A program made the translations under genes and the position numbers. Below are positions 1 through 64,000 of a DNA stretch of 64,000 nucleotides, in pieces. The notes beneath the pieces were generated by a model. It saw only the letters and a list, made by a program, of their open reading frames with translations, made no database searches and was not told the DNA's origin. The stretch's first letter is position 1, and each line of letters begins with the position of its first letter. The DNA comes from Utricularia gibba (Eukaryota; Plantae; Magnoliophyta), in the NCBI GenBank assembly GCA_002189035.1, contig NEEC01000009.1:1798001-1862000 (forward strand). Reading direction: 5' to 3'.

Positions 1-159
1 TGTAGAGTTGCTTATTTTTTAATATTTTATTATAAAAATAAAATTATAATTAATTGCAATATTTACGTTCATATACTTAAATAAATGATTGTATTTGTTT
101 TATTAAAATTATTGTGAAATTTTAAAAAAAATAATTAAATAATTGCTTGATCGGTTCAG

Positions 160-3027
160 AAACTGGGCTGGAGAGGACGATTCGATCATCGGCACGAATC
201 AAGGGAAAAGATGGCGACAAAATCCTGTACCAGTGCAGTTTCGATGTCCCGCGGAGTTTTGGGGAAGTGGGTGCAATCCTCGTCGAAAACCAGAATCGTC
301 AGGAGGTGTTCATTACCACCATCGTCTTGCAGGGCTTCGCCAATGGTGATATCGAGTTCACTTGTGATTCTTGGGTTCACTCCAAGTTCGAAAACCCCGA
401 GAAGAGGATCTTTTTCGCCAGCAAGGTGGGTGTGCATTTTCGTTAACGTCGATTATTGGGATAATTGAATTGGGAGTCGTCTTGCAGTCGTACTTGCCGA
501 GCGAAACTCCGAGTGGGCTGAGGCGACTCAGGGATAAGGACCTCAACAATCTCCGTGGAGATGGAAAAGGAGAGCGTAAGAAAGGTGACAGGATTTATGA
601 CTACGATGTGTACAATGATCTCGGAGAACCTGATACCAGCGATGAGTTGGCTCGTCCGGTTCTTGGTGGCGCGCAGCACCCTTATCCCCGTCGATGTAGA
701 ACCGGGAGGCCCAAAACTAAGGAAGGTTAGAAGAGTTTGTTGTAGATGACTATCGTTGCCTATCTGCCTATCACAACCCAGGTTCTGTTAAAAATGTTGC
801 AGATCCGTTGTCTGAAACAAGGAGCTTGTCCGTGTACATTCCTAGAGATGAAGCATTTTCGGAAGTAAAGCTAGCAACATTTGGGGCCAACTCACTGAAA
901 GGAGTCACACATTCTCTGGTTCCTTCGTTGAAGGCTTTTATTGTAGATGAAGACAAAGGGTTCCCCGATTTTACAGAGATAGACGCACTTTTCAAGCAAG
1001 GGACTGAACTTCCTACATCTAAGTTCAACGTTTCATTGAGAGATATGGTACCCAACATTCTTAAGGCTGCATCGGATGCAAAGAGAAGCATCCTGCGTTT
1101 CGAGGCCCCTGAACTAATTGAGAGTAAGTGACTCATCAAGAATTCTGAAACCTGTACAAACAAATGTATCACAATGTTACTCTGCAATGGTCTCTCAGGA
1201 GACGCTTTTTCCTGGATGAAAGATTCTGAATTTGCTAGACAAACGTTAGCTGGTGTCAATCCCTGCTGCATTAAGCTGCTAGAGGTGTGTTGTACATTCT
1301 CGTTTGGTCGTTTCTTCTTCTTGCAACTTTTGGTCTTACCGTGGAGATTAACCTTAGGAATGGCCAGTGAAGAGTAGGCTTGACCCTGCAGTCAATGGAC
1401 CAGCTGAATCTGCAATCACCAAAGAGATGGTGGAGAAAGAGATTGGAGGACACACAACCGTTGAAGAGGTGGGCACTGGCAACTGAAGCACAAGGATCGT
1501 GCATCCATCATAGTAACTTGATCTTTTGGTTGTGTGCAGGCTTTGAAACAAAAGAAGCTTTTTGTCTTGGATTACCATGATCTGCTATTGCCATATGTGC
1601 ACCAGGTAAGGGAGTTGAAGGGAAGAACTCTTTATGGCTCAAGGACATTGTTTTTCCTAACGCCTGAAGGGACATTGCAACCTCTAGCCATCGAGCTGAC
1701 TCGACCTCCCACAAATGGTAAGCCACTATGGAGGCAAGTATTTCAGCCTTCTGGGGATGCTACTTGCTTGTGGCTATGGGCGTTAGCCAAGGCTCATGTC
1801 TTGGCTCATGACTCCGGTTATCATCAGTTAGTGAGCCACTGGTAACTCGCTGTTATACTTCTACTGGAAAACAGAAACCATTCATCGTTCTTGTCTAAAG
1901 ATAGTTGTCTTCACAGGTTGAGAACTCACTGTTGCACAGAGCCTTACATCATAGCGGCCAACAGACAAATGAGTGCAATGCACCCAATCTATCGGCTGTT
2001 GCATCCTCACTTTCGATACACCATGGAAATCAATGCTCTGGCTCGTGAGGCCCTTATAAATGCCAGTGGGATTATCGAGTATTCCTTCTCTCCTGGAAAG
2101 TACTCCATGTTGCTGAGCTCTGTTGTTTATGATCAGCATTGGAGGTTCGACTTACAGGCTCTACCTGCAGACTTGATCAATAGGTATGCACATGCATTAA
2201 ACAAAAAAAATTGAACACTTGATAATGGAGTTCTGGAAAATTCTTCTCTAATGGTCACTCTTGCCAGGGGAATGGCGGTGAAAGATCCAAATGCACCCCA
2301 TGGTCTGAAAATGACGGTTGAAGACTACCCATATGCAAATGATGGGTTACTTCTCTGGGATGCAATCAAACAGTGGGTCACTGACTACGTCTCCTACTAC
2401 TATCCGGATTCAGCTACAGTGCAATCAGACACCGAGCTCCAAGCATGGTGGACAGAAATCCGGACCATCGGACATGGGGATAAGAAGAACGAGACATGGT
2501 GGCCATCACCATCCAACCCAGGTAACCTGATCGAAATACTAGTGACTATCATCTGGGTGGCTTCAGGGCACCACGCAGCTGTGAACTTTGGGCAATATGA
2601 GTACGGTGGTTACTTCCCAAATCGCCCCACAATCGCTAGAACGGAAATGCCGACAGAAGATGCGAGTGATGCTGAATTTAAGCAGTTTTTGGAGGATCCA
2701 GTGGGCTTCCTACTGAATTGCTTCCCCTCACAGCTTCAAGCCATGAAAGTCATATCCGTTTTAGATGTCCTATCGAGCCACTCCCCCGATGAGGAGTACA
2801 TAGGCGGGCAGATTCAACCCTCTTGGGCGGACAACCCGGCGATCAAGGCGGCGTTCCAGAAGTTCCAGAGCAATCTGAAGGAACTTGAGAGCACCATCGA
2901 TGCGAGGAATGCAAATTTGGAACTGAAGAACAGATCCGGCGCCGGCGTTGTGCCCTACGAGCTTCTCAAACCATATTCTCACGCCGGCGTGACCGGAAGC
3001 GGCGTCCCCAACAGCATCTCTATTTAG
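160..3027 (+). CDS. LOX2: Linoleate 13S-lipoxygenase (LOX2-like), 5' part upstream of the window. Exons about 160-425, 488-725, 803-1123, 1199-1284, 1358-1468, 1540-1841, 1917-2183, 2268-3027
   Basis: Spliced ORFs give LOX motifs: [42 protein letters not shown] and terminal VPNSISI. SF at the specificity site (EYSFSPGKY) is the 13-LOX type. GT-AG borders were found for every intron. Confidence 0.95.
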
Positions 3028-3520
3028 GTGGTGGGCCCACCAAATATTGTGTTTTTTTAATAAAAAGCATATTCTTATTCTGCTTTCTGTATAATGGGCT
3101 GCGGATCCGCAACTATTTAAGAGCCCATTAAGGTTCCAACAACGCAGGAGGATGGATTGGATATGATGTAGCGGTTATTTTACGACACTCGGTTTGTATC
3201 TCTTCCTCGATTGAATCTGCAAATTGGTATCGGTTTCTGATTGTTGTTGAAGCTCTGGTGTTTTTTTAGCTGCTATCGCGACGGCTTTTTGTTGATACGG
3301 AATCGGTATCAGCTTTTTGTTAACAAAAGAATGCAATTCGCATTCTTGATAATACCAAGATGATACCAGATCCACTGAAAAAGGTCAGCAATGTTATCTT
3401 TTAGCTGAAGTGAAGATCATCCGAGGATTGAATTCTTATTGGTCTCGCAGGCCACAGCGACCTTCTCATCCTCTCGGGCATGCTATAAACCTTGGAGGCT
3501 TCTAAAAGACAGGTTCCGCT

Positions 3521-5642
3521 TCAGGCCCTGTAAAACCATCGATGTTGACCCGAACTCCGCCATGGATTTTGAAACTAGAAAAACTCAGTGAGCGAGCTAC
3601 TTACTTGCCAATATACGATTTATCTGTTGTGTTGATGAAAATCTTGTCTCCTGCCGTGACATGGGCTGGGACCTGATATGTTATGCAACGAAGAAGCCGA
3701 TGAGGCCTTAACATCCATCTGAAGGAGAAGAGGGTGGAGGAGATGTTACCTGGACAATGATGCCATTATCCAGCAAAACCCTCTTATAACTGTGGATCAG
3801 GGAGAAAGCCATGATGATCGTCTGATCACATGCTAGAACTGTGTGTATCATACTCAGGGGATACAGATGGACTTACGGAGTCGGGCCGCTACCCTTGATC
3901 GTCTGAGCTGCTTCAGTAACAGTGCACGTCACTCGAGTTGGAATGGACACTGACAATGGCCTTTCATCGTATAGCTGGACAGTGACCTTCATGTCATCTG
4001 TTGAGGAGCACAGTTCAAACTCCATCCCAATTGGAATATGTGAAGGGTAGTATTTCCAATTTACTGAGCATGACCTTGTTCTAGCAAAAAGCATGACACA
4101 GAAGTCTAGAATCTTGCTCAAAACAGCAGAATGTGATAGCAAAACAGGCTATTCAATGACAAGGAAACATGTTTCGAATTCGAAGCTTTGCCTGTTACAC
4201 TTGTCTAATGCATAAACTTTTCTATTTTGGCATTTAGATGTCTTAGACATTCTTTCAACATGTTCTAGGCAAGGGAAAAGATAAATTCAGCATAAGGTAA
4301 TTACCCTGAAGAAATGCAATGGAGTCACCAAACAAGTGACTAGGAACTTCCAGCTGGTTATACGTATCAGGCCTGGAAAAGACACCATACAAAACCTTAT
4401 AGACAAGGTAAAGCGGTTCACAAAACAACTTCAGATAAACAACACAAATGGAAACACTCACTCCATTAACACAATGTTTCCAGTTTCGTCGTCGGTGTAA
4501 AGATATGAAAATGACTTCTCTCTAACATATATCTCTGCAAAGGAACACCATACACCCATCAGCATAAACTGCTTCCTTTTAAACATGATGTGTATGTATA
4601 GAAAGCCTCTTTAGTTAACACAACACCAATGCTTTCTTTTTTCTTACTTTCTACAGGCTCATCGGTACGCAACCTCTCATTGACTTTGCTTCCGTTATCG
4701 ACATCCCGCAGCTCCACCTATTATAGTTTAAGATAAGAGAAGATTATTCAAATTTAAACTCTTTCTCATTTCTGATACACACCCAGAATTCGAATTCGAA
4801 AGCTTTAAAAGCATACTCTACAAATGCTGAACCACAGAGGATGCAAGCATAACACAAATGATCAAAACATGTGTACTCAATATCAAGTAAACCAATCAGC
4901 TGAGTTAATGAAGATCACCTGTATGATAGCTCCTCCTCTTCCTTGAGTGGTATGCTGAGCTTTTACAACCTATTATGATAAGGTCATGCGCAGTCACAAC
5001 TTTGAGACTGGTTAGTTGAACACAGAAATGCTACTGCAAACCTTTGAGCTGTACATTTGTGTACCTCAAAGAGCTTCCCTGCATATCAGAAAGGATCCAT
5101 CCAGCAGCAAGTGTCAAGATTTCCAGTGGTTTGGAAATTAATCATATTCAGAAACTGCTCTGAAAACATACCTCTTCTTTCAATGACATTTCCAGGTCTT
5201 ACCTGGGCAACAAAAAAATCCAGGAAAATCAAAAGGTAAATTAAGTACATGGATGATTATAAATCCCTGGCACCTCATGATCTAATGAGCATAATATTAG
5301 CGCATAGATAGCATCTGAAGAGTTCAAGTACTACTTTGAGGTAAAGTGAGGAATTTTCACGATTGAGTTCGGTTAATCGGGAAAAAAAAAAAGAAATCAG
5401 ACATGAATAGGTAATCAGTTTTCGGGCCAAGGGGAGACGTATACATCACCACCGGTGAATCGGGCGTAGCGGAGCTGCATGGTTGACCATGAAGGGTAGC
5501 TGAAGCTTCCCCCAGCCAAATGGTGCGGTCCATCAGGGTTTCTGTCTGTTAGAGAAGTTTGACAACCGTGGCGGATTGTGGATGAAGCGCCGCCGATGTA
5601 GGAACGGAGAATCGCCGGAAAGCGTTTACTGAGAAGTCGCAT
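3521..5642 (-). CDS. Organellar (probably mitochondrial) elongation factor P family protein, multi-exon
   Basis: Reconstructed exons read MRLLSKRF...GGDV|RPGNVIERRG|KLFE|VVKAQHTTQGRGGAIIQ|VELRDVDNGSKVNERLRTDE...|DDMKVTVQLYDERPLSVSIPTRVTCTV...|YKRVLLDNGIIVQ|VPAHVTAGDKIFINTTDKSYIG. This is the EF-P domain layout behind an Arg/Ser-rich targeting peptide. Confidence 0.88.
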
Positions 5643-6130
5643 TTTGTCGCCGTCGCGATAATCTGGTCACCGATTACAGAGAAATTTGCAGGCAGATGTA
5701 TTTCCGAAACGCGTTCAATATCCAGACGAGGGAACGTGCCGGCCCTGAAAGGTCCGGCTCTAAAAGGCACGGCCCGTAGTGCCGGCCAGTGGCCCCTCGA
5801 GCCTACAAATAACACATTTTTTCACGGCCTGTGTAACTCAGAGGTCCGGCGGGCTCAGGCTGGGCTTGAACAGGTGCTGCCCCGTACCCATATCTCGGGC
5901 GTTTAGATTAGGATTTCCGTGTGCATAGATTTGCAGACGACCGGAGAAGTCCACGGTGGAAGAAAGAGACGCTTATCTCAACAGGAAAGGGAGGCTAGTG
6001 ATGAATAAACACAAACACACTGAATATCTCAAGGAACACCAACAGACAGGAGACTCTGTAGTTCATATGCCACACTCCATATATATTTCATACCCAGGTG
6101 AATGAACTCTGCAACACTCGGTGTGCTGCA

Positions 6131-8191
<2,061 letters not shown>

Positions 8192-8716
8192 TCTCCTTTC
8201 TTCCCCCCACCGATTCCCGACTTTGGTCGAATGAAATGGAGGGCCTCTGCAGCCCAACCACCGCTACAATTGATTGGTGACAGAAAAGGATCCCGGAGCG
8301 ACTTCCTCATTTTCTCTGTAACAATCAATCAACGGATCGATGCAGACGTCCACCGGAACCCGGTGGGGGCGATGTAGAGGATAACTGGTTAGGCAGACTC
8401 CCGTCTGTTTTCTCCATGGGCCCATCACTTCCTTTGTTGACGAAGTCAACTTCTTCTATTCCATTATTGCCCTCAACCCTTGTACAAATAATTTCCAAGC
8501 TTCAATAATTAATATAAATTAATCCACCTGCTTTACTAATTTAGTTTATATTTTTAATATATTTACCTAAAAAATCGGAATAATCATATTTTATTATTTT
8601 GCTGGAATTCTTGACCATCCAAAAATGGTGGATTATCATCCAGCCACAAAGTCCAAGGTCTGTCTTTTGAAAAAGCAATCCCACTTTGAGCACAATGTCG
8701 GATGTTCATTCCAAGC

Positions 8717-10498
8717 ATGGAGGTCTGGTTCCCATTAGCTCTTGTTACACTTTTTGCAATTCTCATCTTTGCTCTACAGAGGACAAGAAGATCCAGAAAC
8801 AAGGCTTTGAATCTCCCTCCAGGTAGCTATGGATGGCCTCTGGTGGGAGAATCACTTGATTTTTTTGCAGCTGGAATTGAGGGTGTGCCCGAGAGATTCA
8901 CAGCGTCGAGAGTGGAGAAATACAATTCTGCAGTGTTCAAAACTAGCCTGTTGGGAGAGAAGATGATTGTGCTCTGTGGAGCAGCAGGCAATAAGTTTTT
9001 GTTCAGCAATGAAAATAAGCTTGTCACTCTTTGGTGGCCTCCTTCTGTGAGGAAGCTGCTTGGGCCATGCTTGTCAACAACCCTGGAGAAGAAGGAAAAC
9101 AGATGAGGAAGTTGATGTCTTCTTTTTTGAATCCTGAAAAATTTACAAGGCTTTATGTTACAACTATGGATTTGGTTACTCAGCAGCATGTAAAGCGCCA
9201 CTGGGAAGGTATCAATTTCAAAACTTTCACTCCCATTTTCATTGTGCAACTTTTATAAGAGTCAGCTGTCACTGTATCTCCTTAGTTGTATATTGAGAAG
9301 GAGTGTGTGAGGTGTTTGCAACTGCTTAACTTCATTTGCATATCTTCAATGAACTTCCATGATTGGAAAGGTGAACGATACTGTAGCATGATATCTGTGT
9401 AGGTAAAGATGAAGTGGTAATGTTTCCAACAGCCAAATTGTACACATTTGAATTGGTATGCCGCCTGTTCATGAGCATGGAGGATTCAGAGCAGATATCA
9501 AAGTTTGGTGATTTGTTCGAAACCTTCATGAAAGGGGTGATTTCTCTTCCCTTCAGCTTCCCTGGAACAAGATTCTACAATGCAAACAAAGCTGCGGATC
9601 TTATAAGAAAACAACTTGGAAGTCTGATCAGAGAAAGAAAAGCAGCTTTGGAAAAACAGCAGAGTGATGCTGCTCCTCAGGATCTTCTGACTCATTTGCT
9701 CGTTACACCGGACGAAACTGGAAAGTTTATGCCTGAATCGATCATCATAAACAACTTGCTGCTGTTGCTGTTCGCTGGTCATGATACATCCAGCTCCACA
9801 ATAACCATGATGATGAAGTACCTTTCAGAGCTTCCTGAGGTCTATGAAGGTGTACTGAAAGGTGAGATTCTTGTTGAATTTTCAACATGTTTTAACGTGC
9901 GGATGTTGTTCACTGCTGGCTTCCTGTGTGCGTATCATACGAACAGAACAACTGGAAATTGCGAGGGGTAAAGAAGCCGATGATTTCCTCAGATGGGAAG
10001 ACATACAAAAGATGAGATACTCATGGAATGTGGTTTCTGAAGTGATCAGACTGGCACCTCCTGTTATAGGCGCTTTTCGAGAGGCATTGACTGATATCAC
10101 CTATGCCGGATACAACATTCCCAAGGGGTGGAAGGTAGTTCATCCTCGCAGAAAACATGGGGTTCATCAACAATAAAACACTGACCTTGACTGTCAAAAT
10201 GCAGATTACCTGGAGCTCAGCCTTCACACACAGAGATCCTAACTTGTTCCCGGACTGCAACCAGCTTGATCCATCGAGATATGAAGGATCAGGGCCAGTC
10301 CCATATTCATATGTGGCGTTTGGAGGAGGCCCACGGATGTGTCTAGGAAAGGAGTTTGCTCGCTTGGAGATACTCATATTTCTTCACAATATCATCAAAA
10401 GGTTCAGGTGGAAGCTGAAGATACCAGATGAGAAGGTAGTTTATGATCCTATGCCAACTCCAGTTGAGGGGCTTCCTCTCCAGCTTCAGTCATATTGA
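8717..10498 (+). pseudogene. CYP716: Cytochrome P450 of the CYP716 family (triterpenoid oxidase-like) with a 1-nt frameshift at about 9081-9084 (pseudogene or sequence error). Exons about 8717-9208, 9403-9861, 9947-10134, 10205-10498
   Basis: N-terminal anchor, LPPGSYGWPLVGES, GAAGNKFLFSNENKLV, I-helix FAGHDTS, EVIR (ExxR), heme motif FGGGPRMCLG. The exon 1 frame stops at 9106 while the homologous GEEGKQMRK continues in another frame. Confidence 0.85.
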
Positions 10499-11067
10499 AC
10501 TCATAGCATCCACCAGTGACAGCACCTTCGAATAGTGTAATAAATGTTCAGAAAATTACCATAGTTTTACATTGCAGTAAAGGAAACCCAAGAATGATGA
10601 GGTCCTATTTGTTGTAGTCACAACGACGTGCTTTTACTGTACTGAAGCAAACCGACAAAAAGATACAATCAAAAGCTCAGTTAAGGATGCACTCATGCAT
10701 CTGGTGCTAAGGACCCTTGAACTGCCTGCACTAAAGGAGGGCCAACCGTGGACCATTCCTTTGAGAGCATTGGATCGACCATGAATGGGAACGATAGAAG
10801 TATTCAATGGCCATGAATTAATCAACTAAAGGATAATATCACATAATGCTGCAGGAAGAAAGTAAAACATACATGGAGGACCTGAATTCAAGGCTTGCAA
10901 TAACTCAACTCATTTCTTCCTAATTTATCAGTTTCCCTCTAACTTATCATCATCATCATCATCCCTTTCCTCTCTAGATGCTGATATCTACTGCATCACA
11001 ACTCCTGAGTAATGAACCAAGAAAATGACAGACTTGCAAGAAATACTGAAAATCTCAGCATTCTGCT

Positions 11068-12130
11068 CTATGTGACCTTTTCTATAGTTGCTGCTGCATC
11101 CACAACCTTGGTTCTCATTTCAATAACCTTCTTGTGGGAGTTGGAGTGCAGAGATGGGACAAATGTTGGGCTAGCAGCAGGGCGGTATTCAGGGAATAAC
11201 CGGCCAGACTTGTACCGAACACCACAAGCATTGCAAAGTGTTTTTGGGCCCATAGGACCTGTGCGCCATTGGGGAGTTTTGGTGATCTCACAATGCAGGC
11301 ACTTCTTAATCGTCTGAACCTCTTTTGGGGCAGGTGGTGGAGTCATCTTGAGTTTCCTTTTCTTCTGAGATTCAGGTGCATTTGCTTTCATCATCTCCTC
11401 CTCCACAGCAAAATTCTCACTTTCTGAAGGAACAGCAACAAAAGATGTAGGGGTTTCAATGAGCTGAATCCCAGCTCTTGGGTTGAAAGTTGGCGGCCGA
11501 GGCCGCTTACTTCTTGTACGCTGGTAGTTCGAGCTGAGAGGTGGTATGCTTTTCCCTCCAGTTAACGAACTGCTGCTACTGCTGCTGCTCTCTAACACTG
11601 AGACAGGACTACAAGATTGGAAATGCTCAGGTGAAGTCTCCTTCTTGGTTAACAAGTTCTCTTTTCCAATGGTCATCCCCCAAATGAAAATGAGTCCTCA
11701 ACAAAAGTCGACAGCCATTCCAGCTGCACGATATCCTCATACTACACAGAGATGAACCAACTAAAATCAGTTGCATGAAATTTACAAATAGAGCAACAAA
11801 CTACACAGTAAAAAATGCCGCATGTTCTGAGATGGATGATTTTCAAGAACGTAAGTTTAAAGATGAATACAGCATTACAAAAAAAAGCTTGAAAAGGCTC
11901 ACAGGGACGGAGAGCTTGGCTAAGAGGTCATCGGTGTGGCTTCCAGAATAAAGGTTGTCGGCTTCGGGGAATGCAGCACTGCAGATGCTTGTAATGTCTT
12001 TTGAATCACTAGAACCAACCATGTAACCAGCAGCAGCACCACACTCAACATCAGCAGGGAACTTCATCAAATCATCAATAGGATCGAAGAGGTTTCCACA
12101 ATCAATCTCATCAATGAAACTTTGAGCCAT
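11068..12130 (-). CDS. Class A GATA zinc-finger transcription factor (GATA8-like). Exons 11903-12130 and 11068-11741
   Basis: [47 protein letters not shown]...HSNSHKKV, plus the class A LSVP|[19 protein letters not shown] motif across the intron. Confidence 0.93.
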
Positions 12131-13693
12131 TGCCTAGAAGAATAAGTCACTGAGAATAGATAAAACATTGATAACATTAAGGAACTGAGTAATGTTATAC
12201 AGCTGTGGGTATAAAGCTAAAATGCTATGCTATTCCAAGAGGACACGGGGACTCTGAATTAGCTTAAATGAAAGCAAGCAGTCGGACGTGTCCATGCACT
12301 GCCGTTAAGCAAGATGGTTGTGTGGGGGTTCACATTGTAGCGTTAGATGCTATGAAATATTATTAGCAGAAAGCGACTTCTGTGAGATTCTTGCAGCAAA
12401 TTAGTTGACGAAAAGACAAAAAAACTCAAATAGAATGACCAAATGCCTAACATCACACGCTACCGACAGCCAAGAAATTCAAACTCCCAGAGGAAATAAT
12501 AGACGATTGAAGAAAAGCAGCTGTAAAATCCGATGAAATGATGCAGAAACCTGAAGAAAATTAAACACCTTCAACCCCTGAACAATGGCAAGAGAAAAAA
12601 AGGTGTCGGTATTGTCACCTCTTTCCATCCGTTTTCCCCTCAGCGACGATGGAAAAAAATCTCAAATATGACTCATGGACGCAAGCAGGAAAGGAAGAAA
12701 ACCCAATTTACCATTTCTGCTACCAGCATCACCGAAGTCGTCAAAAGTCAAGATAAAGAGAAAAGAAAAAAAAAAGCAAAGAATTTGAAGTTCAGTCATG
12801 AGTACCCCGGATAACACGCCGTGAACTGGGAACAAAGAAGGCTTTTTTCTTGCACAAAATCAAGAAAAATAAAAAGGGGACAGAGCACATGCAAAGGCTA
12901 ACCTGTTTTCAAATTCAAAACCCCCGACCCAAATGAGCAATCTTCTCCAGTCTCGAGTGAAACGAGCCGGAAAGAAAGGATAATGGCGCACCAAAAGTCC
13001 GAAACACACCCTCAAACAGGACAAAAAGAGTGAAGAAACAAAACAAGAGAAGCCACCAAACTAAAGGATTCTCTCCTCCGCCTTCTCACGGAGAGCTGAG
13101 TTCCTCCTATGCTTCTACTTCACTCGACGCGAAAAGGGGTCCTGAAAAAGAATCAAAAAAGAGCAAATGGTACGTGAAATTGTGGTTTCATTGCAAGCTG
13201 TCCGTCCCCCTCTCCGATCAGTCTCAAAGGTTCACAGTCTTGATGTTAAAGTCTCCTTCTTGACCCCCACTTCACACCCGCCTGCCCCACACGAACTAGA
13301 GAATACAATACCATACAAAATGCGAATACGCGTATGAAGTTGCTGTCGCTCATCCCCATCACGCTACCATGGAATTTGGAAATGGAACAAACAAGTTTGA
13401 CCCAACTTTCCAAGTTTTAGGTAAATTTGTTGGGCAACTAAAGAGTCACACACCAGTTGATGCTTTTAGAAGAAACAAACAGTTGCTCTTTCCTCCCATT
13501 TTTATTACAGCATCATGTTTCTAACCATAAAAAACTACTATTACATCATATTTGTTTAGTAATTTCTTGCATGCATGTGATTTGACAATAATGCCCTTGC
13601 ATGTGTCTTGAATGAGAAATGATTCTGTGGGGTCAGTCTTTTTGCGGCGCAGTGGGACCCACTCGTCGGTGCCGTGATACCCGTTGAATCCTC

Positions 13694-13771
13694 CACGTGG
13701 CAGGAATCGTGTTTCAGGTTCATTGCATCGTGGTTCCAGCTCACCTCCGTCGTGGAGACAGCTGTCACGTG
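13694..13771. promoter_or_regulatory. Two G-boxes (CACGTG) in a GC-rich island upstream of the GATA gene
   Basis: CACGTG at 13694-13699 and 13766-13771. Function is inferred only. Confidence 0.3.
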
Positions 13772-16185
13772 GCTTCTCTACCACACATTTTTGAATTCTT
13801 TCAAACTTCCCCAGCGGGCGCTGCCGACGGACGCTGTGTCGGTGCCCCGTGACGCTTGGTTTTGCTTCTGCACCAGGCCTACGATATGGGGAGCTGAGCC
13901 GGTCCCTGGGTCAATTTTGGAAGATAGACTGTCACCAATCAACGCATGCCTGGCAGTATGACACAGAAAGAAGGTAGTTGCAGAACAACATGGAGCGGAG
14001 ATGCAACCATTTCAACTAAAAAAACGGTTTTAGAATATAATCATTTGTTCGTACGGATGATCTCATTTTGCTAGAATACCCTCGTACTCTTGTGTTCCGA
14101 AACTCTCCATGGGAATGAACCATTCGTGAGTTGTGTATATCAACAACTTTCCTGTCATCGGATGGTCTCCCTTGTTTCATAATGCGGCGGCTCCGGCTTC
14201 CCACAAGGCAGGAGAAGGAATGTGGAGCTGGGGGCTTCCTGGTTCAGAGTTATAACATGTGTGTTGTGGGGCATTTCCTGTTGGTCTTTGGCTGCCGGGT
14301 TCCGACTGGAGGCAGATTGCTGTAGTTGCTGCTGGTTATTCTTGGGTGACTCGGGCCAGATGGGACTCCGTTTCTGGTGTCTTAGGACGAGATGAATGCG
14401 CTTCTGGAGGTGGGTTCCGACACTTTCCCCCATGCTTGTCTGTGAAGCTCTTCACCTAGGCCTGAAAGAGACATACTTTCACAGGTTCAAAGCCAATCCT
14501 GCAACCAATCTTCCCAGTCCAAAGCCACAGCAATTAAATAGCATGTGGTCATTCAACTTTTTGTTTTCGTCATCACATGGAGGTAAATCATACATCTTAT
14601 GATTCCTATAACCTTCACAGTTAAAGTCCACATAGCAAATTATAAAAAGACTATGCAGATTTTAACCTGGATTTTTCAGTATGGGAAATATGCACATTAT
14701 AATATACAGGTAAACTTACCCTTGAGCGCTGGAATAGAGAAAGAGTCATGACATAAACCAGAGCCGCATTTGTTTTTCTTTCTTCACCCAACATAAATCC
14801 TCGCATCAACGAAATGCTCACCAACTCAACAGGAGATAGGATGCAAAGTAAACAAGATGGAAGTTAAAAGTAGGACCCCGAGGAGATCTTTTCCCCGTCT
14901 GGAAGCTGATTCAACGCATCCAAAGTACTCTACTGTGCATTTCTTTTCCCCTGCTCAAATTCTGACTCATTCCTGGAAACAAAGTCACCCTCAACCGTTT
15001 CGTTTGAACCTCGGCCAGCTTTGGATTGGTTTTCATGGCTCCGAGATAATTTTTTTTTTCTTTCCACTGACGTGCACTCCTCCCATTTTCTTCACCCTTG
15101 ACTTCTTCAGTGTACTACATCCTCCCGGAACAAATTATTTCAGTCACATCCACAGTATCAATTCTCATCCTCCTATCATCATAAACCATCTTAACTACAC
15201 AAATTCTAAGAAATCAGGAACCCTTGAAAAGTATGCAAGAAATTGAAAAAGGGGAATTTTTTTTACGCAGGGTTTAATCAATATCATTAAGTCTCCAACC
15301 AAAAGAACCATTCAGAACTCTAAAGCAGAGTTCATCGAATACCAAACAACCCGTTACGGAATCAGATAACAGAATCCAGTGACAGCATTTCCACGGTAAT
15401 CGCAAACCCTTTCCTAGGCCAAATTTCAAATCCAATCCCTAACCAAATAACAATCGCAAGTACCTTGTTTGCTGAAACCCCAAGTTCTTCTTCCCTGGGT
15501 ACATTCGGCAGCACCCTAGAAAACCACACGAGACTTCATTCATGGGGAACTCGAGTTGAAGAGCAATAGCGTCACTACATATATAAATATTAATATATTA
15601 TAATAAATAAAGAAAATTAAAATTAAATTGACTAAAAATTTGATAAGCGTGATTAAATAATTATACAAATTGTATGTAAGAGAAATACGTCTCAGCCCTG
15701 CGAGTGCTTCGAACTCCGAGCCCTGACGGTGGCTGAAAAATGGAGATCGAATCGTGGTAACGCGATTATTCTTTAACTCGAGTTCTGTAAGAATCCATTT
15801 TCGATTTGCGTTGTACCCGGACAAGAGAGTCTTCCTATTTCAGCACATAAGGTGCGTGTGTTTTTTTAATTGCAATGAAATTGGATTTGAATTTGGGTTT
15901 AGAACGGTTGTACATTCTCTTTTGAAATGCTGTGATCGGATTTGATAATAAGGGGTTGTTTAATCTCTGTTTTAGAGGTCTTTGGTTGAAGACTAATTAA
16001 AGCATATTTATTGATAAGTCCCTATAGTGAGCTTTGCGTTTTTTCAATTTCTCGCATACTTCTCAACAGTGTGATTTGTGGTATGAGATGAGGTGAGCAA
16101 GAGAGGCTTTCCCTTTTTGTGGTGTTGGCAAGTTCAGATCTTGAGATTTCTGCCATGAACTGAGCAGCAAGGAAAAGAGGGAAGA

Positions 16186-16575
16186 ATGGTGGGATGGGAT
16201 GTTGTAAAGATGGTGACAGTAGGGCTCGTTTGGGGAGCCACAAACGCCTTTATGCGACGAGGCGCGGTCATTTGGGACCGGGCTATGAAATCCACTTCTC
16301 AGACACACACATCCCATCCCCAGCTTAAGAAGTGGTTAAGGCTTGTGTTGATCTGGCAATACACATTGCCATTTGTGATCAATCTCTCTGCCTCTGCTGT
16401 TTTCTTCGCTATCTTGAGCGACACTCCCATTTCTTTGGCCGTTCCGGTGACGAACGCCACCACCTTCGCTGCAACTGCTCTCTTTGGAGTGATCCTTGGA
16501 GAGGAGACTCGGCTAGGGCTTGCAGCTTTTGGTACTTTTCTCATTGTTTTAGGGGTTTTCATTTGCATTCTTTGA
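16186..16575 (+). CDS. Transmembrane protein 234 (TMEM234) homolog, single coding exon
   Basis: MVTVGLVWGATNAFMRRG and QYTLPFVINLSASAVFFAILSDTPISLAVPVTNATTFAATALFG match the small TMEM234/EamA-like family; four hydrophobic segments. Confidence 0.85.
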   Translation: MVGWDVVKMVTVGLVWGATNAFMRRGAVIWDRAMKSTSQTHTSHPQLKKWLRLVLIWQYTLPFVINLSASAVFFAILSDTPISLAVPVTNATTFAATALFGVILGEETRLGLAAFGTFLIVLGVFICIL

Positions 16576-16792
16576 GCGTGATGCGTTATGAAACAGTCAC
16601 TGTGGTTATCAGAAGGGCCCTCGTTTCCGGCAATTCGCCTGATATACTCCATTCTTGTTGTCTTGTTTTACAGCAGAAGAAGCATTATAAGCCAAGAATG
16701 CAATTCTTTTCATATCATCAAAGTGATTGATCATGTGAAATTTCAGAACTTGTGTATACAAACTGAACCCAAAAGGAGAAGAAAAAGTGAAA

Positions 16793-17215
16793 TCAGAGGA
16801 GAGTAACGAGGATGAGGATGAGAAGCGCAGCGACGAAAGTGTACTTGAGAGCAGCAAACAGAATAGCCCCAGCTATCACAAACAGCTGCCATAGCAGCTG
16901 CGCGCTTGCCAACGCCAGCAACCCCGTTAACCCGACAGCCACAATGTTATCCGGGTCGGGGTCCAAGACGAGATCTGACCACCGAAGATTGAATCTTGGC
17001 GCCCCCTTTCCTCCGTCGCCGGTTTCCGCCGGCAGCCCATTGGTCCCGTCTTCGTTGTCTTTGCCATTTTCTGCGCGAATTCGTTTCCACCGTCTCTGAT
17101 TTAGGGGTCGGTGGACTCGTTGCGGATTCGGGTTGAAGTTGCGATTAGGGTTCCGATGAAGTTGAGGCGATTTTAGGAAGAGACTGACGGATGGGATGAG
17201 GGCGCGTGACATCAC
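16793..17215 (-). CDS. Probable chloroplast-targeted small membrane protein of unknown function
   Basis: Ser/Arg/Pro-rich transit-peptide-like N-terminus, then PRFNLRWSDLVLDPDPDNIVAVGLTGLL and two long hydrophobic helices; intact 140-aa ORF. Confidence 0.7.
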   Translation of the reverse strand: MMSRALIPSVSLFLKSPQLHRNPNRNFNPNPQRVHRPLNQRRWKRIRAENGKDNEDGTNGLPAETGDGGKGAPRFNLRWSDLVLDPDPDNIVAVGLTGLLALASAQLLWQLFVIAGAILFAALKYTFVAALLILILVTLL

Positions 17216-17402
17216 TGGCCACCGTCGCTCCTTACTGGTTTGCGGTGCGTCCTCCTCGTGGTAACAAACAAACGCAGCAAAAAAGACGACAGAGACTGAT
17301 TCAGAGTGAAAATTTATGGAAAGTCATTGGGAAAATTACCAGTTTCACTTAAAGCAGAAACTTGGGTAGAGCCATAGCTAATGACACTCCAGGCGGTGCA
17401 TT

Positions 17403-17965
17403 TCATGCTTCTTTGGCCATCTCCGGACAGATTTGATTTAGCAGCTTCCGGGCCGCCTCGCTCAATTCCGCCCTCTCCATCTTGATCCGTCATCGCATTG
17501 CTGGGTTCTTTTTCCCTGTGGATGCATAGGTGCTGATCAGAGATTCCATAATCTCTGAGTCCAGTTCATCCTTGGACTTCTTCAAGACCTCCAAGAATCT
17601 TTCAGCACTGTCCACATCCTTGTTTTATTCAAACCCCTGCATCATTTTCCTAAGAGCATATCCAATGATTTCCGGAAATTTGGAGTGACATGTAAGATTT
17701 ACTATATTTCTGGAAATTTAGTTACTAAATTTTCATTTTATTGACAATCATTTCCATAATACAAATTATTTCCGGAAATTTGAGATGTCATCTTTTCTAT
17801 ATTCATTTTAATGGATTTCCATAATGAAAATGGAAATTTCATTCAATGGAAATCCGGAAATAAAACTACATCTACACAATAATTTCACGGAAAGTGCCAC
17901 GTAGCCTTCCGTGAAAACCGTTGGAGATGCTCTAACAGTGGCTTGGAACAGAGTGACCACAGTCA
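17403..17965 (-). pseudogene. Relic C-terminal fragment of a P-class mitochondrial PPR gene (PPR596-like), interrupted by a MITE
   Basis: Hand translation: ...ATVRKMMQGFE*NKDVDSAERFLEVLKKSKDELDSEIMESLISTYASTGKKNPAMR*RIKMERAELSEAARKLLNQICPE. Two in-frame stops. Similarity to the PPR596 C-terminus is recalled, not searched. Confidence 0.6.
17654..17932. mobile_element. Tourist-like (PIF/Harbinger) MITE, 279 bp
   Basis: Terminal inverted repeats GAGCATATCCAA / TTGGAGATGCTC (11 of 12 match), flanked by a TAA target-site duplication (17651-17653 and 17933-17935), AT-rich non-coding interior. Confidence 0.85.
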
Positions 17966-18487
17966 AGGAAGTCAGAAAAATCACTTATTTTCTTGTGTTT
18001 TACCATCAGTTCGCAGAATAAAAACCTACGATCATATGAAGCTACTTTCCAGGATGGGGTGAGATTATAAGGAAATGAGGAAAAAAAAGTTCCATCTTCC
18101 ACGGTCTTTGTTAGCTACATGCATGTCAATATGTTGCACATGCATAAAAAAAAAAATGGTGCACATGCATTTTTACAATACTATTACTACAAGGAAAAGT
18201 GCTCCAGATATTCATTATTTCCTTTTTTGATTATGATATCGTTCAACAATTCAGGGATTAAAATGAATAAAACAAAACTGAATACATGCCCTGTAGCATT
18301 GCCATCTACAAGCTCAGTAGCAGAGTGAAAAAGGTTATCTCAGCAGTGTAAACACGAACTAAACACATTAAAGAACAAGTTTACTGGCCGGATTTCTGTA
18401 GCTATCAGGAAGGGACAAATTGAAGACCGACTGCCAGAGTGCCATGCAAGAGCAAAAGCAAGAATCTCAGCACAACAACCAGTAGCA

Positions 18488-20617
18488 TCAAGAATAATCA
18501 CGTGCAGTTGGGAAGCTAAATCCATCTTTCAAGTGATCGATAGCTGTTGGCCAGAACCACCTGAGCATATTTGGTCCCAAGACCTGCGAACACAATGCTG
18601 TCATTTTTTTTGTCCAGCAGGGAAAACACAGGCACATATTCTGGACATTATTGGGTAATTGAAACTTCGAAATCAAACGGTTTCTCTAGTTTTACAATGG
18701 AATTGTTCCTGTCAGTCTCAGAGGTACAAATATGTAAGGGGATAAGTGAGAGAGAACGAGAAAGAGACCAATGTAATGTTTTTGTAGGCGCCAACATCAT
18801 AAGGATGGTGATATGTGTGCCCGGATTTCTTTGCCAACCATGCTGCTCTTTTTCCATCATGATGCTGAGAGTTGACTGGATCAGATCTCAGTTAACATCA
18901 TAAGGTTAATTGCAAAAGGTATCAGGATTCTTACCTCTATAGTTGTCATGTTCTTGGAAGTGAGGTAAAGATGCCATACCAATAGACTTCCCAGCAGAAG
19001 ACTCAAGGCCGTAGTCAATAGTCCACAACATATCTGAAAAAGATAAGTTCTCATAAGGTGTGTTTGATACAAGGCAATAAATGATTGTCATTCAGGTCCA
19101 CATCCGATCGGCTTAAACCAAATTCACACTCTGTGCATTAATCACTGAAAACCATAGACATATTGAGCATTGGAGGTCCAGTTGCCATAAGGTTAATATC
19201 GATATTCACAATAAAGAGCATCTCTGGTGCATTGTTGGAGCACAATCCGCCTTTATCATTATAGTCACTTGAAAATAGCAATACAGCCCCAACGCCATTT
19301 GCTACTTTTGTGACATCCAAATCAACTTCCAAACTAAAAGAAAATAAAATTTCCTGTAAGCTCACATGAAAACTCTTGCTATGGTGGCTGCTGGAACTAT
19401 CCCAAACTTTTTGAATAGAAAACATAGCTATAATGACCTGAAAATGTGAAAGAGGAAAAATTTTAAAAGCTGAATAATTGTAGAACATTCATATAAAATG
19501 AAACCGAACCTACAGCAGAATACGCGCAAGAAATAGTTCCATAAAAGACCAATAAAAGGAAGGACTTGTAATTCCTATGGCCGACACAGTTGCTAATCCA
19601 TATGCAGTGGTGGTCCTGCATAAAATTTTGCATATGATAAGTAAATGACAGAAAGGATCCATCAACTCCAAAAGTGGAATCCTATATGGAATTCGGTTCA
19701 TGAAAAAATCAGATAACTAGAACCCACCATCTTCAGTACACACCTTCGGCAGACACGGCAATGATGAGCCCTTGGAGGCTTGTAGACAGAACATTTGTCA
19801 CATCGCCTAGCATTAGAGCCCTAAGATCCATTAATTCCAAGGTAAGCAAATGAAAAATATCCTTACTACAGACTCAGTATTAGGTGATCAAAAGAAGTAA
19901 CAGCCAAAAGGATACATTTGGTTGAGATTAGAAAAAATGTTATACCTTTAACTCTTCACTTTTGTTACTCCTAAAACTTTTGAATCAGAATATCATGGTT
20001 GTAATTTCAAGCCATACTTACAGTAACATTGTATGACACTAACATGACAAAGTAAAATACAAAATCTGATCTTTTCACTGGTTCTTCACCGTATGTCTAG
20101 TATCCATAGTAACTTCAGCTTCATGTGGTTTAACGACACACTTTTGAAAAAAAAATAGAAGCACGACTAAAGCAGGAAATTCAAGTCCATGCATAACACA
20201 ACAACTATGAAGCCCACAATCAAAACCCAAGAGAAGAGGAATGATTAACCAATTCTGTCAATGAAGCAAACTTCAGTATTTACAGCAGAACATAATGCCA
20301 TCCAATCAAGTGAGATTCAATAAATCATGAAAAAAAGGTCTTACATTTCTCTCGATTCCAGTATTTGCGCCATGGCTCTGTTCGACATCCGGGACATACC
20401 CAGCTGGAACACCCCCGGGATTAGTGAGAATACACACCAAGAAACTGAAAAGGCAAAGGGATCCTAACAAACTGAAGATCAGCAAATTCAGCAACCCGGG
20501 AAAGCTCTGTAATCCGAGCCAGTCATCAACGAACACAAATACTGTCACGTAATAAACAAATCCCAATACAAGAAATACAAATAACACTGGTAATGATAGA
20601 AATCTTCTGATCTTCAT
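18488..20617 (-). CDS. DHHC protein S-acyltransferase (PAT15/PAT16-like), multi-exon
   Basis: Spliced RRCDKCSVYKPPRAHHCRVCRRCVLKM|DHHCIWISNCVGHRNYK, N-terminal TM helices, NMTTIE motif, last exon VLGPNMLRWFWP. Confidence 0.93.
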
Positions 20618-21200
20618 CCTTCGAAACAACTCCTAAAAAGCAATTGATCGAAAGTCCTAAAACCCCTTTGCACATGCAATCTCAGGGGGCTACACCAACT
20701 ATTCCTCATCGGCACCTAATCGGCTGAAAACCTTCTGTACGCATACCTGTTTGTCAGTTACTAGATGAGAATTGAATGAAATTCCGTTTTTTCTCGCAGA
20801 CGTTTCTGTTTGGGCCGAAAAAAACCGCCGCGAATCCTCAACAGCAAATTGGCCCAACTCTGAATCCCCAAAAAAGGCCCATTTCAGGAATTGCAATTTT
20901 CATTTAATTTCTCACTAAATTAAGATAAAAAAAATTAATATTAATAATTAATTTTCTTGAACCTAAATTTGAGTAATTTTGTAATTTACTCTAACAGAAA
21001 GCGACCCCCCGTGTCACGCGTCGGATACGTTTAATTGACAAAAAAGCACACACAAGTGTGTCCATTTATGGACGTAGTGCGAACTAACTAACTAACTTGA
21101 CGCAATATATCTCCACAAAATAAAAAAAAGAAGAAATTCGGCTGCTGTACTTATATTATTATTTTTATTTAATTTTATACAATAGAGTTTTTGCATGTCC

Positions 21201-22351
21201 ATGGCTTCTTCAAGCTTCATGATGGTAGTCTCCCTTCTCCTATCGCTCATCCTCCCTCCGCCGCCGGCGGAAGCCCGTACAGTCTTCCTCCCTACAGTCA
21301 AAGACGCCGCCTCTGGACTCCATACGGCCCATTTCCACCGCCCTGCCTCCCACTTCCTCGTTGATCTCAACGGCCCCTTCTTGTTCACTACCTGCAACAG
21401 CTCATCAACTTTGCATTTCCCCAGTTGCCGCTCTACCAGCTGTGCTCTTGCCGGAGGGGAACGACGCTCCTGTCGGAACGGGTCCGCTACATGCTCTGTT
21501 GGCATTGAGAATCCCCTCGATGGAAACATATCATTCGGTCAACTCGGGCAAGATGCGATCTCGATGCTGGTTCTCGATCAGCATGAACACTGCTGTGTGA
21601 GAGGTGAGATCGTCAACTTCCTGTTTCTATGTGCGCCGCCGTCTCTGACGGGAATTGCTGGATTTGGCAATACACCAACGGCTCTGCCGCGGCAGATCGC
21701 CGCACATTTTGGATTCTGCCCGGAATTCGCTCTGTGTTTGGTCTCCGAAACTGACGGCGGGGGAGGAATCTTCTTCGGGCAAACTCCCCTGAACTACGAT
21801 TCCCCAACTTGACGCATTACGCTCCTTTAGCCATCGGAGGACGAGGCCAATACATGATTCCGGTGACTTCAATCATCGTCAATCATAAGCAAATCCCCTC
21901 CATCACCCCTTTTTGGGCGCAATTCAGCACAACAACAAAATACCCAATCCTCGAACGCTCAATTTTCACATCCCTAACCGAATCCTTCGCTAGAGAAATG
22001 TCCGGTGTTCCTCGAGCGCCGCCGGTTCCTCCCTTCGGACCATGCTTTCAAACCAGATTCCTGCCGCCGACAAGAGTGGGGACTCCCAATATAGAGTTCG
22101 TGGTGAACAGCGACGTGAAATGGGTTGTTCTCGGCGTGGACGCATTGATAAGTGTCCGGCCCAATGTTTCATGCTTAGGATTCCTCGACGGCGGAATAGG
22201 ATCGGGAAGTGCCGCCGTAATCATCGGACTGACGTTGATGGAGGAGAAGCTGCTTCACTTCGATCTCGCGAGGTCAAGAATCGGATTCGCCGAGTCGCGT
22301 ATCTCGCAGCCGTTCCAGTGTTCAGCGTTCAACTACACCAAAATTAAATGA
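21201..22351 (+). pseudogene. XEGIP/EDGP/basic 7S globulin-like (non-catalytic aspartic-protease fold) copy 1, frameshifted at about 21802-21808
   Basis: Signal peptide, LPTVKDAASGLH, LVDLNGP, GIAGFGNTPTALPRQIA, EFALCL in ORF 21195-21812. The C-terminal half (STTTKYP, VSCLGFLDGG, LLHFDLARSRIGF) is in ORF 21809-22351. Confidence 0.85.
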
Positions 22352-22804
22352 AACTATTGTAATTTAATTTATGCTATTTATCCCTAAATTAATATACTGT
22401 CCAAAATAACAACGAGCATTCTATGTAAATTATAATAAATTTTATTTTACTAACAGTATATTTATTTAAAATAAGAAGAATTTGATTCATTTAAATTTAA
22501 ATAAATATGATATAAAAGGTCAATATTTTTTTAAAAAATCTTGTAATTTTTAAATTTATTCAAAATTATTTAAAAAAATAAATTTATTTTATATTTTAAT
22601 TATACGTTTGGATATAATGGAATCTGATTTGGAATCACGATTTTACTAGAACACGATTCTTCCGCCTCAAGGAATTCCATGTCTGCTTTTCTAGAAATCT
22701 TTTCCTCCTCTTTGCTTTTTTCTCGAAATCTTTTCCTTTTCTTTTTATTGTGGAGAAGACTCACCGGAGGAAGAACTGCATTGGAGCTTTCTTTGGTTTT
22801 AGCC

Positions 22805-23980
22805 ATGGCATCCTCAAGCTTTGTGATTGTCCTTACCCTTCTCCTTTCTGTCATCTTCTTGCCGGCGGCGGCAGGAACCCGTGCAATCGTCCTCCCCACT
22901 GTGAAAGATTCCGCCTCCGGCCTCCACATCGCCCATTTTAACAGCCCTGCCTACCCTATCCTCGTTGATCTCAACGGTCCCTTGTTTTCTGTCACTTGCC
23001 AGAATTCGACTTCACAATTCACTTCTTGCGCCTCCACAGCCTGCGGTCTCGCGGGAGCCAGAAGCTTCTGCCAGAATGGCACACGTACATGCTCTGTCGT
23101 TATTGATAATCCCTTCACTGGAACCAGATCCTCTGGTGAACTCGCGCAAGACGTGATCTCGGTGCTGGTACTCGATCAACATGACCGCTGTTGTGGCCGC
23201 AGAGAGATCACCAATATCCTGTTTGTGTGCGCGCCGCCGTCTCTGTTTCTACCACCTTTCCCCGCCGCCGTCAAAGGAATTGCCGGATTCGGTGATACAC
23301 CAACTGCTTTACCGAAGCAGCTCGCCGCAAGTTTTGGGCTTCCTCCAGAATTCGCCCTGTGCTTGGCTTCCAACGGCGGCAGCGGCGGAGGGATCCTTTT
23401 CGGGAGCATTCCTACCGAACTGAAATTGCACGAATTGATGAACTACGCACCGTTATCCATAGGACAACGAGGCGAATACATGATCCCGGTGACGTCTATC
23501 AACATAAATGATAAGAAAATCCCCTCCGTCGGCCCTTTATCGGCGAAAATAAGCACTACAGCACCGTACCCAATCCTCGAGCATTTCCTATTCACATCCA
23601 TTACCGATTTCTTCGCTGCAGAGCTCGCCGGAGTTCCTCGAAAGTTGCCTCTTCCCCCATTCGGGTTATGCTTCGACTCCAGATTCCTGCCGGCGCGTAT
23701 TCCGGATATAGAGCTAGTACTGAACGGAAATGCTAAATGGGTCGTTCCTGGCGTGGACGCAATAATAAAGATGCGGCCGGAAGTTTCTTGTCTTGGATTC
23801 GTCCATGGTGGTATCGGAAACTCCAGATCGGTAATCCCCGCCGTGACCATCGGAGCATCCCTGTTGGAGGGGAAGCTGCTGCACTTCGATCTTGCAAGAT
23901 CACGAATCGGATTCGCGGCGTCGCGTCTCTCGCAGCCGTTCAATTGCTCGGGCTTCATTTACGGGTCAACTATTCCATGA
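22805..23980 (+). CDS. XEGIP/EDGP/basic 7S globulin-like copy 2, intact and intronless (391 aa)
   Basis: Signal peptide MASSSFVIVL..., LVDLNGP, KISTTAPY in place of the catalytic DTG/DSGT motifs, VSCLGFVHGG, LLHFDLARSRIGF. Confidence 0.9.
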   Translation: MASSSFVIVLTLLLSVIFLPAAAGTRAIVLPTVKDSASGLHIAHFNSPAYPILVDLNGPLFSVTCQNSTSQFTSCASTACGLAGARSFCQNGTRTCSVVIDNPFTGTRSSGELAQDVISVLVLDQHDRCCGRREITNILFVCAPPSLFLPPFPAAVKGIAGFGDTPTALPKQLAASFGLPPEFALCLASNGGSGGGILFGSIPTELKLHELMNYAPLSIGQRGEYMIPVTSININDKKIPSVGPLSAKISTTAPYPILEHFLFTSITDFFAAELAGVPRKLPLPPFGLCFDSRFLPARIPDIELVLNGNAKWVVPGVDAIIKMRPEVSCLGFVHGGIGNSRSVIPAVTIGASLLEGKLLHFDLARSRIGFAASRLSQPFNCSGFIYGSTIP

Positions 23981-24111
23981 CAGATTTGGTATGTGAAACC
24001 CGACCCGATCAACCAAACGAACCTTTCCCTTCTGAAGCACTGATTGCAACAAATCATCCACAAATGCAACTCTTAATCAGTATTAAACAAAGATGATTAG
24101 TGTGAGTTAGC

Positions 24112-26120
24112 TCAGATGCTAATAACTCTATGAATTTCCTCCACAAAGTCCAGTAACAGACCATCTGAACCATGCTTTGCCACCAGAGAAACACCAACAG
24201 GGGGACTGTCATGAACCGCAAATGGAATGCTGACCTGCATATCAGCTTCATTACAAGAGAGCAGTGAAGCCCAGAAAAAAGGATGCCGAAATCCTGGAAG
24301 GGATAAGAACCTGGCAAAAACCCGACATTCCGGCGATGGACAACAAGCTGAAGGCGTTAGCACGGAACACTTCGAGTGCTGCAGTTTCGGTTTGCAGCTT
24401 TGGGGGAGGCCCTGGTACTGTAGGCATTGCAAGAATGCCGGAATCCTGTGGTCTTCCTTCATGTTAGAACAAGAAAGTGACAAAGGAATGACAGGAATTG
24501 AGCGAGGTGCTACCCCTAATAGATCAGTGAGAGCGCCACGCAGCTCAGTCTTCACTGCAAGGCACTCATCAACATGCTCACTTGTCGTCCTAAGTGCATC
24601 TTGAACACGCTCTGCTATTCCAGGGCCTAGATTTGGTCTAACAGACTCAACCCATTCACCATGGTTGCTCTTGAACTCATACCTTGTATTTACAGCAAAC
24701 AAGTTAGCATTTGGTTCGTGGTGACAAAATCTGCAAGGGCAATTGTACCTTTGGAGTAAACGAAAGGCACTTGAGAGTGCTGCCAGTGGTTGTGTTTTGT
24801 TCTCTTGGCCTTCCATTTTGTTGTCCAAGAAGTGCTTTAAACTAGGGACTTTGGCCCCAATGACGGCTCCCAGATTTATGTACTCAGTTTTCTGTCCTGG
24901 TTAGGAAACAAAGCGTTGATAAATGCTTAACTTGTTTGGTTAAAAGCAACAGAACGAAAGAGAGGATTAGAATGGTCCAACCTCCATTGAGCTTGTCTAC
25001 TGAGCTGACAAGAGCTTCGATCAATGAGTCATGAGGGATATTGAGAAGATTGAAACAATCCTTTGCAACGATAAGTTGACTATGTTTTGCTTGAAATACA
25101 TGATCATCAGCACGGAGCTTCAATAGAACCTTCCCAACTTGCTTTAACGTCACCGGATCTCTAGCAAACCATCCTGAAACAGAGCAATGACAGAATATTT
25201 ATATACATACCTTGAAATATTTTGACAAACTGAAAGGCCGGATTACCAAGAAGCTATAAGTTCCTTTGTTTGGAATCTCACCTACTGTATCAAAACTCTG
25301 TGCCATCGGAATTACTCCTGATGTTGAAACAATTCCATGGGATGGGCGAAAGCCGAAGATTCCACAGTATGATGCAGGAACTCGGATGCTTCCACCCGTA
25401 TCAGTACCTGCTGAATATGTTATCAGGTTGACTTACAAGATGCTATGAAATATCAAACCTGATAGAGAGTCACCTAGAGAAAAATCAGTGAGGAAGGCAC
25501 TAACAGCAACCGCAGATCCACTTGAAGATCCTCCTGGCACACGTTCTGCAGCACGTGGGTTAATTGGTGTCCCATAGTGTGCATTTTCTCCATTTATGCT
25601 GCCCAGCAAAGATGAATGAGGATGAATGTGCAGACTGAATAAACATCACGAATGTAACTTACCTGTAGGCCATTTCATCCATTATAGTCTTGCCAACACA
25701 AGTAGCGCCTGCTTCTAACATGGATACAACAACTGGAGCAGTTGATGCGGCCGCAGAATGCGTCCTTGCCCAGTCTGGGTTCCCAAATCCAGTCACATGC
25801 CCCTCGATATTAAATCTGCCCAAAATTTCAGTAAATTTAGGAGTCCCCGCTGAAAAGCTTGAAAACCCAAATCAGTAAATCAAATAATCACACGAGAGTT
25901 ATTTCATGGGTGTAATCGATTTAGCGAACAATCGATGCACATCAAACTCAAAAGGAAACAAGTGGAAGAATAAATCCCAAACGGAAGAGGCTTACATGTC
26001 TTTTACTGCAAAGGTGAGGCCTTTCAGAGGGCGTTCAGGGAGCGAACTCTGAGATGCAAGAGTGAATTTTTCAATAAAAGCTCCATAGTCAGATGATGGT
26101 GTCGAAAAGCTTATCGCCAT
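24112..26120 (-). CDS. AMI1: Amidase 1 (amidase-signature family, indole-3-acetamide hydrolase-like)
   Basis: [95 protein letters not shown]. Introns are GT-AG. Confidence 0.9.
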
Positions 26121-26607
26121 TGTTACTACTTCGAGTTTCCAGGATATCTGATCATCTCATATTTATCTTGAATTCCCCCAACTGATGATTTGGATTGCTT
26201 TGTCCCATGTCGGCTCGTCAGGATAAAGCGGCTCCAAGTTATTTTCAGAATCACACAATTTTTTAAAATTGAAAACTAACGCCTTTTGGGTGCTTGGAAA
26301 AAATCCATGCACTTGCACCTGGAAAGGTAATTCCTGACAATTTTCGACTACAGTACATGCAAGTCTGTTTCACGATCACGGTACACATTCTTCGAGATAG
26401 AATCCATCACAGACGAAAACTGAAAACTGAATTTCCAAAGAGTTGGACTTTGGAAGCTCGGTATGCTATCAACAATCCCCAATCTTGAGCCCAAAAGTCA
26501 AGTCTTTAACTTTACAATCCCCAATCTTGGACACCATAGAGATTTGTAATTCAAGACAAGTTTTTTAGCGACACTCGTTAGAGAAAACGCAACCAACATA
26601 GACATTT

Positions 26608-27354
26608 TCAGTCTTCTTCATCGCTCTCATCGCTGAAATAACCTTTCCTTTTCTCCTTCTTCTCCTTTCTACGGCTTGGTCCCTCCAACGGCCTCTCCTC
26701 TGTAAAGCCCTCTCTTCCATCAACGACAGAAGCCCAATTATCCGTTTCAAATTCCAACTCTTCTTCTTCATTCTCATCAATGCCTCCATCTTTGAATGGT
26801 TTCCCGTTCTCACCATTACCATCTGTACCATTACCGCTTCTCCGCCCTTTCTTCGGCACAGGGCGTTCCTTCGGCCCAAGAAAATTCTTGGGGCACTCGT
26901 AAGACAAGTGTCCCTCCTCACCACATTCATAACACCTACTCTTATCCTTGTACACCTTTTTCCTTATGAACTCAGCTGCTCGTCCATTGTCCGTAGCAAT
27001 GGAGGCGCGCAGAGTCCTGCCGTTGAGTATCTTCTTATCCATACCTTTCGCTGCTTTGATCGCATCCTCGCGTGCCACGTAAAGGACAAAGGCTACTCCC
27101 TTGCTCTGGCGCGTGATGCGGTCCTTGAGCACAGTCACTTTAGCGACTTTTCCGAAGGTTGAAAAGATGGTATGGAGATCACAATTGGTGAGATTGTAGT
27201 CTATGTTGCTGACGTAGACGGTTGATTTTGATGGCGCCAAACGACCGCTACCGCCACTGTGGGCGGATTTGGGTGCTGCGGCGGAGGGGAAGCGGTAGAA
27301 AAACGAATCGTCGCCTTCTTCATCGTCGCTGAGATTATTCCTCTTCCGAGACAT
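26608..27354 (-). CDS. ZCRB1: U11/U12 snRNP 31 kDa protein (ZCRB1 homolog)
   Basis: [22 protein letters not shown] (RNP1), zinc knuckle [14 protein letters not shown], acidic/basic tail ending YFSDESDED. Confidence 0.92.
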
Positions 27355-27520
27355 CTTGGAACCCTAGACGAGAGGAACCAAACAATTTCATATTTTTTAT
27401 ATTAATTACCCGATAAAACACCTCAAGATAATTTAAATTAATCTCTGAATTTTCTTTAAAATTTAACAGTCGTTTGTTTAGGAATAGGAACGCGATGCAG
27501 GGACTGTGTCAGAGACTGGT

Positions 27521-27529
27521 AAACCCTAG
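27521..27529 (+). promoter_or_regulatory. Telo-box (AAACCCTAG) in the divergent ZCRB1/LeuRS promoter region
   Basis: Exact motif between head-to-head housekeeping genes; telo-boxes are typical of plant translation-machinery promoters. Confidence 0.45.
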
Positions 27530-28012
27530 TTGAGAGTCATCTCCGCCGTCGCTGTGGCGCCTCTATTTCTACGGCGGCAACTCTCGATTCATCCGCCCAG
27601 GGTCTGCGCTTCCATTAATTACTCATTTGTGAAGTTCTTCCGCGCTGAATCAAGGTTATTGGGTGGCTTAGCTCTTTATGTGATTCATTTGGCCCAACTT
27701 TGTGTTTTTTCTTGTTGTATGTAATGGCTTATGGGACATCCATTTTCAATACATTCTGTAATGCCTTCGAAGGGAGTGAGGGTTGGGTTTATAATCTACA
27801 GAATATTTTGATTAAGTTTCTGTTCCTCCATGTTTCATTCCCTCGTATTGGGTAGATGCTCCATTTTTTTCTGGTACGATTCTGAAGGGATTTGGTGTTG
27901 ATTATGTAAATACATTCGCTTTTTTGTTTTAGTTTCTATTGTTTATGAGTTTGAATACTATGCTTATTTTCCTTCCTCTAAATTTTTAGCGTTTGGGTTT
28001 TTTGGCCAAGAA

Positions 28013-31000
28013 ATGGCTGAAGGAGGTGAAAGGAGTTTCGCTCGAAGAGACCGTTTACTATCGATCGAGTCACAAGCGCAGAAGTTGTGGTCAGAAAATG
28101 GTGTTTTCGAATCGGAATCAAGGAATACTCCTCCAAAATCTGGTGAGAAGTTCTTTGGTAATTTCCCATTCCCGTACATGAATGGGTACCTTCATCTGGG
28201 CCATGCTTTTTCCCTTTCGAAGCTCGAATTTGCTGCTGCGTATCATAGACTGAGGGGAGCAAATGTCCTCTTGCCTTTCGGTTTTCATTGTACCGGAATG
28301 CCCATTAAGGCTTCGTCTGATAGACTTACCCGGGAGATTGAAAACGACGGAAATCCACCTGAGGCAGAGGGAAAGGTAGAGACTCAAATCGAAGGAGATC
28401 AGACTCAGCCACCTGGTAGTTATAAGAGTAAAAAGTCAAAGGCTGTTGCTAAATCTGGTGGCGTCATGTCCCAGTGGGAGATTATGCAAAGCTATGGTTT
28501 ATCTGATGAAGAGATAGTCAAGTTCACTGATCCATACCATTGGTTAACATTTTTCCCTCCTCTGGCTCTAGATGATCTCAAGGCTTTTGGACTGGGATGC
28601 GACTGGCGCAGAACTTTTATTACAACCGATATGAATCCCTATTTCGATTCATTTGTTAGGTGGCAAATGAGGAAATTGAAGGAAAAGGGTAAGATTGTCA
28701 AGGACTTAAGATATACCATATATTCACCTCTAGATGGTCAGCCATGTGCTGATCATGATAGGGCTTCTGGGGAAGGTGTTATCCCTCAGGAGTATACGCT
28801 TATAAAAATGGAAGTAATTTCTCCTTTTCCTCCGAAGTTGTGCAGTTTGAACGGGAAGAAAGTGTATCTAGCTGCAGCCACATTGAGGCCTGAGACTATG
28901 TATGGCCAAACAAATTGTTGGGTGCTTCCTGATGGAGAATATGGGGCTTTCGAAATCAATGATACTGATGTCTTCATATTAACAAAAAGAGCAGCAAGAA
29001 ATTTGGCTTATCAGAATCTCTCCCGTTTTCCATATAAAGAACCAGAAGCTCTTTTTATGTTGACTGGACAAGATCTGATTGGTTTGCCATTAAAATCACC
29101 CTTAGCCTTCAATGATATTATATATACCCTGCCTATGATGTCCGTTCTCACCGATAAGGGTACAGGAATAGTCACCAGTGTTCCAAGTGATTCACCAGAT
29201 GATTATATGGCCCTTCATGATCTCAAAGCAAAAGCACCTCTGCGAGCAAAGTATGGAGTGAAGGATGAATGGGTTTTACCATTTGACATCTTACCTATTA
29301 TTCACCATCCGGAATTTGGGGATAGATCCGCAGAAAGAATTTGTATTGAGAAAAAAATAATAAGTCAGAATGACAGGGAAAAGCTAGATGAAGCTAAGAA
29401 AGTAATCTACAAGGGTGGTTTCTATGAGGGAACGATGCTTGTTGGTGAGTTTACTGGAATGAAAGTTCAGGAGGCTAAGAGTTTGATCAGAAATCAGCTT
29501 CTAGATCTTGGTCTTGCTGTGGTATACAGTGAACCTGAGAAGAAGGTTGTGTCGAGGTCTAGGGATGAGTGTGTTGTGGCTTTGACCGATCAGTGGTACA
29601 TCACTTATGGAGAGACAGAGTGGAAGAAAGCTGCAGAGGAATGCTTAGCCTCTATGAATGTTTACTCGGAAGAATCTCGACATGGATTTGAACACACGTT
29701 GAGCTGGTTGAATCAGTGGGCGTGCTCACGTAATTTTGGTCTTGGCTCTCGTATTCCCTGGGACGAAGATTTTCTAGTTGAGTCCTTGTCAGATTCTACC
29801 ATTTACATGGCTTATTACACAGTGGCTCATATACTGCAAAAAGGGGACATGTATGGAGTTGATAGGTCTAACATAAAACCAGATCAGCTAACAGATGAGG
29901 TCTGGGATTTCTTATTTGTTGGTGGTCCATACCCCAAGTCCTCGGACATATCATCCACGGTCCTGAATAACATGAAGCAAGAATTTGAGTATTGGTACCC
30001 ATTTGATCTCAGAGTGTCCGGGAAGGATCTCATTCAGAACCATCTTACATTTTGTATCTATAATCATACTGCAATCTTCCCAAAGCATCACTGGCCTCGG
30101 GGCTTCAGGTGTAATGGGCTCATTATGGTGAATTCGGAAAAGATGTCCAAATCTAAGGGGAACTTTAAGACCCTTCGCCAATCAATTGAGGAGTTTTCAG
30201 CTGATGCCACAAGATTCGCACTTGCCGATGCGGGTGATGGGATGGATGATGCCAACTTTGTTTTTGATACTGCTAATGCTGCAATCTTGCGCCTTACTAA
30301 AGAACTTACATGGATGGAGGAAGTCATTTCCGTGGAGTCTTCTTTACGACAATCAACCCCTTCAACGTATGCTGATCTTGTGTTTGCAAATGAAATGAAC
30401 ATCGCAGTCCAGTTGACTGAGAAAAACTACAGCGAATATATGTTCCGAGAAGCTCTTAAAAGTGGTTTCTATGACCTTCAGGCCGCCAGAGATGAGTACA
30501 GGCTTTCTTGTGGCTCTGGAGGAATGAACCGTGATTTGTTATGGAGATTCATGGATGTTCAGACACGTCTCATCGCCCCTATCTGCCCACATTATGCTGA
30601 GCATGTCTGGAGGGAGCTGTTAAGGAGGGATGGCTATGCAGTCAAAGCAGGATGGCCAGAAGCAGGCAACCCAGATTTCACCCTCAAGAAGGCGAATACC
30701 TATTTGCAGGATACGATCGTCTCTATGAGGAAACTCATGCAAAAGCAGGTGACTGGGTCAAAGAAGGGCAAAGCGAACACATCCAATGCCCAGAATAAGC
30801 CAAAAGTTGGCTTGATATTTGTGAATGAGCAGTTTGATGGGTGGAAAAAGGAATGCCTTGGAATACTTCAGACGAAGTTCGACGCCTCCACTGGAGCGTT
30901 TGCATCGGATGCAGAGATTCTCTCCGAGTTGCAGAAAAGCGAGGTTGGGCAATCCGCCAACTTCAAGCAGATACAGAAGCTCTGCATGCCCTTTCTGAGA

Positions 31001-31231
31001 TTCAAGAAGGATGAAGTTAAGACTGTGGGTGTTCAGGCACTGGACCTCCGGTTGCCCTTCGGAGAAATCCAGGTTCTTTCCGAAAACGTAGAACTGATTG
31101 CACGGCAGTTGGGGCTGGACCGTGTTGAGGTTCTGTCCGCCGCCGACGCCGTCTCTCGGGCAGGACAGCATGCCTCCGTCCTGAACACCAATCCGCCATC
31201 TCCGGGAAATCCAACAGCAATCTTCTTCTGA
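28013..31231 (+). CDS. LARS: Cytosolic leucyl-tRNA synthetase, intronless CDS (1072 aa)
   Basis: PYMNGYLHLGH (HIGH), KMSKS, editing-domain ATLRPET and GTGIVTSVPSDSPDD, SGKDLIQNHL. Confidence 0.97.
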   Translation: MAEGGERSFARRDRLLSIESQAQKLWSENGVFESESRNTPPKSGEKFFGNFPFPYMNGYLHLGHAFSLSKLEFAAAYHRLRGANVLLPFGFHCTGMPIKASSDRLTREIENDGNPPEAEGKVETQIEGDQTQPPGSYKSKKSKAVAKSGGVMSQWEIMQSYGLSDEEIVKFTDPYHWLTFFPPLALDDLKAFGLGCDWRRTFITTDMNPYFDSFVRWQMRKLKEKGKIVKDLRYTIYSPLDGQPCADHDRASGEGVIPQEYTLIKMEVISPFPPKLCSLNGKKVYLAAATLRPETMYGQTNCWVLPDGEYGAFEINDTDVFILTKRAARNLAYQNLSRFPYKEPEALFMLTGQDLIGLPLKSPLAFNDIIYTLPMMSVLTDKGTGIVTSVPSDSPDDYMALHDLKAKAPLRAKYGVKDEWVLPFDILPIIHHPEFGDRSAERICIEKKIISQNDREKLDEAKKVIYKGGFYEGTMLVGEFTGMKVQEAKSLIRNQLLDLGLAVVYSEPEKKVVSRSRDECVVALTDQWYITYGETEWKKAAEECLASMNVYSEESRHGFEHTLSWLNQWACSRNFGLGSRIPWDEDFLVESLSDSTIYMAYYTVAHILQKGDMYGVDRSNIKPDQLTDEVWDFLFVGGPYPKSSDISSTVLNNMKQEFEYWYPFDLRVSGKDLIQNHLTFCIYNHTAIFPKHHWPRGFRCNGLIMVNSEKMSKSKGNFKTLRQSIEEFSADATRFALADAGDGMDDANFVFDTANAAILRLTKELTWMEEVISVESSLRQSTPSTYADLVFANEMNIAVQLTEKNYSEYMFREALKSGFYDLQAARDEYRLSCGSGGMNRDLLWRFMDVQTRLIAPICPHYAEHVWRELLRRDGYAVKAGWPEAGNPDFTLKKANTYLQDTIVSMRKLMQKQVTGSKKGKANTSNAQNKPKVGLIFVNEQFDGWKKECLGILQTKFDASTGAFASDAEILSELQKSEVGQSANFKQIQKLCMPFLRFKKDEVKTVGVQALDLRLPFGEIQVLSENVELIARQLGLDRVEVLSAADAVSRAGQHASVLNTNPPSPGNPTAIFF

Positions 31232-31850
31232 TTGCGGCGGTGAGGTAACTCTCCTTAATCCTAACCGTTGCCGTGGATGCTTCTCTTCATTTTTGTTCAC
31301 ATTTGCAATCATTTTATAAAATATTTTTTTATTGAACATTTACATGTGGTGCAGAGAACCGGCATTTCGACGCGGGCCAGCCGGTTCAGCGCAGTCGCGT
31401 GCTTTTTTAAAAAAATAAATAAATATGGATTTGTTTTGACTTCTAATTTTGAAATGATTAAATTAAATGATGTTTTTATTTTGGAATTGGATTGTTTCTA
31501 TTAATCTGTTATAATATAATTTTTGGGCATTTTTGAATTACGTGTTTCCTTTGAAAACTAACATGGGAACGAGAAAAATCGCCGGTCACAAATTTCCTCC
31601 ACAGGAAGTTGAAGCAAGCTGCCAACCTAGAGGAATGTGTGGCGCACAGCAGCGGTTCGAGTTCGTAGCAGTGATGTTGGAACCAAATTGGGTTACCCGA
31701 CCGGGTTCCTTCCGTGGCCGCAGGAGATTCCAACGAATCTTCCATTGCTTTTTTTGAAGTCAAGAACTCCACGCTTCTCCATTCCAAACTCCACAGGGCT
31801 CCATTTTTCGCACGCTCGTTGAAGGACTGAGTAGTTTTTTGGGGTGGGAT

Positions 31851-34800
31851 ATGGCATCTCTGAATTCCCATTTCGTGTTGATTGATCTCCGCACCTCGTG
31901 GAGTTCAGCTAAGCAGCTTCCGGGTTCAACCTTTTCGTGCCTAAGGAAATGCACCGCCGGGAGTCCTTCCTTTTCGGCCGCGATTCGTCGAGCACGTGGT
32001 CGGCGTGGGAAGGTCGCGTCATCGAGGTCTCCGGCGCCGGAAGTGACGTCACCGGAGATACGGAGGCCGAGGGGATGGTCAACGGCGGGAAATGGTTTAT
32101 CCGTTTCTTCTAATACGGCCTCTACCTCGAGTTCTGGATGTGGAGGGGATCAGGTGATATCGGACCTGGATTTGTTTCTTGAAATTGTTCCCTTGAGGAT
32201 GAGGCATGAGTTGCTCCGACATCAGGAGATTGGGCAGCTTATTGAGGTGGTTATGGATTTGGGAAGGAAGCCTTTGGCACGTTTTCCTTCTGGTGATTGG
32301 ATGATCTCTCAAGAAACAGTCAAAATTGATGATCTACAGTATTCTGTATCCAAGGTTGGAATTTTACGGCAAGTTTCCATTGAGTTTCTCTTTGATTCTA
32401 ACTGAGCCCTACAAGACGCTTGGCATAAGATTATAAGATTCGAATTTGTAGCGATTGATCATTAGTGTGGACAGAGGGCTGTTTTGCTGTCCTATGCTTG
32501 TTTATTTCTGTGAAAAGGAACTCCCTTGGCATTTACATTTCCCTGACTTTGGATTTTACATCACAAAGATGCGTTGTCATGTTGGCATGCCTTTGTTGGT
32601 GGTAATATTTGTAAGTTTAACTGATGATTTTCAGGTTGGAGAATTCTCTGATGACAACCGTTCAGGGATTGATCATTCACTACATCGTATTAGTGCCATA
32701 AGAAATAGGAAGATGCAAATCATCGGCCTTACTTGCCGGGTGGGTCGAGCTATATCCGGAAGTGCAGAAATAATAAGGGACTTGGTTGAAGGTGGGGAGT
32801 CCATATTGGTGATAGGACCTCCTGGAGTTGGCAAAACAACATTGATCAGGTGTGAACTTTTTTGAACCATTTATCCTGGAGTTGGCCTAATGCTGTTCTT
32901 TGTCACGGTGTAGCTTCGTGTTTTTAGGAGAACTTTGAGCTTGTTTGAAGATGATCATCGAGCTGTTAGTCAGATTTCTGTCATTGTTTTATTTTGTAGA
33001 GAAATTGCAAGGATTCTGGCAGATGACCGGAAAAAACGAGTAGTTATTGTGGATACATCGAACGAAATTGGTGGAGATGGAGATGTACCTCATTCTGGTA
33101 TAGGTTGTGCTAGGAGAATGCAAGTCCCAAATGTTGATTTACAGCACAAGGCGAGTCTTGAGATCTGCTCTCAGAACATCAGATTTCGGTTTCTGATTGT
33201 TGAATGTTGATTCTTTTCTTGAGCAGGTAATGATTGAAGCAGTTGAGAATCACATGCCGGAAACCATAATTATTGATGAAATCGGAACGGAGCTTGAAGC
33301 TTTGGCTGCTACTACCATTTCGCAAAGAGGTGTTCAGCTTGTTGCTACCGCTCATGGAATCACAATAGACAGCATCATAAAAAACCCTTCTCTGCAGACA
33401 CTTATTGGTGGAATAGAGGTGCAAACTGGATCCCTATCCCTTCAAATCATGTTTGTTCTTTGCACTACACTACCATCTATTCGAGAAAGCGGCACTAGTG
33501 TTGATGTGTCTTAGTTTGTTCAATTTTAGAGCGTTACTCTTGGTGATGAAGAAGCCAGGAAGAGAAAAGTGCAGAAAACTATTCTTGAGAGGAAAGGACC
33601 ACCTCCATTTACATGTGCTGTAGAGATAGTATCAAAAAGTGACTACAGAGTTCATCATCGTCTTGATGCAACGGTTGATGCTATTCTTGCAGGTGCCTTT
33701 GCACTTTCTTATAGAACTGCATATCATTTCCAGTAGCCATTTTTGATTGACGTTGATTAACGTTACCTTCCAGGGAAAGTTCCTTTGTTTGAACTGCGGC
33801 ACATAGCAACTCAACCTTCTGAGGTTGAGGTGAAATCAACTACAGCGAAGGAACAGATCCTCAAAGACCATATAGTGGGAGATGTCGTTAATGTTTCATC
33901 TGAGTTACTTCATCCAACTGAAGAAAAGGTTCTGGCGTACGCTAATTCGAATGTCAGTGAAGATAAGATGATTATAGCTGATCCTTATGTGAGAGATGAA
34001 TATCACTCTTCTGTTCCTGAGAAAGTTCATCCAAGATGCAGCTACCCAATACTTGTTTATACATATAAGGTCGACTTTATCAGCTGCGTTCACTTGATCT
34101 TGCTGGGGTGAAGCCATCTTGGCTTTTGCCCTTGTTAGAGGGAGAACAAGGGTAACTAAGAATTTTATGATTGTCTGTGTTTCAGATTCAAGAAGCTGAC
34201 TTGTTGCAAGTAGTGGCTGTGATGGGTCTCGAAGATAAACTTGATGTAACTGAAGATGTTGGCCACGCCGATGCGATTCTGGCCTCCAGTTATGAACTGA
34301 AGCAGAACCCCTGGATCCGTGGGGTAGCCAAGTTTCATCAGCTACCGGTATTCGTTATCAAGGTACTTCTTTCAAATTGATCCCTCCATCTGAGGCATAT
34401 GCATTGTGCTTATTCACTTTCTGTGACCAAACAGTCGGTTTCCATGGCTCAAATGGTAAAAGCAGTTCGCATGATCCTCTCGATGGATTCATTTAGCTCT
34501 GCACAAGCACATTCGAGCCAAAATTCCTTCGACATTGAGATTGAAGATGATGCTCCAAAACGGAAGCCTTCTCTTGAAGAGATTGATGCTCTTGAGGTAT
34601 AAATGTTTTTGCCTAATGTTCATGTTTTTGAATGATGAAACGGGAACACGAGCTAGGCATGAAATGCAAATACCTTCAGTTACACCCTAGATTGGAGACC
34701 TCTGGGAACCAAAAACATTTCTTCCTCCGCATCTTATCCACCTGATCATGAGCATGAACTTGCTATCATGTTAAGAGGAACTGCTGATCGGTTCCCACAC

Positions 34801-35114
34801 CACATACTAATGGTCTGATGGTCTGAATGCAGGAGGTCCGAATGGCAATTGAATACATCGTGATTCCAGGTGGAGAGCCGGTGGAAATCCTCCCAAGGCC
34901 ATCCCACATCGTTGCTCGACAACTCGAGCTCGTGGAGAGCTATCAGCTCTCTGTTCATAACTCAGGCACTGAATCTAACCCCAGGCTGCAAATACTTCCT
35001 CGCAGACTGAGCAAAACATCCCCAAACCCAAAGATGAGGCCAGTTCTTGGTAAGTACATGAACGCAGGTGATGAAGCAAAAGCCATCAACAGGCTTCCAT
35101 TTCTTCCTGAATAA
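31851..35114 (+). CDS. SPD1: Plastid ycf45/SpoIIIAA-like P-loop ATPase (SPD1-like), multi-exon
   Basis: Transit peptide; [12 protein letters not shown] (Walker A), [35 protein letters not shown] (Walker B), VQLVATAHG; C-terminal [11 protein letters not shown]...PRLQILP. The symbol is a best guess among ycf45 paralogs. Confidence 0.85.
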
Positions 35115-35264
35115 CAACCACTGGGCAAGTTCATTGCTCTGTAAATATGTGTGCATATCATATGAATCCCTCAATTGTTATTGCAGAGAGCCATTGATTC
35201 AAATACAACATTTGCTCCTCTGTGTATGCATATATATATTCATGCACTTCAAGCCAGGATTGGG

Positions 35265-37506
35265 TCATGAAGGCAAGAATGTGAATGTAATGGCCATGAA
35301 GGTAACAAAAACTACCATCATGGCCCAATGTAACGATGCTGATTTGCTTGAAACCGCGTCGCTCCCAAATATCATTCCAAACAAATCACCGTCGCCGTTG
35401 ACGTCACCGTAACCGCCGCCGCTCCTACTTGCTCCTCCGGGGTCGGCCCCTCCACGTGCATCGCCGCCCCCATTGTCTCGACTACACAAATAAAATTAGA
35501 ATATTTCATGTCTTCCGCTTCACAAGATTAAAACGGTGAGGCGGCCCGAATAGTAAACCGCTACGCACCTAGAGCCGCCGAGAACGCCGGCGTTGATGGT
35601 CAACTGCTCCACGAGGACGCCGGACTTGGGCTCCACGCTCGACGCCTTCGCATACTGCGGACTGACGCCGTCGCCGGACGGCACGAAGAATGCCCCATTT
35701 ACAAGAATGTCCCCCTCGCTCCGCCAATTCCAATCCACCCAATCCGACTCGGCCGCGTCCAACCTTTTTGTCACCTAAATTTAATTATATTTTTTTAATT
35801 CCAAAAAAATAAAAAGAAAAAGAAAGGTGAGGGGAGGGTAGTCTACGTAGACTAAAATCAACCAACGCAAATAATGTACAAATTATATTGCATTATTTTT
35901 AAATTTTTCACAAGATAAATAATAATTATAATTCCATATACAAACATGTGAATTTATGATTGTTTGCAATTATTGGGGTTATTTTATTTATATTTTGAAA
36001 AATGAAAAATAGCGAAAATTCAGTTTAATAATAAAAAAATACCTCCTTTGCGTTGGGGTCTGGGGGTGCGATGTAGCGATTGCCCTGGCTGTTGATCGTC
36101 GGCGAGGCGCTGCCGCCGATGGCGTACATTTGCCACTCGGTGAAGTCGTTGTTGACGACGTGGATGTATCCCCGCCGGCACCGGGGCATCCTTTGCACCA
36201 GACCCTCCCCGAAATAGTTGAACCCGATCGTCACCTGCAGCCCACAAGCTCCTGCTGCATCAGAAATGGAAGATGGAGATAGAGGATAACGGGAGAATGG
36301 AAAACCTGCATTGCGGAGTCCGGGGAGTAAGCGTCGCTGTGGCCTAAGAGCATGACCTTGTCGTGGTGTTCAAAATGGTTGTTGGAAATGGTTATCGCCG
36401 TCGAACCGAGAGTTACGTCTATCAATCCATCGCTGCAATCGGAGAGACTGCAGTGATCGATCCAAATCTCCTTCGAGCTCATAATTGAAATTCCGTCGCC
36501 GTCGGAGCCGCCTCGTTTCTCGAGTTGGCCGGGGGAGATTCGCACGGTGGCAGAGGGGGCCGGCCGGCATCCGTAGATGTGAACATTGTGGATTATCACA
36601 TTAGTTACGTGCTGCAGGGTGATGCATCCGTAGCCGGTGATGTGAACACCGGCTCCGCGGCCGTCGATTGTTTTGAAGCTGTTGAACACGAGTTCATGCT
36701 TGAGCTTGATTACCATGCTTGATTGGAAGATAATCCATAGCGGCTCCGTTTGGATCACAGCGTGGCGGAGAGTTCCCGGCGTCGGGTTCAGGGGATCGTT
36801 GTCGCCGGCAGAGTAGACGGTGTAGAATCTGCCGCCTTTCCCGCCGGTAGCGAGACGGCCGAATCCAATCCCGCAGTCCGCTAGTTGCTGGCGGTCCGCG
36901 GAAGCGCAACGCCAGCAGTCATCGACGGGGTTACCGGTCAGGCACTGAGCGTCGCCGGCGACCGGCGGCGAGGAGAGGAGGAGTTGGCGCCGCCGTGTAA
37001 GCGACGCATTGATTGTACTGAAAGAAGTCAAAAAAACAGCGGAGTTGGTTGGCATTGAACGTCAATCACCATCGTTGTTAAAGGACAAGGACACGCAAAA
37101 TGGAATCCCAAATCCGCCATTAAACAACACGAACAAAAACTCCAGCCGCTCAAAAGAATCAAAACGTGAGGTCAAATCACAAAAGCACTAATCCTAAACC
37201 TGAAATTTAATGAAACCCAGATGAACATTTTTCGTTTCAATCAAAACCCAGACGCCAAAATCTGAAATTCAAGCAAACCCAGATCCCAAAATCTCGAATT
37301 TACTGAAACCCAGTAGAGCATTTACAGTCTCAATAAAGAAAAACGGGAGCTTCAGACGGCCTTCCAACACACCTCTGCACATGTTGAACAACAGCTTCAG
37401 GGTCAGGATACCGATTCTGAAGCACCGATTTCACGGAAGAAACAGGGGATGAAGGAAACAGAGATACGAGAGAAAGCAAAATGAGAACCTTGTTGAGAGA
37501 AAGCAT
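35265..37506 (-). CDS. Pectate lyase-like protein with C-terminal extension (PMR6/PLL12-type), 5 exons
   Basis: Signal peptide, [59 protein letters not shown]; Gly-rich linker and hydrophobic terminus. Confidence 0.93.
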
Positions 37507-39160
37507 TCTTCTATCGTGAAAAAGGGCAAGAACAGGGGAGAGGAGAGGGAGGAGCCCAAGCAATGTCACCTACTCAGCTTGCGCTAATGACGATTAAAAC
37601 TCACTTTTTTATAGCAAATCAAGGACCAATAGTTAATTGAAGCGATATTCAGGAGTGATTTATGAGCAATCAAGACATGTTAGCCCCAGAAACGTCACAG
37701 ATTTTGGTGCAAAAAGAAGGGATAGATATATCCTTCCCTTCTTTTAATCAGCAAACTATCCTAAAAGTGACGAGATGCTGATTCCTGACTTCAAAAGTAG
37801 AAACTCTCACAAATGAGCCCCACTACTCAACCCTGGTTAAGTTAAGGAACCCGATACTTGACTATTGAACCTCTGAATCCATGCGTTTTTAGAAACCAAA
37901 CACACAAATGACCTCAAGCAAGCTTGTGTTGTCTACTGCTTCCTGACAGGAATCAACCCTTCAACTCAAGACATCCCAAGCATGCTGCGGTTCTGTTCTT
38001 TTATGAGATGGTGTGTTATTATGTGATGAAACATCCCCAAAGCATAGTCCTGTCCCTTGCTTAAACCATTCAGAAAGAAATCAGGTCCAAATCCATGGAT
38101 TTCAGAAAAACCCTCTTGAGACAGAGGACTGGGTGTGGCTTCTGCTACCCAGTTTCAAACATATCACTCAAATGGATCATCTCTTCACACTCTGGGTAAA
38201 GGGGTGACTAAAGAACAAGCTGCGCGTGAATGGATACAAGTAAAGGAGGATAAGGGGAATAAATGGGCTATCGCCGAAAGCAAAGGGATGGGGGAGGCGT
38301 ACTTTCATCGAAAATATCACATTTTGCAACTTCGCTTTCTTCTTCAGATGCATCAGGCTGCTGCTGGGTGGCTGTGAAGGTGATGCAGACTCAGGGCTTA
38401 CAACCCAGGCCTCAATTACAGCCCAATACAAGGTTATACCGTACAACACGCATAAATATCTGCTTGCTACAAGATTTTAATTATTAAATTTCACTGAAAT
38501 TTTTTATTGATCATTAATTTTTTTATGTTTAAGAATAAAATAACAAAAGTATAAAACCCGAGGCCTTTTTTTCGAAAAATAAATATTTAAACACTTAAAG
38601 ATTGGATGTTTTAAATATATAATATCACATTAATAGAGCGTACATCCTGAAATTGATATACTTAACTATAGTTACAAAAAATTTGAATAATATTTATTCT
38701 ATAAATTTTTTTTAAGAATTTAATAAATTAAATATCCAATTATATTAGATTAATCCATTAAATTATTAATTTATCATATCTATATTAATTAATATAATAT
38801 AATATATTTTATTAATTTAATTTCTATTTGAAACTGTTTTTATTATACTAAAAATATTTAAGAATGCTAAAAAAAACTCAAAAATGATTGTTATTTTTAA
38901 AAAGTTGCAAAAACCTCATTTTTATTTTTGGAAAACAATTTTTGAGAATTATATCAAAAACAGTATTAATATCCTATGAAATACCATGAGCAAACTGTAG
39001 ACTTGGAATTGTAATCCCAGATTTTCATTTTTCAGTTTGAGAGTGTTTTCTTGTTATGTTTAATGTGTTTGAATGAGTTGGTGGTCAATGAATGTTCCAA
39101 ATGTTCATGCGCCAAAAGGACTTGTGCATCGCCACACTTATTCATCCCATAAAAGGAAAA

Positions 39161-39634
39161 CTAGAAGAAGATCCGGTTGCCGTCGCCGTCGCCGTCTCCT
39201 CCGTCAGAAGGAGGATAGTTCCATGTATGGGTTCTGCCCCTCACCCCAAAATCAAGATCATCGGTTAAGTAAAACCCGTCGCTCCTAACAACCCAGTAGC
39301 AGAATCCAGTGGAGCAGTCGGATTTTATGTCGCGGCTGAAGACGTCGAATTCCTGCGAAAAATAGGTAGCCCACCAGAAACGGCAGAAGAACAAAGTGGT
39401 GTCGAAAATGTTTTCGCAGAAGTCCCATTTGTAGCTCTGGCCGACCATCAGATCATGGAACCCGAGATCGTTGTCCCTGGATTCGCATTGAATTTTGAGG
39501 GCATCGGAGTTGGGCGGCAGCTGGTTCAGTATCACCACGTTGTACTTCTTCGTCAGCACGCACCCCCGGGAGCCCTGCAGGGGAGCCATGACCGCCAGGA
39601 GGATGAGGATGAGGAGGAGCTTCATGTCTGCCAT
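39161..39634 (-). CDS. S-protein homologue SPH-A (plant self-incompatibility S1 family), with read-through C-terminal extension
   Basis: Signal peptide MKLLLILILLA, IQCESRDNDLGFH, WDFCEN, TLFFCRFWW, FDVF, CSTGFCYW, DGFY. Confidence 0.88.
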   Translation of the reverse strand: MADMKLLLILILLAVMAPLQGSRGCVLTKKYNVVILNQLPPNSDALKIQCESRDNDLGFHDLMVGQSYKWDFCENIFDTTLFFCRFWWATYFSQEFDVFSRDIKSDCSTGFCYWVVRSDGFYLTDDLDFGVRGRTHTWNYPPSDGGDGDGDGNRIFF

Positions 39635-39729
39635 GAAACCAAGAGGGAGAATTTGGGATGCCTTATATAGGAGTCGCGCATCACCGGATGATGGATTGCA
39701 TGAATTCCAACTCAATGTGATCTGCGTAA

Positions 39730-40034
39730 AACACATTGAATACCTGGAAAAGATCGGCGCCCCACCAGAAATGACAGAAGAACAGAGGGGTATGGAAGTA
39801 GTTGTCGCAGAAATCCCATTTGAAGGCCTGGTTCATCGTCAGATTATGGAACCCCAGATCGTTGTCCCTGGATTGACAATGAAAACTGAGGGGATCGAAG
39901 TCGAGGGGCAGCTGGCTCAGTATCAGCACGGTGTAGCCCTTGGTCGCGACGCACCCGCCGGAGGCCGGCATGGCGCAGTAGGGCGATATGACCGCCAGGA
40001 GGATGAGGATGAGGAGGAGCTTCATGTCTGCCAT
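39730..40034 (-). pseudogene. SPH-B: 3'-truncated copy identical to SPH-G
   Basis: 39730-40071 is base-for-base identical to 46689-47030. The ORF leaves SPH sequence after FQVFNV and stops at 39681. Confidence 0.88.
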
Positions 40035-41158
40035 GAAACCAAGAGGGAGAATTTGGGATGCCTTATATAGGGGTTGTGAGATGAAATGCTTCAAAACTTT
40101 AAAATTATGAAAAATTAGATATTTAAAACGAATAATATCTAGATGACATTAATTTACATAATTATAGGTACAAAACTTGAATGATATTTTTTTCTATAAA
40201 AATGTTAAAAAATTCAATAAATTAAATATCCACTCATATTAGTTTAATCTATTAAATACACCAATTTATGATATCTATATTAATTGATATATGATGGATT
40301 ATGAAATAGGCACATGCTAGGTGGAATAATTATAATACTTACATATAAAATTCATAAAAGAATTGAACATCAAATCAGTATCCATTGTGTGAAATCTATT
40401 TGGGGAGTAGATGATTTATGACAACACATGAAAGAGAATAAGGGTGAGAGGGGTTGACATAGGTAACCGTTTTAACAAAATTTGAAAAGTAGTAAAATTG
40501 TAGTAACTTCATAACATCAGATAGTTGTGTCATTAATACCACATATACAATTGTTGGGCATAGAAAGTAACTAAAACCTATAGAATTTGATCGTCTCCAT
40601 TTCTTCAATAATTAGGGAAGTGTTTGAATGAAAAATTATTCCACTCTCTATACATCATTTTGCAATCATTTTTTTTCTTTAGTGAAATCATATATCTGGT
40701 GACTTTATTCAACTTCGTGATTTTTTCTGTTTCCACATAAAAATCATTGTATTCTTTTATTGATTTCATCCCATGATGATCCCAACATCCAAAAACTATA
40801 AATCTAATACACAAACCGATTTCGTAATTCGAAAATAGGCCATCCTCAATAATCCAATTTTCAACCACAACAATATATTATAAATTATTTTATATTAGTT
40901 TAATATCAATTTAAACACAATTTATATTATACTAACAATATTTAAGAATGCTCCAAAAAAAACCCAAAAGAGAATATTATAAGTATGAGAGAGATAGAGA
41001 TAGAGTTTCTTGTTATGTTTCGTGTGTTTGAATAGTTGGTATTCAAGCAATGTTCATGCGCCGAAATGACTTGTGCATCGCCACACTTATTCATCCCATA
41101 AAATGAAAACTAAAAGAAGATCCGGTCGCCGTCGCCGTCGCCGTCGCCGTCTCCTCCG

Positions 41159-41590
41159 TCAAGGATAGTTCCACGTATGGGTTCTGCTCCCAGACCGAGA
41201 CCCAAAATCAAGATTATTGCTTAAGTAAAACCCGTCGCTCCTAACAACCCAGTAGCAGAATCCAGTGGAACATTCGTATTTTATGCCGCCGTTGAAGACG
41301 TCAAATTCCTGCCAATTATAGGGACCCCACCAGAATCGGCAGAAGAACAAAGTGTTGCCTAACAAGTTGTCGCAGAATTCCCATGTTTAGTTCCGGCCGA
41401 TCGTCACATTATGGAACCCGAGATCGTTGTCCCTGGATTCGCAATGAATTCTGAGGGAATCGGAGTTGGGCGGCAGGTCATTCAGTATCTCCACGCTGTA
41501 CTTCTTCGTCAGCACGCACCCCAGGGAGCCCTGCAGGGAAGCTATCACCGCCAGGAGGATGAGGATGAGGAGGAGCTTCATGTCTGCCAT
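41159..41590 (-). pseudogene. SPH-C with a premature stop (TAC to TAA at 41387-41389)
   Basis: Colinear and in frame with SPH-D; GRNY becomes GRN*. Confidence 0.88.
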
Positions 41591-42752
41591 GGAACCAGGG
41601 GAGGATTTGGGATGCCTTATATAGGAGTTGTGTGATGAGATGGTTCAAAACTAGATACTTTTTTTTCGCAAAAGTAAGCATTTCAAATTATCAAAATTAG
41701 ATATTTAAAATGAACAATATTGAGGTGACATTAATATACATAATTATAGGTACAAAACTTGAATGATATTTTTTCTATAAAAATGTTAAAGAATTCAATA
41801 AATTAAATATCCACTCATATTAGTTTAATATATTAAATACACTATTTTGTGATATCCATATTAATTGATATATGATGGAGTATGAATTCAGTACATGCCA
41901 CGTGGAATGATAATAAGATGGATACACAAACAGTCAGAAGCATGGAACATCAAATTGATACCCATTGGGTGAAGTCCATTTCTAGAGGAGATGATTTCTA
42001 CAACACATGACAAAGAATAGAGATGAGAGGTGTTGAAATAAGATGAGTTACTCATTTCAACAAAACCTGAAAATAATTGAATTGCAGTAATCCCAAAACA
42101 GTCATTGGTTATATTACCACATATACAATTGTTAGACGTAGAAAGTAACTGATATCTGTAAAATTCAATCAATCTCGAATTCTCTGATAAATAGAAAATC
42201 ATTTGGAGTAAAAATGATTACACCCTATATACATTATTTTGTAACCTTTTTTTATTCTCTTTATTGAAACCATATATACGGTAAGTCACTTCAGTTCCGT
42301 GGTTTTTTCTATTTCATCGGTTTACATGTAAAAATCATTATATTCTTTTATTGCTTTCATCCCAACAATGATCCCAACACTTGAAAACAATAAATCAGAT
42401 ACACATTAACTGATTTTGTAATCCTAAAATCGGCCATCCTCTATAATCTGATTTTCTACTGCAATAATATATTATAAATTATTTTATATTAGTTTAATAT
42501 CAATTTAAACACAATTTATATTATACTAAAAATATTTAAGAATGTTTCAAAAAAAAGCCCAAAAGTGAATATTATTTTTAAGTATGAGAAAGATAGATAT
42601 AGAGTTTCTTGTTATGTTTAATGTGTTTGAATGAGTTGGTATTGAAGGAATGTTCCAAAAGTTCATGCCAAAATGACTTGTGCATCGCACACTTATTCAT
42701 CCCATAAAATGAACACTAAAAGAAGATCCGGTCGCCGTCGCCGTCTCCTCCG

Positions 42753-43178
42753 TCAAGGATAGTTCCATATATGGGCTCTGTACCAAGACCCAAAATCAAG
42801 ATTATTGGTTAAGAAAAACCCGTCGTTCCTAACAACCCAGTAGCAGAATCCAGTGGAGCAGTCGGATTTTATGTCGCCGTTGAAGACGTCAAATCTCTGC
42901 CAATTATAGGGACCCCACCAGAAACGGCAGAAGAACAAAGTGTTGCCCAAAAAGTTGTCGCAGAATTCCCATGTGTAGTTCCGGCCGATCGTCACATTAT
43001 GGAACCCGAGATCGTTGTCCCTGGATTCGCAATGAATTCTGAGGGAATCGGAGTTGGGCGGCAGGTCATTCAGTATCTCCACGCTGTACTTCTTCGTCAG
43101 CACGCACCCCCGGGAGCCCTGCAGGGGAGCTATCACCGCCACGAGGATGAGGATGAGGAGGAGCTTCATGTCTGCCAT
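42753..43178 (-). CDS. SPH-D, intact (141 aa)
   Basis: Signal peptide, HCESRDNDLG, FCDN, FFCRFWW, CSTGFCYW, DGFF. Confidence 0.92.
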   Translation of the reverse strand: MADMKLLLILILVAVIAPLQGSRGCVLTKKYSVEILNDLPPNSDSLRIHCESRDNDLGFHNVTIGRNYTWEFCDNFLGNTLFFCRFWWGPYNWQRFDVFNGDIKSDCSTGFCYWVVRNDGFFLTNNLDFGSWYRAHIWNYP

Positions 43179-44301
43179 GGAAACAGGGGGGAGGATTTGG
43201 GGTGCCTTATATAGGAGTTTGAGATGAGATGGTTCAAAACTAGATACTTGTTTTTCGAAAAAGTAAGCACTTCAAATTATCAAAATTACATATTTAAAAC
43301 CTACAATATCGAGGTGACATTAATATACATAATTATAGTTACAAAACTTGAATGATATTTTTTCTAGAAAAATGTTAAAGAATTCAATAAATTAAATATC
43401 CACCCATATTAGTTTAATCTATTAAATACACTATTTTATGATATCATATAAGATGGATACACAAATTGACAGAAGAATTGAACACCAAATTGGTACCCAT
43501 TGGATGAAATGGGTTTAGGGAGGAGATGATTTATGACAACACATGACAAAGAATAGGGTTGACAGGGGATTAAATAGGACAGAGTTAGCTGTTTCAATAA
43601 AACCTGAAAAGTACCCCAATTGCATGAACCTCAAGACATCCATCGATTATGTGTCAACAGTACTACATGCATAATCAGAGGATGTAAAAATTAGTTGACA
43701 CCCATAGAATTCAATCAGCTCGATTTCTTCAATAAATAGAAAAATGTTTGAAGTAAAAATTATTCTACTCTCTATACATCATTTTGTAACCCTTATTTAA
43801 TTCTCTTTAATAAAACCATATCTCCAGTAAATCCCTCCAATTCCATGGTTTTTTTCCGTTCCATTGGTTTCCACATAAAAATCATTATATTCTTTTATTG
43901 CTTTCATCCTCATGACGATCCCAACATCCAAAAACTATAAATCTAATACACAAACCGATTTCGTAATCCAAAAATAGGCCATCCTCAATAATCCCATTTT
44001 CAACCACAACAATATATTCTAAATTATTTTATATTAGTTTAATATCAATTTAAACACAATTTATATTATAATAAAATATTTAAGAATGTTCCAAAAAAAC
44101 CCAAAAAGAGAATATTATTTTTCACAATGAGAGAGAGATAGAGATTTTATTATTATGTTTAGTGTGTTTGAATAGTTGGTGTTCAAGGAATGTTCCAAAT
44201 GTTCATCGGCAAAAATGACTTGTACATCGCCACACTTATTCATCCCATAAAATGAAAACTAAAAGAAGATCCGGTCGCCGTCGCCGTCGCCGTCTCCTCC
44301 G

Positions 44302-44724
44302 TCAGGGATAGTTCCATAGATAGCGTTTGTCCCAATACCCATAATCAAGTTTATTGGTGAAGTAAAACCCGTCGCCCTTAACAACCCAGTAGCAGAATCC
44401 AGTGGAGCAGTCGGATTTTACGCCGCCGTTGAAGACGTCGAATTTCTGCCAATGATAGGGATCCCACCAGAAACGGCAGAAGAACAAAGTGTTACCCAAA
44501 ATGTTGTCGCAGAATTCCCATTGGTAGCTCTGGCCGATCGTCAGATTATGGAACCCGAGATCGTTGTCCTTGGATTCGCAATGAATTCTGAGGGTATCGG
44601 CGTTGGGCAGGTCGTTCACTATCTCCACGCTGTACTTCTTCGTCAGCACGCACCCCAGGGAGCCCTGCAGGGGAGCTATCGCCGCCACGAGGATGAGGAT
44701 GAGGAGGAGCTTCATGTCTGCCAT
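44302..44724 (-). CDS. SPH-E, intact (140 aa)
   Basis: Signal peptide, HCESKDNDLG, FCDN, FFCRFWW, CSTGFCYW, DGFY. Confidence 0.92.
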   Translation of the reverse strand: MADMKLLLILILVAAIAPLQGSLGCVLTKKYSVEIVNDLPNADTLRIHCESKDNDLGFHNLTIGQSYQWEFCDNILGNTLFFCRFWWDPYHWQKFDVFNGGVKSDCSTGFCYWVVKGDGFYFTNKLDYGYWDKRYLWNYP

Positions 44725-45262
44725 GGAACCAGGGGGAGGATTTGAGGTGCCTTATATAGGAGTTTGAGATGAGATGGTTCAAAACTAGATACTTTTTTTT
44801 TCGCAAAAATAAGAATTTGAAATTATCAAAATTATATATTTAAAACGAACAATATGGAAGTGACATTAATATATATAATTATAGTTACAAAAGTCAAATA
44901 ATATTTATTCAATAAATTAAATATTCACTCATAATTAGTTTAATCTATTAAATACACCAATTTATGATATCTATATTAATTTATCTATTATAAATTATAT
45001 TTTTATTAGTGTCATATCAATTTAAACACAATTTATGTTATACTACAAATATTTATGAATGCTCCAAAAAACCCAAAAGCGAATATTATTTTTCAGAATG
45101 AGAGAGAGATAGAGTTTAGGGTTTAGTGTGTTAACTTTGAAGAGTTTGTTCAAGGAATGTTCCAAATGTTCATGCGCCAAAAGGACTCGTGCATCGCCAC
45201 ACTTATTCATAACATAAAATGAAAACTAGAAGAAGATCCAGTCGCCGTCTTCTCCGTCAGGC

Positions 45263-45676
45263 CTAGTTCCATGTATAGCGTTTGTCCAAATACCCAACAT
45301 CAACATCATTGGTTATGTAAAACCCGTCGCTCTGAACAACCCAGTTGCAGACTCCAGTGGGGCACTTGGATTCTATCGCGTGGCTGAAGACGTCGAATTC
45401 CTGCCAGTGCTGTGCCCCCCACCAGAAATGGCAGAAGAACAAAGTGGTGTCGAAATAGTTGTCGCAGAAATTCCACTTGTAGCTCTGGTCTATCTTCAGA
45501 TAATGTAACCCGAGATCGTTGTCCTTGGATTGGCAATGAATTCTGAGGTCATCGGAGTCGGGCAGCAGCTGGTTCAGTATCACCACGCTGTATTTCTGCG
45601 TCAGCACGCACCCCCGGGAGGCCTGCAGGGGCGCTATGATCGCCAGGAGGATGAGGAGGAGCTTCACGTCTGCCAT
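45263..45676 (-). CDS. SPH-F, intact (137 aa)
   Basis: Signal peptide, HCQSKDNDLG, FCDN, FFCHFWW, CPTGVCNW, DGFY. Confidence 0.92.
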   Translation of the reverse strand: MADVKLLLILLAIIAPLQASRGCVLTQKYSVVILNQLLPDSDDLRIHCQSKDNDLGLHYLKIDQSYKWNFCDNYFDTTLFFCHFWWGAQHWQEFDVFSHAIESKCPTGVCNWVVQSDGFYITNDVDVGYLDKRYTWN

Positions 45677-46564
45677 GAAACCAAGGGGAGAACTTGGGGG
45701 TGCCTTATATAGGAGCTGTGAGGGCTCATGAATTCGAATTGAATGATAAAATGTTGATTTTGGGTGCGGGATTCAAGGCCTTGTAGTGAATGTGGTCAGT
45801 CAAAAGGTGCCTCTAGGGATAACTTAATGATGGTAACTATTAATTTCACAAATGTGGGAGTAGGTGAAAAAGTAATTTATTTGAATTATGTATATTTAAA
45901 TAAATAAAGAGAAAAAAATCAAAATTGCAAAAAAGGTAATTTAAGTTGTCCAAACTTTGATAATTTTTAAAATTTTTAAAAAATGAAATGATTCATAGTT
46001 TCGTGAAACAATTCTAGTTTCAAATTTAACAATTTTTTTTATTCAAACTTTTTACATTTGCATATGAAGTTATATAAATCAAATGATACTTCTGTTAAGG
46101 TTATACCACATTTGTATCTCGTATGATTCGAATTGACGATGGTTATATTACATTTATGTCTCATATGATTCAAAATAATGATGATTATATTGTGTCTCGT
46201 ATGATGTAACGTTATAACGACGTTTTAGAGTCAAAATCAATTAATTTTGATAATATAATAAGTTAAATATGCAATTTCATAAGTTCAGGTGGAAATTATT
46301 TACAAAAACACATATAATGTAACTTTGAAACTCTAAGTTGGATGCCCAATAAATATTGTTTTCATTGAATAATTAACAAGAATACAAAACCCTATATTTG
46401 TAGGAATTAGGGAATGAGATGAGAGTTTCATGAGAATGGAATATTCCAATGGCTGATGTTGGTGTTTCTTTAGGAATCATGGTTGATAGATATGGAATAG
46501 GGGACAGGAAAAACTTGCTTATTTCAAGAAAAAAAGTAGAAGACACCCCACCCCGTCTACTCCC

Positions 46565-46993
46565 TCAGTTCCATCCATACTCTTTGGTCCACATCCCATG
46601 GGCATAATCATCAGTGAAGTAAAACCCGTCAGTCCTTGCAACCCAGAAGCAGGTTCCAGTGGAGCATCGGGAACCTATCCTCTGGTTGAACACATTGAAT
46701 ACCTGGAAAAGATCGGCGCCCCACCAGAAATGACAGAAGAACAGAGGGGTATGGAAGTAGTTGTCGCAGAAATCCCATTTGAAGGCCTGGTTCATCGTCA
46801 GATTATGGAACCCCAGATCGTTGTCCCTGGATTGACAATGAAAACTGAGGGGATCGAAGTCGAGGGGCAGCTGGCTCAGTATCAGCACGGTGTAGCCCTT
46901 GGTCGCGACGCACCCGCCGGAGGCCGGCATGGCGCAGTAGGGCGATATGACCGCCAGGAGGATGAGGATGAGGAGGAGCTTCATGTCTGCCAT
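46565..46993 (-). CDS. SPH-G, intact (142 aa)
   Basis: Signal peptide, HCQSRDNDLG, FCDN, FFCHFWW, CSTGTCFW, DGFY. Confidence 0.92.
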   Translation of the reverse strand: MADMKLLLILILLAVISPYCAMPASGGCVATKGYTVLILSQLPLDFDPLSFHCQSRDNDLGFHNLTMNQAFKWDFCDNYFHTPLFFCHFWWGADLFQVFNVFNQRIGSRCSTGTCFWVARTDGFYFTDDYAHGMWTKEYGWN

Positions 46994-47691
46994 GAAACCA
47001 AGAGGGAGAATTTGGGATGCCTTATATAGGAGTCGCGCATCACCGGATGATGGATTGCATGAATTCCAACTCAATGTGATCTGCGTAATAAAATGTTGAT
47101 TTTGGGTGCGGGATTCAAGGCCTTGTGGTGAATGTGGTCAGTCAAAAGGTGCCTCTAGGGATAACTTAATGATGGTAACTATTAATTTCACAAAGGTGGG
47201 AGTAGGTGTATTAGTAATTTATTTGAATTATGTATATTTAAATAAAAAATAATATCTTGTTTGATTAAGAAAATTGAAATGGGGCAAAAGTTTTGAACAT
47301 AATTGGAGAAATTATACAAATGTTTAACCTGTGTATTAAATAAATGAGAAAATTATAATATGATTTAAAATGAAAATATTATGATTTGGAAAATAACGGT
47401 TATATCACATTCATATGATTCAAAATAACGATAGTTATATTGTGTCTTGTATAATATACTATTATAATGATGTTAGAGTCAAAATAAGTTAGTTTTAGTA
47501 ACATGAGACGTCAAATATATAATCTCATAAATTTAAGCATAAAATGTTTGTTTATAACAAAAACAAGTTGAGGAATTTACAAAGTAATTTTAAAATTTAA
47601 GGAATATTTATAAGAATTAGGGAAATGATCCGCAAAAGGATGAGATTAGAGTTTCAGTGAATGGAATATTCCATTGGTGTTTCTTTAGGAA

Positions 47692-48198
47692 TCATAGTTG
47701 GCATGGAATAGTAAACTGGAAAAACTTCCTTATTTCAAGAACAAAACTATAAGACACCCCCCGTCTCCTCCCTCGGTTCCATCCATACTCTCTGCTCCAC
47801 GCCCCAGAGGCCATATCATCGGTGAAGTAAAACCCGTCAATGCTTACAATCCAGTTGCAGACTCCAGTGGAGAAGCATCGGGAACCTATCCTCCGGTTGA
47901 AGACATCGAATACCTGGGAACGATCGGCGCCCCACCAGAAATGACAGAAGAACAGAGTGGTGTGGAAGTAGTTGTCGCAGAACTCCCATTGGTAGCCCAC
48001 GTTCAACGTCAGATTATGGTACCCGAGATCGTTGTCCTTGGATTGGCAATGAACTCTGAGGGAATCGGTGCTGAGGGGCAGCTGGCTCAGTATCTCCACG
48101 GTGTAGCCCTTGGTCGCAACGCACCCGCCGGAGACCTGCAGGGCGCAGTAGGGCGCCATGGCCGCCAGGAGGATGAGGAGGAGCTTCATGTCTGCCAT
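47692..48198 (-). CDS. SPH-H with stop-loss extension (168 aa)
   Basis: Full SPH motifs; the codon matching SPH-G's TGA is CGA (47773-47775). Confidence 0.88.
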   Translation of the reverse strand: MADMKLLLILLAAMAPYCALQVSGGCVATKGYTVEILSQLPLSTDSLRVHCQSKDNDLGYHNLTLNVGYQWEFCDNYFHTTLFFCHFWWGADRSQVFDVFNRRIGSRCFSTGVCNWIVSIDGFYFTDDMASGAWSREYGWNRGRRRGVSYSFVLEIRKFFQFTIPCQL

Positions 48199-49157
48199 GG
48201 AACAAAGGGAGAGGAATTGGGAGTGCGTTATATAGGAGTTGTGAGGTGATGATGGATTGCAGGAACTCCAACTGAATGTGATCTGCGTAATAAAATGTTG
48301 ATTTTGGGTGCGGGATTCAAGGCCTTGTGGTGATTTTATATGGTAAGTGAAAGGGTAGGTGCCTCTAGGGATAAGTGAATGATGGTAACTTCTAATTTCA
48401 TAAAGGTGGGAGCAGGTGTATTAGTAATTTATGTGAATTACTTGTATCTAGATAAGCAAATGCCATATGCTTAAAGTTAAAAAAACAATAGATTTTACGA
48501 ATATATGATTAAAGAAATATCATATTGGATATTAATTAAAAAAAATCAAGCCTTGTTTGATTAAGAAAATTGATATGTAACAAGAGTTTTGAAGGACATG
48601 ATTGGAGAAATTATACAAATGTTTGACACGTGTAGTAAATAAATATAGTTTTCATGGAAAAAGAAACAATACTAAAAAAAACATCTTTTTGGGAATGTGA
48701 TAATATGGGTATTAAAAAGGGGTCTTTTATAAAAATGATCATCTTCCTTTTATCTCATATACTAAATTTTTACATGTGGTCATTTTTATCACACACATAC
48801 AGTAGCTACTTTTTAATACATCCCATTAAAGAGTGACCAAAAATAATATCAATACATTTTGGCGTTGCTTGCACTGTGGTGCTGTTCATGTGCATGAGGC
48901 TGCTGGCTGGCTGCTGTTAGAACAATGCAGACTCAGCGTTTTACAACACAGGGCTTCAAGATATTAGTTACTACAAAACCATGTATTTGTATGAATTAGG
49001 GAAATGATCTGCAAGAGGATGAAATGAGAGTTCATGTTCATGGAAATTCCACTGGCTGATGTGGTGTTTCTTTAGGAATCACAGTAGACATGGAATAAGA
49101 AACTGGACAAACTTCCTTATTACAAGAACAAAACTAGAAGACTCCTCGTCTCCTCCC

Positions 49158-49583
49158 TCAGTTCCATGCATAGACTCTGGTCCACGTCCCATGAGCAAAA
49201 TCATTGGTGAAGTAAAACCCGTCACTCTTCGCAACCCAGTAGCAGGATTCAGTGGGGGCGCATTGGGGACTTATCCTGTGGTTGAAGACGTCGAATGCCT
49301 GGGAATGATCGGCGCCCCACCAGAAATGGCAGAAGTACAGAGTGGTGTGGAGGTAGTTGTCGCAGAAGTCCCATTTGTAGCCCTCGTCCATCGTCAGATT
49401 ATGGAACCCCAAATCGGTGTCCTTGGATTGGCAGTGAAATAAGAGGTCATCGGAGTTGAGCGGCAGCTGGCTCACTATCTCCACGCTGTAGCCCTGCGTC
49501 AGCACGCACCCGCCGGAGGCCTGCATGACGCAGTAAGGTGCTATGATCGCCAGGAAGATGAGGAGGAGCTTCATGTCCGCCAT
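49158..49583 (-). CDS. SPH-I, intact (141 aa)
   Basis: Signal peptide, HCQSKDTDLG, FCDN, YFCHFWW, CAPTESCYW, DGFY. Confidence 0.92.
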   Translation of the reverse strand: MADMKLLLIFLAIIAPYCVMQASGGCVLTQGYSVEIVSQLPLNSDDLLFHCQSKDTDLGFHNLTMDEGYKWDFCDNYLHTTLYFCHFWWGADHSQAFDVFNHRISPQCAPTESCYWVAKSDGFYFTNDFAHGTWTRVYAWN

Positions 49584-49929
49584 GGAACCAAGGGGAGAAC
49601 TGGGGTTCCTTATATAGGGGTTTGTGAGATGAGATGGTTCACCGGATTCTTCCCCAGATTGCTCCTCCTGATGAATTGCATGAATTCCAACTGAATGTGA
49701 TCTGCGTAATAAAATTTTGATTTTGGTCGCGGAATTTAAGTCAAAAGATGCTTGTTACGAAAAATTTAATTACGGGTTAGTGTTGATACTATAATTTAAT
49801 TAAAATATATTTAAATTATTTATATTTGGATAAGCATGAGGTACTTATGATATATTTAGTGATTAATATGGGGCATTAAAGAGTGGCTCAAATAATTTTA
49901 TTTCTGGATGGAGGCGCCCAAGGCGTTGG

Positions 49930-50090
49930 AGTGAATGGGATTCGGTTTCAGAAATGCTTCCTGATGCAGTGGTTGACGCTGAGGTTATGGAACCGGAGGC
50001 GCAGATGGTCGGAGTTCTGAGCAGCTGATGCTAGGGTTGCAGGACGGAGGAGGAGGCCGAGAGGGCTAGCAGAAGGATGAGGAGCTTCAT
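49930..50090 (-). pseudogene. Degenerate SPH 5' relic
   Basis: ATG AAG CTC CTC ATC signal peptide (MKLLILLLALS) then a stop; remnants DHLRL and FHNLS in a shifted frame. Confidence 0.6.
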
Positions 50091-50449
50091 GGATGGGGAT
50101 GGCACTGAGCTACGACAGTTGCTCACATTTTGTGGCATCCATTGGACTCTTCTGTGCGACTTTTCATGTAGTGTGTTGGGGTTGGAATTATGGGATTCCA
50201 ATATTTCACCAAGAACTGCATAAAGAAAAAAAAAACCCAGGCACTGTGACAGGCCTCACAATTCTTACATTTTTTTGCACTTCAAGATGATTTATTTAGT
50301 TGTAAGCAGAATGTTCCGTACTCCCACATTCTTATCATACCACAAATCGGAAACCAAGATAATGAAATAGCAATTTATCAGATACTGGGACTGCTCATCA
50401 AGTTCCAACTTTTATTTTTCTTGAATCGCTACCTTGGATTTCAAAAACC

Positions 50450-50926
50450 CTAGAGTTGAACCTCAGGAGCAAGAGCAGGAGCCTGATCAGGAATGGGTTC
50501 CCAGTTGAACTGCTTCACTGCAGGCCTCAACATGTTTCGAGTGAAGTAGATGCCGTCTGCCCTGGCGATCCAGTTGCAAACATGGTCCTTCCTGCACATG
50601 TCCGCATTTCGCGATGTGAAGGCATCGAAGCTTTTGGTGTACTCCGGCTCCCACCAAAGATGACAAAAGAAGAGCGTTCGCGCGAAAACATCATCGCAGA
50701 ACTTCCATGCGAACACAGGGTTACTACTCGTAGTAAGGTTATGATAACCTAGGTCGTTGTCCTTGGAGGCGCAGTGAATCTTTAGTTTATCAGATCCCGA
50801 AGGAAGCTGGTTGATGATTCTGACGGTGTATTCGAAGGTCCAGAAGCAGTTGCCGGCGTCGCAATGCAGAAAAAAGAGAGGCGATCCCGCGACGAGGAGG
50901 AAGAAGAACAGACTGGTGGTCTTCAT
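50450..50926 (-). CDS. SPH-J (subgroup II), intact with Pro/Ala-rich tail
   Basis: MKTTSLFFFLL signal, HCASKDNDLGYH, FCDD, FFCHLWW, CRKDHVCNW, DGIYF. The real ATG is at 50926; the ORF-track start at 50959 is TTG. Confidence 0.92.
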   Translation of the reverse strand: MKTTSLFFFLLVAGSPLFFLHCDAGNCFWTFEYTVRIINQLPSGSDKLKIHCASKDNDLGYHNLTTSSNPVFAWKFCDDVFARTLFFCHLWWEPEYTKSFDAFTSRNADMCRKDHVCNWIARADGIYFTRNMLRPAVKQFNWEPIPDQAPALAPEVQL

Positions 50927-51976
50927 GTCTGCTTCGAAAGCTTGGTTTCCAACATCCAATGGGCGTGTATTTATATGCGAAAGAGGAACCAGACGTCAGT
51001 TCCCCATTTTAGGGTTTGCATGATATAAATAGTAATTGAGAAACCCTAAGATAGGGTCTTTATTTAGGGTTTAATATAGTGGTATTTTATATTTATTTTT
51101 GGGAGTACAGCATCCAATACATTAGTACATAATTATCTTAGGGTTTAATACTCAATAAGACTGAATTCTGCATTGGAAATGCGTATTAATGGCATTATTC
51201 CACCATAGAAAGGTGGAAAGTTCAAACATTGAACTGGTAATGTGCTACTTAGGGTTTGGAACCCTCTTTGAACCGGTCTCACAACTCCAGTTTAATGCAT
51301 CAATATATGCATTATATTTTTTCCAGTATTTTAAAAACCCTAATAAAACCATTTAAAACCATAAATTTTTTATGATGATAATTGGGTTAAAGTAAAATTA
51401 TTTTAAAATAAAAAATGAATATCAATCAATTTTGATTTAATTATGGTTCAATGATAGTTTGATTCTTTTTTCATAAAAAATGAATGATTCAATCAGTTTA
51501 ATTATGCATATAGTTCACGGTTGTTTTTTAAGATTTAGAGCACTAATATTTTTTTAAACCACTTTGAATCGTGAATTATTTATGTTAACTATTTTCATAA
51601 AAAAATATAATAATAATTCTTTTTTTTAAAAAAAAAAGAATGATTCAGTTAAAATGTGGATCGTGGTTGGACTGTTCAAACCACGAGTTATTTACACAAA
51701 TGGCTCACGTTTTTTTTTTTTTTGAAATTTTAAAAAAAATGACTAAAAATATTCGAAGAAAGAATTTGGCCAAGATCTTGTATTGGGACAACTTAGGTAG
51801 GTTATGTCGAAAATGGAAGCAGCACAAGCACTTCTGACTTCTGAGTCGAAATGTCTGTGAGAAGGGCACCCAACTGTCCAAATAGTATCGTGAATCAAAT
51901 ACTATTATTATACATTGCTGTGTCCCTATAAGCCCTAAAGCATTTTCGGAGTCACTGGTTCCGATCTGTGTCTGCT

Positions 51977-52438
51977 TCACATGTCCGGAGAAGGAGGAGG
52001 AGGAGTGAGTTCCCACAGGTACGCCCTGACCGCAGGTGTGTTGTGGATATCGCCGGTGAAGAAAATCCCTTCTCTTCTAGCAATCCAGTAGCACGTGGAC
52101 GTCTTGCAGAGGTGCCCGAAGCTCGATCTGAAGGCATCGAACATCTTGCTGTAGTACTCCTCCCACCAGAGATGACAGTAGAAGAGGGTTCTGGAGAAGA
52201 AGTCATCGCAGAAATTCCATTGGAACACTTGGTTTGGCGCAGTGAGGTTATGATATCCCAGATCGTCGTCCTTAGAGGCGCAGTGAACCCTTAGGAAGCT
52301 GAAATCCACAGGGAGCTGGTTGACGATTTGAATGGTGTAATGCGGTGTCAAGGCGCAGGCCCCAGAAAGTCGAAAAAAACCAGGCGATGCCACAAGGAAG
52401 ACCATGAAGAAGAAGCAGAACCCATTGCTGCTCTTCAT
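51977..52438 (-). CDS. SPH-K (subgroup II), intact
   Basis: Signal, HCASKDDDLGYH, FCDD, FYCHLWW, CKTSTCYW, EGIFF, tail TPPPPSPDM. Confidence 0.92.
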   Translation of the reverse strand: MKSSNGFCFFFMVFLVASPGFFRLSGACALTPHYTIQIVNQLPVDFSFLRVHCASKDDDLGYHNLTAPNQVFQWNFCDDFFSRTLFYCHLWWEEYYSKMFDAFRSSFGHLCKTSTCYWIARREGIFFTGDIHNTPAVRAYLWELTPPPPSPDM

Positions 52439-53135
52439 GTTTAGGGTTCCTGGTGGATGATTCCTATTGGGTTCGTATTTATATGTGAAGGGCACAATGT
52501 ACGGCTACATGCGATTTGGGAATTAGGGCAAACTGAATTAGTTAATCGGGACGGTCTAGTCCTATTAGGGCAAACTGAATTATTCAATAATGTTTAATAA
52601 AAATCCACTTCCAAATTGATAATTTTATATTAATAATGATGTAAATTACATTTAATGATTCAAGTTTGCCCAATAGGAGACACTTCATCAAATCAGTTGG
52701 CATTGTATTGTTCTGTTTTAAAAAAGAATTTAATTATTATATGTGGGGCAATAATCATGGTTAATTTACGAATTTAAAGTATATTTATTTATTGATTTAA
52801 CACAAAAAATATGTCACAGTATTTATTTTTATTCGCCCCATTTAATAATTAACGCATTCCTCTTGTATAAATGATAGCTCGCAATGTTTTAAATCGTGAA
52901 AAAAAAAAATCATTAATTATTTGAATAAATGGTTCAATCGTAATTGAATCGTTCATTTTTTTAAAAAAAATAATTTTTATTCAAAATATCAAATTTTAAT
53001 TAAATTTTAGCTGAACTGCATCTTATTCATGATTAAATCATGATTTATTTTTTTCATTTTAAAACGATTTCAATTTAATTCAATCACTATCATAAACGGG
53101 TTGAAATCGATTCAATCGTAAACACATCCATCCCT

Positions 53136-53597
53136 TCAAGGAAGAGGGGCAGGATTAGTAGTGCCATTCTTATCGAGCTGCCATTTATACGTCAAGGTCG
53201 CCGGCGTGTTCCGGAAGTCATCCGTGAAGTGGATGCCATCGGGTCTCACGAGCCACCAGCAAATATTCATCTTGGCGCAGGCGTTCCTCTTCGCGGTCGA
53301 TCGGAAAACATCGAACGCCCTGTTGTAGCGCGGCTCCCACCAGAGGTGGCAGAAGTAGAGTGTCCGGTGGAAAATGTCGTCGCAGAAGTCCCAGTGGAAC
53401 TCCTCGTTCCAAGAGGTGAGGTTATGAAACCCTAGATCGCGGCTCCCGGAGGCGCAATGAACCACCAAGAAGTGGTTGTCCCATGGCAGCTGGTTGATGA
53501 TCCGAACTTCGTATCTGGGGGTGAGGGTGCAGCCGTCGGATGCGACGATCAGGAAGAAGAAGAAGATGAGGAAGCAGGAGAATGGAGTGTTCTTCAT
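53136..53597 (-). CDS. SPH-L (subgroup II), intact
   Basis: Signal, HCASGSRDLGFH, FCDD, YFCHLWW, CAKMNICWW, DGIHF. Confidence 0.92.
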   Translation of the reverse strand: MKNTPFSCFLIFFFFLIVASDGCTLTPRYEVRIINQLPWDNHFLVVHCASGSRDLGFHNLTSWNEEFHWDFCDDIFHRTLYFCHLWWEPRYNRAFDVFRSTAKRNACAKMNICWWLVRPDGIHFTDDFRNTPATLTYKWQLDKNGTTNPAPLP

Positions 53598-54170
53598 GTC
53601 TGGAGCTGCTGATTTTCATGGCGGAGGAGTGGTTTATATACATGGAGTTGAAGTTTGCCGATTTGTAATCGAGGGGCATTGAGTTTAATGCCAAAATGTA
53701 CGGTCACGTCTGATTTGGGAATCTAGGGCAAACTGAATTAGTTACAAGGGACGGTCTAGTCGTACGTTTGACCCAACCATGGGAAATATTCATAAATAAT
53801 TAATAAAGTATTTAAATTACTTATATTTCAATAAATATACGTTATATAATTAAAATTAAAATTAATTTGGTACCTAGGTTTTTAATATATTTTTTAAAAT
53901 AATATTATATATATTTAAAATATTTTTTTTATAAATTATGTTATTTAGCAAAACTCATCTAGAATATGAGTTTTGAAATACCTAGTTCATAGTATTTTAC
54001 TGTAGTCTTGTAAAACATCATGAATTAGTTTACCAAATATAAATTATTATTAATATATAAATATTTTAACAGTAAAACCAAATTATTAAATACCTCCTAA
54101 GTGTTTTTTGACGTCGTTATAATGCACTATTTTTTAAATAAATTTTTTTATCGAAATTAAATAATTATAT

Positions 54171-54208
<38 letters not shown>
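54171..54208. repeat. Compound (AC)n(AT)n microsatellite
   Basis: Read directly from the sequence. Confidence 0.9.
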
Positions 54209-54391
54209 CTTAAATTTTAATTGAGTTAAAAATTTTAAAAATGAAAATTATATGAATTTAAGATATTATATATTAATATTATTCTATTTTAAAAAAGTGT
54301 ATTTTTTTTTATTCTCCCCATTTAATAATTGATCTCACAAGAAAATCAGTTTATTTTCATTCGCCCATTTAATAATTGGAGGCAATTTGTC

Positions 54392-54868
54392 TTATATTAG
54401 GGGCGTTGGAGGAAGACCGGCAGCAGCAGTGCTGGTGCTATTCTTATCCAGCTCCCATGGGTAAACCAAGAAGTCGGGCATGTCCCTGTAGGCATCACTG
54501 AAGTAGATGCCATCTCGTTTCGCAATCCAGTAGCAAGTGTTCTTCAGACTGCAGTCCTTCCTCTTCGCCGTCGACCGGAAAGCGTCGAACGCCCTGTTGT
54601 ACGGCCCCCACCAGAGGTGACAGAAGTGCAGGGTCTTGTGGAAAATGTCGTCGCAGAAGTGCCACCGGAACACCTCGCCCGCATTGGTGAGGTTATGAAA
54701 CCCTAGGTCACGGCTCCCGGAGGCGCAATGAAGTCTCAAGAAGTTGTTGTCCCATGGTAGCTGGTTGATGATCTGAACATCGTATCTGAGGGTGAAGATG
54801 CAGCCCTTGGATGCGACGATGAGGAAGAAGAAGAAGGTGAGGAAGCAGCAGAAGGGGGTGTTCTTCAT
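54392..54868 (-). CDS. SPH-M (subgroup II), intact
   Basis: Signal, HCASGSRDLGFH, FCDD, HFCHLWW, CSLKNTCYW, DGIYF. Confidence 0.92.
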   Translation of the reverse strand: MKNTPFCCFLTFFFFLIVASKGCIFTLRYDVQIINQLPWDNNFLRLHCASGSRDLGFHNLTNAGEVFRWHFCDDIFHKTLHFCHLWWGPYNRAFDAFRSTAKRKDCSLKNTCYWIAKRDGIYFSDAYRDMPDFLVYPWELDKNSTSTAAAGLPPTPLI

Positions 54869-55814
54869 GTCTAGAGCTGCTGGTTTTCACGGCGGAGGAG
54901 TGATTTATATACATGGAGTTGAAGTTTGCCGACTTGTAACAAGGGGCATTGAGCTTAATGCCAAGCTTCATTAATTTCAGTGCTACCACTGCAACTAGGG
55001 ATATGGAAACCTACTGTTATCTCATTTTTCTACCAAATAAACCCTAGCAAAGTAACCTTATTAAAAAAAGGTGTACACACAATAGGAAAGCGAATGGGAT
55101 CAACTCATAGCAGCTTCTGTTTTCGTGCGCAGTCTCTGTATTTGAGGCTTTCATGTTCCATTTTGTTGCTCTCCAGTCTCCACCATCCATGGGGCCTCTA
55201 TATTTTGAAAGTACTGAGGATGTGTAGAAGTTACCCGTTTTGGTTCATCTGAAAACCAAGCAGCGCATGTTAAGATGGAGTTTAGGGTTTGAAATAGGTT
55301 GTCAAGAATGATTATAAGCTAAGGGAGAAGCGTATGAAGTTTTGATGGAATGAAGTCCCACATCGGAGCATTTCTAAGGGTTTCAAATAGGATGTCTAAG
55401 GCTGGCTCCAACACCATGCTGCACTTGTAGCGCGGACCCAGAACACACGTTGGGAGATCAATCAATAACCAGCTATGACTAGTTGATAGACTACGGAGAC
55501 CCATCAGTGCTTGTTGGAGATGGATGCATAGTCGGAAACATGATGGTGTTTTAGTGCCCATATCCCCTTGCTTTCTTGCCGTATGTGTTGCGGGGTAGCC
55601 ATGCTCATTCATCCTTCGCCTCCAATACGAAACTTCCCTATCCGCCACTAATTCCTCAGTCGCTTCAACGAACCAGCAACCGGCGCTCACGACAATCGCA
55701 CTGCCACAAGGTACCGTGTGTCGTGCCACCTTTTCTAAAATACCCATCGAAAATCCTCTTGCCTAGAACCATATCGCCATTGCACCCAATACCAATCGAA
55801 AATCCTCTGGCAGC

Positions 55815-56212
55815 ATGGGGCTGGGCATCGTGTTGGCGATGTTAGCATCCTACCGTGTTTTACAGGCATCGGGTGCCGGGACGAGCTCCTGGTGGGAGTG
55901 CCTTTTCACGCAGGACTCCGACCAGCTGCGACTGCATTGCGCCTCCAAAGAGGACGATCTCGGGTACCATGTTCTGAACCCGGATCAGGTCTTCAAGTGG
56001 CATTTCTGCGTCAACTTCGTTCCCAACACTTTGTTCTTCTGTCATCTTTGGTGGGGGAGAGTCGCTCCAAAGAGTTCGACGTCTTCACCTTCAAGAGAAG
56101 CGACAATTGCGACAGGGGTTACTGTTACTGGATCATCAGAGAAGATGGGATCTATTTCAGTAACAACTATCCCAAGTACGCTGGCTGGAAGATCTTCAAC
56201 TGGGATGCCTAA
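55815..56212 (+). pseudogene. SPH-N, opposite orientation, frameshift at about 56053-56057 and atypical N-terminus
   Basis: Frame A: LRLHCASKEDDLGYHVL...FCVNFVPNTLFFCHLWWG. Frame B: SRSKEFDVFTFKRSDNCDRGYCYWIIREDGIYF. Confidence 0.85.
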
Positions 56213-56468
56213 GGGAGGTTACACTGCATCATCAAGGTAGCTGACAGGTTCTACAGTAGAGAGAATGCATTGCATGCATTTGTCACCAGTTTCACCTAAT
56301 AAGAATGCCATACTAGCAAGTCATGTTAATATGTTTTCCTATTGTAATATTCTGGCAATAACTCCCAATACAACCAAGAAAGATTAAAAAAATGTCAAGA
56401 ATCGGGGAGGAGCAGTAGGCACAACGCTGGTATAGTAGTTTCAAGGACTTTTTTTTTCAACAAACTAG

Positions 56469-56633
56469 TCAGTTGGTAACAAAACCGTTCCCTTCGGGGT
56501 TGATGTCCATCTTCGCGGCTGGACCGAGTTCACCTGAAATGCAACACCAGTACAAGGAATCGATTTCCAGTAACTTTCAATGCTCCTCACAAGATACACA
56601 AGGTTAAAGTGATAGAATTACAAACCCGTGTGC

Positions 56634-56695
<62 letters not shown>

Positions 56696-59628
56696 AGGTT
56701 ACACCACGGGTGACACATATCATGAAAGACTCATCCATTTATTTTTGAACATTCAATATGGAATAAGTGCTCACCGATGGAAGCAACTTTCCTAGTTATC
56801 ATGGACTCGGCGATGCGTATTGCCCTCTGTGATCCAGTAATCGTGACTTTTCTGTGGGAAAACAGGAAGTGGTAGTCACGTGACAGATCCCCGAAAGCAT
56901 GGAAAGTGGCAGATTCAGTACCATAGTCCATACCTATTTGATGTCCCAGGGATGAAATCACCCCTGTCGGAGATCTTTACCCTAGCTCCACTAAGCTGCA
57001 GGACCGCAGAATGTAGTTATGGCAAATTACTCGAACCAAACATATATGAAACCTGAAAAAACAACCTGACTGATTTCCATAATGCTACGTCCACCGCGCC
57101 CAACAACTAATCCAATATTTTCATCAGGAACACCAATAGTCACTGAACTACTTCTATCTTCCTGTAATAGAGAATGATCGACACTGAAGATTACCAACAA
57201 GGCAACACAAACAGATGATATCGTGTCATTCTAATTCTAAAAAAGTTCGAGGGTAAAGCTGATTCATGTGAAGAAGTTTAAGCTAACTATGTCGAGGGTA
57301 ACTGTAAACAAAGTTAGCAGTAACTTAAAGATCTTAAGATGTGATACAATATGCTCATATAGAATGTCGCAAGAAATATTCATCCAGATATAGTTGTTAT
57401 CACTTGCCTTGTTATGAAGCCTGTTACTTGGAAACTTTGCACTGTAACCATTTGGCCCATAGTTCATCCCATTGTGCATGAGTGCTTCAAGACGAGTTTA
57501 AATATTGAGACCAAGAAAGAAAAATTTCAAGCTCTAGCAATTAATGAGCGCGAAGAAAAGAGGCATTTGCATAACCATTTTAAGGGCAACCAAAAAATGG
57601 ATGTTCATATGCAACTAATCTACTTCAAATAAGCACTTGAAAATCATTTTTCTTCCACATGCATAAGAAGTATGTCATCCACTCATGGTAAAGTGCTATA
57701 GTTGTCTCAATAAATACACAATCAGTCAGTCTAATTCCATTGAGCACTTACGTTATTCTTTTGACTGTGCAGCCTCAAATTTACCCAAAAAGAGCATAGT
57801 GCCTAGCTTTCGCACTAATTTTTTAAATGTGATTTACATTAAGGAACTATCACCTGCATAGGGGAATGGAGAATGCACTGGCTGCTGATAATATGGGTCG
57901 CTGACTAGTTTCATTAGGATTAGTTCGATAGCCCGTAACTGTTCCCCCAGTGTGCCAGTGACTGTCACCAATCTATCATGCAGGCCAGGGAAATAAACAT
58001 CTTGTGGTGATATCTTAATGTCAGCGCGTGAGACTTCAATCAGTGACCTGGTTCAACAAGCAATTGTCTTCAGATTTGAAAACTATGAAGTACAGCATAG
58101 GACAAAAATGCACACTGGAACGTTCGAGTGAACTGGTGTTTTGAACCTTGAGCGGACTGAGGAAAATGTAGCACATCCTCATTTGATACATCAGAAATTT
58201 CAAATTAACAAGCAAAACAACAAAAGCACTCTATGCTGCTAAACACAAAAAATATACCTTATTTCTGCCCCTCCCTTTCCAATTATACCACCACAAGAAC
58301 TGTTGGGTGCTATCAGTCTAATTTTTGATACTGGATCAGCTTGGCCTCCATCTTCAGCATAAAACTACAAGCAAAATTTAGAAAGATCAAAATATAAATC
58401 CTAACCCTGGAAGGTCTTCAAAAGCATTTCTCTGACCTCATCAAGCAACTTCGAGAGGATAAGATCAACTGCCTTTAATATGCTACCAACAGATCCCGAT
58501 ACCAAGATGATTCTATCAGACGTGCCAGGAAAAAATTCATAGTTGCGTGACAACTGAATGCGGGAGCTGGATTGCGATTGAATGTCATTTATTGTTGAGC
58601 CAGCTTTCCCAATTATGGAACCCGCTTCAGTGTTTGATAGAAGGAACCGAAGGTGAGTAGCCTTCTCTTCATTTACTGTGCAACAAGCATAAACTACACT
58701 TCAGCAGAACAGAAGAGAATGGCAAAAGAAAAAAAAAGGAAAATGCAAAAGAACAATCACTGAACACGAAACAACATTCGTAAAAGGGTATCTTACTTCT
58801 CACGTTCAGCTGCTAGACTGAGCGCAAATTTTTCAGATAAAGAAAGACTGCACAACAGCACACGGTATTTTGGTCATTTTCAATTAGGTTAATTTTCTAG
58901 ATATTGGTTAGTCTGCGCCTGCTAAAATCTTCTAAAAGTCAGAGAATCAGCCCCTCCCTAAAATCCCATATTGATTAGTCTGTGGCGGCTACACATAATT
59001 GCTGAAACCCATGCCCGCACGAAAAACATAAGCACCAAGTAATCCACAGATTCGGAAAATAGAAAGATTCATCGTGCACCCCGACATAGAAGCATATTAT
59101 CATTAGGATTTGATTGTAGCTTAGATGACTCGAGAAAAAAGCATCAGCAGAAGCCATACAGAAACACAACAGGCGAATGTCATGCTGCCCCATCATTTGA
59201 ATCTAATACAACGCCACACGAAAAAGAACACCAAACTAGAATAGTAAGCACACCAACGTTACAGCGACAGAGAATTTTCCAAGTTCTAACACCCATTCAC
59301 AATCAACCACGCACGCAGCAGATCTTCAACCTCATTGACTCCAGTAAATAGCAACCGGAAAAGGAAACCTCCAACAAGAAAGTAAACGCAAACACGATCA
59401 CAGAAACAGATAATTTGTTCCGGATTCCAGTAACCACTCTCAGAAAGCCAATTTCACATAACAGATCTTCACTATCAATCAAGCATTATCCGCAAATTCC
59501 ACAAAATGCGCGTAAAAAAAGAAAGAAAAAGAACCTGAATGAGAATCAGATTCGCGAGACGGAGACTGATCCGGGATAACCTCAGAGGAATCCCCGTTGC
59601 GCGTGGACTCGCTTCCCTCCATCGCCAT
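56469..59628 (-). CDS. BTR1: Three-KH-domain RNA-binding protein (BTR1/NOVA-like), multi-exon
   Basis: Exon 1 59535-59628 (MAMEGSES...), then [86 protein letters not shown]. The last exon is predicted at 56469-56533; an unspliced ending at 56731 is also possible. Confidence 0.9.
56628..56692. repeat. (GT)n microsatellite in the last BTR1 intron
   Basis: About 30 GT units with two GC interruptions, read directly. Confidence 0.95.
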
Positions 59629-61212
59629 AGTGCGCGTGTATATTTCGCTCAAATGTGCAGGTTACACGAAGACGCGGTGAGAGCTCGCCGGCGCAGAAGC
59701 TCAGAACATTCGCCGCGTAGAGTGAGGATCCGAGGAGAAGGCGATGTGATCTCTGATCTGCGGCGTAGAAGCTATTGAGAGACGAGTGAAAGCAGATGAG
59801 AGAGAAATAGGCGTTGAAGGGGCCGCGTAAACTGCAGATGTTGGAGGCACTGGTTACCGTAGTGTTTTCATATTTTCATGATTATCTACAAAAAAAAAAA
59901 TATGGAAAACTATGTTTGATTTAATAATTTCAAAAAAGGCTACAAAAAAAAAAGAAATTAGGTAGTAATAATAGGGTTTCCAATGCTTGGATTTGGGGCG
60001 TCAGTTAGCCACAAAACAACGTAGACCAAAAGCCTAGAATAGTTTTATATGGCATAGAGTCAAAATTAATTACCGGGGGCAGCGGGCAGCTCATGTGCAT
60101 TATGGATTAATTAGGGGAACAAAGGTGTAACTAATTAAAACTAATGCAAACAACATTATTTAATGGAGGATTAATGCAATGCACCCTCCCTACACGTACT
60201 CCCTTTCGGTTTCGAATTTCTTGACTCCATCCCAAACCCGGTTCGGTTCCCTACTTCGGTTCTATGTGAAAAGGCATTTTGTGTTGAATCATTAAACGTG
60301 AATGTTTAATGATCTGTGAAAGCACATTAGAGACTAAGACTGAGGAATCATTTTAGCCTGGGGCAAGAAAGGGATTGCCTTTTGTGATGCCCTACATGTG
60401 GCTGACCTTGCAAGCCAGCAACAAGGGAGGTCAGTTCTCTGTAACCGTCGAAGCATCTTCCCCAACTGGGGTCTGTGCTGACCTGAAAGTTAGAGAGAAG
60501 ATGTTTGACTGCAGAGGATTTGCTTTATTGCCAAGGATCAAAACGAGCCTTCCTCCATCAGTTGCTGTTCAGAGTTGTTGTTCCTTCTGTCATCATCGCC
60601 TAACTTCTGTGCATTTGTCTGATTGGAGGTGTTTGGGGTGGTCGAAACCGGATTCCCCTTGGCGATTCAGGATAAAAAAATGGAACTTAAGATGCACAAA
60701 ACAGCTAGATCTGAAGATGAAACTGGAGCATGGCACAGATTATGAACCAATGCACAGATATGATTCAACAATCGAAGTTTGTGGAGCCAAGAAGTATTTC
60801 CAACATCTGTCTTACACAATTTTCCCCCTTTTTTTTTACAGTACAACAGCATCAGATGTGAGGGGAGGTTCACAGGTTCAAGAATAATTATAGAAACCAC
60901 AACTGTGATGAAAGCAGATCTTCAGTGAAGTCTAGCATGCACCTATTACAGGCAAGGGATTCAGATTAACTTCTAAACGCCAAAGCGTATTCTTAAGCAG
61001 ATTCCAAAAGGAAAAGTATGGCTTTGACAGCATATTCGTTTTCGGCCATGGAAATAGAAGAATCAGGCTAACATAATGAGCAGAACAAACTTTGAATGCC
61101 GTAAACATTGAAAACCTAGGGTTCAGAATTTTGATTGAATAAAATTTATACAGAGGAGCACTGGACTAAACCTAACGCCTGCGACCACTCACTGAAACAC
61201 CCAGAAAATGGC

Positions 61213-61656
61213 TCAAGAGCTTGTGAATTTGGTGACCGCCTTGGTCCCTTCTGAAACAGCGTGTTTTGCAAGTTCACCAGGCAACACCAATCTTACGGCC
61301 GTCTGAATTTCGCGAGAAGTAATTGTAGGCTTCTTGTTGTAGCGAGCGAGCCTCGATGCCTCCTGCGCCAATTTCTCGAAGATGTCGTTGATGAAGCTGT
61401 TCATAATACCCATGGCCTTGCTCGAAATCCCGATGTCGGGATGGACCTGTTTCAGAACCTTGAAGATGTAGATTTTGTAGGTTTCGGAGGTCTTCTTGAT
61501 CCTCTTTTTCTTCTTGTCTGCTGTGGAGGCGCCCGCCTCCTTTGGGAGCTTCTTACCGGCCTTGGGCTTTTTCTCCGCCGGAGCCTTTTCGGCAGCCGGA
61601 GCCTTCTCGGCGGCAGGCTTCTTCTCCGCGGGTTTCTTCTCTGCCTTGGGAGCCAT
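61213..61656 (-). CDS. HTB: Histone H2B
   Basis: [14 protein letters not shown]..., [50 protein letters not shown]. Confidence 0.98.
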
Positions 61657-61794
61657 ATTCGCTTCTCAATCAAAGAGAAAAACACACTACGACAATCACG
61701 GTGACAATGTCTCTCCTAGGGCAGGGTCCCATATTTATAGAGAACTAACCTGCGGTGTGATTGGTGGGTTATGAATTACTCGGATAGAGCCCCC

Positions 61795-62220
61795 AGGCCG
61801 TCGATCTTATAAAATTTCAACGGTTCAGATAGCATTAGAAACAGTTGAGGTCCGGATCAACGTTTGTGGGGGCCTCCACATGGATGCCGTTCAAGATAAA
61901 TGCATATTAACCTAACGCAGAACGACGAAGACTGTGGGCCGTGGGATCAATGGACTACATATGCATCACAGGCTGGGCCCATTAAGGTCCACTTCTCAAG
62001 TTGTATAGCAGGCCCATACGCGTAACTGGACGGGCGAGTTCTTGAGAATCATGCCCAAGGCCGCGAATCTGACCTGCTCTCCTGCATCTCGACGACGACT
62101 TGGGTCATTTTCTTTAGAATTTTGCAATAATTAATCCTTTCAGTTTTAGGATCTTTATGTAAATCAAAAACTGAATGCTATTAGTTCAACCACAAGCAGC
62201 GAAACACCTTTTTAGGGTTT
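61795..62220. promoter_or_regulatory. Divergent H2B/PPR promoter: CCGTC and AACGG (MSA-like) motifs, site II (TGGGCY) elements and a telo-box
   Basis: ccgtcgatc about 61798, tcaacggt about 61817, tgggcc about 61936 and 61974, ggccca about 62012, tagggttt 62213-62220. Confidence 0.45.
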
Positions 62221-62680
62221 TATTCAAATTGTCGGGGAATTGTGCAGGGTTTTAGCCCTTAGTTAGGTTGAGGTTGCTGTAACCAAGAGTTGGCAAACTA
62301 GGCCGAAATGGGGTTAATTTGAGGAAGTGATGAAGTGGATGATACTTCACGGTTTCAGCCTATCGTGCTCTCACTTCTCATACGCGGTGGAAAAGCTAAA
62401 GTGGAGTTATTTTCAGCGGGCTTTCAATATCGGAGTCGTGGAGAGTTTGCTGCTGGTGCTTGTTGGTAAAGTTTGGATCTTGGTGAGTTTAATTACTGCG
62501 GTGAAGAGAGCAAGCCCTGTGTTGCTTCTTTCCCGTTTTTTTCATTGGGGGTACATGAAGTGACTGGGGATGCTTTCTGTGATGTGTGCTCAGACGTGAC
62601 AGATATTATGAATGCTACTGAGATACGTGGGTTAACATTCGATTGGTTGAGGTGATACTGCATGGTGGATTAGCTTTTCC

Positions 62681-64000
62681 ATGCGCCTCCCTCATGTGGT
62701 AGAACAACTGTCATCGCCGATTCTATGCATTTTGAAAGCTTGCAGGACTGGAGGAGACCTTTTTCAAGTGCACTCCAATATAATACGCAGGGGCTGTGAA
62801 CAAGATCATTTTTTGGTTGCCCAGTTCATTTCCTTGTGCGCCACTCTTCTGCCAGCAAATTTTTTGTACATCACCAGTGTTTTCAACTCAGTTAGTGAGC
62901 CAAACATTTACCTATATAACATTATGATGAAAATGTGTTGTGAGAGCTCTTCGCTTGATGATTGCTTCTTGTTATTTAGAAGAATGAGACAAAGACCGTG
63001 TGTTCTTCCTGATAAATATACTTTTCCTTCATTCATCAAAGCTTGTGGTAGTGCTGCAGCTTTGAGTGGAGGAAGGATCGTTCATGCGTCAGCCATCAGG
63101 TGTGGAGTTGATACAGATGTGTTTGTGGGATCCAGTTTGATTGATTTCTATGGAAAGTGCAGGGAGACAGATTGTGCACGCAAGGCTTTTGATGAAATGC
63201 ACATAAAAAATGAGGTGTCTTGGACGGCTTTAATGGTAGCATACATATATTCAAGTGATATGGCTGCTGCGATGTGCTTGTTCAATCAAATGCCCCAAAA
63301 GAATCTGGTAACTTGGAATGCAATGATAACAGCATTCATGAAGTTGGGTGATTTGAAGAATGCTCGGAGAGTTTTTGATTTGATGCCACTAAGAGATGAG
63401 GTTTCATATACCGCATTACTCGACGGCTATGGTAAAGCAGGGGATATGGCAGCTGCGAGGTCATTTTTTGATGAGTTGCCCCAGAAGGATTTGGTTTCAT
63501 GGTCCGCCTTGATCTCAGGATATGTACAAAACGGGTACCCATATGAGGCTCTGAAAGTTTATAATGAAATGCGTATGCTGAATGTGAGGCCTGATGAAAT
63601 GGTCATGGTAAGCTTGATGTCTGCTTGTTCCCAAATCGGGTCCCTGGAGCTAGCACAACAGATGGAGTCACATATGCGTGAGGAGTCACTTTATTCAAAA
63701 GGTGCATACTTTGCTGCTGCACTAGTTGATATGAATGCAAAATGTGGGAATATGGAGCGGGCAAGTCTGCTCTTTCAGAGGATGGCTAAACAAGATTTGA
63801 TTTCATATTGCTCAATGATGCAGGGTTTATGCATTCATGGGCGTGTATCTGAAGCACTTGCCCTCTTTGACAGAATGGTCGATGTAGGCATACGCCCGGA
63901 TACCGTAGCCTTCACAGTTGCCTTAACAGCATGTAGTCATGCTGGTCTTGTGAACACAGGATTGCGACTGTTTGACTTAATGACTCAAACATACTCCATT
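62681..64000 (+). CDS. PLS-class pentatricopeptide repeat protein (PCMP-E-like), runs off the window end
   Basis: Open frame from ATG 62681 to the window edge, absent from the ORF track because it has no stop. PDKYTFPSFIKAC, DVFVGSSLIDFYGKC, VTWNAMI, VSWSALISGYVQNG, ALVDMNAKCG, FTVALTACSHAGLV. Confidence 0.92.
   Translation, partial: MRLPHVVEQLSSPILCILKACRTGGDLFQVHSNIIRRGCEQDHFLVAQFISLCATLLPANFLYITSVFNSVSEPNIYLYNIMMKMCCESSSLDDCFLLFRRMRQRPCVLPDKYTFPSFIKACGSAAALSGGRIVHASAIRCGVDTDVFVGSSLIDFYGKCRETDCARKAFDEMHIKNEVSWTALMVAYIYSSDMAAAMCLFNQMPQKNLVTWNAMITAFMKLGDLKNARRVFDLMPLRDEVSYTALLDGYGKAGDMAAARSFFDELPQKDLVSWSALISGYVQNGYPYEALKVYNEMRMLNVRPDEMVMVSLMSACSQIGSLELAQQMESHMREESLYSKGAYFAAALVDMNAKCGNMERASLLFQRMAKQDLISYCSMMQGLCIHGRVSEALALFDRMVDVGIRPDTVAFTVALTACSHAGLVNTGLRLFDLMTQTYSI

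Follow-up and report, generated by a model that had tools for sequence, protein, structure and literature searches.

The poppy stigma S-determinant PrsS is, according to a 2026 review, the sole SPH protein with a known function. In Papaver rhoeas it is encoded by a single multi-allelic gene tightly linked to PrpS, the two having been recovered on the same cosmid clone, and positive selection acts at a minority of sites, including loop 6, on a constrained scaffold (PMC3166141). Self-compatible Arabidopsis also has a large SPH family, and tandem, species-specific SPH clusters have been published (PMC9856046, PMC9862265). In Turnera subulata, tandem duplication produced neighbouring paralogues that group in species-specific clades; TsSPH1 moved into a distyly supergene, where it has a proposed role in setting filament length (PMC9862265). 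The 64-kb stretch of Utricularia gibba DNA analysed here (“the window”) resembles the Turnera cluster in its tandem paralogues and species-specific clade, although nothing in it is comparable to the relocated TsSPH1. It shares with PrsS the protein family and the pattern of selection, including loop 6, but it holds 14 paralogues and no PrpS-like neighbour. The genome is a compact one from Lamiales, and the array in it is best explained as a lineage-specific tandem set of intronless SPH genes (PF05938); we put the probability of the whole explanation developed below at about 0.65. As a cluster it is ordinary: the array alone opens no new question, since SPH clusters that are tandem, lineage-specific and rich in pseudogenes are already on record, as is positive selection in PrsS-like genes. 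What it offers is a compact, well-resolved paralogue series, with a conserved subgroup beside another whose fold shows diversifying selection in one of its halves.

SPH loci were located by tblastn, by a protein HMM run on six frames and by a DNA profile. Each method returned 14 loci, all within 39161-56212 (∼17 kb), where the minus strand carries 13 and the plus strand a single inverted copy, which is the count and arrangement given by an earlier sequence-only reading; none of the three found a further SPH locus in the remainder of the window. When the HMMER check proposed in that reading was run, all ten intact ORFs tested matched PF05938 at 91-107 bits (cutoff 24; E about 1e-26 to 1e-31). 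Together with the Atlas neighbours of the window proteins, which are S-protein homologues without exception, and with the fold match to SPH15 described below, this upholds the proposed homology to PrsS at the level of the family. Pectate lyase and LeuRS genes flank the array at one end and a histone gene at the other. An exact-sequence look-up of nine SPH proteins and LeuRS found no identical protein on record. An intact SPH-domain ORF of 137-168 aa is kept by about 10 of the 14 copies, including A and H with their stop-loss tails; B is a truncated chimera, C carries a nonsense mutation, and N has both a frameshift and a deletion. These sizes and lesions are as originally described. An additional coding “relic” was not recovered: protein and DNA profiles gave no fifteenth coding locus, SPH matches were absent below 39161, and blastn detected only a remnant of unit spacer at the array edge (see table).

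Positions of SPH copies and of the spacer remnant in the window
Feature	Position	Strand	Description
SPH copy A	39161..39634	-	157 aa; SPH-domain ORF intact; PF05938 E 7e-28
SPH copy B	39681..40034	-	truncated chimeric pseudogene (translation and alignment)
SPH copy C	41162..41590	-	pseudogene; in-frame stop at 41387-41389 (Tyr codon in D), where the HMM match is split
SPH copy D	42753..43178	-	intact, 141 aa, subgroup Ia; PF05938 E 2e-28
SPH copy E	44302..44724	-	intact, 140 aa, subgroup Ia; PF05938 E 8e-31; protein modelled
SPH copy F	45263..45676	-	intact, 137 aa, subgroup Ia, basal; PF05938 E 1.6e-29
SPH copy G	46565..46993	-	intact, 142 aa, subgroup Ib; donor of B fragment
SPH copy H	47692..48198	-	168 aa; TGA>CGA stop loss adds a 27-aa tail; PF05938 E 3.7e-26
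SPH copy I	49158..49583	-	intact, 141 aa, subgroup Ib; PF05938 E 3.3e-27
SPH copy J	50450..50926	-	intact, 158 aa from first ATG, subgroup II; PF05938 E 7e-30
SPH copy K	51977..52438	-	intact, 153 aa from first ATG, subgroup II; PF05938 E 4e-26
SPH copy L	53136..53597	-	intact, 153 aa, subgroup II; PF05938 E 6e-26
SPH copy M	54392..54868	-	intact, 158 aa, subgroup II; PF05938 E 6e-27
SPH copy N	55815..56212	+	inverted pseudogene; two HMM pieces in different frames
Ia-type unit spacer remnant, array edge	38648..38900	-	without coding part; blastn 80-81% to 41726-41872 and 42465-42581

The array grew by stepwise unequal duplication of ∼1.2-1.6 kb units, and physical order therefore mirrors the tree. 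As had been read from the sequence, the copies divide into subgroup I (A-I) and subgroup II (J-M), with 32-45% identity between the two; within subgroup I, two sets can be told apart, Ia (A, C, D, E, F) and Ib (G, H, I). A single-sequence word search for relatives gave no match. A profile built from 11 copies retrieved 34 relatives at identities of 49% or less, all from Lamiales; note that these were drawn through a word index and that closer outgroups may exist. Relative to these proteins the window copies form a single clade (support 95/90), so the expansion is lineage-specific. Copies have been lost through nonsense mutation, frameshift and deletion, and sequence transfer between copies is still happening, as exemplified by a 345-bp tract passed from G to B (39730-40074 in B versus 46689-47033 in G, 99.7% identity). 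Over codons 1-102 B is identical to G, after which it runs into promoter sequence from upstream of A, and the A-B spacing is 394 bp versus ∼1550 bp in a normal unit. The promoter of A is likewise identical to that of G, from about −95 to the first ∼70 nt of the coding sequence. At its other end, A has lost its stop codon through a 5-bp insertion before the ancestral TGA and reads through a (GACGGC)n microsatellite; its HC motif has become QC and its NxT sequon is gone. Copy N lacks the first strand and is frameshifted near 56055-56063. The copy lesions, the unit structure and the G-to-B tract bear out the tandem birth-and-death turnover that had been proposed.

The predicted product is a leader peptide followed by a secreted six-cysteine beta-sandwich of ∼115 residues. 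For copy E, an AF2 model of only middling confidence (pLDDT 74.5) had Arabidopsis SPH15 (6g7g) as its top fold match (Foldseek E 1.6e-4, TM 0.67), and VIA superimposed 106 of 115 residues with Z 9.4 and rmsd 3.4. SPH15 was reached by fold search alone; neither single-sequence nor profile searches of PDB sequences retrieved it. The window copies resemble SPH15 in matching PF05938 over the full domain, in size, single-exon structure and beta-sandwich fold, and probably in the leader peptide as well, and they share with the SPH family at large an organisation in tandem clusters rich in pseudogenes. Identity to SPH15 is nevertheless only 17-20%, too little for a profile built from the window copies to reach it by sequence. 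Across 12 aligned copies 27 columns are invariant, six of them cysteines. The same six cysteines occur in 23-29 of 29 Lamiales relatives, depending on position, versus four described as conserved in PrsS.

Selection was assessed with codon models, for which our M0 lnL equalled that of IQ-TREE. In the older subgroup II, used as an internal control, purifying selection prevails (omega 0.24), and M2a brought no significant improvement (5.6). For subgroup I, omega was 1.48 and M2a was favoured over M1a by a 2dlnL of 50.3, placing 26% of sites in a class at omega 5.1; the statistic was 33.7 for subclade Ia alone and 45.2 when pseudogene C was removed. The rapid evolution ascribed to the locus thus holds for subgroup I and not for subgroup II. 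It had also been stated that loops vary strongly on a fixed scaffold. The dN/dS comparison suggested for this point was run and did not agree, and a partition of variation by strand versus loop was rejected (omega 1.62 for strands and 1.67 for loops). The real contrast lies between the N-terminal half (omega 0.89, 2dlnL 2.6) and the C-terminal half (omega 2.25, 2dlnL 40.8 with its own tree); dS is alike in both halves, and the contrast therefore stems from dN. Fourteen of the 19 candidate sites fall between residues 91 and 136, and the predicted signal peptide has an omega of 0.63. In the young subgroup I, then, the buried scaffold is kept, and in the C-terminal half (beta6, loop 6, beta7, loop 8 and beta9) amino-acid changes outpace synonymous ones, subject to the caveats given next.

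Values of omega for subgroup I should be read with the composition of the genes in mind. GC3 is 0.64-0.77 versus 0.23-0.40 in the flanks, and where the flanks of C, D and E can be aligned they diverge by 0.08-0.14, about equal to dN and above third positions, so that synonymous sites may understate the neutral rate and inflate omega. Furthermore, site-model tests can be inflated by gene conversion, which does take place in the array, and dN exceeds dS with individual significance only for pairs involving A, a copy with possible signs of decay. Subgroup I could accordingly consist of redundant copies drifting neutrally, omega above 1 being an artefact of synonymous divergence depressed by codon or GC3 bias, together with gene conversion. 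Of its nine copies, two are broken and another two carry stop-loss tails, and in the Arabidopsis Self-incomp_S1 family 39 pseudogene loci stand beside 64 ORF members (ratio 0.61; PMC3521719). We nonetheless consider neutral decay unlikely. Under M1a, 36% of subgroup I sites have an omega of 0.06, and the six cysteines and the other invariant columns are retained even in pseudogene C. The same method that favours M2a in subgroup I, and in its C-terminal half, finds no signal in subgroup II; a depressed dS, being alike in both halves, does not account for their difference; and a site class at omega 5-6 withstands a twofold correction. Separately, antisense ORFs over the coding sequences were considered as a source of low dS and rejected: their register is closed only by TTA, CTA and TCA codons, and second positions vary as much as first.

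The proteins of the array may act extracellularly as binding proteins or ligands, and the fast-changing C-terminal face would be a contact surface diversifying against some partner, candidates being a pathogen molecule and a receptor that serves reproduction or signalling between cells. A rival reading would make the SPH copies female determinants with a linked pollen receptor, the array being, or sitting in, a Papaver-type S-locus. Homology to PrsS at family level and positive selection that takes in loop 6, a region tied to PrsS specificity (bioRxiv 10.64898/2026.02.10.705222; PMC3166141), speak for this reading, yet 14 paralogues in one haplotype are not alleles, Papaver-type self-incompatibility has been characterised in Papaveraceae only, and SPH families are large in selfers. 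An ORF scan of 36.5-64 kb, which spliced genes may escape, found between or beside the copies no multi-pass membrane (PrpS-like) ORF of at least 70 aa with at least two hydrophobic spans, bar a weak 77-aa ORF at 62330-62563, whereas poppy PrpS is tightly linked to PrsS. The array is most probably not an S-locus, and we regard that reading as extremely improbable. A role in defence, with effectors that would bind to or disturb the membranes of microbes or herbivores and diversify in an arms race, is improbable to a lesser degree. The topology is shared with domain 4 of cholesterol-dependent cytolysins: the next fold matches after SPH15 are cytolysin membrane-binding domains at VIA Z 7-8, a likeness also remarked on by the SPH15 authors, and defence families typically expand in tandem under diversifying selection. 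By VIA's own note, however, Z 7-8 falls in the range of common beta-sandwich arrangements; the literature reports no activity for any SPH, and SPHs are found mainly in floral tissue and the pollen coat. As a tentative and rather unlikely proposal, subgroup I might comprise young, actively diversifying secreted ligands whose C-terminal face (beta6 to beta9, including loop 6) is co-evolving with an unlinked receptor family. If so, it would provide a case outside poppy in which the evolution of SPH specificity could be read straight from a paralogue series. The C-half signal points to a surface for mutation or swaps in binding assays.

Expression signals were also compared among copies. A TATA box and a signal peptide had been read in every copy. 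The inverted copy N has no TATA box; in 13 of 13 minus-strand copies one lies 33-49 nt upstream of the ATG, the background rate being 0.28 per 100 nt per strand. Each intact gene probably has its own TATA-box core promoter. The putative leaders of these 13 copies, judged by hydropathy only, have a hydrophobic core (KD10 2.5-3.9) located between residues 5 and 19, and small residues come between it and the first cysteine.

The window was searched in three ways: by tblastn with six copies as queries, by scanning fragments from all six reading frames with a protein HMM, and with a DNA profile. All three placed 14 SPH (S-protein homologue) loci in the array and none elsewhere. Thirteen occupy the minus strand; N alone is on the plus strand, where it stands head-to-head with M. 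The sequence-only reading had described this arrangement accurately; it had also reported a relic beyond the 14 copies, for which we found a piece of unit spacer alone and no coding remnant. Assignment to the SPH family is secure. As had been suggested, ORFs were checked against Pfam PF05938 (Self-incomp_S1), which all 10 submitted intact ORFs matched at 91–107 bits (cutoff 24), and ESM Atlas neighbours were, without exception, S-protein homologues of Streptophyta.

Positions and states of features in the window
Feature	Position	Strand	State
TAXi-type aspartic-protease-like genes, two adjacent	21195–23980	+	
First TAXi-type gene	21195–21812, 21809–22351	+	split across two ORFs
Second TAXi-type gene	22679–23980	+	intact
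Leucyl-tRNA synthetase	28013–31231	+	one uninterrupted 1072-aa ORF
Array edge	38648–38900		unit spacer piece only, no coding remnant
SPH array	39161–56212		14 loci
D, E, F, G, I, J, K, L, M		−	intact, 137–158 aa from first ATG
A		−	open ORF, frame shifted by 5-bp insertion immediately before ancestral TGA
B	39681–40034 (G-derived segment 39730–40074)	−	first 102 codons of G, promoter sequence joined on
C	in-frame stop at 41387–41389	−	in-frame stop
H		−	stop lost (TGA>CGA)
N	55815–56212	+	frameshift near 56055–56063; lacks first strand and TATA box
(GACGGC)n microsatellite	41125–41151		directly past stop codon of Ia copies
(GT)33 microsatellite	56628–56693		array edge, just past inverted copy N
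Long antisense ORFs	39495–40070, 44452–44745, 46598–47029, 47698–48249, 49059–49442, 50456–50752, 51968–52294	+	over most SPH coding regions

A, D and E carry the (GACGGC)n microsatellite at their homologous 3' ends as well; after its frame shift, the ORF of A reads it as a Gly-Asp repeat tail (GDGDGDG).

Array units are ∼1.2–1.6 kb long, and whole units within subclade Ia (A, C, D, E and F) align at 80–84% identity. Physical order mirrors the tree: A and C–F, then G–I, then J–M. A single-sequence word search for relatives gave no match, and an exact-sequence look-up found none of the SPH proteins on record. A profile of the window copies retrieved 34 proteins, all 34 with PF05938 and at most 49% identical; those named are nearly all from Lamiales (Salvia, Erythranthe, Paulownia, Striga, Sesamum, Fraxinus, Phtheirospermum, Rehmannia and Handroanthus). 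Since 11 window copies formed one clade in a maximum-likelihood tree with these relatives (support 95/90), the whole array is, within the relatives sampled, a lineage-specific expansion.

One recent exchange involving G sequence is visible at B and A. The G-derived segment of B is 99.7% identical to 46689–47033, which is G from −40 to +305, and A matches G exactly from about −95 in the promoter to ∼70 nt into the CDS. The −95 to −41 stretch of G now stands before the TATA box of A, adjoining the B fragment (39588–40074 versus 46689–47088), and the original Ia-type promoter of A now lies upstream of B. This arrangement fits insertion of a permuted ∼400 bp G piece at the shared TATA region; a chimera of the assembly is a possible alternative.

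Codon likelihoods were calculated with our own GY94 F3x4 implementation, whose M0 lnL equals the IQ-TREE value (−1630.654). All data sets comprise the mature domain, except for the signal peptide. To check the method, subgroup II (J–M) was used as internal negative control.

Codon-model results for the SPH copies
Data set	omega (M0)	2ΔlnL vs omega = 1	2ΔlnL, M2a vs M1a
Subgroup I (A–I), 8 sequences, 120 codons	1.48	4.0	50.3
Subgroup I, strands	1.62	2.6	
Subgroup I, loops	1.67	4.0	
Subgroup I, N-terminal half, own tree	0.89	0.2	2.6
Subgroup I, C-terminal half, own tree	2.25	9.8	40.8
Subclade Ia alone	2.15	6.6	33.7
Subgroup I minus pseudogene C	1.58	5.0	45.2
Subgroup I, signal peptide	0.63	0.8	
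Subgroup II	0.24	60	5.6 (not significant)

The rapid evolution originally proposed for the whole array thus holds for subgroup I and fails for subgroup II. The proposed partition into variable loops and fixed scaffold gave no separation; the contrast within subgroup I is between the N-terminal and C-terminal halves of the mature domain. M2a placed 26% of sites in the eight sequences at omega 5.1 and 22% near 0. Posterior exceeded 0.8 at 19 sites, 14 of which fall within beta6, loop 6, beta7, loop 8 or beta9 or at the C-terminus. That the C-terminal face of subgroup I is under diversifying selection is likely but not proven, due to base composition and flank rates, dependence on A, and gene conversion, which is present in the array and is a caveat for selection tests. 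GC3 is 0.64–0.77 in SPH copies versus a GC of 0.23–0.40 in flanks. Flank divergence of C, D and E, whose flanks are alignable, is 0.08–0.14, approximately equal to dN and above third-position divergence. Scaled to flank distances, pairwise dN is ∼0.5 of neutral for the N-terminal half and ∼1.25 for the C-terminal half, so that the excess then depends on the subset of fast sites. Individually significant pairs all involve A (A–E, P = 0.003; A–D, P = 0.02).

An AlphaFold2 model built from an 11-sequence alignment of SPH copies predicted a nine-strand beta-sandwich (mean pLDDT 74.5). Its top solved match was Arabidopsis SPH15 (6g7g; Foldseek E = 1.6e-4), which PDB sequence searches with the window copies did not reach; VIA alignment gave Z 9.4 and rmsd 3.4 across 106 of 115 residues. 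Next, at Z 7–8, came the membrane-binding domains of cholesterol-dependent cytolysins, a likeness previously remarked by the SPH15 authors.

More than 2,000 SPHs are known in over 70 species, with over 100 in self-compatible Arabidopsis thaliana; they occur mostly in floral tissue, and pollen-coat proteomes contained 17 of them (PMC9856046). The Arabidopsis family comprises 64 ORF members and 39 pseudogene loci (PMC3521719). Tandem paralogues in Turnera and Passiflora form species-specific clades, and one such member, TsSPH1, is located in a distyly supergene (PMC9862265). PrsS-like genes of Papaveraceae show positive selection at a few sites, loop 6 among them (PMC3166141). Added here are two regimes, a constrained old subgroup versus a diversifying young one with its signal on the C-terminal half. 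A “recognition locus” would be a further, inferential step from these two regimes. No ORF of at least 70 aa with two hydrophobic spans was found in or beside it, bar a weak 77-aa one 6 kb off, so a partner like PrpS (the pollen membrane protein paired with PrsS) appears not to adjoin the array, within the reach of an ORF scan that could miss spliced genes.

The TATA box ascribed to each copy was confirmed 33–49 nt 5' of the ATG in all 13 minus-strand copies (background 0.28 per 100 nt per strand), N being the exception. It reads TATATAAG in subgroup I, TATAAATA in J and K, and TATATAAA in L and M. The TATA-to-ATG stretch (40–45 nt) is similar throughout subgroup I, even where DNA further upstream is no longer alignable. 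CATGCA, which forms the core of seed-type RY elements, is present 25–45 nt 5' of the TATA box (60–95 nt upstream of the ATG) in A, G, I and J; having six bases, the motif could occur there by chance.

Each SPH protein begins with a hydrophobic leader, followed by the first invariant Cys, and from hydropathy we infer secretion. The alignment has 27 invariant columns, including six Cys in a pattern common to window copies and relatives, and the NxT sequon in GFHNLT is retained in 9 of 11 intact copies. The antisense ORFs run in codon-for-codon reverse register and can be closed solely by sense TTA, CTA or TCA codons, which number 0–3 per copy at GC3 0.64–0.77. Because second codon positions are as variable as first positions, these ORFs look like a by-product of codon usage rather than second genes on that strand.

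The array is flanked by ordinary, tightly packed plant genes, among them lipoxygenase, P450, a GATA factor, an RRM-CCHC protein and pectate lyase, with a histone gene on the other side of the array from the rest. The uninterrupted leucyl-tRNA synthetase ORF fits a compact, intron-poor genome.
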